A stretch of DNA of 64,000 nucleotides, taken from a virus. Taxonomy: Duplodnaviria > Heunggongvirae > Uroviricota > Caudoviricetes. Under the pieces are notes generated by a model, which searched no databases, was not told where the DNA came from, and saw nothing but the letters and a program-made list of their open reading frames with translations. Location: IMG/VR virus record IMGVR_UViG_3300050821_010761, positions 104,808 through 168,807 of that record. One strand, given 5' to 3'. Shown piece by piece: positions 1 to 64,000 of this stretch. How positions within the stretch are numbered: the first letter of the stretch is position 1; the number at the start of each line of letters is the position of its first letter. The position numbers and the translations under genes are program-made.

Positions 1-948
1 AATGAGTGGCTCATTGACGATATGCTAAGTAGCCTCACTATCAATCCATATATAGCTGATCGTTACGGTAAAGCCAACATAGAAGCTTGCAAGGAATGGT
101 TCAGAAATCAAAAAATTGACGTCTACATGAGACCTCGCAATGACAAAGATGTGCCGCCGTGTATCACGATTCAACCTGGTCCAACTCCTGAAAAATCGGA
201 CATGAAGCACATGGCCGATCTTTCCCCTTTCACGCAGCTTCTTTTACCGTTGGAAATTGGTAAACCAATTCCTTTTGTCGTAAAACCTTTCATACCTACT
301 AGCTACGATGCTTCGACTGGCGAAGTAGGCATAGATCCAAATACTTCTGGCTTTATCTCAATCTCACCTGGAATGATTCTTGTAAATCCTGCAAATTCTG
401 TTGGCTATAAGATCTTGGATGTAACAGACGGAATTATCACCATTGAAGACGGCATAAATCTAGACGCAACGCAATTAGCTGTTTTACCTCAGTTTGCCTA
501 TTATGAAGCCAGAATCGAACATATGTTCTCTCAGGATTCGTATACAATTTCCTGTTATGCACATGGGGACCCTCAGACACTCATTTGGCTACATAGCATC
601 GTTATTTACACAATTTTGAGATATCGCGAAAGTCTCTTGGAAGGTAGTGGATTCGCTGAAAGTGTCGTTAGTAGCGGTGAAGTTCTAGAAGATCCACAAT
701 ATGAGGGACCTGGTGGAGAACTGGGATGGGTTAGAATGATCAACCTAACTGGCCAGGTCGAAAATACTTGGATCAAGCAACCAAGGCGTTTTATAGAAAC
801 TGTGGTGGTTGAGGATGTCGATTGTAACGAAATGTCTGGTGGAATCAAGATCTTAAGTAATCTTGACGCTCCGCCTATAATTGATACTGCAGAAGAAACA
901 TGGTATACGGTTCAGGATCCTTCCAATCCAGATCCAGAAGAGCCCTAA
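1..948 (+). CDS. virion/tail-associated structural protein, 5' end truncated by window edge
   Basis: Open frame runs from nt 1 with no upstream stop. It sits just upstream of the tail sheath gene in a co-oriented structural block. No recognisable catalytic motifs. Confidence 0.4.
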   Translation, partial: NEWLIDDMLSSLTINPYIADRYGKANIEACKEWFRNQKIDVYMRPRNDKDVPPCITIQPGPTPEKSDMKHMADLSPFTQLLLPLEIGKPIPFVVKPFIPTSYDASTGEVGIDPNTSGFISISPGMILVNPANSVGYKILDVTDGIITIEDGINLDATQLAVLPQFAYYEARIEHMFSQDSYTISCYAHGDPQTLIWLHSIVIYTILRYRESLLEGSGFAESVVSSGEVLEDPQYEGPGGELGWVRMINLTGQVENTWIKQPRRFIETVVVEDVDCNEMSGGIKILSNLDAPPIIDTAEETWYTVQDPSNPDPEEP

Positions 949-962
949 GCAATCTTTAGACT

Positions 963-1208
963 ATGCCATATTCTTCAGATCAACAACGTAAATGGGCTCA
1001 TACCGCAGCAGGCAAAAAAGCCTTAGGTGGCGAAGCCGATGTTCACGAGTGGGATGAAGCAAGCAAAGGTAAGAAATTACCTAAATATGCGAAAAACGAA
1101 GAATTGGGCTTAGAAAAAGAATCGGAAAAACAAGGACTTGTAAAAGTTTCAGGAGTGCAAAAACTTCATCAGTTTTTAGCCAATAGAAAGGGTCTGAAGC
1201 AATCTTAA
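963..1208 (+). CDS. small Lys-rich protein
   Basis: 81-aa ORF with GAGGA-like RBS context. Its C-terminal motif KLHQFLANRKGLKQ recurs in the next gene (GHIKLAHFLGHRKGKKQ). Confidence 0.4.
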   Translation: MPYSSDQQRKWAHTAAGKKALGGEADVHEWDEASKGKKLPKYAKNEELGLEKESEKQGLVKVSGVQKLHQFLANRKGLKQS

Positions 1209-1229
1209 AAGCATAAGAGGAATAAAACG

Positions 1230-2288
1230 ATGGCCGAAGAAAAGAAATACACAGCACGGGAAGCCGCTATAGCAGTTTTGGCTAAAGCGGAGGAAATGCT
1301 TAAGAGTTCGAAGCATAAGCACATCGGCTGGGATAAGCTTCATTCAAAATTGGAACATGAGGGTTATTCAAAGGATTCTGCAGATAAAATTGCAGGTTCT
1401 ATAAAGGCTAAAGTACAAAAATCTGAGCCTTTAAAAAAAGACGTAGTAGGTGCTACAGCCGCCAATCCCGTATCCAGAATGGATGCTGGTTTTGGTAAAG
1501 TCATCGTAAAGGGTGAAGGCGAAGGTAAAAAAGACGAATCGATGGCTGGTAATAAAAAAGCTCCAAGTAACTCCAATAAGCCAAGAATCAAAGAAGAGCC
1601 TACTGAAAGAGACTACAATAATTTTGAAACAGAACCTGGTAAAGCTAAAAATGATGATCATCGACAAGCTCAACAAGTTTCTCCTGGAAACAACATGCAT
1701 GAGCAAGCTGAAGGTAACAATAATGACTGGGGTACTGATCCTGGAGTAAAAGGGCACATTAAATTAGCTCATTTTCTTGGACACAGAAAAGGCAAGAAAC
1801 AGATGAGTGCTAGTGGTATGGCTCCTGCACAGGGTGCCAGCATGGAAAAGAACGAAGAAGACAGATCAAAAATGAGCGGTAAAAGCGGAATGGTACGAGG
1901 CACGACGGAATCCAATTTAAATCAGAAAGGCGTTGGCCAAATGGGCCATAAAGGATCTTCTGGTGGAATTAGTGAAGCTGGAGCTTATCATAGAGATAGC
2001 ATGCATGGTCTGAAAGGCGGAAAGGCTGCAGCTAAAGAGATTCATCATAATACGCTTAAAGATCTAAAATCCATGCCAAAGCCTAATCTGACTAAGAAGG
2101 AAAATCCTGATGAAAAACAGGATGCTCAACTGGGCGAAGACGTAGAACATTTGTGTGAAGATCATATGATGGCCAATAAATCTGCTGAAAGAAAAGAAGG
2201 TCATAAAATTGTTCAGAAATCGGAATGTTTTCAATGTTTAGGTAAATCTGAGAAGAAACAAATGAAAAAAGGTATTGCGCTAAGCTAA
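1230..2288 (+). CDS. Lys/Glu-rich low-complexity protein (352 aa), possible internal virion or nucleic-acid-binding protein
   Basis: RBS AAGAGGAATAAAACG-ATG. Extremely hydrophilic with no TM segment. Shares the KLxxFLxxRKGxKQ motif with the preceding ORF. Confidence 0.45.
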   Translation: MAEEKKYTAREAAIAVLAKAEEMLKSSKHKHIGWDKLHSKLEHEGYSKDSADKIAGSIKAKVQKSEPLKKDVVGATAANPVSRMDAGFGKVIVKGEGEGKKDESMAGNKKAPSNSNKPRIKEEPTERDYNNFETEPGKAKNDDHRQAQQVSPGNNMHEQAEGNNNDWGTDPGVKGHIKLAHFLGHRKGKKQMSASGMAPAQGASMEKNEEDRSKMSGKSGMVRGTTESNLNQKGVGQMGHKGSSGGISEAGAYHRDSMHGLKGGKAAAKEIHHNTLKDLKSMPKPNLTKKENPDEKQDAQLGEDVEHLCEDHMMANKSAERKEGHKIVQKSECFQCLGKSEKKQMKKGIALS

Positions 2289-2290
2289 GT

Positions 2291-2584
2291 ATGGCAAAAG
2301 AAAGAATTTCTAGAGTAAATAAGGCTAACGAAAAGCCAATGACACTGGAAGAAGCTAAAGCTTATCGTGCCTCTTTGTATGTTCCACGACAGATAAAGTT
2401 GTCGGATCAACAAAAGAGAGAACAGTTTAGGATTTTTTGGGCTCAAGCAAAACGTAAGTACGGAAAGACTAAAGATCTAGAAGAAATCTTATGGTTGCAT
2501 TTGAAAGCTTCAAAAATGGACGAACCAGACATGTTTGCTAAAGGGCTATTGCATTTTGGATTAAAGGAAATTAAGGGAGAATAA
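2291..2584 (+). CDS. hypothetical protein (97 aa)
   Basis: Tightly packed between flanking genes. Stop/start juxtaposed with the sheath gene. Confidence 0.4.
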   Translation: MAKERISRVNKANEKPMTLEEAKAYRASLYVPRQIKLSDQQKREQFRIFWAQAKRKYGKTKDLEEILWLHLKASKMDEPDMFAKGLLHFGLKEIKGE

Positions 2585-2585
2585 A

Positions 2586-4766
2586 ATGTCTCAAAGACTT
2601 GTAACATCATTCATCAATACGAATATTCCAGGCGCATATCCTAACGTTACGGTTCAAAGTCAACCTGTAGGTTTGGGTCAATCTGGAATCTTGGTAATCA
2701 TGGGCGAAGCCGATGGTGGTCCTAGCTATACTGAAGTTGCACTGAAAAACAACTCTTTTACGGTCGATCAACTCACAAAAGTTCAAAACATGTACATCAG
2801 TGGACAGATCGTTGATGCTTTCGCGGCTTTAACGGCTCCTTCAAATGATGCTAACATTACTGGATCTGCTAACCAAGTTTATATCGTAAAAACAAACACT
2901 AGCTCACAAGCTTCGGCTTCTGTTGCCGCAAACACTTCTTCTCCTTCTGTATATGGTATTTTGACCGATCGAAACTATGGTATCAATGGTAATAATTATA
3001 GTTATCAAGTTACTTCGATTCAAGCAGAAGCTCCTCCAGCCATCATCGGCGGGACAATCACTTCATTTAGTGGGCTCAGTGGAGATAGTTTCACAGTTCG
3101 TTTAAATGGTGGCGCTGCTATTGTGGTCACTTTGATGGGAACCATCACGAACGTTGCGACTTTGGTAACTTCGTTGAATAACGCATTTACTGCTGCTTCA
3201 ATCACTACTTTGACTGCTGCTCCAAATGCATTGTCCCCAACCACTAGCATTCAAATTACCGTTAATGCTGACCCACAAGCTTACAGCGAAGGGTTTGGTA
3301 AAGCAGTAGAACTCATCGATTCTACTCCTGGCGATTTGGCTGCTCTTGGATTAGTTGCAGGAATTACTTTTTCTGCTGCTGAGCCAGAAGTTGAAGTGCA
3401 AATCAGCAACGCTTCGACTGGTCTCAACTCTACTTTGGACGTCACTCCAAGTGTAGCCCTGATGATCGGTTATCAAGGAACTACGGCTACTTTAACTATT
3501 AATCAAGCAGCTGATACCTTGACTACTACTGTAACAGGTGGATCGGGCGCAAACTTGAGCCTGACGCTCAGCAACTATAAGACGGTCGCAGTTTTGGCTT
3601 CTTATATCGCTTCTCAACCAGGTTACAGTGCAGCTGCTTCACCTGCGGCTCAACAACAACCTACTAGCGCATTAGATGACGTTTCAGCAATCGGAATCGC
3701 TTCTACTGGTGCTGGCGACATGCCTGGAAGAGTAAAAAACTCTTTGGCGACGTTCGAGACTGTTCTTGGCACTTCCACTGCCTTGAGCTTTACCGCAACA
3801 GCTACTGCTGGTTTACCAGCTGTTATGGCTAGCCCAGCGTTCCTGACTGGTGGTGCTCGCGGTGGTACATTGGCCGCTGACATCGTTAATGCCCTACAAC
3901 TTATCGCTGGTATCCAGTGCAATATCATTGTTCCACTGTTCTCGGAAGATGCAACTGCGGATATCGAACTTGGTTTAACTGATCCAAGTTCTACTTATAC
4001 GATCGCAGCTATCAACGCAGCTGTTAAGAATCATTGCATTGAATTCAGCACTCCGTCACTTAAGAGAAATCGTATTTGTATCTTGTCTTACTGGACTAAC
4101 AACTATACGAATGCCGCTGCCGTTGCACAGGGATTAGCAAATTATCGCTGCTCGCTCACCATGCAGATGTCGACCCAGATCAATGCGCTTGGAGTTATCA
4201 CTAACTTCATGCCATGGTATACTGCCGTAATTGCAGCTGGTATGCAAGCTGGTGGATTCTATAAGTCCATCTGTAACAAATTAGCAAACGTTATCTCGTT
4301 CACTGATCCTTCGGGATTCGATTCTGGAAGTCCTGGTGACGTGGAAGCTGCATTATCAGCTGGTTTGTTGTTCTTGACTGCCAATACTGCAGGAAGCCTG
4401 TGGGTTAGCGATCAAACGACTTATGGCTTTGACACTAACTTCGTCTACAACAGTATCCAGGCCGTTTACGACTCGGATATCTTGGCTCTTGACCTGGCAG
4501 CTAGCTTCCAGGCGGCTTTCGTTGGTCAATCTTTGGCAGATGTCGATGCCGCTACCGCTTTGAGTTATTTGTCTCAAAAAATGGAAGGCTACAAGAAATT
4601 GAAACTCATCGCCGCTAGCGACGATGCTCCCCTTGGCTATAAAAACGCCAGCGTAAGCATCTTGGCTCCCACGATGACTATCCAGGTAGAGATCAAACTC
4701 GCTACTGCAATTTACTTCATCCCAATCAGCATCAACATCTCGCAAGTACAGCAGTCTGCGGGTTAA
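2586..4766 (+). CDS. contractile tail sheath protein
   Basis: 726 aa. N-terminus has a hydrophobic stretch plus GEADGG, as in P2 FI/T4 gp18-type sheath proteins. Immediately followed by a tail-tube-like gene, the classical sheath-tube gene order. Confidence 0.7.
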   Translation: MSQRLVTSFINTNIPGAYPNVTVQSQPVGLGQSGILVIMGEADGGPSYTEVALKNNSFTVDQLTKVQNMYISGQIVDAFAALTAPSNDANITGSANQVYIVKTNTSSQASASVAANTSSPSVYGILTDRNYGINGNNYSYQVTSIQAEAPPAIIGGTITSFSGLSGDSFTVRLNGGAAIVVTLMGTITNVATLVTSLNNAFTAASITTLTAAPNALSPTTSIQITVNADPQAYSEGFGKAVELIDSTPGDLAALGLVAGITFSAAEPEVEVQISNASTGLNSTLDVTPSVALMIGYQGTTATLTINQAADTLTTTVTGGSGANLSLTLSNYKTVAVLASYIASQPGYSAAASPAAQQQPTSALDDVSAIGIASTGAGDMPGRVKNSLATFETVLGTSTALSFTATATAGLPAVMASPAFLTGGARGGTLAADIVNALQLIAGIQCNIIVPLFSEDATADIELGLTDPSSTYTIAAINAAVKNHCIEFSTPSLKRNRICILSYWTNNYTNAAAVAQGLANYRCSLTMQMSTQINALGVITNFMPWYTAVIAAGMQAGGFYKSICNKLANVISFTDPSGFDSGSPGDVEAALSAGLLFLTANTAGSLWVSDQTTYGFDTNFVYNSIQAVYDSDILALDLAASFQAAFVGQSLADVDAATALSYLSQKMEGYKKLKLIAASDDAPLGYKNASVSILAPTMTIQVEIKLATAIYFIPISINISQVQQSAG

Positions 4767-4790
4767 TCTATAAGGTAATTAGGAGAAAAT

Positions 4791-5291
4791 ATGGCAGGAA
4801 ATCCTTCGAGTCCAAATCCGCTTCCAAAAGGTTATACAGCCACCACTGGTGGAAAAGTAGTAACTGGCGCACGAGCCCGAGTTTATGTGAATAATCAACT
4901 AATTGGCATCTTTGAAAGTTGCACAGTTTCGAGTTCTTTGGGAACTGAACCTATCTTTTTGTTGGGTCGTTATGCTCCTGATGAGATCTCAATCACTTCT
5001 AGCGAAGCTGTAAACGTTACATGCTCTGGATTCCGAGTGGTTGGCGCTGGCTTGCACACCTTGCCTGCTTACCCTCTAGTTTCGGACCTTTTGTTGTTTG
5101 ATCCCTTCACGATCACCGTCGTGGACAGGCAAACTGGCGAAACTCTTGAAACTATCCTTGGTTGTACGCCTAGCTCGCAAAATACGAACTACAACGCTAA
5201 AGCGACTAGCAAAGTCAATATCACTTACATCGGCACTCTTGGATTCAACGAAGACGCCAATGACAGTGATCCAGGCAATACGCTCCCTTAA
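4791..5291 (+). CDS. tail tube protein
   Basis: 166 aa with RBS AGGAGAAAAT-ATG. Pattern RVYVNNQLIGIFESCTVSS...E.I resembles the T4 gp19/Pvc tube family. Lies directly downstream of the sheath gene. Confidence 0.65.
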   Translation: MAGNPSSPNPLPKGYTATTGGKVVTGARARVYVNNQLIGIFESCTVSSSLGTEPIFLLGRYAPDEISITSSEAVNVTCSGFRVVGAGLHTLPAYPLVSDLLLFDPFTITVVDRQTGETLETILGCTPSSQNTNYNAKATSKVNITYIGTLGFNEDANDSDPGNTLP

Positions 5292-5343
5292 GTATTTTAA
5301 TTATGAGCATGAGTTAAAAGGTAAGCATTTTTATAATCTGATT

Positions 5344-5395
5344 GGGTAGTTCTATCTACCCCAAAGGGTAGTTTCATCTACCCTTTTTATTTTTG
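5344..5395 (+). terminator. tandem-hairpin rho-independent terminator after the sheath-tube operon
   Basis: Two copies of the GGGTAG-N6-CTACCC hairpin. The second is followed by TTTTTATTTTT. Confidence 0.65.
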
Positions 5396-5545
5396 AGACC
5401 GTCGTTTCAATTGCTTAAGACTCCGCTATAGCGGCAATGTGGGTGCAAATCCCATCGGTCTCGCTACCGCTTAAATTCTTTCTGAGCCAATCTTCATATA
5501 GTTCGCATGGGCGAATATATGCAAATAGCATAGGGTAGGGTTAAA

Positions 5546-6454
5546 TTGGCTATAGAGAAGGCGTGGGCGGCGGTTCCACCACAATTATTCACGGCTGACG
5601 GAACTACATTAGGCGTTGTAACAGTTGCAAATACTTCAGGTTTCAAGGTCAAACAACTAGTCACTATAGCCAATGGCGCTCCTTCCACTTTATCTGTACA
5701 AGTCCAAGTTAGAAGAGTCTTATCCTCGACACAATTGATCGTAGGTCCAAATCCAGCTACGCTCCAACCTCCATTCAAACAAGAAGGCGCTTCGTTATTA
5801 TCTAAGCGTTATGATATTTCGGCATTTACCGTTGCCGCTGGAGCCTACATATACGCTGGAGAACTCCCTAAAGTAATCATACCGATTCCAGATGTGGTTG
5901 CTGCAGTTTACGATCAAGAACCCACAGTCGCTATTCGTACAACTGGCGTAGACCAATTTGGTAATTATTATAGCGATACGAATCCTCTTCCAGTAGCTTT
6001 TGATGGTACCGTAGAAATTGGCGATGTTTCCATCGTAGAAGGTGGCAACACTATGACCGTCAATTCTGACGGCTCAATCAATGTAAATGTAATTGAAACC
6101 CCCATTTCTGGACAAACCGTAATAAGTGTTTATAATCAAGTACTTAATATCGCCTCTGGAATAGAAACCACATTAATAAATTACACCGTACCTCCTGGCT
6201 ATACCGCTGTTTTGGAAAGAATCAGTGTGTCTGGTGAGAATATAGCCAGATATGACGTATTGTACAATAGTAATCCATTTGATACTCGTAGGACCATGTT
6301 TGGCGGTAATCTGACCACTGATTTCGATTACACGACTGGCACATCGAATGGTTTCGTGCTAAATGCTGGCGACACCCTAATAGTACAAGTTTTACATGAA
6401 AGACCGTACACTGGAACCTTTAACGCTAGACTTCAAGTTCTTCAAATTGCTTAA
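5546..6454 (+). CDS. fiber-like/virion structural protein (302 aa, TTG start)
   Basis: Long ORF with no ATG near its 5' end, so a TTG start is used. C-terminal YTVPPGYTAVLERISVSGENI motif is shared with the 490-aa protein. Confidence 0.45.
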   Translation: MAIEKAWAAVPPQLFTADGTTLGVVTVANTSGFKVKQLVTIANGAPSTLSVQVQVRRVLSSTQLIVGPNPATLQPPFKQEGASLLSKRYDISAFTVAAGAYIYAGELPKVIIPIPDVVAAVYDQEPTVAIRTTGVDQFGNYYSDTNPLPVAFDGTVEIGDVSIVEGGNTMTVNSDGSINVNVIETPISGQTVISVYNQVLNIASGIETTLINYTVPPGYTAVLERISVSGENIARYDVLYNSNPFDTRRTMFGGNLTTDFDYTTGTSNGFVLNAGDTLIVQVLHERPYTGTFNARLQVLQIA

Positions 6455-6504
6455 TAAAAACACACTCTAAGGCTGCCAAAGCAATCTTAGATATAGAGGT
6501 ATCC

Positions 6505-6690
6505 ATGACCCCTTACGAACTTAAAAAAATTCAAGTTGAGCTAAAGCGAGTTAACGCTGGGCGAGAAGAACAAGAACTAAAAATTCTTGAGCTTCAAGAT
6601 ACCATCAAACGAATAGAAGCTAGCATAGATTCATCTATGGCTAAAGAAAAAGAATTAGAAGAAAAAATTAGAAACGCAAAGGTTGAATAA
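6505..6690 (+). CDS. small coiled-coil protein
   Basis: 61 aa with heptad-like KE-rich sequence, between fiber-like genes. Confidence 0.3.
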   Translation: MTPYELKKIQVELKRVNAGREEQELKILELQDTIKRIEASIDSSMAKEKELEEKIRNAKVE

Positions 6691-6702
6691 GGAAATTAAA
6701 TT

Positions 6703-8175
6703 ATGGCAGACTACAATTCAGAACTCCCAATAAGGTCATCATTACCTGGTCAGGTATTGCCTGATGACGTAATTATAAAAATTGGTGATGGTACAAATCC
6801 CACTACACAATTAGCTTCGGTGGACGTACACGGAAGTGTTCAGTCGAGAATCGCAGATGCTTCTGGCGATGTAATGGGAAGTCAGCTTCTAAGCGCGACC
6901 TATTGGCTACAAATTGTAGAGCCTTCTAACGGCCCGACTGCTCCTGGTACTGCAGCCGCATATTCTTCACTCATTGGCGGTCAGTACAACTCAACATTAC
7001 CTACGCTGACTACTGGCCAACAATCCGCCATACAAGTAAATGCAAATGGTATTCTTTTAACTGCTCCAACACCCGATCAATACCCGTCTACTCAATCAAT
7101 TACTGCACAAGACACGGCCACTACTAGTACCGCTGCATTCAACCAAACTTGGTACACTGGTACGCCGACCGCTGGATCGGCTGCAACTTTTACTCTATTA
7201 TCAGATGAAACAGCCATGTTCGAAATCAGCGGAACGTGGACTGGCACTTTACAGTGCGAGATATCAGTAGATGGTGGGACCACTTGGGTAGCCAACTCCT
7301 TACATATTTCGGCTTCTCCAATAAATACTGCACAATTTACTGGTAACGTTATAGGTTTTACAAATATAGCCGCAAAGACACAAATACGAATTAGAGCTAT
7401 TTCTGCGTGGACTGGTACTGCTACTGTTAGGATAAATCTATCAGTAAACTCAGAATCTATCTACGTTGCTAATCCAATTAAGTTGTTGGATGGTTCTTCT
7501 TCAACTTCGACGGTTGAAGCTAACATATTAGCTGCTTCAACAGCAGCATCTGCTACAAACACATCATTGGTTGTCGCTTTATCTCCTAATACTCCACTGC
7601 CATCTGGCACTAATGCATTGGGTACAGTAAATGCTTCAAACTTCCCCACTACCGTAGATACGAACTACGGCACTGTTGATTCAAGCACTATTAGAACTGC
7701 TTCCCAAATCGGCAATGCCGCAGGTGCTGCAGATTTTAATAATGGTGCGACCGATGCACAAACTTTACGAGTTGCCGCAAACCTTGCAGTTGCTGGAGCA
7801 AACGTAACCGTTAGTAACCCCGTACCTGTCACCATTACTTCTGCATCGGCTGGCACACCAATTCAACAATATCTAACATCGGCGAACTTAGCATCTGGTG
7901 CTTCTGCTACTTTAACTTACACTGTTCCAGCAGGACATACATTTAGCTTAGAGAGAATTTGGGCTAGCGCATCTGGAAAAATTAAAGTAGTAGTTCAAAA
8001 TGGTGCAACAACCATCTACGCAGCTTTTAATAGCACAGCTAATCCGAACATAGATATTACAGTTACTGCTCCCCCAACCATAGCTGCTGCTGGAACAGTC
8101 AACGTAACTATTACCAACGAAGACAAGGCGGCGTTTGACGTATACGCCACCGTCGAAGGTAACCAAATCACCTAA
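6703..8175 (+). CDS. Ser/Thr-rich fiber-like structural protein (490 aa)
   Basis: RBS AAGGAAATTAAATT-ATG. T/S/A/N-rich beta-type composition. C-terminal LTYTVPAGHTFSLERIWASASGKI is paralogous to the 302-aa protein. Confidence 0.5.
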   Translation: MADYNSELPIRSSLPGQVLPDDVIIKIGDGTNPTTQLASVDVHGSVQSRIADASGDVMGSQLLSATYWLQIVEPSNGPTAPGTAAAYSSLIGGQYNSTLPTLTTGQQSAIQVNANGILLTAPTPDQYPSTQSITAQDTATTSTAAFNQTWYTGTPTAGSAATFTLLSDETAMFEISGTWTGTLQCEISVDGGTTWVANSLHISASPINTAQFTGNVIGFTNIAAKTQIRIRAISAWTGTATVRINLSVNSESIYVANPIKLLDGSSSTSTVEANILAASTAASATNTSLVVALSPNTPLPSGTNALGTVNASNFPTTVDTNYGTVDSSTIRTASQIGNAAGAADFNNGATDAQTLRVAANLAVAGANVTVSNPVPVTITSASAGTPIQQYLTSANLASGASATLTYTVPAGHTFSLERIWASASGKIKVVVQNGATTIYAAFNSTANPNIDITVTAPPTIAAAGTVNVTITNEDKAAFDVYATVEGNQIT

Positions 8176-8195
8176 TAGGTGAAAGTAGGTACGGG

Positions 8196-10466
8196 TTGGC
8201 TGATTTACCATATATACAACAGCGTCAAGAGGTTTCCATCGCTGGTCAGGATTCGACTGGCGATCAAGTCAATTACGTAAGTGCCGACGCTAATGGCAAC
8301 ATGTTCGTTAAGGATTATGCGGACGGTGCTACTGGCTCTGCTGTTCCATCTGTTACCACGCAAATAGGTGGTTCGGATGGCACTGATCTCAGAACTTTAT
8401 CTACGGATACATCTGGCAAACTTAAGGTTAATCTCAACGACGGCGCTGGCAATCCCATAACTTCTGCTTCAAACGGAAATGCGGGAAATCAACTATTACA
8501 TGTTCAAGTTCCAGATACTACGACTACTGTCGTAGCACTGGGTGCATTAAACGCCACTATTTCTATTCAAATGGCTGGTCTTCCTGGCGTGGGTTTTCAG
8601 CTTGCAGCTGGCACATTCATAGGAACCATAACTCCACAGTGTTCTTTGGATGGCGGAACATCGTGGGTTAATTGTGCGTTTTATAATCCAATAAGCACAT
8701 CGGCCTCCTCCAATTATTCTTTTTTTACAAGCAATACACTTACGGTACTTTCGATATTACCTATCAATGGATCGTCAAACGTCAGAGTAATAGTTACAAG
8801 CTATGTTAGCGGTACTGCAAATGCCATCATGCGAGCTTCAGAGATTTTAGGACCAGTAGCTTCGTCGGCGTCATTACAAGATCCTCAGACCTATAACTAT
8901 TCTAATGTGACAGTTAGAAATGAACTTAGAAACGCTACCTCTATACGCTTAAGAGGTGCAGATTTTATTGGAACTATTTTAGATACCAACATGTGGTCTG
9001 CAACATTGACTGGTAGTGGTTCAGACGTTATATCTGACGGCGTAATCAATTTGTCAACTGGCACTACAGCTAATTCATCATCTTTTCTGGCTTCTGTTCA
9101 TAGATCTAGATATGTTGCTGGTACGGTGAACGCTTTTCATGGAGGAATTCGACTTGGGGATACGGGAGTAGCTAACAACGTTAGAAGGTGGGGTGCATAC
9201 GATAGCCAAGACGGCGTGTATTTTCAACTTAATGGTACTACTCCAGGTGTAGGAATAAGAAATGCTGGCGTAGATACTATAATCACGAGTTTTAACGGTC
9301 CGCATCCATTAGTACTAGATACAAATTTTCATATCTGGGAGATTCAATATTCATTTGCCGCAGGAACCGCTTATTTCTATCAAGATAATAATTTAATACA
9401 TACATATACTTCACCCACTTCTAGCTTATCCTCAAATCCAAATTATCATCTAGGATTTGAAAGTACTAATTCAGGCGGCGGGACTACTAACGCTTCTCTG
9501 TATATTCGCGGTACGTCCATCATGAGATATGGTGAGGCCGATGTCAAGCCTAGATTCTTTCATCCGATGTTTTCGTCTAGGGTGCAGAATACTACAGGTA
9601 CTACTACTGGATCTGCATCAACTTTAGTTATTCCCATTAGTGCTACAAAAGCTGGGGATTTAATTGTTGTTACTGCCGCTGCCTTAGCGAGTACTCTAAC
9701 AATCACAGATAGTGCATCTCAAACGTATTCCACTGCTACTAGTCAAACTTCCAGTGCAATTCACTTTTATACATTTTATGTGGCAAATACTGCAGCTGGT
9801 GTTACTTCTATTACGTTGACTCCTGGAGCCAGTACTCCTGTTGTAGCTATTGTTACAGAATATGCTAATGTTATTGCTTCTTCTCCTTTAGATCAAATTT
9901 CCACTAACACAAATTTAACCGCAACTTCTTGGACTAGTAATAATACTCCATCAACAACTCAGGCCGTAGAACTTTTAGTTGGTTCTGCTCTAGATTTCGC
10001 GCATAATAACGACGTATTCACAGCAGGTTCTGGATGGCTGGCAACCAATACTGTGAATGGCGTCGGTGGCGGCAATAACTTGACGGCTTTCCAAGAAGAT
10101 ATGTACGTAACTTCAATTGGCACATATGCGGCTACAGGAACAAATACTACATCAACTACTATATTGGCTGCTATCGCGACATTTAAATTTTCTAGTACCA
10201 TTTTATCCAATGGGCTGACTATACTAAATGCACCTACCGTGATTAATATCGGTGCAGGAACACTTCGCAGAGTAATAATAAATACTCCTGGGACTGGATC
10301 GGCGAGTATGACTTTTTATGACAACACCACCAATTCAGGTCAGGTCATAGCAGTTGTTTCTCTTACGTCTGGACAAAATGAACTTGATTATGATTTAGAT
10401 TATGATAACGGGCTAACTATGGTTGTTAACTCAAGCACCGCAGATTTTACGGTGATCTATGATTAA
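8196..10466 (+). CDS. large fiber/receptor-binding-like protein with concanavalin/LamG-like central domain (756 aa, TTG start)
   Basis: Central segment (SSFLASVHRSRYVAGTVNAFHGG...WEIQYSF...YFYQDN) has a jelly-roll lectin-like pattern. C-terminal module is paralogous to the end of the 184-aa protein. Confidence 0.5.
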   Translation: MADLPYIQQRQEVSIAGQDSTGDQVNYVSADANGNMFVKDYADGATGSAVPSVTTQIGGSDGTDLRTLSTDTSGKLKVNLNDGAGNPITSASNGNAGNQLLHVQVPDTTTTVVALGALNATISIQMAGLPGVGFQLAAGTFIGTITPQCSLDGGTSWVNCAFYNPISTSASSNYSFFTSNTLTVLSILPINGSSNVRVIVTSYVSGTANAIMRASEILGPVASSASLQDPQTYNYSNVTVRNELRNATSIRLRGADFIGTILDTNMWSATLTGSGSDVISDGVINLSTGTTANSSSFLASVHRSRYVAGTVNAFHGGIRLGDTGVANNVRRWGAYDSQDGVYFQLNGTTPGVGIRNAGVDTIITSFNGPHPLVLDTNFHIWEIQYSFAAGTAYFYQDNNLIHTYTSPTSSLSSNPNYHLGFESTNSGGGTTNASLYIRGTSIMRYGEADVKPRFFHPMFSSRVQNTTGTTTGSASTLVIPISATKAGDLIVVTAAALASTLTITDSASQTYSTATSQTSSAIHFYTFYVANTAAGVTSITLTPGASTPVVAIVTEYANVIASSPLDQISTNTNLTATSWTSNNTPSTTQAVELLVGSALDFAHNNDVFTAGSGWLATNTVNGVGGGNNLTAFQEDMYVTSIGTYAATGTNTTSTTILAAIATFKFSSTILSNGLTILNAPTVINIGAGTLRRVIINTPGTGSASMTFYDNTTNSGQVIAVVSLTSGQNELDYDLDYDNGLTMVVNSSTADFTVIYD

Positions 10467-11142
10467 GATATCCTGGACACAATTAAAACAAATCGTAAAT
10501 GCCAATGGTACTGTAGTACAATGGTTTTCAGATGATAACTCTTATACTATATTTGATAGTTCTTTTACTTTTCAGGCAATAATTCCTATAACTATTCCTT
10601 CATCTGCAACTCAAGCAGATTTTGAAAATAATTATAAAACTCCTGCTTTTTCGTCTAAATTCAGCTACTCATGTTCAGGAGTAATTCAAACAGGAACATC
10701 AGCTACTGATATAGCAACACTATCTGGGAATGCTAACACCACAGTTAGACTGTCAAGAATAATCATAAGCGGACGAAATGCGTTGCCTACGAGCTCTACT
10801 GTTTCTTTAGTATTGAGATCCAGCCCCGATAGCGGAGGGACCACTTCCACGCCCGTAATTACTCCACACGATTCCAACACTCCCGCTGCTTCATCAGTAG
10901 TGAACGTTTACACAAGCAATCCAACACTTGGATCTAGCGTTGGGGTTTTAAGAGTAGCTAATTTAGAATTTGCAAATACTGGAGGAAGCCCCGTGCCGTT
11001 GCTAGTATGGGAATTTGGTCCCAATGATTCGCAAAAACCTGTATTGAGAAATACCAACCAACAGCTATGCATAAGTTTAAATGGAATGCAGATCTCAGTA
11101 GTACATATATCATTTGAATGGACGGAAGAACAAAATGTCTAA
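10459..11142 (+). CDS. fiber-associated structural protein (227 aa)
   Basis: Start overlaps the stop of the upstream gene. S/T/N-rich. Confidence 0.45.
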   Translation: MIKISWTQLKQIVNANGTVVQWFSDDNSYTIFDSSFTFQAIIPITIPSSATQADFENNYKTPAFSSKFSYSCSGVIQTGTSATDIATLSGNANTTVRLSRIIISGRNALPTSSTVSLVLRSSPDSGGTTSTPVITPHDSNTPAASSVVNVYTSNPTLGSSVGVLRVANLEFANTGGSPVPLLVWEFGPNDSQKPVLRNTNQQLCISLNGMQISVVHISFEWTEEQNV

Positions 11143-11689
11143 TATCACTTTATTCACATTACAAAATAATACGTCCAGCACTGTAGGTCCCTACGGTCTT
11201 AATCAAGTGACGGTTCCTGCAAATTCGCAACTCGCAATAAATCCACCTCTAAACGGAATGTTATGCGATAATGCTTTCATCGCAGATTTGTTGGCACAAA
11301 ACGTAAGTGTATTCATTGCTGGTCAACAAGTTCAAGGTGGAATACTTTTTGAATTTTTTGCATTGCTTTCTCAAGCTCCTTTATCGAATAATTACACGAA
11401 TGTAACTGGCAATTCTACGGTTACGGCAAAAACTGGCTCTGGATTGTTACACGCCATAATTATAGGGAACAACACAACTGCTGGAACCGTCACCATATAC
11501 GACAATACGGCAGGTTCAGGAACAGAAATAATCAGCTTAACCCTCGGTTCTCCAACTGGTGGATTGTTGAGCAGTTCTGGTCAACCAGGTCCTATGTATC
11601 TAGATACTCTTAATGTAAAATTTTTGACTGGACTTACTATAGTTACAACTGGCTCTACGAGTAATAATGTGACTGTAATTTATCAGTAG
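11135..11689 (+). CDS. fiber-associated protein sharing a C-terminal module with the 756-aa protein
   Basis: C-terminus TVTIYDNTAGSGTEIISLTLG...NNVTVIYQ resembles MTFYDNTTNSGQVIAVVSLTSG...DFTVIYD in the 8196-10466 gene. Confidence 0.45.
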   Translation: MSNITLFTLQNNTSSTVGPYGLNQVTVPANSQLAINPPLNGMLCDNAFIADLLAQNVSVFIAGQQVQGGILFEFFALLSQAPLSNNYTNVTGNSTVTAKTGSGLLHAIIIGNNTTAGTVTIYDNTAGSGTEIISLTLGSPTGGLLSSSGQPGPMYLDTLNVKFLTGLTIVTTGSTSNNVTVIYQ

Positions 11690-11698
11690 GATTAAAAA

Positions 11699-12127
11699 AT
11701 GCCATCTAATACAACTTACAATCCACCTAACATAGACGCATTCATTAAGACTGCTTTGAATTACGATGCTGTAGGCGTGACTGGTACGGCTGCCGCTGGC
11801 AATACGACAAACATCGATTATGCCCTTACAAACGATACGCTTATTACTGGAGCACAAGTTCTAACGAATACTGCTGCCTTTGGAGATTCCATTAGTTTTC
11901 AAGTTGTAGACGTAAATAACATTTTGGGATATGGGGCAAATGTGGTGCTCAATCAATTCGTAACAAATTGGCAACTTAGGGCTGATTCCCAGGAGCAAAT
12001 AGATCTTAAAGTAAATTATCCAGCAAAAATAATAACTGGTCTTTATCTTCGACTAATTTATGTGTCCACGGGAACTTCACCAGTAGCTGTCGCGATTAAT
12101 TATTCGCTTCACAAGGTATTGCTCTAA
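11699..12127 (+). CDS. hypothetical virion-associated protein (142 aa)
   Basis: Co-oriented and tightly spaced at the end of the structural block. Confidence 0.4.
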   Translation: MPSNTTYNPPNIDAFIKTALNYDAVGVTGTAAAGNTTNIDYALTNDTLITGAQVLTNTAAFGDSISFQVVDVNNILGYGANVVLNQFVTNWQLRADSQEQIDLKVNYPAKIITGLYLRLIYVSTGTSPVAVAINYSLHKVLL

Positions 12128-12657
12128 TGAAACAAATCACAATAGGATTCAGTAGGGCCTGCACAGTACTGCCGATTTTTTCTTGGATCATAATGGCAGT
12201 TCAACGAACATCATATTCCCATGTTTACTTGAAATATGAGGATGAATACCTTGGTCAGACCATGTACTACCAAGCATCACACACTCTAGTAAACTCAATG
12301 AGTGAGGCCGTCTTTCTTTCTCAGGAAACTGTGATCCAAGAATTCACTTTTAATGTTTCTGATGCATCGTTTCTTTCGTGTATGAAATTTGCGGCGAACC
12401 AAGCTGGTAAACCATACGGAATCATGGAAATTTGTGGACTAGCGCTGGTAGAATTAGCTTCTTTTGTTGGTTTGAAAGTTCATAACCCATTTAAAGATGC
12501 TGGACAAACTTGGATATGCGATCAGTTGATAGCGGAATTACTGGTTACATGTGAGAATGTAAAACTTCTAATGCCTCTGGATGATATGAATCCAAAAGAC
12601 ATGAATGCGTTGGTGTCTACTTTGCCATCAACGTTATCGGTAGACGTTGCAGTATAA
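12127..12657 (+). CDS. hypothetical protein, possible Cys/His peptidase (endolysin-like candidate)
   Basis: 176 aa with a conserved-looking Cys (WICDQ) and His (SHVYLKY). Last gene of the + block, next to membrane-protein genes. Weak. Confidence 0.35.
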   Translation: MKQITIGFSRACTVLPIFSWIIMAVQRTSYSHVYLKYEDEYLGQTMYYQASHTLVNSMSEAVFLSQETVIQEFTFNVSDASFLSCMKFAANQAGKPYGIMEICGLALVELASFVGLKVHNPFKDAGQTWICDQLIAELLVTCENVKLLMPLDDMNPKDMNALVSTLPSTLSVDVAV

Positions 12658-13056
12658 TTACTTTAAGTGTGCAACCTGATTGGCGGCGATACCAGCAGCA
12701 ACTACACTAAGCACACCAAGCGCAAAATACATCCAATTCGAAGTGCTCTTATAAGAATCCATCTTTTGGATATTATCTTCCAATTTTAAATCTGTATCCT
12801 GCCAAAGTTGAGCGCGAGCGTCCGATTTTTGTATTGCGAGATCCTTCAGGGTAATTGCCTTATTTAGATCCTGGACTTGCTGCGCTTTTACCTTATCGTC
12901 CTGTACTAACTGACCAACGCAGATATGATCAGCTTTGGTGTAAGTCACAGTGCCATCTGGATTGTGTACTAAGTCATTAAAGGCGCAGTCAGCAAAAGCA
13001 ACATTGGATAACAGCGAAAAAGCGGCAACCAAAGAAACGATTCTGTTCATGGACAT
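12658..13056 (-). CDS. secreted protein with N-terminal signal peptide and C-terminal TM anchor
   Basis: Signal-like N-terminus (LLSNVAFA/DC). C-terminal hydrophobic WMYFALGVLSVVAAGIAA. Topology resembles spanin-like or lysis accessory proteins. Confidence 0.45.
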   Translation of the reverse strand: MSMNRIVSLVAAFSLLSNVAFADCAFNDLVHNPDGTVTYTKADHICVGQLVQDDKVKAQQVQDLNKAITLKDLAIQKSDARAQLWQDTDLKLEDNIQKMDSYKSTSNWMYFALGVLSVVAAGIAANQVAHLK

Positions 13057-13337
13057 TTTACTTCCTCTCCTAATCGATATCTCAGATAAGAAAAACTAGT
13101 TTTTGAATCAGCCCTGAAACTTATAAATTCCAATTCAATGTCTGAATAGCCTTCCAAAATGTGATTTTTTACGATTTTAACCACTAATTCTGTAGATTCT
13201 TTATCTGCGTAACAAGTTCCTTCTCTGAATGGTGGAACTCGTTGGTAGATGAATTCGCCAAGTCTAATAGCGGCTAGTGCCAAACAGACTAGTATGGCTA
13301 ATTTTAACATTTTCAGTTTCATTTGATACCCCGCCAT
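13047..13337 (-). CDS. small signal-anchor membrane protein
   Basis: N-terminal hydrophobic LKLAILVCLALAAIRL. Overlaps the downstream gene start. Confidence 0.4.
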   Translation of the reverse strand: MAGYQMKLKMLKLAILVCLALAAIRLGEFIYQRVPPFREGTCYADKESTELVVKIVKNHILEGYSDIELEFISFRADSKTSFSYLRYRLGEEVKCP

Positions 13338-13376
13338 TTTGGCAATATTCGAATATTATCACGCGGCCGTTGATTG

Positions 13377-13592
13377 TCAATCATTTGGCATTCCGTCAAT
13401 CATATAACGAACCATTATTTCAGCTTGAGTACAGTCGAACAAATTAGTCCCCCACGGTTCATGCTTTTGAGGTTTTGGCAGATGTTCATTGAAGAATTTC
13501 TTAAAACTAATGCCAGCATCTGGACTAAAATCATCTGGTAATTTCCATGATAGAAATCGATCGATCATATATTTAATTTGTTTTTCAGTCAC
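13377..13592 (-). CDS. hypothetical protein (71 aa)
   Basis: Small ORF co-oriented in the - strand block. Confidence 0.3.
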   Translation of the reverse strand: MTEKQIKYMIDRFLSWKLPDDFSPDAGISFKKFFNEHLPKPQKHEPWGTNLFDCTQAEIMVRYMIDGMPND

Positions 13593-13971
13593 CGCGCACC
13601 AACCTTTCGGCTTCCTTCAATGTATGTTCAGCCCAATAATGAGTCATTTTGCCGCTTTGTTCATGATCGCTATAATCAAGCAGACATTTCCTCATCACTT
13701 CCACAACCTTGATCAGCTTGGCGAGGTCAGTTGGGGCTGAGGCGATGAGTTTCGCGTTGGACGATTGGCGGTTCTCTGTTTCTTCAATATCTGGATGATC
13801 ATCAAACGTATTTAGATCCGCCAAGAAAAATCCTTTATGTGGATCTGGATCTCCAGCAATTATTCCTAAATCATTGGAACCAAACCACGGATGTTGAAGT
13901 GTGTGCCAAGGCCCAGGAGTCGCTTTCTCCAGCCTGCTTTTGACTTGGGTTAAGTATTCAGTGAGAGTCAC
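13585..13971 (-). CDS. hypothetical protein (128 aa)
   Basis: Overlapping start/stop with neighbours in an operon-like array. Confidence 0.4.
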   Translation of the reverse strand: MTLTEYLTQVKSRLEKATPGPWHTLQHPWFGSNDLGIIAGDPDPHKGFFLADLNTFDDHPDIEETENRQSSNAKLIASAPTDLAKLIKVVEVMRKCLLDYSDHEQSGKMTHYWAEHTLKEAERLVRGD

Positions 13972-14432
13972 AATTCACCTCGCCATTTTGAAAGAGTGTC
14001 TTTCGCTAGATCCTTCATATCTCGATATTTTTCGAAAAACTCAAGCGCCTCCACCAATGCCAGCACCTCAGGGGAATTCTTCACGGCCCACGAGGCTCCA
14101 GATTTAAACGCCAACTTTCTGCGTGTTTGATTCAATCCTTTGCGCGTCTTTAAAAAAGACAAGGCATATATTTCAGCTGCTTCATCGAGAGTTTTGCCCT
14201 CGTATTCAGCAAGCGTGTCAAAAAGATGTTCCTCAATGCGCCTTAATGAAGAAAATGGCAGTTCCACAAAACCTTCGATTCCTTCGACTTTGCACGCTAG
14301 CCCAGAGTCGGTGATGCATCCATACGTATATCCACCATATTCTTCAACTACGGTACCTTTCATAACAACAGCGATCAACCAGTAGCATTCTTCTGGAGTG
14401 ATATCGCGCTTAACAACGTATCGATTATTCAT
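13968..14432 (-). CDS. hypothetical protein (154 aa)
   Basis: ATGA-type overlap with the upstream gene. Confidence 0.4.
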   Translation of the reverse strand: MNNRYVVKRDITPEECYWLIAVVMKGTVVEEYGGYTYGCITDSGLACKVEGIEGFVELPFSSLRRIEEHLFDTLAEYEGKTLDEAAEIYALSFLKTRKGLNQTRRKLAFKSGASWAVKNSPEVLALVEALEFFEKYRDMKDLAKDTLSKWRGEL

Positions 14433-14601
14433 AAACCACTCGCATTTTGATTGTTTTCGTTAAACGGCTTTAAATATCCACATGTACAGAAATCTATTCG
14501 TCTATCTGGATATTGATAGAAGTGAGCAACGTGTCTGTGTTCCCTATCAAGCTGTAGAGTCAAGAGTTTAAATAGGCAATGAAAATTGACTTTCAACCAG
14601 C

Positions 14602-14940
14602 TCATTTGCTTCCTTTCGGTCGATCCCAATTCTCGTCAACCTTCGTTTCTTTGCCTGGCAAGGCGTCAGCCTGCTGGATCAATGAATCAGCCTGCTTGTC
14701 GTCAGCATTCTCCTGGGCTTGCAAGACTGCGTTTTCCTTAGTGGCAGCATCCATTTCTTTTTTGCTCTTGTTGGCATAATAATCGACCATAAAGCTTGCT
14801 CCCTTGGCAAGCACTATAATCACGCCAAAGACAAATAGGAAGATGCGGTCTTTTTCCCACAAAGATCCTAAATCGGCGGTTAAACGAGCCCAGAGGGCAC
14901 CTAAAGAGGCTTTGATGCTGGCTACAGTTGGTAGTGTCAC
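14602..14940 (-). CDS. membrane protein (holin-like candidate)
   Basis: One TM segment (IFLFVFGVIIVLA) plus a charged C-terminal tail. Confidence 0.4.
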   Translation of the reverse strand: MTLPTVASIKASLGALWARLTADLGSLWEKDRIFLFVFGVIIVLAKGASFMVDYYANKSKKEMDAATKENAVLQAQENADDKQADSLIQQADALPGKETKVDENWDRPKGSK

Positions 14941-15230
14941 GGGTCATTTCCTTTCGCTGGCGAGGGTGTTGGTGCGTCTGCTGCGACGACTGTGGTATCA
15001 TCTGGCAGGTTCTTATTGTTGTAGTAGGCATTCATCGTAGCTACGATATGCTGCGTAGCGTGTACGGCGAAGAAAGCGATTACGGTATTCTTAAGTAAAT
15101 CCACGAAGTTATCACCAGAAATAAGATTTTCTACCCTGAAAACAATACCTAAGAGAATCAATAGAAGCATAACTAATGCCTTCTGTAAATTCACGAAAAC
15201 ATTGAGGAAATCAATTAATTTTTGTTTCAT
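14937..15230 (-). CDS. small two-TM membrane protein (holin-like candidate)
   Basis: Hydrophobic segments LVMLLLILLGIVF and VIAFFAVHATQHIVA. Start overlaps the stop of the neighbour. Confidence 0.4.
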   Translation of the reverse strand: MKQKLIDFLNVFVNLQKALVMLLLILLGIVFRVENLISGDNFVDLLKNTVIAFFAVHATQHIVATMNAYYNNKNLPDDTTVVAADAPTPSPAKGNDP

Positions 15231-15278
15231 AATTCTCCTTGAATAGCACTTTCAGTTCACGCTTACGACCAATATAGC

Positions 15279-15701
15279 ATGTTTTTACGATTTTGCAATG
15301 GGTCAAGTAATCTTTTAATTATGATGGATTTTTTAGACCCCCAAGTGAGTATTCCTGTCGGATTAGTTGTAGCTGTAAGCGGATTGGTACTAACATGGCA
15401 GAAAATTGTTAAGAATGCTAAACGTGACCGTGAAGAACATGCAGCTAGGATCCTACAGGCAGCCAAGGAGGAGGATAGCCTGCTTAAAGCAAAACTTGAA
15501 GCCAGGATTGAGAAATTCGGAGCCGAGTTGAAAAATCTCGAATTCAACATCAATAAGGACATTTCTCACGTAAGAGAATCTTACAACACAGAACTAAAGA
15601 ATCTTGGAGAAAAAATTGAAAACCTAAGGACCGAACTCTCGAATCAACATAGTTCCTTGTTAGCACTTCTTACAAAATTGGTAGACAAAAACAAAAAATA
15701 A
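15279..15701 (+). CDS. N-terminal TM plus coiled-coil protein (i-spanin-like topology)
   Basis: TM segment VGLVVAVSGLVLTW followed by a long charged coiled-coil region. Confidence 0.4.
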   Translation: MFLRFCNGSSNLLIMMDFLDPQVSIPVGLVVAVSGLVLTWQKIVKNAKRDREEHAARILQAAKEEDSLLKAKLEARIEKFGAELKNLEFNINKDISHVRESYNTELKNLGEKIENLRTELSNQHSSLLALLTKLVDKNKK

Positions 15702-15913
15702 GCGCTTTTAGTTCATAATCAAAACCTCACTATAACACAGAAAAATCATTTTGCAATACTTTTAACTCATGCTCGTAAAAAATCGTCGGCAAAAAATAAT
15801 AGGACCAGGCGTACTGACGTGCCGATTGCGGGACGCATGTCATCGTTTCTGGTTTCTCTGGCTCAAGGCAATCTCGGAGCCGCCTATTATTCGGACCTTC
15901 CAGCTGAATTCGC

Positions 15914-16360
15914 TTACTTCGATCCTTTTCCAATTCTCATAATTAAACTAAAGATTCCAGTAAATTTCAAAAATCGATAAAAAATCTCTTTAAAGAATGA
16001 ATTTTTCTTATAGTTATTGTGTAATTTTTCTAATGTAGTTCTTTGCCCAATTAGATTCACGATCTGCTGAACGGCGCGGGAAGGGGCTTTAGTAGCATGA
16101 AGCATTTCTTGTTCATCAATAGAGGGCATAGGAATCGGAGAAATACCGATTGGCGTTGCTCGTTTTTGAAATCTTTCCTTAATGCCCTTGTTATACTCAA
16201 CCAATTCATAGCGGGTCATTTGCAATGGGTCAACACTTAAAGTTACTGGCGTGTGATTGGCTGGACTATCATTGAAATAACTATTAACTTTTAAATCAAA
16301 CTCAGCAGCGACTGCCACTTCTTCACGATGCTTTTCGTTTTCTTCTTTTCTGTCTTTCAT
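15914..16360 (-). CDS. hypothetical protein (148 aa)
   Basis: ORF in the - block. No recognisable motifs. Confidence 0.4.
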   Translation of the reverse strand: MKDRKEENEKHREEVAVAAEFDLKVNSYFNDSPANHTPVTLSVDPLQMTRYELVEYNKGIKERFQKRATPIGISPIPMPSIDEQEMLHATKAPSRAVQQIVNLIGQRTTLEKLHNNYKKNSFFKEIFYRFLKFTGIFSLIMRIGKGSK

Positions 16361-16370
16361 TTTATCTCCC

Positions 16371-16712
16371 TTATCTTAAAAAATCATTTTCAATTAATGC
16401 AATGTCCAAAAGATCGGCAAGTTCTTGAAAATTCAAACCTCCATCTACGGCGCTCGATGCATCACTATCGTTTAATCCTGCAAGATACCTTCCTAGAAAA
16501 GATGGATAACTGATCAAGCCAAGGAGTTTGGCAGTCTTGTGTGTAAGAGAATAGGTGCCAAATTCATCTAGAGGAGTTCTGCCGACTTCTTTCTCTGCTA
16601 CTCCCAGTACACAAAAAGATTTGGTCGCGCTATTGTAACAAAATTTTCTACCTTGCGTATATTTTTCAGATCGTAATGCATTGCGCCATTTTTTCACAGC
16701 TGTTTTATTCAT
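16371..16712 (-). CDS. hypothetical protein (113 aa)
   Basis: Start overlaps the stop of the downstream gene (ATGA). Confidence 0.4.
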   Translation of the reverse strand: MNKTAVKKWRNALRSEKYTQGRKFCYNSATKSFCVLGVAEKEVGRTPLDEFGTYSLTHKTAKLLGLISYPSFLGRYLAGLNDSDASSAVDGGLNFQELADLLDIALIENDFLR

Positions 16713-16900
16713 TTTATCTCCTCACACACGTAGCCATTTGGGCCATGGGATAACTGGGTTTTCATTGAATCGCACGCTTCTTTTGTTTCAAAACGATTAA
16801 GAGTATAACACGTTATGGCATCGCATTCAGTAAGTTTGAATTTACCATCTTGACAGCCACATAGCGTCATAAAAGCGCTAATGAATAGAATTTTTTGCAT
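16709..16900 (-). CDS. small Cys-rich secreted/lipoprotein-like protein
   Basis: Internal start MQKILFISAFMTLCGC preferred. It gives a signal peptide and avoids overlap with the next gene. Confidence 0.3.
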   Translation of the reverse strand: MQKILFISAFMTLCGCQDGKFKLTECDAITCYTLNRFETKEACDSMKTQLSHGPNGYVCEEIK

Positions 16901-17164
16901 GCTTTTCAACCTTTTCGAATGTGAACATAAAACGACGCATGATACCATAAATTGCGCCATTATGGAAGTTCTTCCTCATTTCTTGGCGACCAACGTCAAT
17001 CTCTGATTCCGTAAAACCAAGTTCTATAATAGCATAAGTTTTAACTTGATGGAAGTTTCCCGTAAAGGAACCAAAGTCGCCAGTGATTCCCCAATGCGTG
17101 CCATGATCACAAAGATGATAACCAGACATTCCATGTTTCTTTTTCTCTGTTAGTTGTAACATGT
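16878..17164 (-). CDS. hypothetical protein (95 aa)
   Basis: RBS GGAGGAAAC-ATG at 17164. First gene of a leftward operon. A divergent promoter region lies upstream. Confidence 0.4.
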
Positions 17165-17451
17165 TTCCTCCACTTTTTACAATGTAAGCCAAAAATGAAA
17201 AGATTGCAATAATTTATTTTTTAGCCAGAACGAATTAAATGGGTAGCCAAAAAATAAATCATATTTTTCTCATTTTCTTACGTTTAAAGTGTGGATTTTG
17301 TATTTAGTTATGATAGACACGTACGCGTGGTACTTTGTTTTGTGTAGGGAATAGGGAGCAACTCAGGCAGCGACCGTACTTCTTGACTTTGTCATCTTGA
17401 TTTAGTCATCTTTACTTAGTAAGAGAAATTGAAAATTTTTCAAGAGGAAAA

Positions 17452-17925
17452 ATGGAAGAAAGAGAAGACATAAAGATTGATGGAAATATTGCAACTTGGG
17501 AAATAAATACAGTTGGTGAAATTTTAGGCACTTATATTGGCACTTTCAGGTTCAAATGTTTTCTTACTCCATTGGAACAGATCGCTGCTGGTAAACTTGA
17601 AAGGGAATTAATTGGCCCAAACATGGCTCTTGCTAACGAACATGAGACATTTCTTGCTTTTGCCTTGGCTCAATTAAAGTTTAGAGTAGTTTCTGCCCCT
17701 CCTTTTTGGGCTTCCAGTAATCCAGGCAATATTCAAGGGGACATACCAGACGAGCCCATTATAAATATGGTCCTTTCGGCGGCAATCGATTCTGAGGCAA
17801 AGTATAAAAAACAGATAAAAGAAAGAAAAGAAAATGCTATCAAACGAGCTAAAGCGGTAAGTGAGGCTATCACCAAACAAGAAATCGCCGATAAAGAAGA
17901 AAACGAAAAACTTGAGAATGAATGA
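17452..17925 (+). CDS. hypothetical protein (157 aa)
   Basis: RBS AGAGGAAAA-ATG. Isolated + strand pair. Confidence 0.45.
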   Translation: MEEREDIKIDGNIATWEINTVGEILGTYIGTFRFKCFLTPLEQIAAGKLERELIGPNMALANEHETFLAFALAQLKFRVVSAPPFWASSNPGNIQGDIPDEPIINMVLSAAIDSEAKYKKQIKERKENAIKRAKAVSEAITKQEIADKEENEKLENE

Positions 17926-18389
17926 ATTTCTTACACATCTCAGAAATCATAGAATGCTGTCAAGTAGAAGCAATTGCTAATAAACTTGATCCCACAAATG
18001 CTGTCCGTTGGCAAAGATTCTGTCGTGATTATTCAAAAGTTTTCAATACTCCTTATCACCAGGTTTTGCAAATGGATCCCGAATTTGTAATTCTTGCAGT
18101 CTACGAAGAACAGCTTGATAATGTCGATGTAGAAGAAAAGATGGAAGAATTAATGGACCGTGTCCTTTCCATTGAAGATCCAGATTATGAGAAAACTAAG
18201 GAACAGGATATCCTTGAGTTCATGAGAATGTCCGAAGAAGAAGAAGAAGAAAGGATTAAAGCTGGTAAGCCTGTATTCCAAAAGAAGAAAAAATCGATTC
18301 CCAAAAAGGAAGAAAAATTACCAGAAAATTTACCCACTAGTGGTGGTATAAATTTATCATATCTTGAAAAACTGGATAGAGAAGAGTAA
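17922..18389 (+). CDS. acidic Glu-rich protein (155 aa)
   Basis: ATGA overlap with the upstream gene. EEEEEE tract. Confidence 0.45.
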   Translation: MNFLHISEIIECCQVEAIANKLDPTNAVRWQRFCRDYSKVFNTPYHQVLQMDPEFVILAVYEEQLDNVDVEEKMEELMDRVLSIEDPDYEKTKEQDILEFMRMSEEEEEERIKAGKPVFQKKKKSIPKKEEKLPENLPTSGGINLSYLEKLDREE

Positions 18390-18770
18390 TTATTTCACTT
18401 CCCTAAGAATAGTCTTCATTTTGAACTTCTTAAAACAATCGGTACACTGATGAATGGTACATTTGTCGGTAGCATATACCAACTCTTTATGTTTGCAATT
18501 TTTTGGCAATTTAGATTTAAATACGGACCACCATTCGTTATCGGATAATAATTTATTAGTTCTTGGGTGATACACTCTAAATGTTGATTCCATAGTATAG
18601 TAGCTAGAGCCTCCATTACCACTTCTGGAAACATAATGATAATATTGTTCTACCACATATCGCTTTCCTGGCACTAGACCTGTAGAATTGTTAGTGAAAC
18701 AATTAGCGTGTTCGCCTAACTTATTGGTGCAGGAAGTTATGTAGCCTGTGAAATACATTAATTTGTTCAT
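18390..18770 (-). CDS. Cys-rich hypothetical protein (126 aa)
   Basis: Convergent with the + pair. Multiple Cys residues (CTIHQCTDC). Confidence 0.4.
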   Translation of the reverse strand: MNKLMYFTGYITSCTNKLGEHANCFTNNSTGLVPGKRYVVEQYYHYVSRSGNGGSSYYTMESTFRVYHPRTNKLLSDNEWWSVFKSKLPKNCKHKELVYATDKCTIHQCTDCFKKFKMKTILREVK

Positions 18771-19004
18771 CTCAACTTCTCAATCTTAGCCAGCGTTTTC
18801 TTTAGATCCAAAGAAACCATCTCTTTAAAGACTTCTGGTCGATGTTTGAATTTTTCAGGCACTGCGCTACTGAGCCTTTGTTTAAGATGCTCAGCATATT
18901 TCATGAGTCTCGGAATTTGATCATTTGGTTTAGCCATTGTAGACCTACTTATCTTTCAATTCATGTTTGTAAAAATTTTATCACTTCTTTGTCATTATTT
19001 CAAC

Positions 19005-19457
19005 TTATAATCCAACTCGGTGGTATAGTACTATTGAGCCAGCAACCGCTACGTTCATCGAATAATCCCCTTTTAGTTTGATAACATATTGGCAAGATTT
19101 CAAGACTTCTTGTGGAATACCGCTATCTTCTGCGCCTACCAAATAAACAGCTCGACTAGGGTGAACAAACCCTTTTAAATCCCTAGCTTTACTGTCCAGT
19201 TCCAAACCAACAAGTTGACATCCCTCTGGCAAGTGTTCATGAAAGTCATCGAAATCTTTATATTCAAAAACTGGTAGATGTAGATGTGCTTTCGTAGTAT
19301 CGGTATGCTGTTCTTTGAATCTTTTTCCAATAGTAGCAATGAAATCGGCGCCCAAAATATTTGCGGTCCTAATCAATGATCCCCAATTATCTCTATTCTT
19401 TGGGTGGTACATTGCCAATCCAAAATAACCTCGATGGTCAGACATTTTCTTCTCCAA
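19005..19457 (-). CDS. SPOUT-class RNA 2'-O-methyltransferase, TrmL/TrmH-like
   Basis: All three SpoU motifs are present: NWGSLIRTANILGADF, LVGAEDSGIP and SMNVAVAGSIVLY. Size (150 aa) matches TrmL. Confidence 0.7.
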   Translation of the reverse strand: MEKKMSDHRGYFGLAMYHPKNRDNWGSLIRTANILGADFIATIGKRFKEQHTDTTKAHLHLPVFEYKDFDDFHEHLPEGCQLVGLELDSKARDLKGFVHPSRAVYLVGAEDSGIPQEVLKSCQYVIKLKGDYSMNVAVAGSIVLYHRVGL

Positions 19458-20226
19458 TCAACGGTATTCTAGATCTAAGGTATTCTTTATCTTGTGTGAA
19501 TATTGGTGGCTCAAAGGACGCCCATTTAAAACGCTCTACTTGTGCCTGGACTTCTCCATCTGGACGTTTAACGTCCACTTTTTCGATTTTCTCTTTGAGG
19601 ATAATACGACCACGCTTGAAACCCACTGGGTACTTATCCCAATTGACACCCTTTTGGAACATAAGTTCCTGAAGCTGTGATGTGTTTTTGCCATGCAGTT
19701 CTTTGTGACTATAGAGAGATTGGGCACCCATGTGTATACTGTTGCGCGTAGCATCCTGTTGACGCCAGATGAGCATGTTAATAACTTCTTCTCGATCAGG
19801 AATACTAAACACTCTGGAGTCGAAATATGCCACCTTATCCATACTGGCAAGGATTTCTTTATCCAGGTACATTCCATTGTTGAATGCTACCGTCGCCATA
19901 GATGCTGAAATAGAAGTTATTTTTTGAATGTTACCGTCAAACCACGCATCCGTGTGAATAGTCTCGAAATCCGTAAGAATTAGAGATATCTCATCCGATT
20001 GAACATAAGCAAGCTTAACTCCTTGAACGTCTTCGCACAGAGCTATAGCTGTCTTATCCATGATTCTCATCAAGTTGAGATCATATGGTCTAGAAAATGA
20101 TTTAGTATAAGTGTGGAATGATTTTCCGTCCAAACGAATGATAGTGTAAGTTCTACGAGGAATGAAGAACCTGGTACGATCTTCGTAATTGTTTTTCATT
20201 CTTGAGCCGAGTTCATCTTTTTTCAT
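19438..20226 (-). CDS. Thg1-like protein (tRNA-His guanylyltransferase family, tRNA 3'-5' polymerase)
   Basis: Matches hallmark Thg1 motifs: IIRLDGKSFH, YVQSDEISLIL and WRQQDATRNS. Start chosen at the internal ATG (MKKDEL) with RBS AGGGA. The longer ORF extends to 20337. Confidence 0.7.
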   Translation of the reverse strand: MKKDELGSRMKNNYEDRTRFFIPRRTYTIIRLDGKSFHTYTKSFSRPYDLNLMRIMDKTAIALCEDVQGVKLAYVQSDEISLILTDFETIHTDAWFDGNIQKITSISASMATVAFNNGMYLDKEILASMDKVAYFDSRVFSIPDREEVINMLIWRQQDATRNSIHMGAQSLYSHKELHGKNTSQLQELMFQKGVNWDKYPVGFKRGRIILKEKIEKVDVKRPDGEVQAQVERFKWASFEPPIFTQDKEYLRSRIPLIGEENV

Positions 20227-20425
20227 GTGAATCCCTAATTTTTTCATTAAAATCCGATGTCGGCAATTCACCTTCACCACATTTTGGACATTGAAAATTA
20301 TCCCAGCATCCCGTCCACGTAACCTTACAGTCATCACATAGCATTCCTCTAGAAAAAGCTGGGTCTACTGCTGAAAAATTACCAAGATATTCATATCCAA
20401 ATTCGTCTTTCATTAATCTCTCCAT
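20213..20425 (-). CDS. small zinc-ribbon protein
   Basis: 70 aa with CDDCKV...CPKCGEG cysteine pairs. Confidence 0.35.
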   Translation of the reverse strand: MERLMKDEFGYEYLGNFSAVDPAFSRGMLCDDCKVTWTGCWDNFQCPKCGEGELPTSDFNEKIRDSHEKR

Positions 20426-20874
20426 TTCGGATGAAATACGACATACGCTGCCTCGATAGGCCAGTTAAGAAACTCTAATGGCGGTAAAGCGCTTACGTCA
20501 GCAGAATGTGCAATCATATTTCCATATAGAACGCACCACGAGTTTTCCTCCCTAAAGCATTTTTGATCGATTAAAACCACATTTCTCTCAGTAATGCGTG
20601 GTTTACTAAAATCATTGACACTATGTCCTTCGACCATATTGCCCAGTGTTACTGGCAAAACTTCGTATCCATTATCCTTGAGATATTTCAACATCACATG
20701 TGTAGGCCAGCATTCGTCTTTGCGTAGTTTCTCGATTTCCTTGTAGGGTTTTTTGGTGATGGCATATAAAGCATAAGCACCGCATTGAACGCTGCCAGGA
20801 GGATCAGAAGGAAAATGGAACTGAGAAGTTCTATATTTTTTCCAATCAATTTTTTGTTGTCTACCTTTTCTCAT
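20413..20874 (-). CDS. hypothetical protein, possible papain-fold Cys peptidase
   Basis: VQCGAYALYA (Gln-Cys) and a downstream His (NMIAHSADV). Weak. Confidence 0.4.
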   Translation of the reverse strand: MRKGRQQKIDWKKYRTSQFHFPSDPPGSVQCGAYALYAITKKPYKEIEKLRKDECWPTHVMLKYLKDNGYEVLPVTLGNMVEGHSVNDFSKPRITERNVVLIDQKCFREENSWCVLYGNMIAHSADVSALPPLEFLNWPIEAAYVVFHPKWRD

Positions 20875-21152
20875 TTTTCCTCCAATCGCCTGTCGAGATC
20901 GGTTAGGGCTTGCCGAATGAGTTCATCCCCCGCTCGACCAAAATCATTATTAAAGTTCCATACGGTGTCCTCACACGCCGTGAGAATTGGCACCAGCAGT
21001 CGCGCTGCAGCGAGGAAGCCTGCCTTATATGCTTCTCTTACGTGGATATGATTAATATTAGCTGGCGGTCCAAAATATATGGATTCTTTTTTTGCTAATA
21101 TTTCCGCCAGCTTTCTGAGGGCGTCTTTTCTGGTCATTCTAATTCTCCGCAT
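20871..21152 (-). CDS. hypothetical protein (93 aa)
   Basis: ATGA overlap in an operon-like array. Confidence 0.4.
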   Translation of the reverse strand: MRRIRMTRKDALRKLAEILAKKESIYFGPPANINHIHVREAYKAGFLAAARLLVPILTACEDTVWNFNNDFGRAGDELIRQALTDLDRRLEEK

Positions 21153-21328
21153 CTACAAGTAGTATCGTCTTCCATGCAAGACGGGCATATTCCGTTTTTG
21201 ACTAGATCAAAAGTGACTGCATCTAAGTGATCTAGGTTCTTACCCTTGTGTATTTGTGGCTTTTTTGGTTCTCCACAGTCACAACAACCAACAGGACAAT
21301 CACATGAGTTTACATGATACCGTGCCAT
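21134..21328 (-). CDS. small Cys-rich zinc-finger-like protein
   Basis: CDCPVGCCDCGEP...CPSC...CRCGE. Confidence 0.35.
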   Translation of the reverse strand: MARYHVNSCDCPVGCCDCGEPKKPQIHKGKNLDHLDAVTFDLVKNGICPSCMEDDTTCRCGELE

Positions 21329-21330
21329 TA

Positions 21331-21609
21331 TTACCCACCTCCCGAGGCGAGTCTCTCTAGCTCTTTGGCGTTGGCGTTAAATGCATCACTTTGATCTACG
21401 CAACCATTGCATGCTTCGGTCAATGCAGAGGTGAGCCGCTCGTTTTGCTCAAGTAAACTAGAGATGATTGGGAGCAGTTTTTGGTTCTCCCTGCCTCTAC
21501 CAGCATTACCAGCAATGACACATTGTGCGAAGTTCACATCGCCACCATCATACTCTTCATCTGGAATAACCTGGCACTTCTCCAATATCTTTTTGTGAAG
21601 GGGAGTCAC
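21331..21609 (-). CDS. hypothetical protein (92 aa)
   Basis: Packed array. No recognisable motifs. Confidence 0.35.
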   Translation of the reverse strand: MTPLHKKILEKCQVIPDEEYDGGDVNFAQCVIAGNAGRGRENQKLLPIISSLLEQNERLTSALTEACNGCVDQSDAFNANAKELERLASGGG

Positions 21610-21833
21610 TTTTCCTCCTTGAATCCATAGAGGATGGAATCTTGCGTTTGGTCCACTACAGTAGCTTCGTGTCGTTTTCCAAACTCCACTTCTTGTACCA
21701 AATCTCTTTTGTGGTGATCGCTACCGCGAAATTCCTTAATATAGCGAGATCTTTCTTTTTCAGTTTCGAATCGCTCAATATGTGGCCCTAACATCCAATT
21801 ATCGGAATGATGAATAACGCCGTATTTTTTCAT
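21606..21833 (-). CDS. hypothetical protein (75 aa)
   Basis: Overlapping start/stop with neighbours. Confidence 0.35.
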   Translation of the reverse strand: MKKYGVIHHSDNWMLGPHIERFETEKERSRYIKEFRGSDHHKRDLVQEVEFGKRHEATVVDQTQDSILYGFKEEK

Positions 21834-22171
21834 ACTTCCTCCACATTAGTTTGTATCCATTTGACCATACATTCAAGAATATTATTCTCATGCTCATAGT
21901 CATGAATACCTTGTAATGTACTCATTCCCAGTAGTTTCAGTGGCATTGAAGAAGCGAGTGTTGGATGAAGTTTTAAAAGACTACTTACAACAGTGTTCTC
22001 CATACTTTTTGAGTACTTATCATCTGGAATAAACATGCCTACTGCGCATTTTGCTCCATTGTCACCGCGATAACAACAAACTTTATCAGGACCACTCACA
22101 CTCTTACCTTTAAAATTATTCCTGATATGATCGATTATACCCTGCTTAGTCCACCCGTTTATTGGTTTCAT
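21830..22171 (-). CDS. hypothetical protein (113 aa)
   Basis: Overlapping start/stop with neighbours. Confidence 0.4.
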   Translation of the reverse strand: MKPINGWTKQGIIDHIRNNFKGKSVSGPDKVCCYRGDNGAKCAVGMFIPDDKYSKSMENTVVSSLLKLHPTLASSMPLKLLGMSTLQGIHDYEHENNILECMVKWIQTNVEEV

Positions 22172-22494
22172 CTTGCCTCCAAAAATAAAAGCTTACAGAT
22201 TTGTAATTTATACTTTATCATCTGATCTATATATTTTACAAGCGATTCTTTATACAGAGGATTATCTCCTGGATAATTTACCCACATCATTGCGTAGAAT
22301 CGATTCTCGATCAATCTTGGTACGTCGCTGTCGTTACTTATGATAAACCTAGCCTCTGCCTTATTAGCTCTCTCCATCCAATCCACATCCTTTTCGGCTG
22401 GCTTAGCTACGACTACTACCTCGTAGCCAATGTTTGAAAGATCGTGGATTCTTTTATTGCCTATATTGCTGTCAACTGCAATTTTGATTTTCAT
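22168..22494 (-). CDS. PIN-like (Mut7-C/DUF5615-type) domain protein
   Basis: N-terminal MKIKIAVDSNI with acidic residues spaced as in PIN-like nuclease domains. Weak. Confidence 0.35.
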   Translation of the reverse strand: MKIKIAVDSNIGNKRIHDLSNIGYEVVVVAKPAEKDVDWMERANKAEARFIISNDSDVPRLIENRFYAMMWVNYPGDNPLYKESLVKYIDQMIKYKLQICKLLFLEAR

Positions 22495-22688
22495 ATCTTA
22501 AACATCCATCCATAGGTTAATGCGGGCACCCATCCTAGATCATCCAAATGCTTTGCGTCCTCATCGCTTATGTCCCTGTGATTCCTAGGACCAGCAATTA
22601 CTCCACCTATCTCAGCTGTAGTCAAAATGCTTCCGTCGTATGCTCTGAGAATAATAAGTCCTTTAATTAAGGCGTCTATTCGACTCAT
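22491..22688 (-). CDS. hypothetical protein (65 aa)
   Basis: Packed array. No recognisable motifs. Confidence 0.3.
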   Translation of the reverse strand: MSRIDALIKGLIILRAYDGSILTTAEIGGVIAGPRNHRDISDEDAKHLDDLGWVPALTYGWMFKI

Positions 22689-22893
22689 GTGCCTCCCTCA
22701 TTAGCATCTTTTTAAGATCACGCATCTGAAAAAACACTTCTTTAAAGCCATAAGCGTGGCCATGTTTCCAGGCCATTCCCCATATCCATTCAGCCTTCTC
22801 GTGTCCGATGAGCGCCAATTCCTTCATGGCATCCACACGAAAGTGCTCAATCATTATGGCACTGTGCATGTTCCAATATTTACTGAAGTCCAT
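22663..22893 (-). CDS. hypothetical protein (76 aa)
   Basis: Packed array. No recognisable motifs. Confidence 0.3.
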   Translation of the reverse strand: MDFSKYWNMHSAIMIEHFRVDAMKELALIGHEKAEWIWGMAWKHGHAYGFKEVFFQMRDLKKMLMREAHESNRRLN

Positions 22894-23092
22894 TTGGAGT
22901 CTCCTTTTTGCTGTCTGCTACTGCTCGCATCAATATGTGCCTGACGTACTCGTATTCCAGGCCCTCCACAATAACTTCGCCGTCACATAAGCCTTGAAAT
23001 TTAATGCTACCTTGTTCTGTGTCCGCTACAATGACGCCTCTTAAGGTAAACGACGGCTTACCGCGTCCTGGATTAACTGTGAAGAGATTCAT
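22880..23092 (-). CDS. hypothetical protein (70 aa)
   Basis: Packed array. No recognisable motifs. Confidence 0.3.
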   Translation of the reverse strand: MNLFTVNPGRGKPSFTLRGVIVADTEQGSIKFQGLCDGEVIVEGLEYEYVRHILMRAVADSKKETPNGLQ

Positions 23093-23390
23093 TGTTTTTC
23101 TCCTTTATTTTTTCGCCATCGTCATCATACTCAGATTCTTCCGCAACTATAGTTGCTAGGCGGTATAGTTCCTCGCTAATCGGCTTATCGTGTAATAGGT
23201 GCAATTTAATCAAACGCGGGCTCTCAGTTTTTCTGGCTTTTTGCAAAATCCTTTCGAATCTTACTTGACTGGCAGGGTTCGCCAATGTAACATCCAGGAT
23301 GCCAAGAGCTATGTTGTCTACTATCTCATAGATTTCCATATCAATTGCATCCTGTTTTTGTGTTTTGGTCAATTGTTCGAAGGTTTTCAT
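23073..23390 (-). CDS. hypothetical protein (105 aa)
   Basis: Packed array. No recognisable motifs. Confidence 0.35.
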   Translation of the reverse strand: MKTFEQLTKTQKQDAIDMEIYEIVDNIALGILDVTLANPASQVRFERILQKARKTESPRLIKLHLLHDKPISEELYRLATIVAEESEYDDDGEKIKEKNNESLHS

Positions 23391-23653
23391 AACTTACCTT
23401 CAAGTTCGGCAAATAGTGTAAGAAGTAGAATTCTTTCCATGCGTCCGCTGGAAGATACTGATAGACCTTCCCAACATCTAGTGGGCGATTGATCAAAAAA
23501 ATCAGCATATCTAAGCCTAAGATCAAATGTGTCAAATCCTAATTCTTGTTGTGCGCGTAAGAGTGCGTTACATGAGAATATTTCAAGACCGTGCTCAAGT
23601 CTGCGGATAGCCAAATCTACGGTCTCCAATTCTTTTTTGGTTAATTTTTTCAT
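23387..23653 (-). CDS. hypothetical protein (88 aa)
   Basis: Packed array. No recognisable motifs. Confidence 0.35.
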   Translation of the reverse strand: MKKLTKKELETVDLAIRRLEHGLEIFSCNALLRAQQELGFDTFDLRLRYADFFDQSPTRCWEGLSVSSSGRMERILLLTLFAELEGKL

Positions 23654-23928
23654 GTCTGTTTCCTTGCCAATAACTTCTTTCGTTCTTTAGCGCCTAAGTG
23701 TGGTTGAGCAAGCTTTTGTTCAATCGTCAGTTTGGAATACTTAGCTTGACGTTCTTCCGCTTCCTGACGCTTTTGTAATTTCTTCGCTGTGGCTGCACCA
23801 CTCTTGCGATTATTTAATTTCTTACCTCTAGGACGTAAATCTTCGGTAGCCATATTTTCTCCTACTTTTAATGATGTTTTAGTAAATATGTAATATATTC
23901 TAACAGATATACTCTCGGAGCTAACCAA
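23650..23928 (-). CDS. basic Lys/Arg-rich small protein
   Basis: Start probably at the internal MATEDL. Highly basic C-terminus (KERKKLLARKQT). Confidence 0.35.
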   Translation of the reverse strand: MVSSESISVRIYYIFTKTSLKVGENMATEDLRPRGKKLNNRKSGAATAKKLQKRQEAEERQAKYSKLTIEQKLAQPHLGAKERKKLLARKQT

Positions 23929-24233
23929 ATTTTCAATACATCCAATCCATTTGTAATCAACATTGTAGATCCTACAATGAACATGCTAATGGGAAGCAAC
24001 CACGACGGACCATATTCCAAGTCCTTTTTGACGGCCTCATTTACTGGCCTAATAAGAGCTAAACTGCCTCCCAGAAATAACATAGCAATGATTAACCACA
24101 CAATATCCTTAGCCATATTGTAACTAAGGATTTCCTTAGCTACTATGGGCAGTTGTTGCAAGCTAAAATCTTTAGCTTCCTTAAGTGTGTCTGCCATGGA
24201 AGATAAGAATTTGGTAACGATTTCGCTGTCCAT
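23868..24233 (-). CDS. membrane protein (121 aa)
   Basis: Two hydrophobic segments (VWLIIAMLFLGGSLALI, LLPISMFIVGSTMLI). Confidence 0.35.
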   Translation of the reverse strand: MDSEIVTKFLSSMADTLKEAKDFSLQQLPIVAKEILSYNMAKDIVWLIIAMLFLGGSLALIRPVNEAVKKDLEYGPSWLLPISMFIVGSTMLITNGLDVLKIWLAPRVYLLEYITYLLKHH

Positions 24234-24242
24234 TTATTACTC

Positions 24243-24494
24243 CTATTTGTTTAAAAAATCTAGAACCATCTGTGCTAAATTTTGGTGAAAGAAATACATT
24301 ACGGCACCGATCAGGAAGGGTGCTGGCTCTACCAATAGAACCACGATGCCCAAGACAAAAGACGCGCTGAACGCTAGATAGAGGCCATAGATCATCATAG
24401 AGATACAAAATATCACCCATGCAACGATTAGGATCACGCCTAGGACGCCCAAACTCGTCAGGAAAGGCATCAACGTTTTAGTCAAGAGTTTCAT
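24243..24494 (-). CDS. small multi-TM membrane protein
   Basis: Almost entirely hydrophobic 83-aa ORF. Confidence 0.35.
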   Translation of the reverse strand: MKLLTKTLMPFLTSLGVLGVILIVAWVIFCISMMIYGLYLAFSASFVLGIVVLLVEPAPFLIGAVMYFFHQNLAQMVLDFLNK

Positions 24495-24775
24495 GTTAAA
24501 CCTTCTTTCTTTGATTGTTTTTCTTTTTCTTCCATGCGTTTCAACATACTAGTGGGTTCCTCGTTAAAGTGATTGGACCATTGCACCGATCCCTCGAGTG
24601 GCCCTATGCCCATGAAATCCACGATTACTCCTAGATTCCTCAATGTCTGTCCAAATCTAATATCTGGGTTCAGCATAACATGTTCTGTAATTTTTGCAAG
24701 TATTTGCAAATTAGCTTCTTTTCGTGTCATTTTGACTCTCCCACTTTTTTGTCTCGTAAGTGCCATATGTGCCAT
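24491..24775 (-). CDS. hypothetical protein (94 aa)
   Basis: Packed array. No recognisable motifs. Confidence 0.35.
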   Translation of the reverse strand: MAHMALTRQKSGRVKMTRKEANLQILAKITEHVMLNPDIRFGQTLRNLGVIVDFMGIGPLEGSVQWSNHFNEEPTSMLKRMEEKEKQSKKEGLT

Positions 24776-25005
24776 ATATAGGACATCAATAGCCTTTGGG
24801 GCATGGCAGTGGAACCCAAAAGAAATCTTTGATTTTCATTGTCTGAACACGTAGCCATCCACATGCGAATGATGGAATTATCCCATTCGATGATGCCATT
24901 CATTACAATTTTATCTGCAACGCGGTAGCATTCTTCGGCTTCCTCATCTGTCATTCCTGTTACCAACATTGACGTTTTATCTACTTTCATGCGTTCTCCT
25001 GACAA
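24727..25005 (-). CDS. hypothetical protein (92 aa)
   Basis: First gene of the leftward array after an intergenic gap. Confidence 0.35.
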   Translation of the reverse strand: MSGERMKVDKTSMLVTGMTDEEAEECYRVADKIVMNGIIEWDNSIIRMWMATCSDNENQRFLLGSTAMPQRLLMSYIWHIWHLRDKKVGESK

Positions 25006-25240
25006 TTGTTATTGCGATTAGTGTGCCAACCATAAGTATGCGGAACCATTGACTTCTCATGATGGGAAAGCGTTTAACTTATGGTCATTTTCATTGCGTT
25101 AAATGAATTTTCCAAGTATCGCAATAAGTTAGGTAAGCGAATAACTTATTTACAATGTCAACGACGTAGACAGCCGATGACCTTAGCAATGCGTGATTTA
25201 AGAAAACGATATTTGTGGTAGCACCACGTAGAACAGAAAA

Positions 25241-25261
25241 CGGGACCCACTAGGGGTCCCG
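25241..25261 (-). terminator. rho-independent terminator for the - strand PA14 lipoprotein gene
   Basis: Perfect 8-bp stem CGGGACCC/GGGTCCCG with a 5-nt loop. On the - strand transcript it is followed by UUUUCUGUUC. Confidence 0.55.
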
Positions 25262-25324
25262 AGTAAACAACCGTTGAACAGTGGTAACACCGCCTTGAGT
25301 GCGGTACTTGATAAGTGTCGTTCA

Positions 25325-26017
25325 TTAGTGGTATAAATTCGCTGCTGGTAGCAGCGCTCCATCCATATTCAAGACCATAGCAATATTACCACCACCGCTC
25401 TGTGCGTAATAAAGCTGAAACGTGTGAGTGATAGCCGACTCAAGAAGTTTGGTTCCATTAACAGTTGCAATGCCATGAGAACCATCGTTGTCCGCGACCA
25501 AAGCACCATCGATGTAAAGGAGTGAGCCGTCGTCGCTAGATGTGGAAAAATTGTAATAACCATCCTCAGTTACTACAAGTTGTCCAGTACAAACGATGCG
25601 GTAGTTGTTATTCAAAAACAGTGATGCAATCTCAGGGTTAATCAGGCTATTACCAGCGTTACCCGCTACGTTTGGTTGATTGATTACTGTAGACAATAGA
25701 TAAGAATAAGCATTACCCGTTAATACTATGGCTTGCGCTGCCGTGTATCCAGGACTACTGCTTGATAGATAGATGCCAGAGGCAATAGCCTGCACGGTAC
25801 AAAATAAACCTGGCGTCAACGGCGCTTCGCCTTGCGATTCGCGGTAAGCGTTCTCGGAATCTACAATCTGCTGAATAGCGGTAGGCTGTGGCGTGGTTGC
25901 AGCTGGACCTTGTGGGCCAGGTTTCCCTGGAACGCCCTGTTCTCCAGTCCCGCCAGTGTTTCCTTTAGCACATCCGATCAGTAACAATACAAGCGTAGCA
26001 AAAAAACAGTTTTTCAT
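25325..26017 (-). CDS. lipoprotein with collagen-like Gly-X-Y repeats and a PA14/GLEYA-like carbohydrate-binding domain
   Basis: Internal start with RBS GGAGAA gives MKNCFFATLVLLLIGC (lipobox). Followed by GEQGVPGKPGPQGP, then GYYNF...DDGSLLYIDGALVADNDGSHG...YYAQSGGG typical of PA14. Confidence 0.6.
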   Translation of the reverse strand: MKNCFFATLVLLLIGCAKGNTGGTGEQGVPGKPGPQGPAATTPQPTAIQQIVDSENAYRESQGEAPLTPGLFCTVQAIASGIYLSSSSPGYTAAQAIVLTGNAYSYLLSTVINQPNVAGNAGNSLINPEIASLFLNNNYRIVCTGQLVVTEDGYYNFSTSSDDGSLLYIDGALVADNDGSHGIATVNGTKLLESAITHTFQLYYAQSGGGNIAMVLNMDGALLPAANLYH

Positions 26018-26030
26018 AAAAATTCTCCAT

Positions 26031-26249
26031 TTAAGTTTTATCAACCCAGTCCCCATCTTCTTCTTTAAATCTCTCACGCCTCAGATGTCCTTCCGCGCAC
26101 TCAACACAGGATAGACAGCCCTCGACTTCGTACAGGTTTGGCGCATTTGACGTACCACAGTTTACACATACCAATCCTTTACAGTCGTCGTTGTTTACCT
26201 CCACGATAGAAAGTTTCTTCGGTCGAAATAGTTTTTCTAGCAGGTCCAT
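26031..26249 (-). CDS. zinc-ribbon protein (72 aa)
   Basis: CVNCGTS...CLSCVEC. Confidence 0.35.
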   Translation of the reverse strand: MDLLEKLFRPKKLSIVEVNNDDCKGLVCVNCGTSNAPNLYEVEGCLSCVECAEGHLRRERFKEEDGDWVDKT

Positions 26250-26445
26250 AATTTCCTACCATCCTACGTATTGAATATATTACAACCTCATCTGTCTTGT
26301 CAACGGCAATCGGTAATTTTTTCATACCGATTCTGGTCCCGTCTTTGTATACATCCATACGTGTGTACAAAGAAAAGTCCCAGAACATGTACGAGTATAG
26401 GACGCCATCAACTTCAATAGTGGTCAATTTAGGATTTTCGAGCAT
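26179..26445 (-). CDS. hypothetical protein (89 aa)
   Basis: Internal start MLENPKL with RBS GAAAGG preferred. The longer ORF (to 26712) would overlap the rIIB-like gene by 280 nt. Confidence 0.35.
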   Translation of the reverse strand: MLENPKLTTIEVDGVLYSYMFWDFSLYTRMDVYKDGTRIGMKKLPIAVDKTDEVVIYSIRRMVGNYGPARKTISTEETFYRGGKQRRL

Positions 26446-27427
26446 TCTTATTGCCTTTCTTCTTTTTCCTGGCGATGAATTTGCCATCTGGTCCCCGCAC
26501 CGCGTGATTGTTAGCATAGCGCTTTTTAAATGCCCGTTCAATGACCTTGGTTTCTTCGACTTCCTCTGCTTCGAAATCGTGGTAGTATGGCTCAAGAGAG
26601 CGTTCATATGCATCGTCGTTTTCGTGGTCGAAGTCATTGCTCGTAATGCTAAGCCATCCACATTCGTCACTCTCTTCCCCAGCTTTCGCAAATTCATGAT
26701 TGGCATCGTCATCCAATGGCTTTACATCGCCGAATACCACGCCGTCCAGCATGTCTGTAGTTTCTTTGATCACCTCGAAACGACATACGCGCATCTTTTG
26801 ACCGTTGTAGTCGTTTGGCACTGCCACCACGTCCTTGGGATTTACTTTTACTAATACAAGCTTGGGACCAAATTCTTTGGCGTATTGATATCCACCGACG
26901 TGCAAGCCGTAGGAGCATGTATTGTCTGGATTGTCGTCGACCTGTTCACGCGGAATCTCACAGATTTTACCTGGACTATTGTCAAATTTACCAGTGTGTT
27001 TATCCTTGAAATCTTCGGTAACACCGCGATAGCCGATAAAGCATCCGTCCTCTGTCAAGCTGTGACCTTTGTTTTCGAGGAAGCGAAATAATTGTTTTCG
27101 AGAATTGAATGAGGGATTTTTTCTGAGGTTTTCCCAGAATGACAACAAAGAAGTGATGGGCAGATTCTCTTCTTTGTAAGCCATGATGCGATCCGATAAT
27201 TCAATTGGCATTTCTTCGTTGCCAAGTTTCAAGATGCCGTCTTGGAGTTCGAGTCCTTGTTTCTGAAAGAATGCTTCATTATCTGCAATCGAAGGGATTG
27301 CGGATAAACGATTTTCTCTAATCGCACTTAGCACTTTCTCAAATCGCCCATCCCCACTGGCAATAACTTTCGTTTTACCATCGTAATGCAGTGTCACAGA
27401 TCCTTTTGTCAGCATGAACGTTACCAT
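26429..27427 (-). CDS. rIIB: rIIB-like protein
   Basis: 332 aa, immediately downstream of and co-oriented with a 707-aa GHKL-ATPase gene (rIIA-rIIB architecture). Segment FDNSPGK...GLHVGG...VKVNPKDVVAVPNDYNGQKMRVCRFEV resembles conserved rIIB blocks as I recall them. Confidence 0.5.
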   Translation of the reverse strand: MVTFMLTKGSVTLHYDGKTKVIASGDGRFEKVLSAIRENRLSAIPSIADNEAFFQKQGLELQDGILKLGNEEMPIELSDRIMAYKEENLPITSLLSFWENLRKNPSFNSRKQLFRFLENKGHSLTEDGCFIGYRGVTEDFKDKHTGKFDNSPGKICEIPREQVDDNPDNTCSYGLHVGGYQYAKEFGPKLVLVKVNPKDVVAVPNDYNGQKMRVCRFEVIKETTDMLDGVVFGDVKPLDDDANHEFAKAGEESDECGWLSITSNDFDHENDDAYERSLEPYYHDFEAEEVEETKVIERAFKKRYANNHAVRGPDGKFIARKKKKGNKNARKS

Positions 27428-27430
27428 AAA

Positions 27431-29554
27431 TCACTTTCCTTTCACTTTCTTGTTAATATACCAAATCAATTCGTCAACTTGTTCCGTTGAAACCCGCCAC
27501 TCGCCACCATTTTCAACTGCCTTAACTAAAAGATACTTGTTTTCCAGCAGGTTTGTCAATTTTTCATCGTCTGACACAAATTGAGCCAAATCATCTTTGC
27601 ACCATTCCACTATGGCAGCGGGAACTGAGATGCTGAGCCTGGTTATCAAGGGTTTATACTCTACCATCATATGAGCTACATGGGCATCTTTTACTTCTTG
27701 TTTTGAGCGACGTAATAGACTCATATACTTAATATTCTTGGATTTTATGAATTTCATATCCAGCAATAATTCATTGGATGCTTTGAAATTTTTCTTGTAT
27801 TCCAAGAATGAAACAAACTTCTTTGATCCTTGCACCATTTTGATAGAATCATCGGTTAATGCGCACGGGATTATTTTCATTCCATCCAGATATTTGGAAA
27901 TACCTTGCAACATGGCCGCGTATTTCTCGTATTCTGCAAAAGAAACATACAAATAAGTCTGTGACTCCTGTTCTACAGCCTGAATAGTAGTCGTGTTGGG
28001 CGATTTTCCGCTATTGTGAACTTCGTGAATAGTAAACATCTCCTTGGTGCGGTCACGTTTAGCTTTTGGCACGCGAACGACTGGAGTGTAGGAAAGACAA
28101 GATAAACCCGTAGCATTGAAATCCTTGATAACTTTTGTTAAGGTTTTTTTGCTATCTGCCAAACTTGTTTTGATGACCATTTTTGGCATTGCTGGAGTGC
28201 TGCCAGGACTAGGAGTTGGATCTTTTTGATACGTTTCTTTTGCGCTAATAAGGATAATACTTGCTAAATTTGATTTCTCTAAATATTCGCGCAGTCTTCT
28301 ATTTTGTGTGACTACGGGCTCAGTAACATCCAACCAAAATACGTGGTCTACTGAATCCAAGCCAATGAATTGATAATTGGTTCCACGTTCCAATACCATA
28401 TTACCAGAGCGACGTTTTCTTTTGATGCATACGTGTTCTATTTCGATTTCGCTAAACTTAGGATGCTCAATCCCTCCGCGATTTACCCGATAATCATTGA
28501 ATTTAGAATATTCTTCGATATTAGCTAGTTTAGAGAGGGTTTTAAATGATTTAATCCATTCTGCATTTGTTTTCGCTGATTTGAAGGTATTTTTCACATG
28601 CTCAGCCAATGCATCTGTAGCATTTTTTGCCAATGTTGCAAGAGCCTTAGTTGTAATACCACCGCTATCGTTTGAAACCCTCTCGCGATCGGCACCAACT
28701 TCTACAATACCATTACCGATGTGAAAAATCGCTTTTCCGTTCAATTTACCTAGTAATTCTTCCAATGCAGGAATTTTCTCTACTAAATCGCGGTTGACCT
28801 CATAAGGTATGCCGTCGATTGCCAACACGCAGGTGTCATCGTATTGATGGATACCGATGAAATCTGGTAATGAAAATTCGTTGATTTCAAATTCTTTACC
28901 AAACATCTGGCCGACGTTATGCCATTGTTTAACGACGTTTTGATTGAGCCCACGAAATTCTGGTTTCTCTTTTTCGTTCCAAAAATAGGAAGCACGAAAA
29001 ATCGATTTTCTGAATTCTGAGCAATCCTGCGGATTTATTGCTATTTGAATTTCAGTACCAGCTTGTTCGTCTGTATTTACTTCACTTAGTAAATCACATC
29101 GTCCTTCCTTGTTAGCGCCGATATGGGCTACATACGTACGTTTAACTCCGCCAGTGATCGAAACAATTGTAAAGGAATCTGTGTACGCCCATGCTGACTT
29201 GGCACCGATACCAAATCCACCAGTTTGTCCATTGGTCTTGCGTTTGGTGGACGATCCATATTTGCAGAATACGTTAGCCATACGATCTGGCGTGATACCT
29301 GGACCGAAGTCGCGAACCTTAAAGACGGGACTTAATTCATTTGGGACGCTAACAATTATGCTTTGTTTAGTGTTTTTCTCCCTATGAGAATCTCTCGCAT
29401 TACACATGTATTCCTGGATTAGTGTGCGGACCTTGTGCTGGTACAGTCTATTGCGCAAAATATCAATAATTACCGAAGCATCGCCAATGGTGAAATCTTG
29501 TGAAACAACTTGAGCATTCGTTTCAAGTGCATTGTCGTAAGCATTGAGTTTCAT
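27431..29554 (-). CDS. rIIA: rIIA-like protein with N-terminal GHKL (Hsp90/MORC-type) ATPase domain
   Basis: N-box LIQEYMCNARDS, G1 box DFGPGIT, G2 box GQTGGFGIGAKSAW. 707 aa is close to T4 rIIA (725 aa), which has a HATPase_c N-domain. Followed by the rIIB-like gene. Confidence 0.55.
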   Translation of the reverse strand: MKLNAYDNALETNAQVVSQDFTIGDASVIIDILRNRLYQHKVRTLIQEYMCNARDSHREKNTKQSIIVSVPNELSPVFKVRDFGPGITPDRMANVFCKYGSSTKRKTNGQTGGFGIGAKSAWAYTDSFTIVSITGGVKRTYVAHIGANKEGRCDLLSEVNTDEQAGTEIQIAINPQDCSEFRKSIFRASYFWNEKEKPEFRGLNQNVVKQWHNVGQMFGKEFEINEFSLPDFIGIHQYDDTCVLAIDGIPYEVNRDLVEKIPALEELLGKLNGKAIFHIGNGIVEVGADRERVSNDSGGITTKALATLAKNATDALAEHVKNTFKSAKTNAEWIKSFKTLSKLANIEEYSKFNDYRVNRGGIEHPKFSEIEIEHVCIKRKRRSGNMVLERGTNYQFIGLDSVDHVFWLDVTEPVVTQNRRLREYLEKSNLASIILISAKETYQKDPTPSPGSTPAMPKMVIKTSLADSKKTLTKVIKDFNATGLSCLSYTPVVRVPKAKRDRTKEMFTIHEVHNSGKSPNTTTIQAVEQESQTYLYVSFAEYEKYAAMLQGISKYLDGMKIIPCALTDDSIKMVQGSKKFVSFLEYKKNFKASNELLLDMKFIKSKNIKYMSLLRRSKQEVKDAHVAHMMVEYKPLITRLSISVPAAIVEWCKDDLAQFVSDDEKLTNLLENKYLLVKAVENGGEWRVSTEQVDELIWYINKKVKGK

Positions 29555-29699
29555 TTTCCCTCTCCTTGTTACGTATATCTAATGCATTTGCGATGCCAGC
29601 GTGTAGTAGCGCTATATTCGATTTGGCAGAGGTATGGTGTCAATGATTTATACGATAATTTGAATTGCTCAGTAATTTTAGATGTAAAACTTATAGACG

Positions 29700-29734
29700 G
29701 TGAAAAGAAGTTGGACGCGTCTATTCGCGACGCG
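29700..29734 (-). terminator. putative rho-independent terminator upstream of rIIA gene (ends preceding operon)
   Basis: On the - strand, CGCGTC-GCGAATA-GACGCG hairpin followed by UCCAACUUCUUUUCAC. Overlaps the stop codon of the 29721-29915 gene. Confidence 0.45.
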
Positions 29735-29915
29735 CCACTCTGATAATGCCATCACCGAGGCATAGACCAGCGACAATAAGCAATGGAGTATAGATAGCAG
29801 ATTCTGTTATGGAAAGTCCAATAACAGTAAGAAACAATCCGATGATGATCAAATATAGACCTTTCATATTAAAACAAATCCTCGTCATATTCATTGGCTT
29901 CGTCATTTGCGGCAC
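29721..29915 (-). CDS. small membrane protein
   Basis: Hydrophobic LYLIIIGLFLTVIGLSI and LLIVAGLCLG segments. Confidence 0.3.
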   Translation of the reverse strand: MPQMTKPMNMTRICFNMKGLYLIIIGLFLTVIGLSITESAIYTPLLIVAGLCLGDGIIRVARRE

Positions 29916-30192
29916 TTTCCCAATCCCATTCGCCTTCGTAGACTAATTCCTCAACTATTCCATCTATTTCCGACTCTTCATCGTCCGTTAGCGTCTCCTC
30001 TGTATCAATAACATACGAATGGCTATCAATGAGCCAACGTCCAACACCACGACCGCCATCTCCATCAGCACCATAGTGAGAATCGTATATACCCTCTACT
30101 TCGATATCCACTGTTACCGTTTTGCCAGACAATAACTCTATCTCACGTTCTCTGTGAATGTTAGCCATGTTATACTCCCGACAATCGAGCAA
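29869..30192 (-). CDS. acidic hypothetical protein (107 aa)
   Basis: D/E-rich. Packed array. Confidence 0.35.
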   Translation of the reverse strand: MLDCREYNMANIHREREIELLSGKTVTVDIEVEGIYDSHYGADGDGGRGVGRWLIDSHSYVIDTEETLTDDEESEIDGIVEELVYEGEWDWESAANDEANEYDEDLF

Positions 30193-30475
30193 TAGTCTGT
30201 ATGCCGTTTACGTACTTTATCAGGCCACCAGCTCGCAGTATATCCATTAAGGTGCTAGTATCAATAGTGCCTTCCTCAGTCTCGACCAGTGCGCCCAGGA
30301 GCGTTGTAGCCGTAATATCTAATTTTGATACATTATCTAGTACTTGGACAGTACGTCCAGCTGCAATTTCTTCCACAATCTTTTTAAGAGTGGTATAAGT
30401 ACTTGTTTCACAATCATACAGTTTGACATCCACGTATCGGCGAATAATTTTAGTTTCAGTTTGAGTCGTTGTCAC
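30170..30475 (-). CDS. hypothetical protein (101 aa)
   Basis: Packed array. No recognisable motifs. Confidence 0.35.
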   Translation of the reverse strand: MTTTQTETKIIRRYVDVKLYDCETSTYTTLKKIVEEIAAGRTVQVLDNVSKLDITATTLLGALVETEEGTIDTSTLMDILRAGGLIKYVNGIQTIARLSGV

Positions 30476-30495
30476 AAAAAATCCTTTCCTTAGAT

Positions 30496-30828
30496 TTAAG
30501 CTAATCTCATGTTTTTGAGGTACGCAGTACTGATTGAGTTTCGCTTGAAGAATTTTGCCACGCGATCGCGAAATTTCTTAGTACCCGTCACGCCCACATT
30601 ACCAGCTATACCACGATCACTTCGAGTACCATTCATGAACGTGCCAGTCAATGGGCAATTGGTAGTTACGATGTAACCATCTGCAAAACCCCAGACGAAT
30701 TTGCCATCCATCAGTTTGCGATTAGTGAATGTGAGTTTGTTTAAGGCCAGCAGTTTTGCGAATTTGGGCGCTTCAATCACTGCCTCTTCGAATCCACATT
30801 GATAGTCTTTGCGTTGTTTTTTTGCCAT
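30496..30828 (-). CDS. hypothetical basic protein (110 aa)
   Basis: Start at MAKKQRK preferred. Confidence 0.35.
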   Translation of the reverse strand: MAKKQRKDYQCGFEEAVIEAPKFAKLLALNKLTFTNRKLMDGKFVWGFADGYIVTTNCPLTGTFMNGTRSDRGIAGNVGVTGTKKFRDRVAKFFKRNSISTAYLKNMRLA

Positions 30829-30892
30829 TTTCTCTCCCTTGACCATTTAGGTCTTTTGTAAACATTACCACAAATAAAACGCATTGCAACAA

Positions 30893-31186
30893 TTATCTTA
30901 AATCCTTAGAAATTTTATAAATGCCCGTTATCTTATAGTAACCGTGGTATTCATTTAAATATAATCCAACGAAAGCGTCTTGTATATCTTGAGGATAGTT
31001 TCTCAGTTTACCAGTGTGATACATATATTTTCCACTATCGCGCATGTCAATAAAACACACGTAAGAATCTGGTTCAATCTCATAATCTGGTATGATCAAT
31101 TTGAGTTCAACCATTTTCTTGACGTCTTCTAGTAGTTCTTTTATGTGACGTTCAATCATGCCGATAACTTTCGTTTGGCTTGACAT
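30893..31186 (-). CDS. hypothetical protein (97 aa)
   Basis: Packed array. No recognisable motifs. Confidence 0.35.
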   Translation of the reverse strand: MSSQTKVIGMIERHIKELLEDVKKMVELKLIIPDYEIEPDSYVCFIDMRDSGKYMYHTGKLRNYPQDIQDAFVGLYLNEYHGYYKITGIYKISKDLR

Positions 31187-31650
31187 TTTTCACAATATTC
31201 ATCATCAAAACTAAAACCTCTGTAGATTTTCCAATGATGATCGCACTCTCCTTGGCTTGTAGAATTTTCAGGTTTATAGAAGTACTTAGAATGCCAACCA
31301 TTTTCCGTGCCTCGATCATTCGCTTTCACGTATATCGTTTCGTTATCCCCAGTTAAACCCACTATTCTCGCTACCGTGTACGCTCGACCTTTAGTAAATT
31401 GATTGGGATAGTCTGCGTTGCATATCACAATATCGCCGACCTTAAATTCTGTTTTGTTTTCCGTGGCCAGTTCAAAATACATAGAATCCCATCCGTCTGG
31501 AAGACCTCTGTCGTCGGCTAAGATATCAACTCTAATTTTTGAATCGCCACAATAGCGGTACTTGTGGATGCTTGCAACCGTGTATTGTTTGCCCTTAGTG
31601 AGTTGAACACCGTAGTCTTTCTTGCAAATTACTTTATCGCCCGCTTTCAT
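31156..31650 (-). CDS. protein with internal tandem duplication of a ~70-aa domain
   Basis: GDKVICKKDYGVQLTKGKQYTVASI...DGWDSMYFE repeats as GDIVICNADYPNQFTKGRAYTVARI...NGWHSKYFY. Confidence 0.45.
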   Translation of the reverse strand: MKAGDKVICKKDYGVQLTKGKQYTVASIHKYRYCGDSKIRVDILADDRGLPDGWDSMYFELATENKTEFKVGDIVICNADYPNQFTKGRAYTVARIVGLTGDNETIYVKANDRGTENGWHSKYFYKPENSTSQGECDHHWKIYRGFSFDDEYCEKCQAKRKLSA

Positions 31651-31835
31651 GCTGCCTCCGATTTATATTCGAATGATCCTATCTTAATGTAAAAAATATC
31701 CTTAGTAAAGAGCCAATCAAAGAATCGATTTTTCGATTTTGCAGTTGATAGTTTGGCTCTGGGAATTCCATCGCCCTGGCATCCACCTTCAATACAATGC
31801 AAGTAAACACCAGTTTTTGTCTTATAGTGTTTCAT
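31647..31835 (-). CDS. hypothetical protein (62 aa)
   Basis: Packed array. No recognisable motifs. Confidence 0.3.
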   Translation of the reverse strand: MKHYKTKTGVYLHCIEGGCQGDGIPRAKLSTAKSKNRFFDWLFTKDIFYIKIGSFEYKSEAA

Positions 31836-32056
31836 TTTGGTTTGTCCTTTTCCTGGATGAAAGTCTGATGGTGAGATGCGTCGTTTAACGCATCTGATAA
31901 CATTACGATATCCTCTTTGTTTAGGTACACCACAAATGATTTTTTACCATCCAGTTCGGCAACCTCCATAGTTATTCCTTCCAATGTGCTGCTAATTTTC
32001 AATGACTGATCACACACTGAGATGAATTGCAACGTCAAATCGACACCTTTAATCAT
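31832..32056 (-). CDS. hypothetical protein (74 aa)
   Basis: Packed array. No recognisable motifs. Confidence 0.3.
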   Translation of the reverse strand: MIKGVDLTLQFISVCDQSLKISSTLEGITMEVAELDGKKSFVVYLNKEDIVMLSDALNDASHHQTFIQEKDKPK

Positions 32057-32059
32057 AAA

Positions 32060-32260
32060 TCACCACCACCCAAATATGCGACCAAATATTGGTAATAGCA
32101 TTATGCCACCCAGCAATGCCGTAATGCGCTGTTCATCGGTACCAAATGTCATTCCAAGTGCTCTCAGGCTCAATAACACTATGCAATAGGTGATCATGGT
32201 TTCCCCTTTCCCCTTGGATAAAAAGCCGCGATGGTACACTTTTGTAGTCCCATGTACCAC
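32060..32260 (-). CDS. small membrane protein (66 aa)
   Basis: Two hydrophobic segments. Confidence 0.3.
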   Translation of the reverse strand: MVHGTTKVYHRGFLSKGKGETMITYCIVLLSLRALGMTFGTDEQRITALLGGIMLLPIFGRIFGWW

Positions 32261-32573
32261 CGCGACACAAGGGGGTTACTAGATAACAATGCACATAGGA
32301 TGCCAAGGTATAACCTGTTGAATTAATTGAAGTCTAGCAATGAGAATACGTCAAACTTTTATGCAAAATTCATAAAATGTTTCTATTAGCAAATGATCTT
32401 AATAACTTATTCATCTGCATAACTTCTATGCGAATGTCAATAGTTCGACGGTCAGAATGAGGCATGCGAAAAAATAGTTCTGAAAAAAGAGTTTTGTAAA
32501 AATTCGATTTTGAGGGGACTGGGTTAGCCACTCCCCACTGAACCCACTGGTGGGGCATCAACATGTATTTGAA

Positions 32574-32909
32574 TTACCAAGGTTTCCAGTCAGACCATTT
32601 CTTAGTATCGTCCCAGGACATTGGATCATTTTGCTCTAGCTCGTAGAATCGTTTGCATCCACAATCCGAACATTGCTCGCAATTGATATAAGGCACGACT
32701 CTTGCAGACTGGTCATGCGGGCAAGACAGGATGTTTTGCTCAATCTCGCGTGCGATCACTCTGAAATCTCCCATTATTTGTGCCTTCCACTGCGGTGGTA
32801 GCGTTTTCACGGCATCCTTGAGATTTGGTGTCGTATAGGTAGTATCAACTGCGCTGCGGTCCTTATAGAACGCCTCGAACACTATTTTTAATGCCTCGCC
32901 ATACTTCAC
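32574..32909 (-). CDS. Cys-rich hypothetical protein (111 aa)
   Basis: CPHD...CEQCSDCGC motif. A hairpin pair lies downstream at 32514-32565. Confidence 0.4.
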   Translation of the reverse strand: MKYGEALKIVFEAFYKDRSAVDTTYTTPNLKDAVKTLPPQWKAQIMGDFRVIAREIEQNILSCPHDQSARVVPYINCEQCSDCGCKRFYELEQNDPMSWDDTKKWSDWKPW

Positions 32910-32918
32910 AGTTCAACC

Positions 32919-33179
32919 CTATCGTGTTATTGGATTTTTGTCAAAATTCTCAGAATGAGACAGTCTCATATTGAGAATCTCAGATTGATAATCTCGAATT
33001 GGGACTGGCTTGAATCTTGCATGCATCTCAGCTCGATACGTCTCACAATGAGACGTTGGCTCGTTTATTGCATATAGAACCAATTTCTTAATAAATTCAA
33101 TAGATTGCACGTTGGCATGATTCTCCATCGAAATATAATGGAATTGGTTGATTTTGATGCGTATTTTTTTGGACCGCAT
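32919..33179 (-). CDS. hypothetical protein (86 aa)
   Basis: RBS AGGAG plus ATG (MRSKK). Coding sequence carries two perfect GAGAC-type palindromes. Confidence 0.4.
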   Translation of the reverse strand: MRSKKIRIKINQFHYISMENHANVQSIEFIKKLVLYAINEPTSHCETYRAEMHARFKPVPIRDYQSEILNMRLSHSENFDKNPITR

Positions 33180-33346
33180 TTTCTTTGCCTCACTCCTAGA
33201 ATATCCTGCTTGACGCTCTAATCGCCCCGCCATTGCACGCATGCCAAGTGACGCGATGCAGCATATGCGACCCGCAAACCCTCAAACCGTCCCATTTTGA
33301 GACAAATTTCGCCTCAATACAATGCCTTAGTCACGCCGCGCGACGC

Positions 33347-33595
33347 TTAGCCTTGGTTAGCGCCACGTGGCAGTGTCACTGGACACTGGTGTTTGGTTAC
33401 ATCAAGGCATGCATCGGTCAAGGTCCCGTTTGGCCTAACCAATTCAATGAGACCACTTAGGACCGATACGCCTAGCCCACCGTCTAATAACGTCTCGACT
33501 AAGTAAACTTGTCCGCGTTGCAACGTGCCCGTCTCGGTCTCGACGTCGCATAGTGCCTTGACAAAATCACCACGTCTCAATATGAGATTCTCCAT
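33347..33595 (-). CDS. hypothetical protein (83 aa)
   Basis: RBS GGAAGGAAACGT-ATG (MENLIL). A palindrome overlaps the start codon region. Confidence 0.4.
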   Translation of the reverse strand: MENLILRRGDFVKALCDVETETGTLQRGQVYLVETLLDGGLGVSVLSGLIELVRPNGTLTDACLDVTKHQCPVTLPRGANQG

Positions 33596-33658
33596 ACGTT
33601 TCCTTCCGTTTGGCATAATAATTGCATGCATTATTGCATATATGTAATTATTATGCAA

Positions 33659-33923
33659 TTGTTTTAATTCAATACAATCTCAATTCAATACACTAACCCA
33701 TTTCTGTCTCATTTTGAGACAACTAACCCATCTCCGTGTTACTCCAAAACAATGTCTCAATTCGAGATTAGCCTTAGCGTAGTAAAATAGTCCATCTCAA
33801 ATTGATCATTGGTCTGCAATTTCTGTGCCACCACTCTATACGTATCCCTTTGATACACGAATATTTGTCCTATCCTGAGACGCTCCCTCAAAATCAAACG
33901 TTTGATAAGTTTTACATGATTCA
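33659..33923. promoter_or_regulatory. operator-like regulatory region with perfect 17-bp palindrome TGTCTCATTTTGAGACA flanked by ACTAACCCA and AATTCAATACA direct repeats
   Basis: Palindrome at 33705-33721. Direct repeats at 33666-33692 and at 33692/33722. Intergenic region upstream of the 33347-33595 gene. Confidence 0.4.
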
Positions 33924-34844
33924 TCAATGCACTACCGTGCCAACGTCCCTAACAAAACCCGACGTGTCTCGCTTAGCAATGCCCTTGGCCTTGAGACCGA
34001 CGATCAATCCAACGGTCTCGCGAGCATCCAAAAAGCGAAAATCATGCTTGTCACCGTCAATCACCTTAAAACCCTGATAAGTCTCGGGCAATGCCGACGT
34101 CCTAAACACGGTCGCAACGTTGACGCCTAAATTCAGTGCCTTAAGGCAATCGTCCCAATTTGATTCACTGGCACTAAATGTGACATGATAGTTCGGTATC
34201 GAAACAATACGCTCTAAACGCTTGAATACTTTGGTATAATCGTAGAACGTCACGTTTGGATACAGTTCAAAAATGTTCTTGCCTGTATCACCGACCTTGA
34301 ATAACTCCCATGCCAAGTCCGAAGTCCCATTGAGTCTCACAATGACACGGTTGCTGGTCTTGGCACAGATTTTGCCTATTTCGCGACTCAAACGCGTCAA
34401 AAACGTCTGTCTAAATTTGAGAAAATATAGCGTTTTGCGAAGTCTTGGCATCTGGACACCGTCGAATAGCCCGCGTCCCGCACCGTTGAGGCATGCCGCG
34501 CGACACCCCGCCGATGCGTTAGGGCATATATTTACACCGCTAAGGTCGGATGGACTAAGGTGCAAAATCCAATTCGAGACGTCGCCTAACCCCGCGTCCT
34601 TAGCCGTTTTTGGATTGATCATGCCGTTAGACAGGATTGACACCTTAGTTAGACGCTGTTCCAAAGCAAGACGATCGTTTTGACTCAACTCTTCGAAATT
34701 GATCAGGTCCCAAAGGTCTGTCTCAAGTGGAGACAACTCCTGTTTGGCACGAATTTTGCTTTGCAATTGGTCTTTAACTTGTCTCAATAAGAAACCCTTA
34801 CCCGCATCTGTCCCAGTATGGAGCGATTGAATGATTTGTTTCAT
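33924..34844 (-). CDS. Cys-motif protein, possibly phage Gp37/Gp68 (DUF5131)-like
   Basis: Start at MKQ with RBS AAGGAATCAAA-ATG. Cys-x6-Cys-x3-Cys cluster (NICPNASAGCRAAC). 307 aa. Confidence 0.4.
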   Translation of the reverse strand: MKQIIQSLHTGTDAGKGFLLRQVKDQLQSKIRAKQELSPLETDLWDLINFEELSQNDRLALEQRLTKVSILSNGMINPKTAKDAGLGDVSNWILHLSPSDLSGVNICPNASAGCRAACLNGAGRGLFDGVQMPRLRKTLYFLKFRQTFLTRLSREIGKICAKTSNRVIVRLNGTSDLAWELFKVGDTGKNIFELYPNVTFYDYTKVFKRLERIVSIPNYHVTFSASESNWDDCLKALNLGVNVATVFRTSALPETYQGFKVIDGDKHDFRFLDARETVGLIVGLKAKGIAKRDTSGFVRDVGTVVH

Positions 34845-35038
34845 TTTGATTCCTTTAGTTCTGCATTCCATCTCATTATAAGACTGTCTATTTTCCTTAT
34901 CAATCTGGGACACTGGTCTACGTTGTCTCGAAACAATGCATTTCGTAGACGCTCCAAGTCTCGCTTCGAGAACTCCACTTGGTCTTGAAACGAGCCGTCT
35001 ACATTCAAGACGGCATCGAGTACTATTTTTGGTCTCAT
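34841..35038 (-). CDS. hypothetical protein (65 aa)
   Basis: GGGGTTATCAAA-ATGAGAC start context. ATGA overlap with the downstream gene. Confidence 0.35.
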   Translation of the reverse strand: MRPKIVLDAVLNVDGSFQDQVEFSKRDLERLRNALFRDNVDQCPRLIRKIDSLIMRWNAELKESK

Positions 35039-35062
35039 TTTGATAACCCCTTTTATCTCGTT

Positions 35063-35377
35063 TTAATTCAAACCCTGTTCGAAATCCCATAATGATACTT
35101 CGTGTGTATCACCCTCAGTCTGCTGGCATGACTCACAATGATCCAAGCAATCGTCTCCAAATGAGACAACTTGAATTTCATCCAAGCAATGCGAACAAAC
35201 TCTAACCGTCTCAATTTGAGGCTGACTCACACTGAGACTAAGTTTGCCCCAAACCAAATGCCTATAAAACCCTTGATGAGACCTATAGGTTGGTCGGTGT
35301 ATCTTAAAGTGAGTCCAGTCCCACCGTGCTGTCAAGCCAATCTCAATATAATACGCGAAAAACCAAAAGCGTTTCAT
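35063..35377 (-). CDS. Cys-rich hypothetical protein (104 aa)
   Basis: RBS GAGGAG. CSHCLDE...CLDHCESC. Confidence 0.4.
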   Translation of the reverse strand: MKRFWFFAYYIEIGLTARWDWTHFKIHRPTYRSHQGFYRHLVWGKLSLSVSQPQIETVRVCSHCLDEIQVVSFGDDCLDHCESCQQTEGDTHEVSLWDFEQGLN

Positions 35378-35378
35378 T

Positions 35379-35585
35379 TTAATACTCCTCGTTTGAGTCG
35401 TCGGACCGTATCTCAGCTAAGTGTATCTCGAACAGGTCTCGTCCGTACAGTGCAATATACGCGGTTGCGTATATTTGAGACAAAGGATCATTGGTCTCAT
35501 CCAATACGTATTGAAAGAAGTCGTCTCCTTCTGAGTCAATTATGTATTGAGCACACTCTAGTAAATTTGGTAAATCATGTCTCAT
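35379..35585 (-). CDS. acidic hypothetical protein (68 aa)
   Basis: ATGAGAC start with GGGTGG RBS. Confidence 0.35.
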   Translation of the reverse strand: MRHDLPNLLECAQYIIDSEGDDFFQYVLDETNDPLSQIYATAYIALYGRDLFEIHLAEIRSDDSNEEY

Positions 35586-35586
35586 T

Positions 35587-36051
35587 TTAAGCCACCCGTG
35601 CCCGTTCTTTAATTGTTAGAGGGATGCGTAGCGTTTTGAGGCCAAGGATTTTTTGTGCCAAAATGAGACCGTCAGCCCATTCTGAGACAAAACCATCGGA
35701 CTTGACCTCAATTGAATCACCTAGATAGTGTTTCAAAATGATCAGACATGCGGTCACGACTGTATCATATGGATACTGTCTAGTTTTGCAAAAACTAAAT
35801 GTCTCATTCTCGGACAAGTGTTCACGCATAATGAAGTCTTCGCATTGACCGACGCGTGCCGAACCATTGACCTTGAGACCGCCATATTGAAACGTCTTAT
35901 CGTGGGCCGTGTAACCAGATAAGCCACCAAATGTCTCAGAATAATATCGTACCACTTTGGCACATTTGCGAATCGCAATTTGATACTTCTTCTCCATTTG
36001 AGACGTTTTGCCTCTATTCGAAGTAAACGACCAGTAGTGAGTGTGTCCCAT
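35587..36051 (-). CDS. hypothetical protein (154 aa)
   Basis: AAAGGGGTTCAAAA-ATG start context. Confidence 0.4.
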   Translation of the reverse strand: MGHTHYWSFTSNRGKTSQMEKKYQIAIRKCAKVVRYYSETFGGLSGYTAHDKTFQYGGLKVNGSARVGQCEDFIMREHLSENETFSFCKTRQYPYDTVVTACLIILKHYLGDSIEVKSDGFVSEWADGLILAQKILGLKTLRIPLTIKERARVA

Positions 36052-36143
36052 TTTTGAACCCCTTTGTTTTGGTCTCGCGACCTATATACATCCTATCGTC
36101 AATCCGTGACAAAACTTAAGTAAAAAATGCAATGCGTATCAAA

Positions 36144-36764
36144 TTAAGACGAACATAGACCGCCGATAAGCCAACGTGTCTCGCGTTGTTTTTTATTAGC
36201 CTTAGTCTGCAATGCATCGCGATGCTCGGTGATTTTGGTCTGGACGTCCTTAAGTTTTGCCCGCAACGCGTCTCGTTTTTTTGCGTCTGTTTTTGAGACA
36301 AAGCTACCGTCACAGACTGGACATTTGAGTGTTTTGGTCCTAAATCTGGTGTCAAGTCTAGACCGACACGTCGGGCAACTAACAAACTCAATTGACTTAA
36401 GTTTTTGGTCAATCGCGGTGGATAGGTCGCGTTCTAAGGCATTGAGTTTGTTTTGCAATTCAGTGGACGTCGCTAACAGTTTGGTTAGCTTAGCATCTGG
36501 CTCAAAACGATTCGTCTCTTTATAACGCACTGCAATGGCATTCTCCCATTTTTGGCACGTCTCAGAAAGATACTCGGACGCCTCGTGGTGGCTATTGAAT
36601 TCTTTAGAATGTTTAATTTCGAGACCACGGCACATATTGAGACGACCAGAATACGACTGTCCCGACTCATGGTCGCATTCGTCCTGATAGGCTTTAAAGC
36701 GTTTCTCAAGTTGAGACTCGGTCAACTTGCCGTCTAAATCTAACTCATCAAAACAAGCGCCCAC
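36144..36764 (-). CDS. zinc-ribbon-containing protein (206 aa, GTG start)
   Basis: AAAGGGGTTTTT-GTG start context. CPTCRSRLD...CPVCDG. Confidence 0.4.
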   Translation of the reverse strand: MGACFDELDLDGKLTESQLEKRFKAYQDECDHESGQSYSGRLNMCRGLEIKHSKEFNSHHEASEYLSETCQKWENAIAVRYKETNRFEPDAKLTKLLATSTELQNKLNALERDLSTAIDQKLKSIEFVSCPTCRSRLDTRFRTKTLKCPVCDGSFVSKTDAKKRDALRAKLKDVQTKITEHRDALQTKANKKQRETRWLIGGLCSS

Positions 36765-36836
36765 AAAAACCCCTTTGTTTTATTTTGGTACACCAAAAGA
36801 CTGCCCCATTATGAGGCAGCCCTAACTGTATCAAAA

Positions 36837-37640
36837 TTATGCAGTGAGTAGCTTAGTCGCCTCGTCCCAGATTGACGCATTAAGGTCAATCGACTTGACC
36901 GACTGTTCACTGATACGTCGAGCGGTACCGTTGCGGACCGTTGCAATGCCGTTTTGATCGGTGGTGGTGGTTTGATAGCGGATGCCAAAACGAATTGCAT
37001 TCTCTTGTATCACGTTGAGAACACTAAATAAATCCGATGCCTTATCGTCGGCACGTCTAACCCTAAGCAGGTCTTGTGCCTCAATTTTGGTCACATTCTC
37101 AGTTTGAGCCAAACGAATTTGAGCTACGTTTGTCGCTAATTGAGACAGTTCAATAGCACTAACTTGACGTGCCATCATGGAACGTACCATATTGGACAAC
37201 GCTTGACGTTGCGCGACTAGTTGAGGGATGAGTGTGTTCAATTCTGATACAGGATCACCTAAATGTTTCACTTTGACTGTCTCAAAATCCCTTACACCGA
37301 CAACTAGACCGTTCTTGCAAACCAAGCGATATAAGCCTAACATGCCAACTAGGGAGCCGTAGAGATGAGGGACCTTAAAGACGATACGGAAGTCTAGACC
37401 GTCAATGCCTAGACCGTTGTCGCGTGCCTGATAGACTGCAACGGTGTTTTGAAAATCGGCGCGGTCTGGATTGCGTGCCTTGCCCGTTTTGAGACCGATA
37501 AGGTCAAAACCGTGTCCATCCAAGACTTGAGCAATTTGAGATGGTTGGATCACTTTGAAACGTTCCGACTTATCGGCGTGCCGTTGGTCTTGAATGAAAC
37601 TAGTTGAGATGCTCGGTGCCGTGTTTTGATTATAACGCAT
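36837..37640 (-). CDS. DUF932/TIGR03299-like phage-plasmid protein
   Basis: Start MRYNQNTAPS with RBS AAAGGGGAATAT. Size and N-terminal pattern resemble the DUF932 family seen on plasmids, ICEs and phages. Confidence 0.45.
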   Translation of the reverse strand: MRYNQNTAPSISTSFIQDQRHADKSERFKVIQPSQIAQVLDGHGFDLIGLKTGKARNPDRADFQNTVAVYQARDNGLGIDGLDFRIVFKVPHLYGSLVGMLGLYRLVCKNGLVVGVRDFETVKVKHLGDPVSELNTLIPQLVAQRQALSNMVRSMMARQVSAIELSQLATNVAQIRLAQTENVTKIEAQDLLRVRRADDKASDLFSVLNVIQENAIRFGIRYQTTTTDQNGIATVRNGTARRISEQSVKSIDLNASIWDEATKLLTA

Positions 37641-37693
37641 ATATTCCCCTTTGTTTTGGCACTGCAACGTTGCCGTGCCTTATATACATCTTA

Positions 37694-37873
37694 TCGTCAC
37701 TTTCGCAAAATACTAAAGAACATTTTGCAAAATATTCAAATCGTCTCGAATTAATACGTTATGAGTGGCAAAACCGATAAGACTCATCCAAAACAGCGTT
37801 TGATTGCATTGGTCGAAATGTATGGATAAGTCCCAAATCACCTTGAGCAAAATTATATGTCTCATAATGATAC
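37694..37873 (-). CDS. hypothetical protein (59 aa, below ORF-track cutoff)
   Basis: GGAGTATCATT-ATGAGAC start context identical to its neighbours. Confidence 0.3.
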
Positions 37874-38059
37874 TCCAAACTCATTCGTTTTGATCTGTTT
37901 CAATTTAAGACGTAGCTCAATCTCAATGCGAGCCACGGCAGTCTCAATACAAGAGTGTATCCCGTCCCATTCAATGGTAAGCGTACCAAAACGAGACCCT
38001 TTGCTAACTACCTCAATGATTCTATAACCATAGCTACGTTGTCTTATAATGAAACGCAT
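37862..38059 (-). CDS. hypothetical protein (65 aa)
   Basis: GGGGTGCCTA-ATG start context. Confidence 0.3.
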   Translation of the reverse strand: MRFIIRQRSYGYRIIEVVSKGSRFGTLTIEWDGIHSCIETAVARIEIELRLKLKQIKTNEFGVSL

Positions 38060-38472
38060 TAGGCACCCCGCTGTAAAATGATCTGAATAGCACCGTTAGT
38101 AAACCCGAGACGTTTTGCCTGATCAAGGGAAATCTCAAAATGAAACGTCACCGTCTTAAAACCACGCTTAGCACGGTCCCTCAAACCACCGACACTAGGG
38201 ACGCCGCCTAAGCCAAACCGTCCATATAACCAGTTCTTGCAGTCAATCACCACGCCGTCGAAATAACCGTGTCGTTTCAATAGTTTGGCATCAAGTTTTA
38301 CCTCAACTAGTAACTCAATGACGTCGGCGCCGATATAGTTTTGTCTCAAAACCGCGACCTTAGCTTGATCAAATAAAGAGCCCGTCTCGTTTGGTCCAAC
38401 CAGTCTCAATTTGGCACGTGGTATACCATCGCCCAAACCCTCGCCCTGTATCAGTGTCAATAGATGTCTCAT
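38059..38472 (-). CDS. hypothetical protein (137 aa)
   Basis: Start at MRHLL with GGGGGTTATT-ATGAGAC. Confidence 0.4.
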   Translation of the reverse strand: MRHLLTLIQGEGLGDGIPRAKLRLVGPNETGSLFDQAKVAVLRQNYIGADVIELLVEVKLDAKLLKRHGYFDGVVIDCKNWLYGRFGLGGVPSVGGLRDRAKRGFKTVTFHFEISLDQAKRLGFTNGAIQIILQRGA

Positions 38473-38536
38473 AATAACCCCCAAGTAATAGTTTGATACA
38501 CCAGCTAGCGTCCCAAAATGAGACGCTAAAGCTGTA

Positions 38537-38740
38537 TCAATTCAATTCGATCACTTCTGATACACTAAGGATTTTGCCCCAAATTGGAGCGTCGTCCCCG
38601 ATCTCAGCACCGACCATCTCATAATAGATCACTTTGGCTTCGCAAATAGCTAACTCAATCGTTTTTGCCTCAACCTGATACGTTTTGGTGTGGTGGTTAG
38701 CCATGCGTCCTAGACCTAGAGTAACTGAAAATTGTCTCAT
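38537..38740 (-). CDS. hypothetical protein (67 aa)
   Basis: GGGAGTATCATT-ATGAGAC start context. Confidence 0.35.
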   Translation of the reverse strand: MRQFSVTLGLGRMANHHTKTYQVEAKTIELAICEAKVIYYEMVGAEIGDDAPIWGKILSVSEVIELN

Positions 38741-38763
38741 AATGATACTCCCTTGTAAATGTT

Positions 38764-38988
38764 TCATTCGTGTTTCATTTTAATAACAGATAAGGCGGAC
38801 CGCCATTTAGGCAGACACTCGTCAAAACGCTCGAAAATGGCATCGCTCGGTGTTTCAAGTCCTAACTCCATATAAAGTCCAGTCTGGTTCAATCGTCCCG
38901 ACTCAAGGGCCTCGAATGTCTCAATTATGGAATCTTCTTGCATACCGATCTGAAACATATAGTTGATCACTTGCATGAGTCTCAACAT
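38764..38988 (-). CDS. hypothetical protein (74 aa)
   Basis: AAGGAGTTTATT-ATG start. The shorter start avoids overlap with the lipoprotein ORF. Confidence 0.3.
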   Translation of the reverse strand: MLRLMQVINYMFQIGMQEDSIIETFEALESGRLNQTGLYMELGLETPSDAIFERFDECLPKWRSALSVIKMKHE

Positions 38989-39071
38989 AATAAACTCCTT
39001 GGTTTGGTCGAGACTTATTCCCGACTCATACCATCTTATCGGACGATCAAAACAAAACTTTAGTAAAATTT

Positions 39072-39221
39072 TCACTCCTCAAATAAAGAGCATTCGTGCA
39101 TATTTGATACAACCTGCATCATTTTGATACAGTCGTCATGCTTAGCCTGTTCTAAATCCGTGTCAACGGACGCGCAACCGACTAAGCTAAGTGAAAATAA
39201 TACAATAAAAATGTATCTCAT
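39072..39221 (-). CDS. mini-lipoprotein (49 aa)
   Basis: GAGGTATCATT-ATGAGAT start context. MRYIFIVLFSLSLVGC signal peptide with lipobox. Confidence 0.35.
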   Translation of the reverse strand: MRYIFIVLFSLSLVGCASVDTDLEQAKHDDCIKMMQVVSNMHECSLFEE

Positions 39222-39676
39222 AATGATACCTCACCCAAAATTGCCTCAAGTTCTCGAAATAATAGACTTTTTGCTACGTCTAACATTTTGCGTTCACCAA
39301 ACGACAGCTCTCTAAGACCGCGCCACGCCTCTAGGTCCGCGTAGACGTGAGCCATCTCAATTAGAGATCCCGTTTTGATACGCTCCATCAAGTCGCGGTA
39401 CCTCATATTCCAAGTCTGGTCTGAAACGTTTGGCTTAGGTCTATTTGCCTGTATTATTTGCAATGCCTTTATAGCGTCTTGTTTAGATGCCACGTGCCTC
39501 AAACCCAACTTCTCGGCACCGTTCATCGGTACCATAATAACCATGCCGCTGTCTTTAATTGAGACATTCAAAAATTTGTGCTTAGCACCAAGCATCTGTT
39601 TTGTCTCAATCGAGACGATCTGACCAACACCGTGTCCAGGATAGACGACGAACTGTTTCACTTTAAAGCGTTTCAT
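39218..39676 (-). CDS. CarD/CdnL-family RNA polymerase-binding transcription factor
   Basis: MKRFKVKQFVVYPGHGVGQIVSIE...VPMNGAEKLGLRH...MAHVYADLEAW...LSFGERKMLD matches the CarD_CdnL_TRCF pattern. AAAAGGGGTTATT-ATG start. Confidence 0.7.
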   Translation of the reverse strand: MKRFKVKQFVVYPGHGVGQIVSIETKQMLGAKHKFLNVSIKDSGMVIMVPMNGAEKLGLRHVASKQDAIKALQIIQANRPKPNVSDQTWNMRYRDLMERIKTGSLIEMAHVYADLEAWRGLRELSFGERKMLDVAKSLLFRELEAILGEVSL

Positions 39677-39861
39677 AATAACCCCTTTTCTTTTGCCTCA
39701 ATTTTATATACTTCGTTTGCGATCAATTCGAATATGGTCCAGCTATATCTAAGTGCCTCAGAACGAGAAACAGCTGGTTGGGTGGCACGGATTTTGCGTC
39801 CATCCCAGAATGTAACAGTTACAACGAATTGTTTCATTTCTAGACATCTTATCGTTAGCAT
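39673..39861 (-). CDS. hypothetical protein (62 aa)
   Basis: Start overlaps the stop of the upstream mini-ORF (ATATGCTAA). Confidence 0.3.
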   Translation of the reverse strand: MLTIRCLEMKQFVVTVTFWDGRKIRATQPAVSRSEALRYSWTIFELIANEVYKIEAKEKGLL

Positions 39862-40022
39862 ATAATAACCTCAATTGGAAAATTGCGGTATATCATTCGA
39901 GCGGTCTCTTCGAACATAGCGCCTAGAACCATGCCGTCAATAGTGTGAACCATATAAACAATGCGTCTCGATTTGAGATCAGTCCACCGTGGCGTCAATC
40001 GAATAGGATATAGGTGTCTCAT
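39855..40022 (-). CDS. hypothetical protein (55 aa, below ORF-track cutoff)
   Basis: AAAGGGGTTATA-ATGAGAC start context. Confidence 0.3.
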   Translation of the reverse strand: MRHLYPIRLTPRWTDLKSRRIVYMVHTIDGMVLGAMFEETARMIYRNFPIEVIIC

Positions 40023-40043
40023 TATAACCCCTTTGTAAACGTT

Positions 40044-40499
40044 TCAAAACATGACAGAATCACCGTTAGCTAAGAATGTCTCACGCGCCTCAATAGCCTT
40101 AATAACTTCTTCGTGTGTCTCACAATCAGTCGGACAGATATAGAACGTACCACCTGAGACGTATCCATATGAGAATTTTTGATCACCATAATAACGTAGC
40201 GTCCAATAGACCAAACCACTAACAGTCTCGCGTATCCATTCGATACAATAGAACTCATCCCCGAACGTCTTGGCATCAATAGCCTTGGTATCACCGTTGA
40301 ATAGCTTCATCTCATTTTGGCACGTTTCTAGTTCGTCTCGTTCTACCTCAAGGCTACATTCTAAGGACCTTATCTCGCGTTTGAGGTCTTCGATCTGTCT
40401 ATAGGTGTCGTCAACGCGGTTTTGCAAGTTAGCCTCAAGGGTTTGGAGTAACTCAAAATGATTCATCTGGTTATTTGGGAATACAGAAGTCCGTTTCAT
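40044..40499 (-). CDS. coiled-coil-containing hypothetical protein (151 aa), first gene of island operon
   Basis: AAGGGGTTTTGG-ATGAAAC start context. Preceded by a 1.1-kb non-coding leader. Confidence 0.4.
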   Translation of the reverse strand: MKRTSVFPNNQMNHFELLQTLEANLQNRVDDTYRQIEDLKREIRSLECSLEVERDELETCQNEMKLFNGDTKAIDAKTFGDEFYCIEWIRETVSGLVYWTLRYYGDQKFSYGYVSGGTFYICPTDCETHEEVIKAIEARETFLANGDSVMF

Positions 40500-41636
40500 C
40501 CAAAACCCCTTGGTTAGCGTTATACCATCTTATCGGTCGATCAAAACAAAACTCAAGTGAATTTTGAATTATTTTCACTGTATCATAATGAGTCAAGGCG
40601 TAGCCGACCAATGTCTTGCAATCTTTACACCGACAGTCCGTGGTTCTCTAGGATAACAACTTAGCATGCCATTGGAACGTCCTAACCCCGATAAGACAAG
40701 AATACGTCTATTTGGCATGTTAGGACACGTCTAGGCAAAACCGTCGCTTAGCGCTGTCAATAGTTGCGTCTCAATAGGAGACGAATAGGCTTGTGTCAGG
40801 CTGAGACACCAATTCAGCCATGAAGTCTCATAGTGAGACCTTTATACGCGCCTCACCCTCCCTTGGCGCCATTCTCGCCTAGTGTAAACGCACTGGGCAC
40901 TGTCTCGTCCTGAGATATCCTGACTAAACTATTGAAACAACTAAATAATTTCGTTATTGGACCAGTGTACTGTTGTTAGACTGAGCTAAGTGACACGGCG
41001 CCGATGACTGAGCTAGTGACTGTATCGGTGTGACACAACTAGTAGTGAGCCAAATTGAAACGTTTACATGTTACGGCACGATTCTTGCAAGGGGACATAG
41101 CTTAGTCTCGTTTTGATGCGGGTGGCTAAGGACTTGGACTAGTGGGATAGGTGTGTCATTTTGCTACGTCACTAAGCTATGTCTCAGTTTGGGACTGGGC
41201 ACGAATATTGCATCCCTGCAAGCGTCCATGCCAACGGTGTCTAAGGTATATACGTATCAGATGCGGCACTGTCATGAGTTTAGACAGCGTAAACATGCGA
41301 ATCCCCTAGGGAATCTCATATCGGGATATGGCATATGGATTGCACCCATGCCCTGAGCTACTTGCTCCCAGTGTTTTAACAAAAGTGTAAATTTTATAAA
41401 TACAACAAAAAAATTTCCAAAAACTGAATTAAATTTTTTCCGAGAAATTTTTACACAAAATCGCGTCACCACAGATGCATTGTATTGCTTCCAATGGCCT
41501 CTATACGCCCTCTAATGACTGCCCCATTATTGCCCACAATCACAGCCCATTTCTCACACAGCGCAGATGAGAACCTTTGGGACGTGCATCTAAACGGACG
41601 CTGGACAAACTATTGTAAACAGTGATATAATCCAAT
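40500..41636. promoter_or_regulatory. 1.1-kb non-coding divergent control region (candidate promoters, iteron-like repeats, possible ncRNA)
   Basis: No credible ORF. Repeats GACTGAGCTAAGTGAC (40981) and GACTGAGCTAGTGAC (41007), inverted copy GTCACTAAGCT (41170). 8-bp inverted repeat GTCCTAAC...GTTAGGAC at 40680-40730. AT-rich right-hand end. Confidence 0.5.
41602..41631 (+). promoter_or_regulatory. sigma70-like promoter with extended -10 (TGGACA-N18-TGaTATAAT)
   Basis: -10 element ends 5 nt before the ATG of the HNH gene, implying a leaderless or very short-leader transcript. Confidence 0.45.
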
Positions 41637-42380
41637 ATGGACAGCATTTTAAAAACATTTAAAAAAGGTTATAAATTTTGCAGTCAGTGTAAAATTGGAA
41701 AACCCTTCTCGGAATTTAAACCTCATAAAGTCGGTCCCTTTGGTTGGTATTCTAGGTGCCTAGCGTGTTCTACTAAGAAACAAAAAGAAGTATTACCCGT
41801 GGGATTTTGTCGATGCATCAAATGTAAAGAAATAAAAGAATTGACGACTAAACATTTTCAAAAGAGTAGCAGAGCGAAATCTGGATTTGACTCAAGATGT
41901 AAAATTTGCATAGTACAAATTCGTGCTGAATATGACACATCGTACAAGAGGGAATATGCAAAAGAATATAATCGTATCCACAAAAAGGAAAGAGCCGCCT
42001 ATATAGCAAAAAGACGAAAGGAAGACCCCGCCTTCAGAGCGCGAAGTAACGTTGGTCAATGGACCAGACAATTACTAAGGGCAAATAAGCTGAAATATTC
42101 AAAAATTATAGGTTGTACGCAGGGGCAATTCGTAAGACATTTAGAGAGTTTATTCGAACCAGGAATGACTTGGGAAAATTACGGAAACGGTCCTGGAAAA
42201 TGGCAAATTGATCACATTAAATCTTTAGCGTTAGCGATTCTTGAAGGAAGTGAAAGTTTTTCAAAAGCTTGCAATTATAAAAACTTACAACCATTGTGGC
42301 ACAGCGATCATGCAATAAAAACCGCGAAAGATGTTCTTTTGATCAGATCGTTTAAGGCACCTTTTAACGCACTGTCCTAA
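41637..42380 (+). CDS. HNH-family endonuclease with N-terminal Cys-rich region
   Basis: C-terminal WQIDHIKSLA...NLQPLWHSDH (His-Asn-His spacing). Multiple CxxC pairs at the N-terminus. No SD. Confidence 0.5.
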   Translation: MDSILKTFKKGYKFCSQCKIGKPFSEFKPHKVGPFGWYSRCLACSTKKQKEVLPVGFCRCIKCKEIKELTTKHFQKSSRAKSGFDSRCKICIVQIRAEYDTSYKREYAKEYNRIHKKERAAYIAKRRKEDPAFRARSNVGQWTRQLLRANKLKYSKIIGCTQGQFVRHLESLFEPGMTWENYGNGPGKWQIDHIKSLALAILEGSESFSKACNYKNLQPLWHSDHAIKTAKDVLLIRSFKAPFNALS

Positions 42381-42501
42381 TAAAAACCCTTTTACCCCTT
42401 ATGAAAATGCAGCCATAAAAACACTTGCGTTTAGCCTTTTGGTTGTGATAGTATTGGTTTAAACAAAGCGCCAAAAGCGTTAAATCCCAAAAGGAGTCAT
42501 T

Positions 42502-42846
42502 ATGCCAATAATCACCGCCGCCCAGGCTCGTGCTCTAACTAAACGAAAAGAAGAAGTTCTAAAAAAGAAAGTTGAAGAAGAACTCGTTTGGCTTAATGAG
42601 CAAATCGTTAAGCAGACTGAAGAGGGGTATTTCGACTATACAACTGGCACCTATACCGATAAAGCCATAGTAGATCTGACAAAAGAAAATCTTGAAAAAT
42701 TGGGTTTTAGCGTTCTTCTTATAGAGACTGGCACGAATCGCATGGTTTCACGGATTGAGCGTTTTCCAGATGGTAGCAAGGACCTGTGCGCAGAATCTAC
42801 TTACGTGAGACAAGATTTGTATAAATTATACATCAATTGGGCATAG
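42502..42846 (+). CDS. hypothetical protein (114 aa)
   Basis: RBS AAAGGAG plus ATG. Confidence 0.4.
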   Translation: MPIITAAQARALTKRKEEVLKKKVEEELVWLNEQIVKQTEEGYFDYTTGTYTDKAIVDLTKENLEKLGFSVLLIETGTNRMVSRIERFPDGSKDLCAESTYVRQDLYKLYINWA

Positions 42847-42847
42847 T

Positions 42848-43156
42848 ATGAGCAAACCTAAAGAATGGTGGATCAAGAAAAATCAATACGTCAGCATGGA
42901 TCCCAACTTCTATGAAGAATTTGATCCAGTAGTGTCTGAAACGGAATTAAAGACTGGCATCCACGTTATTGAAAAATCTGCATACGATGAAGTAGTGGCG
43001 GCTCGGGATCGCTGGTATAATGAACACCAAAAAGTTCTGGATGTAAAAAATGCATTGGTAGATGAACTTGAAAAAGTTAAAACTGAATTAAAAGAACAAG
43101 GTCAAAAACAATGGCACGAAGGTTACGAGCAAGGACGAATTGATTCACTAAAATAG
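42848..43156 (+). CDS. hypothetical protein (102 aa) sharing a HVIEKSAYD block with the 47607-48023 gene
   Basis: A 27-nt stretch is near-identical at the DNA level to one in the distant gene. Confidence 0.4.
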   Translation: MSKPKEWWIKKNQYVSMDPNFYEEFDPVVSETELKTGIHVIEKSAYDEVVAARDRWYNEHQKVLDVKNALVDELEKVKTELKEQGQKQWHEGYEQGRIDSLK

Positions 43157-43199
43157 TCGGTGCGTGATAGAAACTCTATAATTCGAATAATAGTCCGTA

Positions 43200-43541
43200 A
43201 TGGACATAGAGGCTAAAATGAAGTTCACAGAAGACGACGGTATTATTACTGCCAAACAAGCTACTAAAAGAAGCCAGAATGGCACAGAAGATTCCCTTAC
43301 CCGCGAAGCAGTTCGCGGGATTATGGCTTATGTTAAGCGAAGCTCAGAATATGGATACTGGAACACAACCATATGGAATAATCCAGTTATGTCGGATGAG
43401 ATCAAAGATATTCTAACTGACCTGGGCTATAAGTTCTATTTTAAACCATGCGGAACTAGTCGTCCAGATTGGGTTCGTTGGGATTGGATTATCAGCTGGG
43501 GTCCAGAAGCCTACGGCGATAATTGGCCCATTAAGAAATAG
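43200..43541 (+). CDS. Trp-rich hypothetical protein (113 aa)
   Basis: ORF followed by the hairpin CAGGGACC-TTTT-GGTCCTG. Confidence 0.4.
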   Translation: MDIEAKMKFTEDDGIITAKQATKRSQNGTEDSLTREAVRGIMAYVKRSSEYGYWNTTIWNNPVMSDEIKDILTDLGYKFYFKPCGTSRPDWVRWDWIISWGPEAYGDNWPIKK

Positions 43542-44072
43542 TTTTTAGACGTGAATGCGTGGAAGCTGTGTAATTCGCAGGGACCTTTTGGTCCTGTCGG
43601 TATCGATTCCGACCACTAGAACACGCGCTGATGATGGATAGGCGAAAACTGGTGCAAATTCCTATTCATGTCACCTTAGGCAGACGAAAGGTATCTGCAT
43701 CGGGGCACTTGAGTCATTTCGCGAATGACCACGTCTTTTCTTTGTAGATTCAATTATTTACATTTTTACAAACCATTTTCATAAATTTCTGAAATCACTT
43801 TGAAGAAATTACCTTGACTCACCTTTGGTTTGTGTTATCCTGATTCTGCAGTAAAGAACTGGTCGCTGGCATGCCAAGAGCGATTGCGGGTACATGTCCC
43901 GCCTTATTTTGTGACCTGCTCTGGGACGAAAACGTGAAAAGTAGTCTGGGGTCACGCGATTAGGAGAAATGATGCACGATTTCGAGAAGCCTAGGATTTC
44001 AAAGGACGAAAGGACGATTTATACACACGATTTCACCATCCTCGCAATGATCAGAAAAGAATTGGGATTATA

Positions 44073-44336
44073 ATGAAACGTTTAGATGGATACCAATGTG
44101 AGAATTGTAAGCAAATCCACATGACAGAGCGCGCAGCTATTGAATGTGAAAACGCCCACGTTATGCGCATGGAAAATGCTAAGGTAGTAGGTTTTTTTCG
44201 TAATGCAGATGAAACTTATGGCATAGATCGACATATTGCGCGTCAAATTCCTCAAACTATTTTCATAAGATTTTCCAAAGAATATGCTGATAATGCCACC
44301 TATGAACTAGTCCGCGTAGGACCGAAGGGAATGTAA
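44073..44336 (+). CDS. zinc-ribbon hypothetical protein (87 aa)
   Basis: CENCKQ...C motif. Confidence 0.4.
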   Translation: MKRLDGYQCENCKQIHMTERAAIECENAHVMRMENAKVVGFFRNADETYGIDRHIARQIPQTIFIRFSKEYADNATYELVRVGPKGM

Positions 44337-44339
44337 AAA

Positions 44340-44765
44340 ATGGGATATTCAGATGGCGTAAACTTCGACGTACTCGTTGGACAAACTTTATATTTTATTC
44401 AAGAAGACTCTGAGGAGATTATTTTTGAAACTGACACTGGTAAGAAATACAAAATGTACCACGGTCAGGATTGCTGTGAAAGCGTTTCGGTTGAGGAAAT
44501 CGTTGGCGATTTGGAAGATCTAATCGGCAGCCCCATTCTTTTAGCTGAAGAAGTATGCAACGATGATCCGCCAGCACATGTACAGGCTGAAAGAGAAGCA
44601 GAAAAATTAAAAGCTGAAGCTGAAGGTCGAACTTACTGGGGTCACGGAATTGAGACCTGGACATTTTACAAGCTTTCGACCATCAAGGGCTCCGTTACGA
44701 TTCGCTGGTATGGAACTTCAAATGGCTACTATTCAGAAGGTGTAGATTTTGAGGAAATAAAATAA
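44340..44765 (+). CDS. hypothetical protein (141 aa)
   Basis: RBS AAAAA-ATG tight spacing. Stop overlaps the next ATG (TAATG). Confidence 0.4.
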   Translation: MGYSDGVNFDVLVGQTLYFIQEDSEEIIFETDTGKKYKMYHGQDCCESVSVEEIVGDLEDLIGSPILLAEEVCNDDPPAHVQAEREAEKLKAEAEGRTYWGHGIETWTFYKLSTIKGSVTIRWYGTSNGYYSEGVDFEEIK

Positions 44766-44863
44766 TGGCGATCACGGGCGATAGACCAGGATTCATTATA
44801 GATGTGAATGGCAATCACGGGCGATAGACCAGGATTCATTATAGATGTGAATGGCAATCACGG
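44765..44863 (+). repeat. 43-bp tandem duplication (2.3 copies) at the 5' end of a gene, creating a 20-codon decoy mini-ORF
   Basis: Copy 1 at 44765-44807 and copy 2 at 44808-44850 differ at one base. Partial copy 3 at 44851-44863. Each copy begins ATGGC(G/A)ATCACGG. Confidence 0.8.
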
Positions 44864-45056
44864 ATTTGGTCCTAGTTTAAGATATGAAAATGACGGTCGC
44901 ATCGCAGTCTTTACTAAAGAAGAGGCTTATTTAGTTTTATCTCCTGGTATGCCAAGCGATCTAAGAGTGCTGTGCGTCAGAGAATCTGATATGACTTGCG
45001 AGTGGGTGACGAACTGTGCTCAAGCGGAACAGTTTTACGAAACGGAAATAAAATAA
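44808..45056 (+). CDS. hypothetical protein (82 aa) starting inside the tandem repeat
   Basis: ORF starts at the ATG of copy 2. The copy-1 ATG reads the same 19 residues, then terminates at 44827. Confidence 0.4.
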   Translation: MAITGDRPGFIIDVNGNHGFGPSLRYENDGRIAVFTKEEAYLVLSPGMPSDLRVLCVRESDMTCEWVTNCAQAEQFYETEIK

Positions 45057-45406
45057 TGGGCGTTTACACTTGGGTATCAAAATATTGCTGTGACGAGGAG
45101 CTTGACTTTCAGAGCAAGTCACACCCAACTCAAGACTGGGGTGCAGTAGACATTGATTCGGTTCCAGTGGAAATGGCACGCGATATAGAAAACGACGTTA
45201 AAGAGTGCCCCCATTGTGGTAGACGTTATAGGATTCAGGTTAGACCTAGAAATTACGAGACCGTGCCAATGGAGATCGTTTGCGAAAACGAAGATGAGAT
45301 TGTGGAACCCGATGAAATCGAGGAAATGGAAGAATCAAACGAAGCTCAAGACGATTTAGGACGCAGAATAACCAAATTGTATAGAAATATTGGAGTAAAA
45401 CGATGA
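45056..45406 (+). CDS. Cys-containing hypothetical protein (116 aa)
   Basis: TAATG overlap start (MGVYTW). CPHCGRRYR zinc-ribbon-like. Confidence 0.4.
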   Translation: MGVYTWVSKYCCDEELDFQSKSHPTQDWGAVDIDSVPVEMARDIENDVKECPHCGRRYRIQVRPRNYETVPMEIVCENEDEIVEPDEIEEMEESNEAQDDLGRRITKLYRNIGVKR

Positions 45407-45600
45407 TGACCTTCTGGCGTTTCGAGATAGGTCTATGGCGATCTCCTAATGAAGTCCTTAAGCTTAAGGACTATTTTGAATTGAGCTACACGATGGCTCC
45501 GTGTGGCTGCCGAATTTTAACCGTTAGCAGAATATACTTTATTTTCTTTGGTGATGAGTGCTACTATGAAATTAAGAAAGCTTCAAAGGAATCAAAATGA
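45403..45600 (+). CDS. hypothetical protein (65 aa)
   Basis: ATGA overlaps on both sides. Confidence 0.3.
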   Translation: MMTFWRFEIGLWRSPNEVLKLKDYFELSYTMAPCGCRILTVSRIYFIFFGDECYYEIKKASKESK

Positions 45601-46622
45601 GTGATCAAGAAAATGGTTCTACAGATGAATCAAGCGATTGGGCAGAGTTTGCTAGTAAGTCATACGAATATAACGATTCAAGAAAATTTGGCCAAACGCC
45701 TCTTAAGGAACAGCCAATTCCGACTTCAAGTGAAAATAAAGAAAAACCAGTAGGAACTCCTACTCAGTATGCACTCCATGGAGACGGTTTTACTGCAACT
45801 ACCTCTACGGTACCTTCCCTGCCAGCTGGATGCTATGACATAAATGTCGATACTCACTGCGTATTCGCTACTCCAGCACTCAAGCAATCAGGAATACTTC
45901 TGGAATTACCAGAAATGCGTTCGGAAGAAGTGATAAAGATCGTTGATACTTTTTGGGATTCAGAAAAAGATTATAAAGAAGGCAATGAATTTGTGGTTGG
46001 TGGAGCGGCCTATAAAGCTGGCATTATGGTCTACGGTCCTCCAGGATCTGGTAAATCCTGTACATTAAAATTAGTATCGAATAAACTAGTAGCTCGCGGT
46101 GGAATAGTTTTTTATGCCAGTGGGCATCCATCAAATGCCATGGTATTTTTGTCCGATTTTGCCAAGATAGAAGAAAATAGAAAATGTATCGTAATTCTTG
46201 AAGATTTCGATAGTCTGATTCAGAATTGGGGTGAAAGCCAATATCTAGAAATGCTAGATTCCGCAAAATCAATCAATAACGTTTTATTCATTGCTACAAC
46301 AAATTATCCAGAGCGTTTGGATCCTAGAATTTATAATCGTCCAGGGAGATTTAGCCATGTAGTAAAGATTGGATTGCCAGGACCAAAGACTAGAGAAGCT
46401 TACCTTAAGGCTATCCTGAAAAACCATCGCGATATCTCAGAGATCGTCGAAAAATCTCAAGGATTCACAATTGATCATTTGACTGCATTGGTTAACGCAG
46501 TTTATAGGGAAAAGAAAGATTTACAAAAAGAATTGAAGCGATTAAGAATTCTTTTTAATCCACCGCAGGTAGACAATAAAGGCATGGGCTTTGCGGCTCT
46601 TCAAGAAGACGCCAATGAATGA
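45597..46622 (+). CDS. classical AAA-family ATPase
   Basis: Walker A GPPGSGKS, Walker B IVILEDFD, sensor-1 ATTN, second region of homology YNRPGRFSHVVKIGLP (FtsH/Cdc48-type). Confidence 0.75.
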   Translation: MSDQENGSTDESSDWAEFASKSYEYNDSRKFGQTPLKEQPIPTSSENKEKPVGTPTQYALHGDGFTATTSTVPSLPAGCYDINVDTHCVFATPALKQSGILLELPEMRSEEVIKIVDTFWDSEKDYKEGNEFVVGGAAYKAGIMVYGPPGSGKSCTLKLVSNKLVARGGIVFYASGHPSNAMVFLSDFAKIEENRKCIVILEDFDSLIQNWGESQYLEMLDSAKSINNVLFIATTNYPERLDPRIYNRPGRFSHVVKIGLPGPKTREAYLKAILKNHRDISEIVEKSQGFTIDHLTALVNAVYREKKDLQKELKRLRILFNPPQVDNKGMGFAALQEDANE

Positions 46623-46791
46623 CGTGAGGTCGATAGCAAATGTGGCTTTTATAGTAATGGCATTCTTGGATATATTGATGGCGAAGGTTTTTGGATTAAG
46701 CCATCTTTTCTTCTTTATTCCTTGTGGAATATTGGCATTTGTGGTAGGATTGTTTTGTTTCATCATAACTTTAATTAAGGATATGGACTAA
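46615..46791 (+). CDS. small two-TM membrane protein
   Basis: Hydrophobic IANVAFIVMAFLDILMA and ILAFVVGLFCFIITLI. Confidence 0.3.
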   Translation: MNDVRSIANVAFIVMAFLDILMAKVFGLSHLFFFIPCGILAFVVGLFCFIITLIKDMD

Positions 46792-46792
46792 T

Positions 46793-46987
46793 ATGTCAAG
46801 AAATAAGAAATGTGGTATCACGAAAGAAGGTTCCAAGGCATGTTACGATTGCAATGTCGTGATTAAAGATACGGTTGTTGAACCAATTGTAGAGGCAGTT
46901 TCCGTGACAGTTTCAGAACCCCCAGTTGAGTCCGTCCAAGAACTTCTCAAGAAAAGTCCTTGGTGGAAAAAGATGCTTGGCAAATGA
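46793..46987 (+). CDS. hypothetical protein (64 aa)
   Basis: Packed array. No recognisable motifs. Confidence 0.3.
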   Translation: MSRNKKCGITKEGSKACYDCNVVIKDTVVEPIVEAVSVTVSEPPVESVQELLKKSPWWKKMLGK

Positions 46988-47355
46988 TAAATTTTACTGG
47001 AACGATTTTAAGGCTTGATGGGATCCCAGATGCTTCTGGTGACATCTTTGATGAGAACACTACGATTGAACTGCCAAGCCGTGAAGTCCCAGTAACGTTT
47101 GAATTTCACAAAGAACCAGAGTTTCATCTTGGTTGGGCTAGACTTTATTTTCGTCCAGGAGAATTGAAGTACGACATGCGCCTGGATGAAACTCGTTTGC
47201 CGAAATATGCACTCGACGATTTGACGCCAGCCATTTGTGGCTCATGCAAAGGTCGAAATGGGAAAAAGATAGAATACGCGTCTATAAGTTCAATTGGTTT
47301 AAGTACATCTAAAAATATGGATTTAAGAATTAAATCTTTGAAAGATCAAAAATGA
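46984..47355 (+). CDS. hypothetical protein (123 aa)
   Basis: Start at MINFTG after the upstream stop. Confidence 0.35.
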   Translation: MINFTGTILRLDGIPDASGDIFDENTTIELPSREVPVTFEFHKEPEFHLGWARLYFRPGELKYDMRLDETRLPKYALDDLTPAICGSCKGRNGKKIEYASISSIGLSTSKNMDLRIKSLKDQK

Positions 47356-47597
47356 CAATCCGTGAGATAGAAAAATTTTTTCTAGATGCTGGAATCCAAG
47401 CTGACGTGCGTGAGGAAAGCGATGGCAACGTTCGTGTTATTACCGAAGAAACGGTTTCGGATGATGTTAAATTTGCTCTCGAATTGATCACGCCTCCTGG
47501 TGTCCGTTTTCTTTTTTCTGTTCAATCTAAAAATAGAATGCCAATTCCATCGGTTTTGAAAAATTGGTACAAGCAAACCGATAAGTACTTAAAATGA
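47352..47597 (+). CDS. hypothetical protein (81 aa)
   Basis: ATGA overlap. Confidence 0.3.
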   Translation: MTIREIEKFFLDAGIQADVREESDGNVRVITEETVSDDVKFALELITPPGVRFLFSVQSKNRMPIPSVLKNWYKQTDKYLK

Positions 47598-47606
47598 GGA
47601 GGAATA

Positions 47607-48023
47607 GTGGGTCTTTATCCTATTGATTGTCCTGCCTGCAAGAGACCGCATATATGGTTCAGCGGCAATATGGACCAACGATGCGTGGAGTGCCAAAAAC
47701 CAAAAGAATGGTACATTCAAGAAGCATCAGAAGGATATCAAGAATTCGTGACCAAGTTGAATCCAGATGAATTAGAAGAACATCATCCAGAATTAGTTGC
47801 CGAACGAGACAACGCTGGACCATGGCATCACGTTATTGAGAAATCTGCATACGATTTTCAATGTAAGCTGTTAAGCGATGCGTTAAAATCCCTTACTAGA
47901 TCAGCGCATTACTATCAAGTAATGATCCAAGATTTGGAATCTCAAATAGCAATAGAAAAGGCTGAAGTTTCCAGACTTTTGGCTTTAAATAAACGCACTA
48001 GAGTTAAAAAAAGAAAAGGTTAA
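47607..48023 (+). CDS. zinc-finger protein (138 aa, GTG start) sharing HVIEKSAYD block with 42848-43156
   Basis: RBS GGAGG plus GTG. CPACKRPH...CVECQ. Confidence 0.4.
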   Translation: MGLYPIDCPACKRPHIWFSGNMDQRCVECQKPKEWYIQEASEGYQEFVTKLNPDELEEHHPELVAERDNAGPWHHVIEKSAYDFQCKLLSDALKSLTRSAHYYQVMIQDLESQIAIEKAEVSRLLALNKRTRVKKRKG

Positions 48024-48412
48024 ACTGGTTCGTCTTCGGGAAAATCGCGAAATTGAATGAACGGAGCCCAGTTAATTATGATTCTGACTGGATTTTTCTG
48101 AAATGGCGGCAAAAGGGTGTGGTTCCAGAATTCGATCCAGAATTGTCCAAACAAATCAACTGGTTGGAATGCTGTACCCTGTCTGAAATCGGGAAAATCC
48201 ACGTTGTAGCCCAAGTTTGTGTAATATTTATAAATATCATGGGGATTAACGTATCTTTGCGCAGTGGTACTTATCTCAGTTCTTCCCAGGGCTATAGCGG
48301 CTTGAATTTGCTTGTCAGCGTCAGCTATAAATAATGCGTTATCAGCTGCGACTAACGCTTCTTCAGTTGCTTTCTGGGCTGCCAAGGCGGCAGATGCTGG
48401 TATGGATGACAT
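48020..48412 (-). CDS. hypothetical protein (130 aa), lone - strand gene in + block
   Basis: Convergent with the upstream gene. Ala-rich N-terminus. Confidence 0.4.
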   Translation of the reverse strand: MSSIPASAALAAQKATEEALVAADNALFIADADKQIQAAIALGRTEISTTAQRYVNPHDIYKYYTNLGYNVDFPDFRQGTAFQPVDLFGQFWIEFWNHTLLPPFQKNPVRIIINWAPFIQFRDFPEDEPV

Positions 48413-48998
48413 ACTTATAAGATTGTTTCAAACCGTGATAATGAAGGATATGTTTAAGAAATCTGGCAACCCCAAAGTAGAAGAGCTTACCAAATCCCAC
48501 AGGGAGAGGTCTTACAATTTAAGTTCTCTAGGTGTCATTAAAAAGGTTTTGGAAGAGGGTCTAAAGCCAGCCAGATTTTGCGCTTGGTGTGCCGAAGGCA
48601 AACTGGCTCATGGCAATCAGAAATATTGCTCTACGGAGTGTTCAAGAAGTGCAATGGCTTGGAGCTACCCGCAAAAGGAAGAGAATTTAGCCCAGCTTCT
48701 CATAAGACAAAATTACAAGTGCAATGCGTGTCAGTTTGATTATACACCATTCATGGATGCCATCGCCGCCAAGGATAAGCCTCGCGGTTCTCTGCAGTGG
48801 GACTGGCGTAACGAATATATTTGGTATTTTTATAAAAGGCTTAAAAATCAGGTACCGCCAGAGCGTAAACCAGAAGTGGACCATGTAATCCCTATTTATA
48901 AGGGTGGTACCTCTTTGGGGATGGACAACCACTGCGTCCTATGTTATTCTTGCCATAAAGTAAAGACAGGAAAAGACCTGTCTGGAAAGCGTAAATAA
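48402..48998 (+). CDS. HNH endonuclease
   Basis: EVDHVIPIYKGG...NHCVLCYSCHKVKT canonical HNH motif with Cys4 zinc knuckle. Start approximate, since the longer ORF overlaps the - gene. Confidence 0.55.
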   Translation: MDDILIRLFQTVIMKDMFKKSGNPKVEELTKSHRERSYNLSSLGVIKKVLEEGLKPARFCAWCAEGKLAHGNQKYCSTECSRSAMAWSYPQKEENLAQLLIRQNYKCNACQFDYTPFMDAIAAKDKPRGSLQWDWRNEYIWYFYKRLKNQVPPERKPEVDHVIPIYKGGTSLGMDNHCVLCYSCHKVKTGKDLSGKRK

Positions 48999-49124
48999 GT
49001 GAAACATTTTATAATTCATACGATCGAATGCGGCATCTATTGTCTTGGTTTTCATTTGCTTGACGCCAAGTTTGAGTTAACGCAGCGTCTCATTCACATA
49101 TTGATCTGGGCACACCTTTGGTAG

Positions 49125-49153
49125 TTGACTTTATTTTGAAAATGTTTTACAGT
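49125..49153 (+). promoter_or_regulatory. putative sigma70-like promoter (TTGACT-N17-TACAGT) for the flotillin-like gene
   Basis: -10 element lies about 27 nt upstream of the ATG. RBS AAGGAG. Confidence 0.35.
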
Positions 49154-49179
49154 TACTTAATTCTTTAAGGAGAAAAATA

Positions 49180-50997
49180 ATGGAATTGCTTTTGTTTTAT
49201 GGTCTTTATGCACTTGGCTTTTTGACGTTGCTCGTTGCAACTTACAAAGCCCTCGGTATCGTTGTTGTAGGGGATTCTGAAGTTGGCATCGTAACAAAGA
49301 AGATCTCTCGCAAGAGTCTTCCCCCAGGTCAAGTTATCGCCCAAAACGGCGAAGCAGGCGTTCAAGCAGAAACGCTATCTCCTGGATGGCACCTAGGATT
49401 TTGGCCCGTAGTCTTCAAGGTTGATAAGGTCCCTCTCACTAATATCGAACCTGGAAACATCGGTCTCGTTATGGCTATCGATGGACAACAGATCGCTAGT
49501 AATCGAATCCTTGCAAAAGAAGTCGATTGTAATAACTTCCAGAGCGCTGGAGCATTTCTTAAAAACAACGGCGAAAAGGGTAAACAGCTTGCAATTCTTA
49601 CGGCTGGTAAGTACCGTATTAATACTTCACTTTTCAAGGTCACAACTGCTCCCGTGACTGTTATTGGCTCAAACACGGTCGGCGTTGTAACGACTTTCGA
49701 CGGAATTCCTCTCGATGGAGGAGAAATCGCTGGTGCCACGATCACTGGTCACAACTCCTTTCAAGACATCCAAAAATTCATTGATGCAGGTGGCAAACGC
49801 GGCCTCCAAGAACAAGTCATATTGGCTGGTCAATGGAACCTCAATCCTTGGTTCGTAAATGTAAAAGCGGTCGAAATGACCACGGTTCCGATTGGTCACG
49901 TGGGCGTAGTGACTTCTTACGTAGGCAAGGCTCACCTTGACATCTCTGGCGACACTTTCAAACACGGCGATCTGGTCGAACAAGGGCATAAAGGTGTGTG
50001 GGCAACTCCCCTTTATCCTGGAATGCACCCAATCAATACGGCTACAATGAAAGTGGATTTGATCCCGACCACTAACGTGGTCCTGAACTGGGCAACAAAC
50101 CGCAATGAAGCCCACCAGTTGGATAAAAATCTGTCCAGCATCACGGTCCGTTCTAAAGACGGTTTCTCTTATAATCTAGATGTTTCTGTGGTTATCCATA
50201 TTGGTGCCAAAGAGGCTGCTCGCGTGATCTCACGCATGGGCTCTATGTCTGGTCTTATCAGCCAGGTCCTTGAACCCACAATCGGCAACTACTTCCGTAA
50301 TTCCGCTCAAGAAACGGCAGCGCTGGATTTCTTGAAATCGCGTACCCAGATGCAACAAAGCGCCGCCAAATATGTTGGCGAAGCCTTGACTACATATGAT
50401 GTTGAAGCCGTCGATACTCTGATTGGTGATATTGTTCTGCCGCAAGCTTTGCTTGAAACCCAAACTCAGCGTAAATTGGCGGAAGAGATGCAGAAAACTT
50501 ATGAGGTTCAACAAGAATCTCAGAAACAAAAAGAAGCTTTGAATCGTCAGACTGCCATCACTGAAATGCAGACTAGCGTTGTTCAGTCAGAACAGAACGT
50601 TAAGATTGCTCAACAGGAAGCTGAAGCTAAGGTCAAAGCCGCAGAAGGTGATACTAAGGTAGCAGAGCAGAAATCCTTGCAGACTATCCGTTTGGCTGAA
50701 GCGTCTGCCTCTGAGATCAAGCAAAAAGCGGTCGCAGAAGCCGAAGGTATCAAAGCCAAAGGTAACGCGCAAGCTGAAGCCTACAAGTCTGGTGTTAATG
50801 CTATGGGCGAAAACAACTTTACTCTGCTTGAGACCATGACAGCGATTGGTCGCGAAAAGATCAAGATTATCCCAGATTTAGTCGTTAATGGTGGTGGCAG
50901 TGGTCAAGACGGTGGTGCAAATGGTATCTTGTCAGTCTTGATGGCTTCGATGCTCAAAGACAAGATGGCGGCAGAAAAGACCCTTAAACAGCAGTAG
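49180..50997 (+). CDS. flotillin-like SPFH/band-7 protein (YqiK/FloT-like)
   Basis: N-terminal TM, SPFH-like core and a long Ala/Glu/Gln-rich flotillin-type coiled coil (AEAEGIKAKGNAQAEAYKSG). 605 aa. Confidence 0.75.
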   Translation: MELLLFYGLYALGFLTLLVATYKALGIVVVGDSEVGIVTKKISRKSLPPGQVIAQNGEAGVQAETLSPGWHLGFWPVVFKVDKVPLTNIEPGNIGLVMAIDGQQIASNRILAKEVDCNNFQSAGAFLKNNGEKGKQLAILTAGKYRINTSLFKVTTAPVTVIGSNTVGVVTTFDGIPLDGGEIAGATITGHNSFQDIQKFIDAGGKRGLQEQVILAGQWNLNPWFVNVKAVEMTTVPIGHVGVVTSYVGKAHLDISGDTFKHGDLVEQGHKGVWATPLYPGMHPINTATMKVDLIPTTNVVLNWATNRNEAHQLDKNLSSITVRSKDGFSYNLDVSVVIHIGAKEAARVISRMGSMSGLISQVLEPTIGNYFRNSAQETAALDFLKSRTQMQQSAAKYVGEALTTYDVEAVDTLIGDIVLPQALLETQTQRKLAEEMQKTYEVQQESQKQKEALNRQTAITEMQTSVVQSEQNVKIAQQEAEAKVKAAEGDTKVAEQKSLQTIRLAEASASEIKQKAVAEAEGIKAKGNAQAEAYKSGVNAMGENNFTLLETMTAIGREKIKIIPDLVVNGGGSGQDGGANGILSVLMASMLKDKMAAEKTLKQQ

Positions 50998-51003
50998 GAA
51001 GTC

Positions 51004-51672
51004 ATGCGCGTCATAAGTAAGTTTAAGGACTACTACGATGGCGTTATGAAAACGGGCATGGACAGAGAAGTTGTCTATGTCCGCGAGAACAAAGAGATAG
51101 AATTAGAAGAAAGTTATGGGGTAGATTTTTCTACCCAAAACTCCCCGAGATACAGCAACATTGAACTGGTGATTCTTGGCTATTGCGGTAAAATCTACAA
51201 AATTTATACCGTAACTACCTCTCTTAATACAGAAAAAGAAAAACACGTTTTTCACGACTTTGAATCCTTCAGAAAGTTCATGATGCGTTATCAAATTGCC
51301 AGCAAATGGGATTTTGAAAAGCGTAGATATTACCCTAGCGATTATCAGAAATTCGAAGCTTTAGATGGTAGCAGACTAATAGAACTTTTTCATAAATATC
51401 AGACGCCCTTATTTATAGTCTCGCACATCCATAGATATCGAACCAAAAGCAAAACGACTCTGACACTTGGTCCATGTTTGAAGGATCTGGAATTTTACCA
51501 AATCAAGGACACTTATGCCGCCTATCAAGATATTTTTCAATATGTTGCTGGTACATTGAATAGGCCAGAAAATAAGATGGTGGAAATTTCTGATGAAGAC
51601 AAGGTATCCAAACACGGTTTTGACAAATGGTCATTCCGTAAATTGCCTACTAAGAAAAAGGATAAAAAATGA
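51004..51672 (+). CDS. hypothetical protein (222 aa)
   Basis: RBS GGAAG. Basic C-terminus. Confidence 0.45.
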   Translation: MRVISKFKDYYDGVMKTGMDREVVYVRENKEIELEESYGVDFSTQNSPRYSNIELVILGYCGKIYKIYTVTTSLNTEKEKHVFHDFESFRKFMMRYQIASKWDFEKRRYYPSDYQKFEALDGSRLIELFHKYQTPLFIVSHIHRYRTKSKTTLTLGPCLKDLEFYQIKDTYAAYQDIFQYVAGTLNRPENKMVEISDEDKVSKHGFDKWSFRKLPTKKKDKK

Positions 51673-51914
51673 ATAATGCCGATGATTTAAATTCAAAAAC
51701 TACCGATGAACTGGTTCAAATATTTATCGATAGCGTTCAAAACGCCTATGATCGCATATGGGTTGAATCTGCCACCGAAGAACAGCTGGACAAACTGGGG
51801 AAAACTAGTGGACTGGTCCGTCAGTGTGATCACGAATGGGTGACATGGACTGGTCTTCATGGTACCATCACAGACTGCACTAAATGCAAACAGGTCAAAG
51901 CGGATGGTATATGA
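51669..51914 (+). CDS. hypothetical Cys-containing protein (81 aa)
   Basis: ATGA overlap both sides. Confidence 0.35.
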   Translation: MNNADDLNSKTTDELVQIFIDSVQNAYDRIWVESATEEQLDKLGKTSGLVRQCDHEWVTWTGLHGTITDCTKCKQVKADGI

Positions 51915-52435
51915 AAGTCCTATTTCTCGATTTCGATGGAGTTCTGAATTCTCAACAATCAGAGATTTTCTGGCACAATAAACGTGACCAATCGCTGTGG
52001 GAAAATGAGATGTACAAGTCTTGGCACGGTACTCTTAAAGAATATATTGCACATGAATTTTGTCCCATTGCTATGTCCAATGTGGAAGAGTTGATTCGGA
52101 GAGTTCCAGATCTCAAAATCGTGATTTCTTCTTCTTGGCGCCATGGAGAAACTATCGAAACATTGAAGAAAATTCTTCACCCTTCCAAACTCATTGCCGA
52201 TGCCATAATTGACGTCACTCCGTATTTTCGCGGAGATAAGCCGCGTGGTGCTGAAATTCAAGATTGGCTTGATAGGCACACAGAAGTGTCGCACTATGTG
52301 ATATTAGATGATGATCGCGATATGTTAGAAAGTCAGAAAGATAATTTTATTAACACGTCCCCTTTCCATGGATTCCAATACGGAGACATGCTTTGGGCCT
52401 TAAGAATACTTGGCCACGCGGATAGGCAATATTAG
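51911..52435 (+). CDS. small HAD-superfamily phosphatase, paralog A (HAD_SAK-like)
   Basis: HAD motif I LFLDFDGVLN, motif II VISSSWR, motif III R-G-EI, motif IV VILDDD. Paralogous to 55912-56454 and 62682-63107. Confidence 0.6.
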   Translation: MKVLFLDFDGVLNSQQSEIFWHNKRDQSLWENEMYKSWHGTLKEYIAHEFCPIAMSNVEELIRRVPDLKIVISSSWRHGETIETLKKILHPSKLIADAIIDVTPYFRGDKPRGAEIQDWLDRHTEVSHYVILDDDRDMLESQKDNFINTSPFHGFQYGDMLWALRILGHADRQY

Positions 52436-52442
52436 GAGGAAA

Positions 52443-52655
52443 ATGATTACATTAGTTTGTTCCATCTTGATTACCGTTAATGGCGGCGGATTTGGTATAG
52501 CATCCAAGGCTGACGTTGAAGGGAAACTCATCAGTCAATCGGATACTAAATACCTTGTAGATTTCAGCGATGGTGTCAAAAAATTTGATATTTTCGGAAA
52601 ACCAAGTAATTATGACGAAGTCTTAGTTGACAAGTCTGATTGCGTAAAGAAGTAA
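52443..52655 (+). CDS. small secreted/membrane protein
   Basis: Start at MITLVCSILITVNGGG, hydrophobic N-terminus. Confidence 0.3.
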   Translation: MITLVCSILITVNGGGFGIASKADVEGKLISQSDTKYLVDFSDGVKKFDIFGKPSNYDEVLVDKSDCVKK

Positions 52656-52656
52656 T

Positions 52657-52866
52657 ATGCTACATTATTTAGTGGAATGGGGCCACATCTATCTGATTCA
52701 TGTCGGCGTACTAACTGGTTTATTGATGATTGATAATGTGCGTCGAGAAGGGTTACCATTTCCCAACAAAATGCTGATATTCAAACCCTTGGTATGGGCG
52801 CTCATATTGGCAGTCTTCTCCAGTCATAGTCACGCGCACTACCTTAATCACTTTGTTTCAAAATAG
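52657..52866 (+). CDS. small two-TM membrane protein
   Basis: Hydrophobic VLTGLLMI and VWALILAVF segments. Confidence 0.3.
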   Translation: MLHYLVEWGHIYLIHVGVLTGLLMIDNVRREGLPFPNKMLIFKPLVWALILAVFSSHSHAHYLNHFVSK

Positions 52867-52868
52867 TA

Positions 52869-52897
52869 TTGACAATGCAATTTTTATACTATAGTAT
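52869..52897 (+). promoter_or_regulatory. consensus-like sigma70 promoter (TTGACA-N15/17-TATAGT/TAGTAT) for Fis-type regulator gene
   Basis: Perfect TTGACA -35 hexamer. Gene start 21 nt downstream with RBS AAGGAAGG. Confidence 0.45.
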
Positions 52898-52917
52898 GTG
52901 TAAATAAGGAAGGTAAA

Positions 52918-53124
52918 ATGGAAAATCAACAAACAACAGTTATCGATGTAACCAATCTCCCCACTTTGCAGGAATTGGAACGTCAGTATTTGAACTTGGT
53001 CTTGGGCAGAACCTCTGGAAGCAAGGCAGAAGCCGCCAAAATCCTTGGCGTTAGCGTAAAGACGGTTTACAATAAACTTGACGCATACAAAGAGCAAATG
53101 ACGTCTACTGTCACACAGTCGTAA
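52918..53124 (+). CDS. Fis-family helix-turn-helix DNA-binding protein
   Basis: C-terminal KAEAAKILGVSVKTVYNKL matches the Fis/NtrC-type HTH. Confidence 0.5.
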   Translation: MENQQTTVIDVTNLPTLQELERQYLNLVLGRTSGSKAEAAKILGVSVKTVYNKLDAYKEQMTSTVTQS

Positions 53125-53345
53125 TGAAACATGATAAAAAAGACGAACCTGTCATTAGGTTGGACGTCACTGGCAATCTAACCCAGGAAATCATAGAAGA
53201 AGCTGCTCTTAGGTCCGCTCAAAATATGGGTCCAGCCCAAGACATGTGGATACCTGGAGTTGGTTGGATCATGAGGCATGGCGAGATTACTCAAGCTGGT
53301 TACGATTGGCTTGAACAGGAATACGGCAATAAAGAGGATAGGTAG
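53124..53345 (+). CDS. hypothetical protein (73 aa)
   Basis: TAATG overlap start. Stop TAG at 53343-53345. Confidence 0.35.
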   Translation: MKHDKKDEPVIRLDVTGNLTQEIIEEAALRSAQNMGPAQDMWIPGVGWIMRHGEITQAGYDWLEQEYGNKEDR

Positions 53346-53347
53346 TT

Positions 53348-53977
53348 ATCATCTACTTCACATCAGACACACATTTTTGGCACAAGAATGTTATCAGACT
53401 GTGTAGCCGTCCATTTGCACATCTGCACGAGATGCATGAGTACATGATCGATGAATGGAATAAGCGCGTCAGAAAGCCTACGGATAAAATTTATGTTTTG
53501 GGAGACTTCTCGTTTGCCAATGGCACAATGACAAGGCCCATACTTGAACGTCTAAACGGCTATAAAATATTGATTGCTGGCAATCATGATAGGCATGCCA
53601 AGCATATGTTGGATATGGGTTTTCAAGAAGTACACGAGAACATTTGGATTGAGATTGGTAATAAACAGAAAGTTTTCTTGAGCCATTTTCCTTTCCATCC
53701 GATGAATGCTTATGGCAAATATCCAGATGGCCGTATTGAAATTGGTTATCCATATGAGAAGATAGACACGCGCTACATGCATAAGCGTATTGTAGACGAT
53801 GGTACGCAGTGGTTGATCCACGGACATGTCCACGGTGCATGGAAACAGAATGGTCGTCAAATTAATGTTGGTGTGGATGTTTGGGATTTTAAGCCAGTTT
53901 CACATGAAAAGATTCTACAGATTATTAAAGCTGGACCAAAATTTGAGGGAAAATCCACAGACGATTACGGAGATTAA
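53348..53977 (+). CDS. calcineurin-like metallophosphoesterase (start codon unresolved)
   Basis: Motifs GDFS, GNHD and HGHVHG are present. Motif I (IIYFTSDTHF) lies in-frame upstream of the first ATG (53432), in a stretch with no ATG/GTG/TTG after a TAG at 53339. Confidence 0.55.
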   Translation: MIYFTSDTHFWHKNVIRLCSRPFAHLHEMHEYMIDEWNKRVRKPTDKIYVLGDFSFANGTMTRPILERLNGYKILIAGNHDRHAKHMLDMGFQEVHENIWIEIGNKQKVFLSHFPFHPMNAYGKYPDGRIEIGYPYEKIDTRYMHKRIVDDGTQWLIHGHVHGAWKQNGRQINVGVDVWDFKPVSHEKILQIIKAGPKFEGKSTDDYGD

Positions 53978-53978
53978 T

Positions 53979-54260
53979 ATGGAAAAAGAACTTAGTGCAG
54001 AACAAAGGAAACAATTAAGTAAAGTAGGAAGAACGTTTTTTCTAAAATCGTTTTTTAATGGAGTGCAGCACGCCATAATGCTGATGCTGGTAAATTTTAT
54101 TTTGGTTATGTCTGCACAAATTTTCGATATTCCAGAACCACTCGCTTTCATTGTAGCACTTGTTGGGGGCTTTTTTGTTATCCGCAGAATGTTCTCGATT
54201 AACTTTGAAAATTATGATAGATTCAAGAACGAAATCAAAGCAATCTTAGAACCAAAATAA
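53979..54260 (+). CDS. membrane protein (94 aa)
   Basis: TAATATG overlap start. Two TM segments. Confidence 0.35.
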   Translation: MEKELSAEQRKQLSKVGRTFFLKSFFNGVQHAIMLMLVNFILVMSAQIFDIPEPLAFIVALVGGFFVIRRMFSINFENYDRFKNEIKAILEPK

Positions 54261-54276
54261 AAATTAGGAGACATCG

Positions 54277-55905
54277 GTGAAATCCGCCTTTGATGTATTT
54301 TCAAGTAAATTTGCTCAAGATATTTATTTGCAGAAGTATTCAAAAGATGGAGTTGAAAACTGGGCTGATACAGCGCGAAGAGTCGTAGAAGCTGTATGCT
54401 CTCAACTTCTAGATAGTAAAACAAAAGAAAAAATTTATAACGCAATTGTAGATAGAAAATTTATTCCTGGCGGTCGATACCTCTACTCTGCTGGCAGAGA
54501 ATTTCACCAGACAAATAACTGTTTTCTCTTCCGTGCGGAGGATTCCAGGGAAGCTTGGGCAGAAAATATGCACAAGATCACCGCTTCTTTAATGACGGGC
54601 GGCGGTATTGGAGTTGACTACAGTAGGTTAAGACATGAAGGCGCCGTAATTAAGCGCACTGGTGGCACATCGACTGGTCCTATAGCTTTGATGAATATGA
54701 CTAATGAAGCAGGGCGTTATATTATGCAAGGTGGCCAACGGAGATCGGCAATCTGGGCTGGACTTCTTTGGTCTCATCCCGACATATTCAAATTCATGAA
54801 TCAAAAGAATTATTCAGAAGATATGAAAGCGATGAAGCTTAAAGATTTTAATTTTCCTCTGCCGATGGAATTGACAAACATCTCCATAATTTACGATACA
54901 GAATTCTTTATCGCCATAGACAATCTAGAGCACGCAAAACATGAATTAGCTAATCGTGTATGGTTGGAAAACTGCAAACAAGCATTTGCTACGGCTGAAC
55001 CTGGAATGAGTTTCAATTTCCGAAAAGATAATGAGTCACTGCGCAATGCCTGCACTGAAGTTGTCAGTGAAGACGATTCAGATAAATGTAATCTTGGTAC
55101 GATTTGGATCAATCGCATCAAGACAAAGAACGAGATGGCTGAAATGACGAAACTTTCAACGCTTTTTCTTCTTTGTGGTGGTATTTATAGTCACACTCCC
55201 ACTGATAGGATCAAAGAAGTAGGAAACAAGAATAACAGGATCGGTCTTGGTCTTGGCGGCATTCATGAATGGCTAATGACGCGCAACCATGACTATGAGG
55301 TCGTACCAGAATTGCACAAATGGTTGTCTGTTTACGAGCAAGAATCGGATTCCGCAGCCTTCATTGGTGCTAAGCAGTTGGGAGTTTCGGTGCCTAAGGG
55401 CGTAAGGGCGATTGCTCCTACTGGAACTATAGGAATTATTGCAGAAACTACCACGGGAATCGAACCTTTGTTTTGTAAATCATACAAAAGACGTTATAGG
55501 AATTCCGAGGGCGAGTGGGTATTTCAATATGTGGTGGACGGTACCGTAAAACGACTGCTCGATCAGGGCGTGAAACTAGATGCGGTGAAAGATTCTTATG
55601 ATCTGAACTTTAAACAGCGCGTTAAATTCCAAGCGGATGTGCAAAACTACGTGGATATGGCCATTTCCAGTACTTGCAATATGCCACAATGGGGATCGGA
55701 TGCAAATAATGAGCAAAATTACGAGAAAAATGCCAAAGTCTTACTTAAATATGCAAAAAGACTGCGCGGATTTACTGTCTATCCCAATGGATCGCGCGGG
55801 GGACAACCTCTGACGAGCGTTCCTTTAGAAGAAGCTCTCAAAGATGAAGGAAAAGTATTCGAGGAGACGGAGAATACTTGCTTGAATGGAGTTTGCGGGC
55901 TATAA
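54277..55905 (+). CDS. nrdJ: ribonucleotide reductase, probably class II (adenosylcobalamin-dependent, monomeric)
   Basis: RBS AGGAG plus GTG. RNR signature segments SLMTGGGIGVDYSRLR, RNACTEV, CNLGTI and APTGT. C-terminal Cys pair CLNGVC. No beta-subunit gene nearby. Confidence 0.7.
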   Translation: MKSAFDVFSSKFAQDIYLQKYSKDGVENWADTARRVVEAVCSQLLDSKTKEKIYNAIVDRKFIPGGRYLYSAGREFHQTNNCFLFRAEDSREAWAENMHKITASLMTGGGIGVDYSRLRHEGAVIKRTGGTSTGPIALMNMTNEAGRYIMQGGQRRSAIWAGLLWSHPDIFKFMNQKNYSEDMKAMKLKDFNFPLPMELTNISIIYDTEFFIAIDNLEHAKHELANRVWLENCKQAFATAEPGMSFNFRKDNESLRNACTEVVSEDDSDKCNLGTIWINRIKTKNEMAEMTKLSTLFLLCGGIYSHTPTDRIKEVGNKNNRIGLGLGGIHEWLMTRNHDYEVVPELHKWLSVYEQESDSAAFIGAKQLGVSVPKGVRAIAPTGTIGIIAETTTGIEPLFCKSYKRRYRNSEGEWVFQYVVDGTVKRLLDQGVKLDAVKDSYDLNFKQRVKFQADVQNYVDMAISSTCNMPQWGSDANNEQNYEKNAKVLLKYAKRLRGFTVYPNGSRGGQPLTSVPLEEALKDEGKVFEETENTCLNGVCGL

Positions 55906-55911
55906 TGAATT

Positions 55912-56454
55912 ATGAAAGTAATTTTTTTAGACTTTGATGGCGTTTTAAATTCAGCTACCTCCTTTCTTTACGAAGTGAATCGCCGTAATAAACACAAAGA
56001 ACAGGGCGTAAAGGGTCCAGTCAACGAAACTCTATCTTTACATTGCTGCGCAGCATTCCAATTTGTATTAGATCAGTATCCAGACGTTAAAGTAGTGCTT
56101 TCCACTACCTGGCGCACTATGTTCACCATAGATTGGTTAAAAGCCAAGCTTGAAGAGTATCACATTGATTCATCTCGCGTTATCGATAAGACACCACAGA
56201 CTTTTGGCGGTAATAGAGGTCGCGAGATCGAAATTTGGCTACGTGATCATCCAGAAATCACGCATTTCGTGGCCATTGATGACAATGACGATGGCATATC
56301 TGCCTATTTCGGCAAGGATCGTTTCGTCCAGACGGATTGGGAACGTGGCATGGGCGTACAACATGCTGCCGAACTATGCGAAAAACTTTCTGCCAAAAAT
56401 CTTAAAAAAGTTAAAGAAAGACTGAAAAAAGAAGCCAAGGAAGATGAGGAATAG
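55912..56454 (+). CDS. small HAD-superfamily phosphatase, paralog B (HAD_SAK-like)
   Basis: VIFLDFDGVLNS, VVLSTTWR, RG-EIEIWL and VAIDDNDD motifs. Confidence 0.6.
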   Translation: MKVIFLDFDGVLNSATSFLYEVNRRNKHKEQGVKGPVNETLSLHCCAAFQFVLDQYPDVKVVLSTTWRTMFTIDWLKAKLEEYHIDSSRVIDKTPQTFGGNRGREIEIWLRDHPEITHFVAIDDNDDGISAYFGKDRFVQTDWERGMGVQHAAELCEKLSAKNLKKVKERLKKEAKEDEE

Positions 56455-57338
56455 TGGACTTAATCGACCGCCTATCTAGCAAGGGTCTCATTAAACCTCC
56501 GCCCCATGTTTTAGGTGGCACGCATTATTTGACCATAATGGGTTCCCAAGCTTATGCTGTAAATACTGATGACTCCGATCTAGACATTTATGGGTGGTGT
56601 ATTCCTGCCAAGGACATGATTTTTCCGCACCTGCGCGGCGAGATACTTGGTTTTGGTTACCAAACTCAGAGATTCGAACAATTTCAACAGCATCATGTCC
56701 AAGAAAAAGATCACAATAAAGAATACGATCTTAATATCTACAATATTGTCAAATACTTCCAGTTGGTAATGGATAATAATCCGAATATGATTGATTCTCT
56801 GTTCACTGATGAAACTTGCGTAATCAAATCCACAAAACTGTCCAATCACGTTCGCGATAATAGAAAAACTTTCCTTTGCAAAAAAGCCTGGCACACTTTT
56901 AAGGGTTATGCCTACGCTCAGATGAAGAAAATGCGTACCAAGGAGCATAACAAAGAAGGTGTAAGATACCACATGATCGAGAAGTACGGGTATGATGTAA
57001 AATTTGCTTATCATGTAGTTCGTCTACTGAATGAAGTAGAAATGATTCTAACTGAGCACGATCTGGATTTACGTCGCAACAACGATCAGCTGAAAGAGAT
57101 CCGTGCTGGTCAATGGACTATGGATCAGATCGAACAATATTTCCTCATTAAGGAACGATCTTTAGAGGAAACGTACGCCAAATCTACTCTTCGCAATCGA
57201 CCAGATGAGCCAGCTATCAAGAAAATCCTTCTTGAGGTTTTAGAGGAACATTTTGGGACGTTGCAGGGTATGGTTGAGACTGCCGATTATTACAAAGATA
57301 TGCTGAGACAAATCCAGCAGATTGTGAGCAAAGTATGA
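56454..57338 (+). CDS. Pol-beta-superfamily minimal nucleotidyltransferase
   Basis: GS...DSDLD motif (GSQAYAVNTDDSDLDIYGW) typical of the NTase fold. Embedded in the RNA-repair gene neighbourhood. Confidence 0.5.
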   Translation: MDLIDRLSSKGLIKPPPHVLGGTHYLTIMGSQAYAVNTDDSDLDIYGWCIPAKDMIFPHLRGEILGFGYQTQRFEQFQQHHVQEKDHNKEYDLNIYNIVKYFQLVMDNNPNMIDSLFTDETCVIKSTKLSNHVRDNRKTFLCKKAWHTFKGYAYAQMKKMRTKEHNKEGVRYHMIEKYGYDVKFAYHVVRLLNEVEMILTEHDLDLRRNNDQLKEIRAGQWTMDQIEQYFLIKERSLEETYAKSTLRNRPDEPAIKKILLEVLEEHFGTLQGMVETADYYKDMLRQIQQIVSKV

Positions 57339-57453
57339 CAAAAGAAGCTGTGATGTTTTCTAGCTCTGTAATCATTTCAACGTTGTTATTTGGTCTTGGG
57401 ACCACGCCAGCCCTATTTATTTTCGGCTTCATTTGGTTACTTTGGGGCGAACC

Positions 57454-57834
57454 ATGAAGTTCATCGTGGCAGGCAGCAGGACCATTCAGGAAATTACGGC
57501 TTATGGTCAGCTGGTAGAATTGCGTATTGCTAAAACGCATCCATTTTGTAATGCAACAGAGATCGTTTCTGGTACCGCCAAAGGACCAGACAAAGCTGGC
57601 GAGATCTATGGTGATTTCTATGGTATCTCCGTTACTAAATTTCCTGCAGAATGGGATAAGTATGGCAAACGTGCTGGTCCGATAAGAAACAATAAGATGG
57701 CAGTCTATGCCGATGCCCTACTTTTGATTTGGGACGGTCAGTCAAAAGGATCTAGACATATGAAACAAGCCATGCTAACATTGAATAAACCAGTGTTCGA
57801 GCTTATTTTGGAGCCATACAATGAAACGAAGTGA
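57454..57834 (+). CDS. SLOG-superfamily (DprA/LOG-like, DUF2493-type) protein
   Basis: N-terminal VAGSRTI Gly-Ser-Arg motif, SGTAKGPDKAGE and WDGQSKGSRH pattern. Confidence 0.4.
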   Translation: MKFIVAGSRTIQEITAYGQLVELRIAKTHPFCNATEIVSGTAKGPDKAGEIYGDFYGISVTKFPAEWDKYGKRAGPIRNNKMAVYADALLLIWDGQSKGSRHMKQAMLTLNKPVFELILEPYNETK

Positions 57835-58024
57835 AATGTTAAAAATCATTGAAGGTTTATTCAATTTGGCACCTAGGTTTGACAATGAAACTAACGCAGA
57901 GAATCTTTTGTCTACCTTGGAAGAAATAGGAATGCGTCCTCCATATAATGCCAGTGAAGATGATGGAGTAGATAGTTTTGAGTGGGAATCGGAAGAAGAA
58001 TTTCCTAGAAGTGGAGCGGTGTAA
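57821..58024 (+). CDS. acidic hypothetical protein (67 aa)
   Basis: Overlapping starts/stops with neighbours. Confidence 0.3.
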   Translation: MKRSEMLKIIEGLFNLAPRFDNETNAENLLSTLEEIGMRPPYNASEDDGVDSFEWESEEEFPRSGAV

Positions 58025-58941
58025 TGCCAACCCTATTCCTTTTGGTCGGTCCTCCAGGATCTGGTAAATCCACTTTTGCTAAGAACCAGATCGAAAATGG
58101 CGGCGATTTAGGTGCTGAATGCACATACGTAAATCAAGATTCTCAAGGCAAGCTTCAGCACATGGAGAATTTTCGAGAAGCGCTTCGTAATGAAAAAGAT
58201 GTATTTGTTGATCGCATGAATTTCAATCGCGCACAACGCCTTGGATACATCGAGCAAGCAAGAAAGGCTGGTTACGATGTCAAGATCCACGTTTTCCATG
58301 TTCCCTACTCGGAATGCTTGAAGCGTGCGTCTGAGAGAATTGGACACGAAACCATCCAGGATGCCGCCACAGCAGAAAAGGCAATACGATTTTTCTTCAA
58401 GTCTTATGAGAGAGTAGAAGACTGGGAAGCCGATGAAGTGATTCGCCATTATATGGAGGGCGATAAACCTAGTGCAATCTGGGTAGACCTAGATGGTACT
58501 CTATGTAATTGCGATCATAGAAGACATCATGTGCGCACCGAGAATAAGAAGAAGGATTGGTTAGCATTTTTTGGGGGCATCAAGGACGATACGGTAAACG
58601 AACCCGTGGCCAGTGTTCTAAGATCTATGAGTTGTGAGCGTGCCATAGTTTACTGTTCTGGACGGGGAGAAGAATACAGAAGCGCAACAGAACAATGGCT
58701 CAATAAACATCATCTGGATCGTTTTTATGATCCGTTGTTTGAAAGCTATACGTATGCTCATCTTTATATGAGACTTGCTGGAGATTCCAGGCAAGATTTT
58801 ATTGTAAAAGAAATTCTTTTGGACTTTGAGATACTTCCTAGATTTGCAATAGATTTTTGTCTTGATGATAGAGATCAGGTTGTGAAGATGCTTAGGGGCA
58901 GAGGATTGACAGTCTTTCAGGTAGCATATGGAGATTTTTAA
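58024..58941 (+). CDS. pseT: polynucleotide 5'-kinase/3'-phosphatase (T4 PseT-like)
   Basis: P-loop LVGPPGSGKST kinase domain plus HAD phosphatase IWVDLDGTL. C-terminal FQVAYGDF matches T4 Pnk VASGDF. Confidence 0.85.
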   Translation: MPTLFLLVGPPGSGKSTFAKNQIENGGDLGAECTYVNQDSQGKLQHMENFREALRNEKDVFVDRMNFNRAQRLGYIEQARKAGYDVKIHVFHVPYSECLKRASERIGHETIQDAATAEKAIRFFFKSYERVEDWEADEVIRHYMEGDKPSAIWVDLDGTLCNCDHRRHHVRTENKKKDWLAFFGGIKDDTVNEPVASVLRSMSCERAIVYCSGRGEEYRSATEQWLNKHHLDRFYDPLFESYTYAHLYMRLAGDSRQDFIVKEILLDFEILPRFAIDFCLDDRDQVVKMLRGRGLTVFQVAYGDF

Positions 58942-59135
58942 TGGCACCCATTGTTTTGTATCATTCTAAAACCAACAATATTGTAGTCCTAGAACCCAAT
59001 GTAGGCGAATATTGGATGAATTTTAGGATTATAACTCGTTCAGAATACGAATACCCTACTGCGTGCAGCGGATATTACGATGGTAATTTGGCTTCTTTTC
59101 TAGATGCTGGATATGAGATTGTAGGAGATTTTTAA
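58941..59135 (+). CDS. hypothetical protein (64 aa)
   Basis: TAATG overlaps. Confidence 0.3.
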   Translation: MAPIVLYHSKTNNIVVLEPNVGEYWMNFRIITRSEYEYPTACSGYYDGNLASFLDAGYEIVGDF

Positions 59136-59434
59136 TGCTTAAGATCAGAGAAGCCAAAAAAGAACTAGCAGAGAAATCGTACAGGGATATTCAAGAATCT
59201 ACAGCATGGACCTGGGCATCTCGGGGCGTGGCAAGTTATCAAAATGTCATGATCGTAAGCAAAGACAAGAAAATGGCTTATTATTTATTGGCTGAGGAAT
59301 ATTCTCATGAGGCTCGCGAACACGCTGCTCTGGTAGAAGCTGGTGCATCCAGTCTTTTGAGCCAGGTACAAGCTGCTATAGTGCCACATGCTCTAAAAGC
59401 ATGGAATCACATCGAAGATGAGTTTGGCATATGA
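59135..59434 (+). CDS. hypothetical protein (99 aa)
   Basis: ATGA overlap with the RNA ligase gene. Confidence 0.3.
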   Translation: MLKIREAKKELAEKSYRDIQESTAWTWASRGVASYQNVMIVSKDKKMAYYLLAEEYSHEAREHAALVEAGASSLLSQVQAAIVPHALKAWNHIEDEFGI

Positions 59435-60507
59435 AATACGAGATCGAAGCCTTTGAAGTTTTGGTGAAAGATGGTTATTTGAAAAGGGCTGAAAAGGGCG
59501 ACCTAGTTCTTTACGGCTATACTGATAAGACAACTTTCGAGCGAGCTTGGCAAACCAAGTACACACGCGATGCCCGTGGCATCATATTGAACAAAAATAC
59601 TGGCGAAGTCGTCGCTAAGACATTCAAAAAATTCTTCAATCTTAACGAGATGGAAGAAACACAATTGAAAAATTTACCAAATGAGCAATACGAAGTTTTT
59701 GAGAAATACGACGGCTCCATGGGTACAGCCTTCTTCCATGACAATGACTGGCACATGGCCACTCGTGGAAGTTTTACATCAGAACAAGCACTCCGTGGCC
59801 TTGCAATATTAAATAAAAACTATAATATTTCGAGACTTGATCCTAATTGCACCTATCTTGTAGAGATTATCTACCCAGAGAATAAAATAATCGTAGATTA
59901 TGGCGATAAAGAAATGCTTGTGCTGCTTGGCGTTTTCCACGTTCCCACGGGCGACGAATTGTCTTTTCAGACAGTTAGGTGCATAGCGCAAGTTACGGGA
60001 ATGCCATGTGCAGTGCAATATTTTCACACAATAGAACAGATGATCGAATTACAGAAAACGATGCCAAAAGACGAAGAGGGCTTCGTCGTTCGCTTTGAAT
60101 CTGGTTTGAGGGTAAAAATCAAAGGCGAAGAATATATGAAAATCGCCAAGATGATTTCTCAGATGTCTCCGATTTCCTTTTGGGAGTCCATGGAGAATGG
60201 TAAGGTTAAGAAAGATTATTTGCAACAGCTTCCAGAAGAGTTTAGAAAAGAATACGAGCCAATGGTAGAGAGACTCGAAAGTCTCTACGAGAAAACGTTG
60301 TTTGAAATTGCTACAGAACAGACTAAATTGCCTATTACGGAACTGAAAGATAGGAACGATCGTAAGAATCTTGGCTTGTACTTATCTAGTGGCAAGCACG
60401 ATCTTAAGCATGCTTCCGTTATGTTTGCTGTGGTCTTAAAGCAATGGGAAACGGTCAACTCATATATTATGAAGTTGATTAGGCCCACTGGAAACGTTTT
60501 GTCATGA
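59431..60507 (+). CDS. rnlA: ATP-dependent RNA ligase, T4 Rnl1-type
   Basis: Nucleotidyltransferase motif I KYDGSMG. The N-terminal RGIILNKNTGEVVAKTFKKFFNLNE block closely matches T4 Rnl1 (RGIMFE...KFFNLNE). Confidence 0.8.
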   Translation: MKYEIEAFEVLVKDGYLKRAEKGDLVLYGYTDKTTFERAWQTKYTRDARGIILNKNTGEVVAKTFKKFFNLNEMEETQLKNLPNEQYEVFEKYDGSMGTAFFHDNDWHMATRGSFTSEQALRGLAILNKNYNISRLDPNCTYLVEIIYPENKIIVDYGDKEMLVLLGVFHVPTGDELSFQTVRCIAQVTGMPCAVQYFHTIEQMIELQKTMPKDEEGFVVRFESGLRVKIKGEEYMKIAKMISQMSPISFWESMENGKVKKDYLQQLPEEFRKEYEPMVERLESLYEKTLFEIATEQTKLPITELKDRNDRKNLGLYLSSGKHDLKHASVMFAVVLKQWETVNSYIMKLIRPTGNVLS

Positions 60508-60878
60508 AGGTATTGTTTGTTGGTGATAGACCAAGCAGATTAAATAAGGACCCCAAAATCGCTTTTGTTGGCACTCCTTCTTATAAGAATTTGTTGAGAT
60601 GGATCAAAAGAATGGGAGGCATCACTGATTTCTCTGCCATCAACAGTCATGATGGTATAGATAGATCCGCAATAGCGGATTGCTGGCGTTCTGGTGGAAA
60701 AGTTGTTGCCTTGGGCAATAACGCTAGCAAAAGATTGACAAAAATTGGCATAGAACATTTTAAGCTTCCTCATCCAAGCCCATTGAATAGACAATTGAAT
60801 AATGAATATTTTATTGAGGAAAAACTGTGGGAGTGTTATTCTTATCTAAAGGAGACGTCTCGTGTGTATAATTTGTAG
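60504..60878 (+). CDS. miniature uracil-DNA-glycosylase-superfamily-like protein
   Basis: FVGDRPS (motif A-like) and HPSPLN (motif B) are present. Only 124 aa. Confidence 0.4.
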   Translation: MKVLFVGDRPSRLNKDPKIAFVGTPSYKNLLRWIKRMGGITDFSAINSHDGIDRSAIADCWRSGGKVVALGNNASKRLTKIGIEHFKLPHPSPLNRQLNNEYFIEEKLWECYSYLKETSRVYNL

Positions 60879-61062
60879 AAATCTGAATCATTTAACTTCT
60901 GAAGAAGCTATGCGCAATATTGGTGAAATGCTTATTGGGGCAAACAAAGAACATTCAAAACATTTGATGGATTTAGCTAGTAGAATTTTGGATAAGGACG
61001 TACCTATCGTCGATGCTGATTCAGACATGGATGAAAATTGGGAGAGGGAGCATAGGGAGTGA
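60862..61062 (+). CDS. hypothetical protein (66 aa)
   Basis: Packed array. No recognisable motifs. Confidence 0.3.
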   Translation: MCIICRNLNHLTSEEAMRNIGEMLIGANKEHSKHLMDLASRILDKDVPIVDADSDMDENWEREHRE

Positions 61063-61063
61063 A

Positions 61064-61387
61064 ATGAGCGTTTTGGATTCTTTAATAGTTTTCAGCTGTA
61101 TGAGTTTGTCTGGACAACAAAATATAGCTTGCAACAAAGCTCTTCAAGCTGGATCAAAACAAACACAAGTGGATCAGACTTTTAATGGCTACGAAGATCA
61201 TCAGCTGAAATTGATGGAAAAAGATGCCACTACGTTGGTTGGCCAAGATTCTTTGCAAACTATCGGAGGAACGGTGTGGTTAACCAAATCGATAGTGGAG
61301 AAAAAGGCTGATTTTGGTATAGCTAAAGATGTGGTAATGGAAATCAACATGCGCCTTGGGGAATTGATATTAAAATGGAAGTTTTGA
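61064..61387 (+). CDS. hypothetical protein (107 aa)
   Basis: RBS GGGAG plus ATG (MSVLDSL). Confidence 0.35.
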   Translation: MSVLDSLIVFSCMSLSGQQNIACNKALQAGSKQTQVDQTFNGYEDHQLKLMEKDATTLVGQDSLQTIGGTVWLTKSIVEKKADFGIAKDVVMEINMRLGELILKWKF

Positions 61388-61857
61388 AATTTCCACATCC
61401 AAATCTTTTCATTAAATGCAAAGAAGTCACCGTATTTGGTCCTGAACTGAAAGTTTTATTAGAATCGATGTGGGATACGATGATATCTAAGAACGGAATG
61501 GGTCTAGCCAGTAATCAGGTCGGTTTGGATTATCGCATGTTTACTATGAAGGGTCCAGAAGAAGAAAAACTATTCATCGTCAACCCAAAGATTTTGGTGA
61601 GCGGTCGTGCACAGGCAAATTTAAAAGAAGGCTGTCTCAGCGCTCCAGGCGAATTTCTGATTCTTGGTGAGCGTGCTATGTGGGTACAGATCCTCTATCA
61701 AGATGAAACTGGGGCACCTCACAGCCAAACGTTTGGCGGCATACACTCTGTTTGTGTGCAACATGAAATTGATCATTTAGATGGAAAATCGCATCTACAA
61801 TCAAAATCTCTTACTAGGCGCGTGAGGAGAGAAATGAAAAGAAAATGGGGCGTATGA
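61375..61857 (+). CDS. def: peptide deformylase
   Basis: All three PDF motifs: GMGLASNQVG, EGCLS and HEIDHLDG. Confidence 0.8.
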   Translation: MEVLKFPHPNLFIKCKEVTVFGPELKVLLESMWDTMISKNGMGLASNQVGLDYRMFTMKGPEEEKLFIVNPKILVSGRAQANLKEGCLSAPGEFLILGERAMWVQILYQDETGAPHSQTFGGIHSVCVQHEIDHLDGKSHLQSKSLTRRVRREMKRKWGV

Positions 61858-61999
61858 TGGAGAATTTAGATAAAAGGACCAGATCACAGCGATGGTCTGA
61901 TAATATTGCGGAATTCTGTGGCTCGTGGGGATTTGTTGAACGTGATAGAGAAAATGTGAATGGTATACATGCTAAATTAGACAAATTATTGGAGAAAAA

Positions 62000-62647
62000 A
62001 TGAAGGTTAGATTCGTTTCTTCTACTTCTGGCACAGTAGATGGCATAAGAGTCGACGCAGAAGATCTAATCGCCTATACGGCTAGAGTTTCCAATCCAGC
62101 CAATCAGATGAACCTTCAGAGTGCCCCAAAGCTTATAGAGTATCTGATCAAGAACAAACACTGGAGCCCATTTGAGATGGCTCACATGACCGTCGAGATT
62201 AAGACTTCCCGCGCTATCGCTCAACAAATCCTTCGCCATCGCTCATTCAGTTTCCAAGAATTCTCTCAGCGTTATGCTACTGCTACGGAATTTGAGCGCT
62301 ATCCCGCCAGACGACAAGACAATAAAAATCGACAAAATTCTATTGACGATCTTCCTGAGTTAACTAAGATCTGGTTCGATGAAGCTCAAAAAAGAAATGA
62401 AGAAGCTGCCTATGGCTATTACAAGCAGGCTTTGGATGCTGGCATTGCCAAAGAACAAGCGAGATTTCTTTTGCCTTTGTCCACTCAGACCACATTATAT
62501 ATGTGTGGATCAGTTCGCTCTTGGATCCACTATCTCGATCTAAGATGCGCAAATGGCACTCAACAAGAACATAAAGACATTGCAGACCAAATCAAAATCA
62601 TTTTTGGTGAGCAATTTCCAGACATCTATGTAGCTTTGGGTTGGTAA
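62000..62647 (+). CDS. thyX: flavin-dependent thymidylate synthase ThyX
   Basis: ThyX signature [14 protein letters not shown] (RHR-x7-S). Size 215 aa. Confidence 0.85.
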
Positions 62648-62681
62648 TTTTTACATTTGCCAGACAAGGAATCTTATACCA

Positions 62682-63107
62682 ATGAAGATCCTTTTCCTCG
62701 ATTTTGACGGCGTAATTAAGCCTTTATACAAAGACTTTTCGAAAGAGGCATGCAAACTAGTCAACGATCTTTTGATTAAAGAGCCAGGGCTACGCATAGT
62801 CGTATCATCAAGTTGGCGTGTGTATGGTCTTCAAGAGGTTCGTGGCATTTTGAGAGAACTGGGAATAGATCCTATCAAAGTAATTGACGTCACTCCTGGC
62901 TTTCCAGAGCACGGTTTAAAAACTCGCGATCACCATATTAAGGTGTGGCTTAGGAATCACCCAGTAGACAATTTCGTGATTTTGGACGATGAGGCAGAAA
63001 TGCCTGATTTCAAGAAAAAGTATGTCAATACTGATTCTAATATTGGCTTGACTGAAAAAGATGCCGAACGAGCGCTCAGCATCCTAGAAAAGTCCAGTAA
63101 ATACTAG
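62682..63107 (+). CDS. small HAD-superfamily phosphatase, paralog C (HAD_SAK-like)
   Basis: ILFLDFDGVI, VVSSSWR, TR-HHIKVWL and VILDDE motifs. Confidence 0.6.
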   Translation: MKILFLDFDGVIKPLYKDFSKEACKLVNDLLIKEPGLRIVVSSSWRVYGLQEVRGILRELGIDPIKVIDVTPGFPEHGLKTRDHHIKVWLRNHPVDNFVILDDEAEMPDFKKKYVNTDSNIGLTEKDAERALSILEKSSKY

Positions 63108-63556
63108 GTCTTACCTGTAGAGCCAAATCCACCAGCACCACGGTCGGTTGAAGATAGTTCCTCTACAACTTCAAATTCTGCTTGTACGATTGGACAAATG
63201 ACGCCTTGGGCAATGCGTTCGCCTTTTAGAATGAAAAATCTTTCTGTTGCATACCCAGGAACCAAAGGATCGGTGTTCGTCATGATTACGCAAATTTCCC
63301 CACGGTAATCGGAATCAACTGTTCCTGGTGAATTCGCTACTCTAAGAGGGGTTTTTAATGATGTACCAGAACGCGGTCGAATCTGAAGCTCATATCCCAT
63401 TGGAATTTCTACTGAAAGTCCCGTTTTTATGAGCAGGGTTTCACCTTGATAGATTATTACGTTCTCCAAGGCCACCAGATCGAATCCAGCAGATCCTTCC
63501 GTAGCATATTTTGGCACAACGGCATCTGGATGTAATTTTTTAATTTTTACCTTCAT
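63104..63556 (-). CDS. dut: dUTP diphosphatase
   Basis: AGFDL, RPRSG, GTVDSDYRGE and RGAGGFGSTG motifs. Start at MKVKIKK with RBS GGAGGAAAA. Confidence 0.85.
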   Translation of the reverse strand: MKVKIKKLHPDAVVPKYATEGSAGFDLVALENVIIYQGETLLIKTGLSVEIPMGYELQIRPRSGTSLKTPLRVANSPGTVDSDYRGEICVIMTNTDPLVPGYATERFFILKGERIAQGVICPIVQAEFEVVEELSSTDRGAGGFGSTGKT

Positions 63557-63758
63557 TTTTCCTCCATACGTCAATTTGTTTCTCAAGCCGAAAGGATTGA
63601 TCAATCAGCCACTTCTCGGATTCTCTGGGTGGATTGCTGATAAATTTGTCTGTAAATTTTACACACAGTTCCAACCATTCGCCGTGATCTTTGGGTAACC
63701 TATCGATCAGTGTCTGCCCTTTACGTTGTTTCTTGGGCCTCTTACTGGTTTTCTTCAT
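63540..63758 (-). CDS. basic hypothetical protein (72 aa)
   Basis: Upstream of dut in the same orientation. Lys/Arg-rich N-terminus. Confidence 0.35.
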   Translation of the reverse strand: MKKTSKRPKKQRKGQTLIDRLPKDHGEWLELCVKFTDKFISNPPRESEKWLIDQSFRLEKQIDVWRKNEGKN

Positions 63759-63873
63759 ATTTTTCCTTCGTGTAGATTTTATAATAGATCATTTGAGACG
63801 GTAGGTCAAGTGCCATTTATTCGCTAAGCCTGATATATACGGGTATGGCTTTCCCCTCAATCTTTACACTAAT

Positions 63874-64000
63874 ATGATGAAGAAAACTATCGAATTCATG
63901 ACTAAAATCGATACTGCCGACTTCGACAGGGCAGTAGCCGACATGCAGCGTAAATTGAAAGATATTTATCGTCCAGCCGATAACGTAGCCCAACAGAGAG
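63874..64000 (+). CDS. hypothetical protein, 3' end truncated by window edge
   Basis: ATGATGAAGAAAACT... open to the end of the window. Divergent from the - strand pair. Confidence 0.3.
   Translation, partial: MMKKTIEFMTKIDTADFDRAVADMQRKLKDIYRPADNVAQQR

Follow-up and report, generated by a model that had tools for sequence, protein, structure and literature searches.

What is the function of a 1.1-kb region that carries no gene and separates two oppositely oriented gene blocks of a phage genome? The region, at 40500-41636 of the 64-kb stretch of DNA analyzed here (referred to as the window), had been singled out by an original prediction, made from the sequence alone, as the longest non-coding gap, situated at a divergent transcription switch. 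Both statements hold. No ORF of more than 67 aa is present, each of the six frames contains 16 to 25 stop codons, and the runner-up among the gaps of the window measures 382 nt by a crude greedy ORF call. All genes between 12.7 and 40.5 kb point leftward and those from 41.6 kb rightward, with the gene at 40044-40499 on the minus strand and that at 41637-42380 on the plus strand as the immediate neighbors.

Genomic setting and elements of the ORF-free region

The window was taken from a metagenomic phage contig of 168.8 kb (ENA ERZ27253637 k141_5289317), and a Logan contig from SRR7093794 is identical to it over the ORF-free region. The tail sheath protein shares 42% identity with that of Myxococcus phage Mx1, the relatedness to Mx1 being limited to the structural module. 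At the DNA level, positions 40000-42400 had no blastn match among the 50,697 phage records of the GenBank collection. The left neighbor (151 aa) is an orphan for which a homologue hunt came back empty. The right neighbor is an endonuclease-VII/HNH-type gene; its relatives reside in loci unrelated to this one, where no homologous region was found. Within the leftward early operon, which contains DUF932 (36837-37667) and GP88 genes and, in some relatives, Acb5, lies the DUF932 gene that we used below to find related phages. A CarD-like gene (39218-39676) has its closest homologues, ∼52% identical, in bacteria; the best-scoring of the named homologues is labeled Bdellovibrionales and others are of the Desulfobacterales type, a possible indication that the host belongs to Bdellovibrionota or a neighboring group. 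None of the CarD-carrying phages examined showed synteny with this locus.

Several conventional identities could be discarded. A pseudogene was rejected, as six-frame translations compared with Pfam and PHROGs gave nothing better than E = 0.03. A group I/II intron with a homing endonuclease gene was excluded because the flanking genes diverge and the 121 nt that follow the endonuclease gene hold an ordinary promoter-like site and a Shine-Dalgarno sequence; no intron model matched either. The Rfam 15 covariance models (including GOLLD, ROOL, group I/II introns, RNase P, tmRNA, and 6S) gave no hit over the whole window at gathering thresholds, a search at E ≤ 10 over 40300-41800 and 41600-43300 returned chance-level matches only, and no tRNA or tmRNA was found. 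A DnaA-dependent origin was likewise dismissed, with one TTWTNCACA box in the region and 13 in the window, against 8.35 expected and with no cluster.

The elements recognized in the region are as follows, from left to right.

40522-40553, minus strand: 32-nt leader element ATACCATCTTATCGGnCGATCAAAACAAAACT, with a second copy at 39028-39059
40568-40596, minus strand: leftward sigma-70-type promoter-like site, TTGACT-17-AATAAT, 10/12 matches
40625-41033, plus strand: domain A, a closed RNA fold predicted at a minimum free energy of -149.2 kcal/mol
40679-40726: 48-nt hairpin/inverted repeat, with arms GTCCTAAC/GTTAGGAC that are 100% identical in the related phage L163
40768-40916: four-palindrome cluster, GTCTC-N5-GAGAC, with starts (mismatches) at 40768 (0), 40793 (1), 40825 (0), and 40902 (1)
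40979-41020, plus strand: two direct copies GACTGAGCTA(A)GTGAC of the ACTRAGCTA(A)GTGA family
41022-41036 and 41105-41119: weaker palindrome copies, 2 mismatches
41094-41111/41166-41183: inverted pair of the ACTRAGCTA(A)GTGA family, 18 nt, 89% complementary
41181-41195: rightmost palindrome copy, 1 mismatch
41245-41352: best-conserved block, ∼85% identity to L163:5-111
41375-41460: AT-rich segment with eight phased A or T runs of 4-7 nt
41420-41391, minus strand: weak promoter-like site in the A/T tract, 9/12 matches
41602-41631, plus strand: rightward promoter-like site, TGGACA-18-TGaTATAAT, 11/12 matches, extended -10

Most of what had been described for this region could be found again. The near-identical direct repeats are present, GACTGAGCTAAGTGAC at 40979-40994 and GACTGAGCTAGTGAC at 41006-41020. 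We estimate that chance alone would yield a shared exact 10-mer about 0.6 times in 1.1 kb; a match of 15/16 positions with one gap is far rarer by chance than that. Their inverted copy lies at 41168-41178 and belongs to the 18-nt inverted pair listed above. The 8-bp inverted repeat exists as well (40679-40686/40719-40726), with its arms 32 nt apart and not 35, a distance at which it is by itself not beyond chance. The shift from a GC-rich left part to an AT-rich right end is borne out by GC contents of 0.47-0.505 (40600-40900) and 0.365 (41300-41499), the flanks being at ∼0.38-0.45.

The proposed divergent promoters find a counterpart in the promoter-like sites on both strands. A palindrome copy with 2 mismatches (40580-40594) overlaps the -35 hexamer and the spacer of the leftward one. 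The second copy of the 32-nt leader element stands upstream of another leftward gene, and parts of the element are conserved in the relatives L163 and L164.

A palindrome array spanning the early operon

A second, much larger repeat system had been overlooked. It is built on the palindrome GTCTCA-N3-TGAGAC, a 15-bp site (sequence GTCTCAAAATGAGAC) with the consensus Y-GTCTCA-WWW-TGAGAC and an A/T-rich center. When up to one mismatch was allowed, GTCTC-N5-GAGAC was found 30 times in the window, against 1.15 occurrences expected, and all 30 copies fall within 32947-41195. With up to two mismatches, 86 copies were counted in the window, 73 of them between 32332 and 41195. The full extent of the array and the feature at which it ends are given below.

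32332-41195: full dispersed palindrome array, extending over the leftward early operon and, in the ORF-free region, over the left two-thirds
32264-32220, minus strand: strong intrinsic terminator of the leftward operon, read in the sequence as a 12-bp stem CGCGGUGGUACA/UGUACCAUCGCG followed by GCUUUUU

The last copy of the array thus stops 68 nt short of the terminator. The density of the 5-mer is 9.8/kb inside the array, 0.56/kb to its left, and 1.2/kb to its right. The half-sites are always 5 nt apart, and palindromes as a class show no enrichment, so that the motif is sequence specific. Most copies are located inside coding sequence and occur there in all three frames. At three gene junctions (37859, 38734, and 39215) the motif embeds an overlapping stop-start ATGA, and the copies at 37859 and 38734 are identical 15-mers. 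Such an array implies that, in addition to the encoded proteins, the DNA or RNA itself is under strong selection.

The same motif recurs in other phages and in bacteria. A scan of IMG/VR for adjacent copies returned >119 loci, many of which are compact arrays of 3-9 perfect copies with a spacing of ∼21-24 bp. Among 17 compact arrays, 15 lie within a single ORF of 246-392 aa, and 14 of these 15 occupy the middle third of that ORF; two of the three array-bearing ORFs tested matched the PHROG "replication initiation O-like" together with Pfam HTH_36. Motif pairs are also widespread in bacterial genomes. On a Bdellovibrionales chromosome they occur in two AT-rich promoter regions upstream of pilin-like operons, and on a Bdellovibrionota contig a repeat array of the motif precedes a gene whose product is a ParA-type ATPase carrying an HTH at its N terminus. 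These contexts, namely, iteron arrays, promoters, and a par locus, argue for recognition of the motif as double-stranded DNA.

The replication origin suggested by the original prediction is a plausible candidate function. The iteron-type palindromes, the A/T-tract segment, and a cumulative GC-skew minimum at 41559 agree with it, with the reservation that the skew minimum is not independent evidence because it coincides with the switch in gene orientation. An initiator gene was not found: a hidden Markov model of the O-like N-terminal domain and phmmer detected no O-like initiator among the 860 stop-to-stop ORFs of the window or in the loci of the relatives. Nor did a Pfam scan of 36 window proteins reveal an HTH regulator that might bind the palindrome.

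Two further leads concerning words in this DNA were abandoned. Avoidance of GTCTC as a restriction site outside the array was not supported by Markov observed/expected counts of 13/17, 5/10, 9/11, and 19/18, and a second over-represented word, CAAAAC/GCAAAA, was dropped as inconsistent across relatives.

Conservation in related phages and competing explanations

One of the IMG/VR hits, L162, is a true relative by the criterion of gene order: it has eight proteins that share 32-66% identity with proteins of the window and follow the same order, as well as 22-23 dispersed copies of the motif. Searching with the DUF932 protein (36837-37667) yielded further relatives. Counted at ≤1 mismatch, dispersed arrays amount to 22 copies in L162, 21 in L164, 18 in L170, 13 in L168, and 5 in L166, and the DUF932 proteins of these five array-carrying lineages are 60-74% identical. 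The positions of the palindromes within the DUF932 gene vary between phages, which points to selection on the presence of copies rather than on the encoded peptide. In L163, the array is almost absent (1 copy) although its DUF932 is 73% identical.

The sole homologue of the ORF-free region itself was found in this same L163, a 176.9-kb contig (3300077761 Ga0645787_0091) whose positions 1-781 match the window from ∼41356 back to ∼40500 (nhmmer E = 3e-29). The comparison ends at the equivalent of 41356, where the L163 contig starts, just before the A/T tract. A comparison with related phages for conservation without coding had been proposed, and L163 does keep the region in blocks. Preserved are leader blocks, TGCAATCTT...GACAGTC, GCAAAACCGT, the hairpin at 40679-40726, and the block at 41245-41352, for which a convincing consensus fold as a small RNA was found on neither strand. 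The iteron-like character of the ACTRAGCTA(A)GTGA word is upheld by its recurrence at the homologous place, with 4-5 copies in each of the two phages and in a different arrangement; where the window has the hairpin 41092-41185, L163 lacks it and carries tandem copies with a 24-nt period instead. Not conserved are the four palindromes, positions 40760-40900 and 41100-41245, and the global fold. L163 lacks the palindromes in the ORF-free region as well as in the operon, and no replacement motif could be defined in it. Exact 18-/19-mers taken from the conserved blocks gave chance matches only in metagenome and viral collections. In L163, the small genes that separate the region from DUF932 are not orthologues of those in the window, so that the non-coding DNA is better conserved than its neighbors, and block conservation amid such non-orthologous neighbors points to a cis-acting function.

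The explanation that we prefer, at somewhat less than even confidence, is that the ORF-free stretch acts in cis as a conserved DNA control region and forms a protein-binding hub at the head of the leftward early operon. It is preferred because it accounts for the repeats, the A/T-centered palindrome, the promoters, the A/T tract, and a conservation that follows blocks and not base pairing. According to this scheme, a dimeric sequence-specific DNA-binding protein, encoded by the phage or the host, would bind the palindromes. The cluster of four palindromes, the repeats of the ACTRAGCTA(A)GTGA family, and the A/T tract would combine into an assembly site for binding proteins, which might be a replication origin, an operator through which the early operon is turned off, or both at once. 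Palindromes farther down, within the operon, could then act as roadblocks or as a reservoir for the binding protein. Several observations speak against such a hub: the search of the window proteins yielded no binding protein, L163 keeps the region yet does so without the palindromes, the A/T tract lies ∼180-460 bp from the repeats and is not adjacent to them as in lambda, a model based on DNA alone leaves the strand-specific folding stability unexplained, and conservation is judged from a single homologue that is truncated at the equivalent of 41356.

The strand-specific folding stability underlies the foremost alternative, which we regard as unlikely and in which a structured non-coding RNA is transcribed rightward from ∼40595 and comprises domain A, perhaps together with 41062-41392 (domain B). 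It could act alone or, in analogy to ColE1 RNA II and the T4 oriF/oriG transcripts, serve as a folded pre-primer or an R-loop RNA that continues into the A/T tract. The predicted energy of domain A compares with a shuffle mean of -110.2 kcal/mol (z = -6.94; reverse strand, z = -1.48), and of the 2120 windows of 420 nt scored over the two strands of the 64 kb, the domain ranks first after correction for composition, at -5.0 standard deviations with the next at -3.75. When the palindromes were held fixed and the remainder was shuffled, z remained at -5.9 on the plus strand (minus strand, -0.7), and the fold signal is thus not a by-product of the motif. The L163 segment displays the same strand bias (z = -3.9 versus -1.3; 20 shuffles), and in the conserved hairpin 40679-40726 the apical stem differs with its pairing kept, through one compensatory and one wobble change.

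Against these points stands the loss of the fold as a whole. Mapping the minimum-energy fold of the window onto L163 left 88 pairs kept, 91 broken, and 72 gapped, and the 12 double-sided changes are at the level of controls in which partners were slid by 1-3 columns (10-15). The long hairpin 41092-41185 is missing from L163, domain B falls short of significance on the plus strand (z = -1.7; minus, -2.9), and at the 200-nt scale the signal is not unique, windows with z below -5 occurring elsewhere in the genome and the background minimum reaching -6.6. Rfam offered no match even at E ≤ 10, and neither a convincing plus-strand promoter nor a terminator was found for the candidate transcript. For the structured RNA put forward originally, the fold signal of the single sequence is strong, and L163 retains one hairpin but not the fold as a whole.

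At RNA-primed origins such as those of ColE1 (RNA II), T4 (oriF/oriG), and T7 (primary origin), a promoter is followed by a transcript that runs into an AT-rich unwinding tract, and ColE1 RNA II is a structured RNA of several hundred nucleotides. The present locus differs from them in that no plus-strand promoter for such a transcript was found and L163 does not keep the fold. With GOLLD and ROOL it shares the size class of 400-800 nt, the phage context, and a very stable predicted fold; it differs from them in having no Rfam match and no covariation support in the L163 comparison.

Somewhat less probable still is that the palindromes act in RNA. A leftward early transcript starting from 41420-41391 would turn the ORF-free region into an ∼880-nt leader, and 30-70 hairpins of the form GUCUCA-WWW-UGAGAC would be bound by an RNA-binding protein or a nuclease through which the stability, translation, or antitermination of the early mRNA is controlled. 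All 73 copies do lie between this putative start site and the terminator at 32264-32220, the array of L168 begins downstream of three tandem promoter-like repeats with 0 copies in the 9.6 kb upstream of them, and the stop-start overlaps within the motif at three gene junctions would also suit this reading. A G-U pair is kept by 106 of the deviations from the consensus in the sense orientation and by 68 in the antisense orientation; however, a transcription-linked C-to-T skew would produce the same 106:68 bias, and 185/371 deviations fully disrupt the pair. Moreover, the promoter at 41420-41391 matches just 9/12 positions, the motif occurs elsewhere in untranscribed promoter and par-locus contexts and in iteron arrays, and folding stability favors the plus strand and not the minus strand.

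We consider it quite improbable that the region is a packaging (pac), genome-terminus, or T5-like injection-stop region instead of an origin or operator. Such a role would be in line with the six relative contigs that start ≤2.1 kb upstream of DUF932 (L162, L163, L164, L165, L169, and L170), with the beginning of the L163 contig just before the A/T tract, and with the presence of repeats, inverted repeats, and A-tracts adjoining an ∼8-kb early operon. The 168.8-kb contig of the window itself, however, has no end here, and the 49-kb Logan contig reaches 42966, crosses the region, and extends left past window position 1. The duplication of the 32-nt leader element and the strain-variable early genes account for the breaks in assembly just as well, and no terminase-linked evidence was found. 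Least credible of all is a functionless spacer or the remnant of a decayed gene, for which the lack of conservation of 40760-40900 and 41100-41245 in L163 could be cited, but which is contradicted by block conservation while adjacent genes were replaced, by the absence of protein similarity in any frame, and by organized repeat families common to both phages.

Comparison with described systems

Returning to the preferred reading, a protein-binding control region, we compared the locus with phage and plasmid systems that use repeated sites. In the lambda-type origin, which is situated in the middle of gene O, iterons bound by O are combined with an AT-rich tract (PMC7466680). The resemblance lies in the dyad-symmetric, A/T-centered palindrome, which is the motif arrayed in the O-like initiator genes of IMG/VR phages, and in the combination of a four-copy cluster with an AT-rich tract. 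In contrast to lambda, the cluster is located in non-coding DNA, its spacing is looser (25, 32, and 77 bp, with 20-34 bp in compact arrays elsewhere), and no O-like gene was found in the window. The AT tract lies 459 bp away from the four-copy cluster, and 180 bp separate it from the last single copy; the bulk of the copies is spread across 9 kb of unrelated coding sequence.

Dispersed sites are known from the stoperators of cluster A mycobacteriophages, where many binding sites are distributed over transcription units, some of them placed so that a bound protein would block elongation (PMC9283540, PMC6550527). The array described here is similar in that 30-73 copies of one short site are dispersed between a promoter region and a terminator. 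Stoperators are asymmetric, orientation dependent, bound by a monomeric immunity repressor, mostly intergenic, and distributed genome-wide, whereas the present site is palindromic, mostly intragenic, and confined to one operon, and no repressor was found among the window proteins scanned.

Extra iteron arrays can also titrate or "handcuff" initiators, as P1 incA does. Iterons of ori-lambda carried on a plasmid together with oop can exclude rep-lambda phages (PMC3349717), a case that may be taken as a precedent for extra iterons acting in trans. The array shares with these examples the placement of initiator-type sites outside a functional origin, and the known cases can control or inhibit replication. 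The arrays of P1 incA and ori-lambda are nevertheless compact, with <10 sites in a few hundred base pairs, and the array here is dispersed.

No described system that matches a palindrome-studded early operon was found, and none of those compared combines a palindromic site, intragenic placement, restriction to one operon, and clade-wide conservation. While intergenic control regions bearing repeats are common in phages, 30-70 palindromes across the coding sequence of one operon have no match among the systems compared. A broader and rather doubtful proposition is that a clade of large lytic myoviruses carries a field of 4-9 kb, with 20-70 initiator- or operator-type palindromes laid over the early operon and the ORF-free region as its nucleation end. 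Such a field might constitute a new system of silencing or roadblocks acting on the operon as a whole, or else a decoy that sequesters a DNA-binding protein of the host or of a rival element. Its site is the one found at O-type origins, at a par locus, and at promoters of Bdellovibrionota, the probable host phylum. The 15-bp site, the operon, and the nucleation region offer a handle on early-gene shut-off and the start of replication in an uncultured phage group, and they link the iteron class of lambda-O-like initiators to a very different architecture.

At the right-hand end of the region, finally, the sequence bears on the suggestion that the ORF-free stretch is a long leader of the rightward (island) operon. 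This is unlikely because a near-consensus promoter, the site at 41602-41631, directly precedes the first rightward gene. The site ends 5 nt before the ATG at 41637, with no Shine-Dalgarno sequence visible between them, and the endonuclease-VII/HNH-like mRNA may therefore be leaderless.

Distribution of the palindromic motif

The 15-bp palindrome GTCTCA-WWW-TGAGAC forms a dispersed array that stays within the ORF-free region and the leftward early operon. The array is also kept in the related phage loci L162, L164, L166, L168 and L170. The array and a set of matching copies are as follows:

Window 32332-41195: dispersed palindrome array, 30 copies at ≤1 mismatch and 73 at ≤2 mismatches
Window 37859-37873, 38734-38748 and 39215-39229: motif copies GTCTCATAATGATAC, identical or nearly so

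The copies at 37859 and 39215 contain ATGA, the stop-start overlap between neighboring leftward genes, and the copy at 38734 spans an in-frame ATG.

The related contig L163, which carries the one homologue of the ORF-free region, is without the palindrome. Other repeats were found in L163 and in L168:

L163 4640-5260: tandem repeats of 55-bp period, CGTGGCGTGGCCACGCGTGCAGG...
L163 5104-5790 and 6083-7076: ORF-free gaps in the operon
L168 8900-9160: ATTCACGATAAT(G/A)T, repeated three times in tandem

The long L163 gaps hold the 55-bp-period repeats together with CGTKGC words that show strand bias. The L168 copies, which fall in a 764-nt ORF-free gap immediately upstream of the L168 array, look like stacked early promoters. 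A 19-mer, GGCACTGTCATGAGTTTAG, of the non-coding block conserved between the ORF-free region and L163 has an exact match in one unrelated IMG/VR phage lineage (five contigs, L182-L186); since no similarity was found in the sequences flanking it there, we take this match to be a coincidence.

Transcription signals around the array

Three further elements were located in and around the array-bearing operon:

Window 39028-39059 and 40522-40553: 32-nt element, two copies differing at one position
Window 32220-32264, minus strand: strong intrinsic terminator, a 12-bp stem followed by GCUUUUU
Window 41602-41640: near-consensus extended -10 promoter, upstream of an endonuclease-VII/HNH-like gene

Each copy of the 32-nt element sits upstream of a different leftward gene, and related copies are present in L164; the element probably represents an early promoter-leader cassette that has been repeated. 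The array-bearing operon ends at the terminator, which was overlooked by the consensus scan because its loop is 14 nt long. Only 5 nt separate the end of the extended -10 promoter from the ATG that starts the endonuclease-VII/HNH-like gene. This interval lacks a Shine-Dalgarno sequence, and the mRNA of the gene may be leaderless.

The palindrome in bacterial genomes

The motif also occurs in bacteria:

L253 6330-6520, L228 1172-1226 and L243 5917-5971: palindrome in Bdellovibrionota genomes
L192, L200, L206 and L225: motif pairs in a Candidatus Wallbacteria MAG
L195, L202, L220, L223 and L232: motif pairs in a Bacillota MAG
Many Nocardioides genomes: motif pairs

In one Bdellovibrionota case a palindrome repeat array lies upstream of a gene that encodes an HTH-containing ParA ATPase. 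In the other, two pilin-like operons that are paralogues of each other have perfect motif pairs in their AT-rich promoters. Among motif pairs located inside an ORF, only 8 of 52 are in lambda-O-like replication initiator genes. In several genomes the pairs are found either at a number of loci or, species by species, at a single conserved locus. This distribution suggests that the palindrome represents a widespread operator class.

Contig starts and other genes of the window

Six contigs belonging to related phages (L162, L163, L164, L165, L169 and L170), stemming from separate assemblies, start in the 2.1 kb that lie upstream of the DUF932 gene. These shared starts reflect either assembly breaks at repeats and variable genes or a nearby genome end.

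Two other parts of the gene content were noted:

Window 39218-39676: phage-encoded CarD-like RNA-polymerase-binding protein
Window 51884-60507 and 19438-20337: large RNA-repair gene set

The nearest homologues of the CarD-like protein are bacterial (∼52% identical), the top-scoring named one being labeled Bdellovibrionales; short CarD genes are also present in other large phages (L038, L041). The RNA-repair set comprises three HAD_SAK_2 proteins, RlaP, a PNKP-like kinase-phosphatase, a T4 Rnl1-type RNA ligase and a Thg1-like enzyme. The window contains no tRNA genes. The small rightward genes at 42502-42846 and 43200-43541 resemble paralogues, with the common segments ...IITA.QA... and ...GY....

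Follow-up and report, generated by a model that had tools for sequence, protein, structure and literature searches.

The question raised by this locus is whether eight genes of a phage, encoding three small HAD phosphatases, a metallophosphoesterase, a SLOG protein, a nucleotidyltransferase, a Pnkp and an RNA ligase, work together in RNA repair, and whether such a set is new, as a preliminary description had proposed. The source is a T4-like uncultured phage of about 170 kb, of which we have analyzed a window (the whole stretch of DNA, 64,000 nucleotides), and the repair genes sit in its conserved early nucleotide-metabolism cluster.

Gene content of the locus

The relevant features, by position in the window, are the following:

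51911..52435, + strand: HAD1, standalone HAD_SAK_2 phosphatase, 174 aa (PF18143, 2.5e-29)
53348..53977, + strand: calcineurin-like metallophosphoesterase, 209 aa from the ATC at 53348 (phrog_547, 3.2e-52; PDB 1xm7, 1.6e-14)
54277..55905, + strand: class II (B12-type) ribonucleotide reductase, RNR (Ribonuc_red_lgC, 5.6e-47, and RNR-II_ins_dom)
55912..56454, + strand: HAD2, standalone HAD_SAK_2 phosphatase, 180 aa (PF18143, 2e-27; phrog_1818)
56454..57338, + strand: RlaP, RNA-ligase-associated Pol-beta nucleotidyltransferase, 294 aa (PF10127, 3e-18; phrog_388, 1.2e-42)
57454..57834, + strand: YAcAr-like SLOG protein, 126 aa, AGSR motif (PF10686, 2.2e-4, 21.4 bits, under the Pfam gathering cut-off of 28.2; phrog_289, 1.8e-20)
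57821..59434, + strand: span of the small ORFs g67 (57821-58024), g64 (58941-59135) and g99 (59135-59434), with start/stop overlaps with Pnkp and Rnl1
58024..58941, + strand: Pnkp, 5'-kinase with C-terminal HAD 3'-phosphatase, 305 aa (AAA_33, 5.4e-15; HAD_PNKP, 5.7e-33)
59431..60507, + strand: Rnl1-family ATP-dependent RNA ligase, 358 aa (PF09511, RNA_lig_T4_1, 4.3e-23; phrog_562, 2.8e-57)
62682..63107, + strand: HAD3, shortest HAD_SAK_2 paralog, 141 aa (PF18143, 1.4e-24)

The ORFs named in the preliminary description are all on the + strand and free of internal stops, and its calls of Pnkp, Rnl1, the nucleotidyltransferase and three HAD paralogs are confirmed by Pfam and, concordantly, by PHROGs (phrog_1818 for each of the three HADs, phrog_388, phrog_505 and phrog_562). 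The Pnkp has the P-loop GPPGSGKST, matches Pnkp1 (PDB 4xrp, 2e-19) and T4 Pnkp (1ltq, 6.3e-17), and shares the invariant residues G12, G14, K15, S16 and D155xD157xT159 with its relatives (nine homologs). The ligase matches T4 Rnl1 (2c5u, 1.8e-12) and, over residues 39-344, TIGR02308 (5.4e-22, under the equivalog cut-off); K92xD94G95, T111-R112-G113, E145, E216-G217 and K229xK231 are invariant, which covers K92xDG together with motifs Ia, III, IV, and V. The nucleotidyltransferase is RlaP, with G30-S31, D42xD44, and D92 invariant in nine homologs, and its closest cultured relatives (47-50% identical) are found in Caulobacter and Rhizobium phages. The PF10127 match rules out an antibiotic-type transferase. 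According to a 2025 preprint (PMC12776372), RlaP extends damaged RNA 3'-OH ends by 1-2 NMP, and the enzyme is predicted here to restore 1-2 nucleotides at an RNA 3'-OH end that has been trimmed. This identity also rules out a CCA-adding enzyme, and thus the CCA/3'-end rebuilding that had been suggested is dropped.

The PF18143 matches of HAD1, HAD2, and HAD3 all exceed the Pfam gathering score, and the three proteins keep HAD motifs I-IV (DxDGV, S/T, R, DD), which in HAD2 read DFDGV, S/T, R, and DD; in the alignment the helical insert that follows motif I is largely missing from HAD3. HAD1 has more than 1000 homologs, its orthologs on phage contigs of 100-171 kb being 60-84% identical, and its AF2 model has a pLDDT of 92.9. 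The Pfam search assigned the three proteins to HAD_SAK_2 and not to 5'-nucleotidase models. We found no solved structure and no published assay for HAD_SAK_2 relatives, and a fold search did not tell substrate classes apart. That these paralogs would be protein phosphatases acting on host or phage phosphoproteins is given very little credence.

The metallophosphoesterase and SLOG calls also hold. The Pfam scores of the former (Metallophos_2, 21.8 vs. 27 bits; Metallophos, 20.8 vs. 21.5) are, like that of the SLOG protein, under the gathering values, but both assignments were kept because of phrog_547, PDB 1xm7, phrog_289 and a SLOG ortholog that scores as YAcAr. The metallophosphoesterase ORF is present as described but needs a non-canonical ATC start; the first canonical start, at 53432, would lose catalytic motif I, and the motif series DTH, GD, GNHD, H, GHVH is complete only with the N-terminal extension. 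This protein is a candidate 2',3'-cyclic phosphodiesterase/phosphatase or nucleotide phosphoesterase. The SLOG protein conserves G7, R9, GxAxGxD, and WDG.

The region is not the pure RNA-repair block that had been described (51911-60507). The third HAD gene falls outside that range, the class II RNR lies inside it, and genes encoding a UDG-like protein, PDF, ThyX, and dUTPase flank it. The RNR is outside RNA repair and marks the nucleotide-metabolism backbone that hosts the repair genes. The corresponding block of metagenomic relatives is a conserved cluster of RNR, NT5C, UDG, PDF, ThyX, and dUTPase (RNR being followed by NT5C), within which Pnkp, ligase, and RlaP are variably present.

The genes are tightly packed on the same strand, with junction overlaps (TAGTG, TAATG, ATGA) running from HAD2 through UDG. 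The HAD2 TAG stop overlaps the RlaP GTG start (TAGTG), and the Pnkp gene falls within the span of the small ORFs, with TAATG or ATGA junctions. Rnl1 overlaps the UDG-superfamily gene in the same style, so such overlaps are not function-specific. The g67, g64, and g99 products had no match in Pfam or PHROG; in relatives, g99 is conserved alongside Pnkp and ligase, its homologs lying between these two genes in one locus (L005) and adjoining SLOG, UDG, or HAD2 in three others (L007, L004, and L090). The promoter and terminator scan gave a signal no higher than background. A Thg1-SpoU methylase gene pair is located 38 kb away.

Linkage of the repair genes in related phages

We have surveyed 56 dereplicated IMG/VR loci around HAD_SAK_2 homologs, with a reach of 10 kb. 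RlaP was found 145-2430 bp, Pnkp 1.3-5.9 kb, and Rnl1 1.2-3.4 kb from the HAD gene, i.e., closer than a uniform 0-10 kb spread (P = 0.002, 0.0014, and 0.005, respectively), although a single phage clade accounts for many of the linked loci and synteny by descent therefore inflates the apparent linkage. The ThyX distances in this census did not depart from the uniform spread (P = 0.88), and those of dUTPase look uniform as well. The three repair genes were absent within 10 kb from 44 of the 56 loci. A census centered on Pnkp (36 groups) contained Rnl1 in 14 groups, HAD_SAK_2 in 11 (all within 4.6 kb), and RlaP in 7.

HAD2 is the paralog most closely tied to the repair genes, since its orthologs have Pnkp within 3 kb in five of six unique loci and RlaP in four of six. 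The order (NT5C)-HAD-RlaP appears in L056, L026, L081, and L090, followed by Pnkp and ligase except in L026, where the locus ends at RlaP. Other orders are metallophosphoesterase-x-Pnkp-Rnl1-RlaP-x-x-HAD (L013), RlaP-Rnl1-x-x-x-HAD (L014), and metallophosphoesterase-Pnkp-x-Rnl1-x-HAD (L020), and the same slots are filled by two RlaP subtypes and two ligase families. The linkage of HAD2, RlaP, Pnkp, and ligase recurs across several gene orders and outlasts rearrangement. The recurring HAD_SAK_2 neighbors in a Pfam census (two batches, about half of the sample) included RNA_ligase, RNA_lig_T4_1, RlaP, HAD_PNKP, PolyA_pol, 2H phosphoesterase, and Thg1.

One ensemble or a nucleotide-metabolism setting

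The proposal that all eight genes form one multi-substrate RNA healing and sealing system, with the paralogs splitting end chemistries or target RNAs, seems to us unlikely as a whole. The three HADs do belong to a family whose name refers to RNA-repair "Swiss army knife" proteins, and their old lineages (34-40% mutual identity in the alignment) each show 44-84% conservation in relatives, in keeping with subfunctionalisation. The metallophosphoesterase, the most frequent HAD_SAK_2 neighbor among the families tested (15 of 56 groups), adjoins Pnkp in L020, is one gene from it in L013, and is two genes from RlaP in Rhizobium phage RHph_I1_18. The SLOG gene is within 1.2 kb of Pnkp in four of the five Pnkp groups having it, and HAD1 adjoins Pnkp-Rnl1-RlaP in L013 and L014. 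However, HAD1, the metallophosphoesterase, and SLOG occupy the same slots, syntenic with RNR, NT5C, PDF, and ThyX, in close relatives (L007/L008/L012 and L004) where none of Pnkp, RlaP, and ligase lies within about 10 kb; HAD1 stays there beside the metallophosphoesterase and RNR, and L012 has SLOG without a local Pnkp. HAD3-type orthologs follow PDF (six of eight loci), dUTPase (3/8), and ThyX (3/8), with Pnkp in 2/8. RNR and unrelated genes break up the block, and the YAcAr SLOG family is predicted to process NAD+ or nucleotides, not to repair RNA (Iyer et al., 2021, PMC7824862, section 3.4.8). What stands of the ensemble is the linked HAD2-RlaP-Pnkp-ligase group; the place of HAD1 in the repair pathway is unproven.

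A possible, if doubtful, alternative is that only Pnkp, Rnl1, and RlaP repair RNA, and that the HAD_SAK_2 paralogs, the metallophosphoesterase, and the SLOG protein act on nucleotides or derived small molecules (dNMP/NMP pools, NAD-derived or cyclic-nucleotide defense signals), being located here because the region is a phage nucleotide-metabolism cluster. HAD2 is immediately downstream of RNR, HAD3 comes after ThyX and converges with dUTPase, and the dNMP phosphatase NT5C occurs in or beside the HAD2 slot of relatives. RNR, ThyX, or dUTPase lie within 10 kb in 18 of the 56 HAD loci, against 12 with repair genes, and the Pfam neighbor census also contains NAPRTase, NAD synthase, NMNAT-like, and NUDIX genes. 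Cultured T4-like phages do not have the HAD homolog next to repair genes; that of RB43 is near two 5'-3' deoxyribonucleotidase genes, and that of Vibrio phage D479 is near NAD-salvage genes. Against this, the profile-profile alignment of the HADs with NT5C covers motif I only (14 columns), compared with 75 columns for the Pnkp HAD domain, and the HAD domains of some Pnkp homologs (P0138, P0203) also score on PF18143. NT5C and HAD2 are immediate neighbors in L026 and L056, and NT5C adjoins the more diverged HAD in L081; the HAD is therefore not a simple NT5C replacement. The short distances of RlaP, Pnkp, and Rnl1, set against the uniform-looking ones of ThyX and dUTPase, also speak against this alternative.

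Proposed pathway and known systems

We consider, with a probability of about 0.7, that the region holds a phage module, of a described kind, for the repair of broken RNA (probably tRNA) within a nucleotide-metabolism cluster, and that its core of HAD2, RlaP, Pnkp, and Rnl1 would heal, rebuild, and seal the broken ends. We infer the substrates, the order of the steps and any role of HAD_SAK_2 proteins on RNA as follows. A host ribotoxin, such as a PrrC- or RloC-like anticodon nuclease, would leave 2',3'-cyclic phosphate or 3'-phosphate and 5'-OH ends, sometimes minus a nucleotide. Pnkp would phosphorylate the 5'-OH, and its HAD domain would clear the 3'/2' phosphate to a 3'-OH, probably with the adjacent HAD2, predicted to remove such phosphates from RNA ends, and possibly with the metallophosphoesterase. 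RlaP would restore 1-2 nucleotides where the toxin had trimmed the end, and Rnl1 would then join the 3'-OH to the 5'-phosphate. HAD1, HAD3, the metallophosphoesterase, and the SLOG protein may plausibly assist, but metabolism of nucleotides or NAD-derived small molecules fits them equally. The first interpretation is supported in part: the families are ones with a predicted or demonstrated part in healing, rebuilding, and sealing RNA ends, but a single ensemble is not supported.

The claim that this combination was not a described system has to be withdrawn. Jumbo-phage RNA repair has been described as comprising Rnl1/Rnl2 with PNK-HAD, standalone "Swiss-army-knife" HAD, calcineurin-like phosphatases, and RlaP (Iyer et al., 2021, PMC7824862, section 3.4.9), and Burroughs and Aravind (2016), cited therein, had already placed these families in phage RNA repair. 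The T4 pathway, taken before as a two-enzyme one, is not limited to two enzymes, since T4 has its own RlaP, NrdC.11 (PMC12776372). The same families are present here, and this is a real set of RNA-mending genes that is a new example of a kind described by comparative genomics and not a new system.

The repair gene block and its setting

According to the ORF listing and the Pfam and PHROG scans, the 49-63 kb region of the window is a dense array of genes on the + strand. The preliminary description had proposed an RNA-repair block in this region, and the block proved to be real with small corrections, as judged by its family matches, intact catalytic motifs and overlapping junctions. It contains the following genes:

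Genes of the block (coordinates, strand, description and family match)
51911-52435, +, HAD1, standalone HAD_SAK_2 protein (2.5e-29)
53348-53977, +, MPE, calcineurin-like metallophosphoesterase (phrog_547, 3.2e-52; Pfam under cut-off)
54277-55905, +, compact class II ribonucleotide reductase (RNR), 542 aa (Ribonuc_red_lgC, 5.6e-47)
55912-56454, +, HAD2, standalone HAD_SAK_2 protein (2e-27)
56454-57338, +, RlaP, RNA-ligase-associated Pol-beta nucleotidyltransferase (3e-18)
57454-57834, +, YAcAr-like SLOG protein (phrog_289, 1.8e-20; Pfam under cut-off)
58024-58941, +, Pnkp, kinase-HAD end healer (AAA_33 + HAD_PNKP, 5.7e-33)
59431-60507, +, Rnl1, RNA ligase of the T4 RnlA type (4.3e-23)
60504-60878, +, UDG-superfamily protein, 124 aa (PF03167, 6e-08)
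61375-61857, +, peptide deformylase (PDF)
62000-62647, +, ThyX
62682-63107, +, HAD3, standalone HAD_SAK_2 protein (1.4e-24)
63104-63604, -, dUTPase

Three HAD_SAK_2 paralogs are thus found within 11.2 kb. ATGA junctions link the ORF g81 to HAD1, the small ORF g99 to Rnl1, and Rnl1 to the UDG gene; TAATG junctions link g67 (57821-58024) to Pnkp, Pnkp to g64 (58941-59135), and g64 to g99, and the HAD2/RlaP junction is TAGTG. The gap between RNR and HAD2 is 6 nt (55905-55912). Since the UDG gene also overlaps the Rnl1 stop codon, a start/stop overlap alone is no sign of shared function. A promoter and terminator scan gave a signal not exceeding the shuffle expectation and did not delimit transcription units.

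The rIIA and rIIB homologs in the window (26429-29554, - strand) indicate a large T4-like phage (~170 kb, uncultured). A megablast search with positions 51000-63700 found no match among deposited phages. No tRNA genes were detected within the 64-kb window, despite its enzymes of the tRNA-repair type. An SPFH/Band 7 protein of 605 aa (49180-50997) is encoded immediately upstream of the block, and a CarD-like transcription factor is encoded at 39218-39676 on the - strand.

Catalytic motifs of the encoded enzymes

Pnkp carries an N-terminal P-loop (GPPGSGKST) and a C-terminal HAD motif (D155-L-D157-G-T159), both invariant in the homolog alignment, and its best solved structures in a PDB search were Pnkp1 (4xrp, 2e-19, full length) and T4 Pnkp (1ltq, 6.3e-17). 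Rnl1 keeps motifs I (K92-x-D94-G95), Ia (T111-R112-G113), III (E145), IV (E216-G217) and V (K229-x-K231), which are invariant in 6 homologs, and scores 82.8 bits on PF09511 (cut-off 28.3 bits). On the NCBIfam equivalog TIGR02308 it reaches 78.4 bits over residues 39-344, under the 242-bit cut-off, and its PDB alignment with T4 Rnl1 (2c5u, 1.8e-12) ends at residue 268. The search for related loci with the single Rnl1 protein as query returned no loci, alignments being required as queries. RlaP scores 66.9 bits on PF10127 (cut-off 23 bits) and shows the invariant Pol-beta nucleotidyltransferase core residues G30, S31, D42, D44 and D92 in the homolog alignment. PDB sequence and profile searches with this RlaP found no relative. 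Rnl1 lies 2.1 kb downstream of RlaP on the same strand, and RlaP is also near Rnl1 or Pnkp in the IMG/VR loci L013, L014, L056, L081 and L090.

The three standalone HADs share pairwise identities of 34-40%, and all keep motif I (DFDGV), the S/T of motif II, the arginine of motif III and the DD of motif IV; D7, D9, S73, R112, D133 and D134 are invariant across 33 sequences. Their PF18143 scores (102.9, 96.7 and 87.4 bits) exceed the 27.5-bit cut-off. The AF2 model of HAD1 (pLDDT 92.9) has the HAD Rossmannoid core and, past motif I, a three-helix insert of ~35 residues that is mostly missing from HAD3. In profile-profile comparisons, HAD_SAK_2 aligned over 75 columns with the phosphatase domain of Pnkp, a stretch that takes in the insert, and over only the 14 columns of motif I with an alignment of the phage 5'(3')-deoxyribonucleotidase NT5C (hhalign), both with weak scores. 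No match of the paralogs to PF06941 (NT5C) was obtained at E <= 0.01. The phosphatase domains of two Pnkp homologs of normal length, P0138 and P0203, score on PF18143 too, pointing to a close relationship between the PNK-HAD and SAK-HAD families. Because the literature search found no paper on HAD_SAK/PF18143 and the profile search found no PDB sequence relative, a function of the standalone HADs on RNA stays a prediction.

The position of NT5C right after RNR in relatives had raised the idea that HAD2 replaces NT5C. Simple replacement was rejected: NT5C and HAD2 adjoin in L026 and L056, and NT5C lies beside a more diverged HAD in L081, so the HAD is not a mere NT5C substitute. NT5C occupies the RNR-HAD2 slot in L056 (9561-10004) and L026 (10377-10826), and follows RNR without HAD2 in L012 (9860-10387). 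No NT5C was found at this slot of the window, nor among ORFs of at least 120 aa in its first 49 kb.

The MPE motifs DxH, GD, GNH[D/E], H and GHxH are complete only when the start is placed at ATC 53348. Motif I (FTSDTHFWH) is lost both from a product begun at the first ATG (53432), which lies downstream of it, and from that of the public gene call (start at 53444). A Shine-Dalgarno sequence, AAAGAGGAT, is located at 53330-38, ~10 nt before ATC 53348, and an in-frame TAG stop at 53339-41. A full-length MPE would need initiation at ATC 53348 or at 53351; the alternatives are a rare start codon of non-canonical type and a truncated enzyme without activity. The Pfam scores of MPE fall below the cut-offs (21.8 bits vs 27 and 20.8 vs 21.5), and its matches to phrog_547 and to PDB entry 1xm7 (1.6e-14) favour membership of the calcineurin-like family. 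The SLOG protein likewise scores 21.4 bits on YAcAr (PF10686), under the 28.2-bit cut-off; with its phrog_289 match and an ortholog in L007 that has a precomputed PF10686 match, it is probably a divergent YAcAr member.

The 99-aa product of g99 (59135-59434), in the gap between Pnkp and Rnl1, has no Pfam or PHROG match. Relatives 34-46% identical to it are encoded in L005 (20220-20501), L007 (15728-15985) and L004 (19881-20171). In L005 the gene lies between Pnkp and a ligase of a different family, and elsewhere it is found beside SLOG, UDG or HAD2; g99 may be an uncharacterised accessory of the gene cluster.

Linkage in relatives and in the wider census

HAD1 has more than 1000 homologs, and its orthologs, 60-84% identical, are on metagenome contigs of 100-171 kb. 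The conserved backbone of these relatives is HTH_8 - HAD1 - MPE - RNR - NT5C - ... - SLOG - g99 - (UDG) - PDF - ThyX. L007, L008 and L012 (~171 kb contigs) have this backbone but no Pnkp, RlaP or ligase within ~10 kb, and L004 is similar; L005 has, in the same slot, Pnkp - g99 - a ligase of another family (PF09414 + PHA02142). The occurrence of the backbone with or without repair genes indicates that the latter act as a variable insertion within a cluster of nucleotide-metabolism genes. The presence of HAD1, MPE and SLOG does not hinge on repair genes close by. A single expanded ensemble, in which all the parts would belong to one RNA-repair system, is unlikely beside this independence. RlaP comes in two subtypes, of which one carries an insert of ~85 aa, and both are found at the same position across relatives. 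The swapping of components at fixed positions (ligases, RlaP subtypes) is compatible with a functional module.

Some further observations were made in these loci. The post-Pnkp slot of L005 (20516 onward), which corresponds to that of Rnl1 in the window, encodes the PF09414 + PHA02142 ligase of 421 aa, and the corresponding slots of L090, L078 and L032 contain ORFs of 399-427 aa. The RNR of L004 (13585-16650; 158 kb JGI contig) is 1021 aa long and has matches to an intein and a LAGLIDADG homing endonuclease.

The wider census covered 79 IMG/VR loci centred on HAD_SAK_2 homologs, dereplicated to 56 groups and searched with iterative HMMs built from the window proteins.

Genes within 10 kb of a HAD_SAK_2 homolog (groups, distance, P against a uniform distribution over 0-10 kb)
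Pnkp: 9/56, 1.3-5.9 kb, P = 0.0014
Rnl1: 5/56, 1.2-3.4 kb, P = 0.005
RlaP: 6/56, 145-2430 bp, P = 0.002
MPE: 15/56, 0-9.6 kb, P = 0.04
RNR: 9/56, 0.4-7.2 kb, P = 0.054
ThyX: 9/56, 1.7-8.5 kb, P = 0.88

At least one repair gene was present within 10 kb in 12 of the 56 groups, and RNR, ThyX or dUTPase in 18; the counts are small and many of the linked loci belong to one clade, so that shared descent feeds the linkage signal. Around Pnkp (36 dereplicated groups), Rnl1 was found in 14, HAD_SAK_2 in 11 (always within 4.6 kb), RlaP in 7 and SLOG in 5. The HAD homolog of cultured T4-like phages does not adjoin repair genes. The gene order of the HAD-centred loci varies by lineage:

Gene order in four loci (x, unlabelled gene)
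L056: MPE - NT5C - HAD2 - x - RlaP - x - x - Pnkp - x - x - Rnl1 ... PDF - HAD3 - x - dUTPase
L013: MPE - x - Pnkp - Rnl1 - RlaP - x - x - HAD1
L014: RlaP - Rnl1 - x - x - x - HAD1
L020: MPE - Pnkp - x - Rnl1 - x - HAD

Pfam searches with 282 neighbouring proteins (two of four batches; the other loci were searched by local HMMs for a fixed family list only) recovered RNA_ligase, RNA_lig_T4_1, RlaP, HAD_PNKP, Metallophos, PolyA_pol, 2H phosphoesterase and Thg1 as recurring families, and likewise families of NAD salvage and nucleotide metabolism. When the HADs were typed by their best match to the window paralogs and neighbours were counted within 3 kb, the three types differed.

Neighbours within 3 kb of each HAD type
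HAD2-type: Pnkp 5/6, RlaP 4/6, RNR 3/6, NT5C 3/6
HAD3-type: PDF 6/8, dUTPase 3/8, ThyX 3/8, Pnkp 2/8
HAD1-type: MPE 2/7, RlaP 2/7, Rnl1 2/7

The HAD2-type is associated with repair genes, and the association is weak for the HAD1-type (2/7) and the HAD3-type (2/8). HAD1, HAD3, MPE and SLOG, outside the HAD2-RlaP-Pnkp-Rnl1 core, may be auxiliary to the repair pathway, and a place in the metabolism of nucleotides or NAD-derived small molecules fits them equally. The specific proposal that these parts have a nucleotide-phosphatase role is rated as rather unlikely: the neighbours of the HAD3-type agree with it, and the HAD_SAK_2 profile aligns with NT5C at motif I only.

A second RNA-end repair/modification pair is located 38 kb from Pnkp. 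It consists of a Thg1-family 3'-5' nucleotidyltransferase (19438-20337, - strand; PF04446 7e-30, phrog_4717 3.7e-83) and a SpoU-family RNA 2'-O-methyltransferase of 150 aa (19005-19457, - strand; PF00588 1.2e-22), whose genes overlap by 20 nt. NCBIfam did not resolve the subfamily of the SpoU methylase, and the adjacency was found in 0 of 59 other IMG/VR Thg1 loci. The pair widens the RNA-end toolkit of the phage and recalls Hen1 in the bacterial Pnkp/Hen1 systems. One could imagine that the three anciently diverged HAD_SAK_2 paralogs partition RNA-end chemistries or target RNAs and, with RlaP (3'), Thg1 (5') and SpoU, form a layered system that heals, rebuilds, seals and immunises against nucleotide-excising anticodon nucleases. 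We regard this reading as quite improbable. If true, the phage would have its own equivalent of bacterial Pnkp/Hen1, extended by further steps.

Proposed pathway and comparison with known systems

The locus most likely encodes a pathway of known type that heals, rebuilds and seals broken RNA, based on the family membership, intact motifs, start/stop overlaps and recurrent linkage observed here. Pnkp would yield the 5'-P and, together with HAD2 and perhaps MPE, a clean 3'-OH; RlaP would put back one or two lost nucleotides, and Rnl1 would close the break. We infer the substrates and the order of the steps by reference to T4 Pnkp/Rnl1 and to the preprint on RlaP (PMC12776372).

The extended RNA-repair toolkit predicted for phages is represented here by a compact and intact locus. 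Its discovery value is small, because the ensemble and its logic are already published, and the main interest is an experimental handle on the uncharacterised HAD_SAK_2 family. HAD1, HAD2 and HAD3, which differ in their neighbours and in the insert following motif I, are clean candidates with which standalone HAD_SAK_2 proteins could be assayed for the first time. If the phosphatase activity of HAD2 were directed at RNA ends and that of HAD3 at nucleotides, this would show how reliable a guide the Pfam name is for hundreds of phage homologs.

The 2016 work of Burroughs and Aravind (NAR 44:8525) is reportedly the basis on which Iyer and colleagues built. The RNA repair of jumbo phages was described by Iyer, Anantharaman, Krishnan, Burroughs and Aravind (2021; Viruses 13:63, PMC7824862, section 3.4.9), and the window shares with that repertoire the ATP-grasp Rnl1, the PNK-HAD Pnkp, the standalone "Swiss-army-knife" HAD, a probable calcineurin-like phosphatase and RlaP, as well as Thg1, encoded elsewhere in the window. 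It differs in coming from an uncultured T4-like phage of ~170 kb, in having three HAD_SAK_2 paralogs, and in the interleaving of its genes with those of RNR, UDG, PDF, ThyX and dUTPase. The earlier claim that no such ensemble had been described was therefore wrong, since its families and logic are already in that section and in PMC12776372.

With T4 PseT/RnlA, which repairs tRNA-Lys against PrrC, the window shares the kinase-HAD Pnkp and an Rnl1-family ligase with all the nucleotidyltransferase motifs. RlaP is also common to both, T4 NrdC.11 being an RlaP (PMC12776372), and the contrast drawn with a two-enzyme T4 pathway was overstated. Compared with T4, the window sequences are highly divergent (the ligase has 78 bits vs the 242-bit TIGR02308 cut-off, and its C-terminal region is unaligned to T4 Rnl1 in the PDB search), and the genes form a cluster linked through start/stop overlaps, with extra HAD and MPE genes.

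The heal-and-seal logic is like that of bacterial Pnkp1-Rnl-Hen1 and Pnkp-Hen1, Pnkp1 (4xrp) being the closest structure. Unlike these systems, the window has no Hen1, and its sole RNA 2'-O-methyltransferase candidate is the 150-aa SpoU-family protein encoded 38 kb off, beside Thg1. As to RlaP, the enzyme of Pseudomonas adds one or two NMPs to RNA 3'-OH ends and has been proposed to restore, before ligation, the nucleotides cut out by "smart" ribotoxins such as RloC (Carruthers, Fatma and Huang, December 2025 preprint, PMC12776372). The window RlaP belongs to the same family as that of the Pseudomonas RtcB-RlaP-RtcA operons, with the GS/DxD/D catalytic set, and the same role would be proposed for it. 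Unlike in those operons, its partner is the 5'-P/3'-OH ligase Rnl1, which avoids the 3'-OH/RtcB incompatibility discussed in PMC12776372, and the locus thus offers a phage RlaP partnered with a 5'-P ligase.
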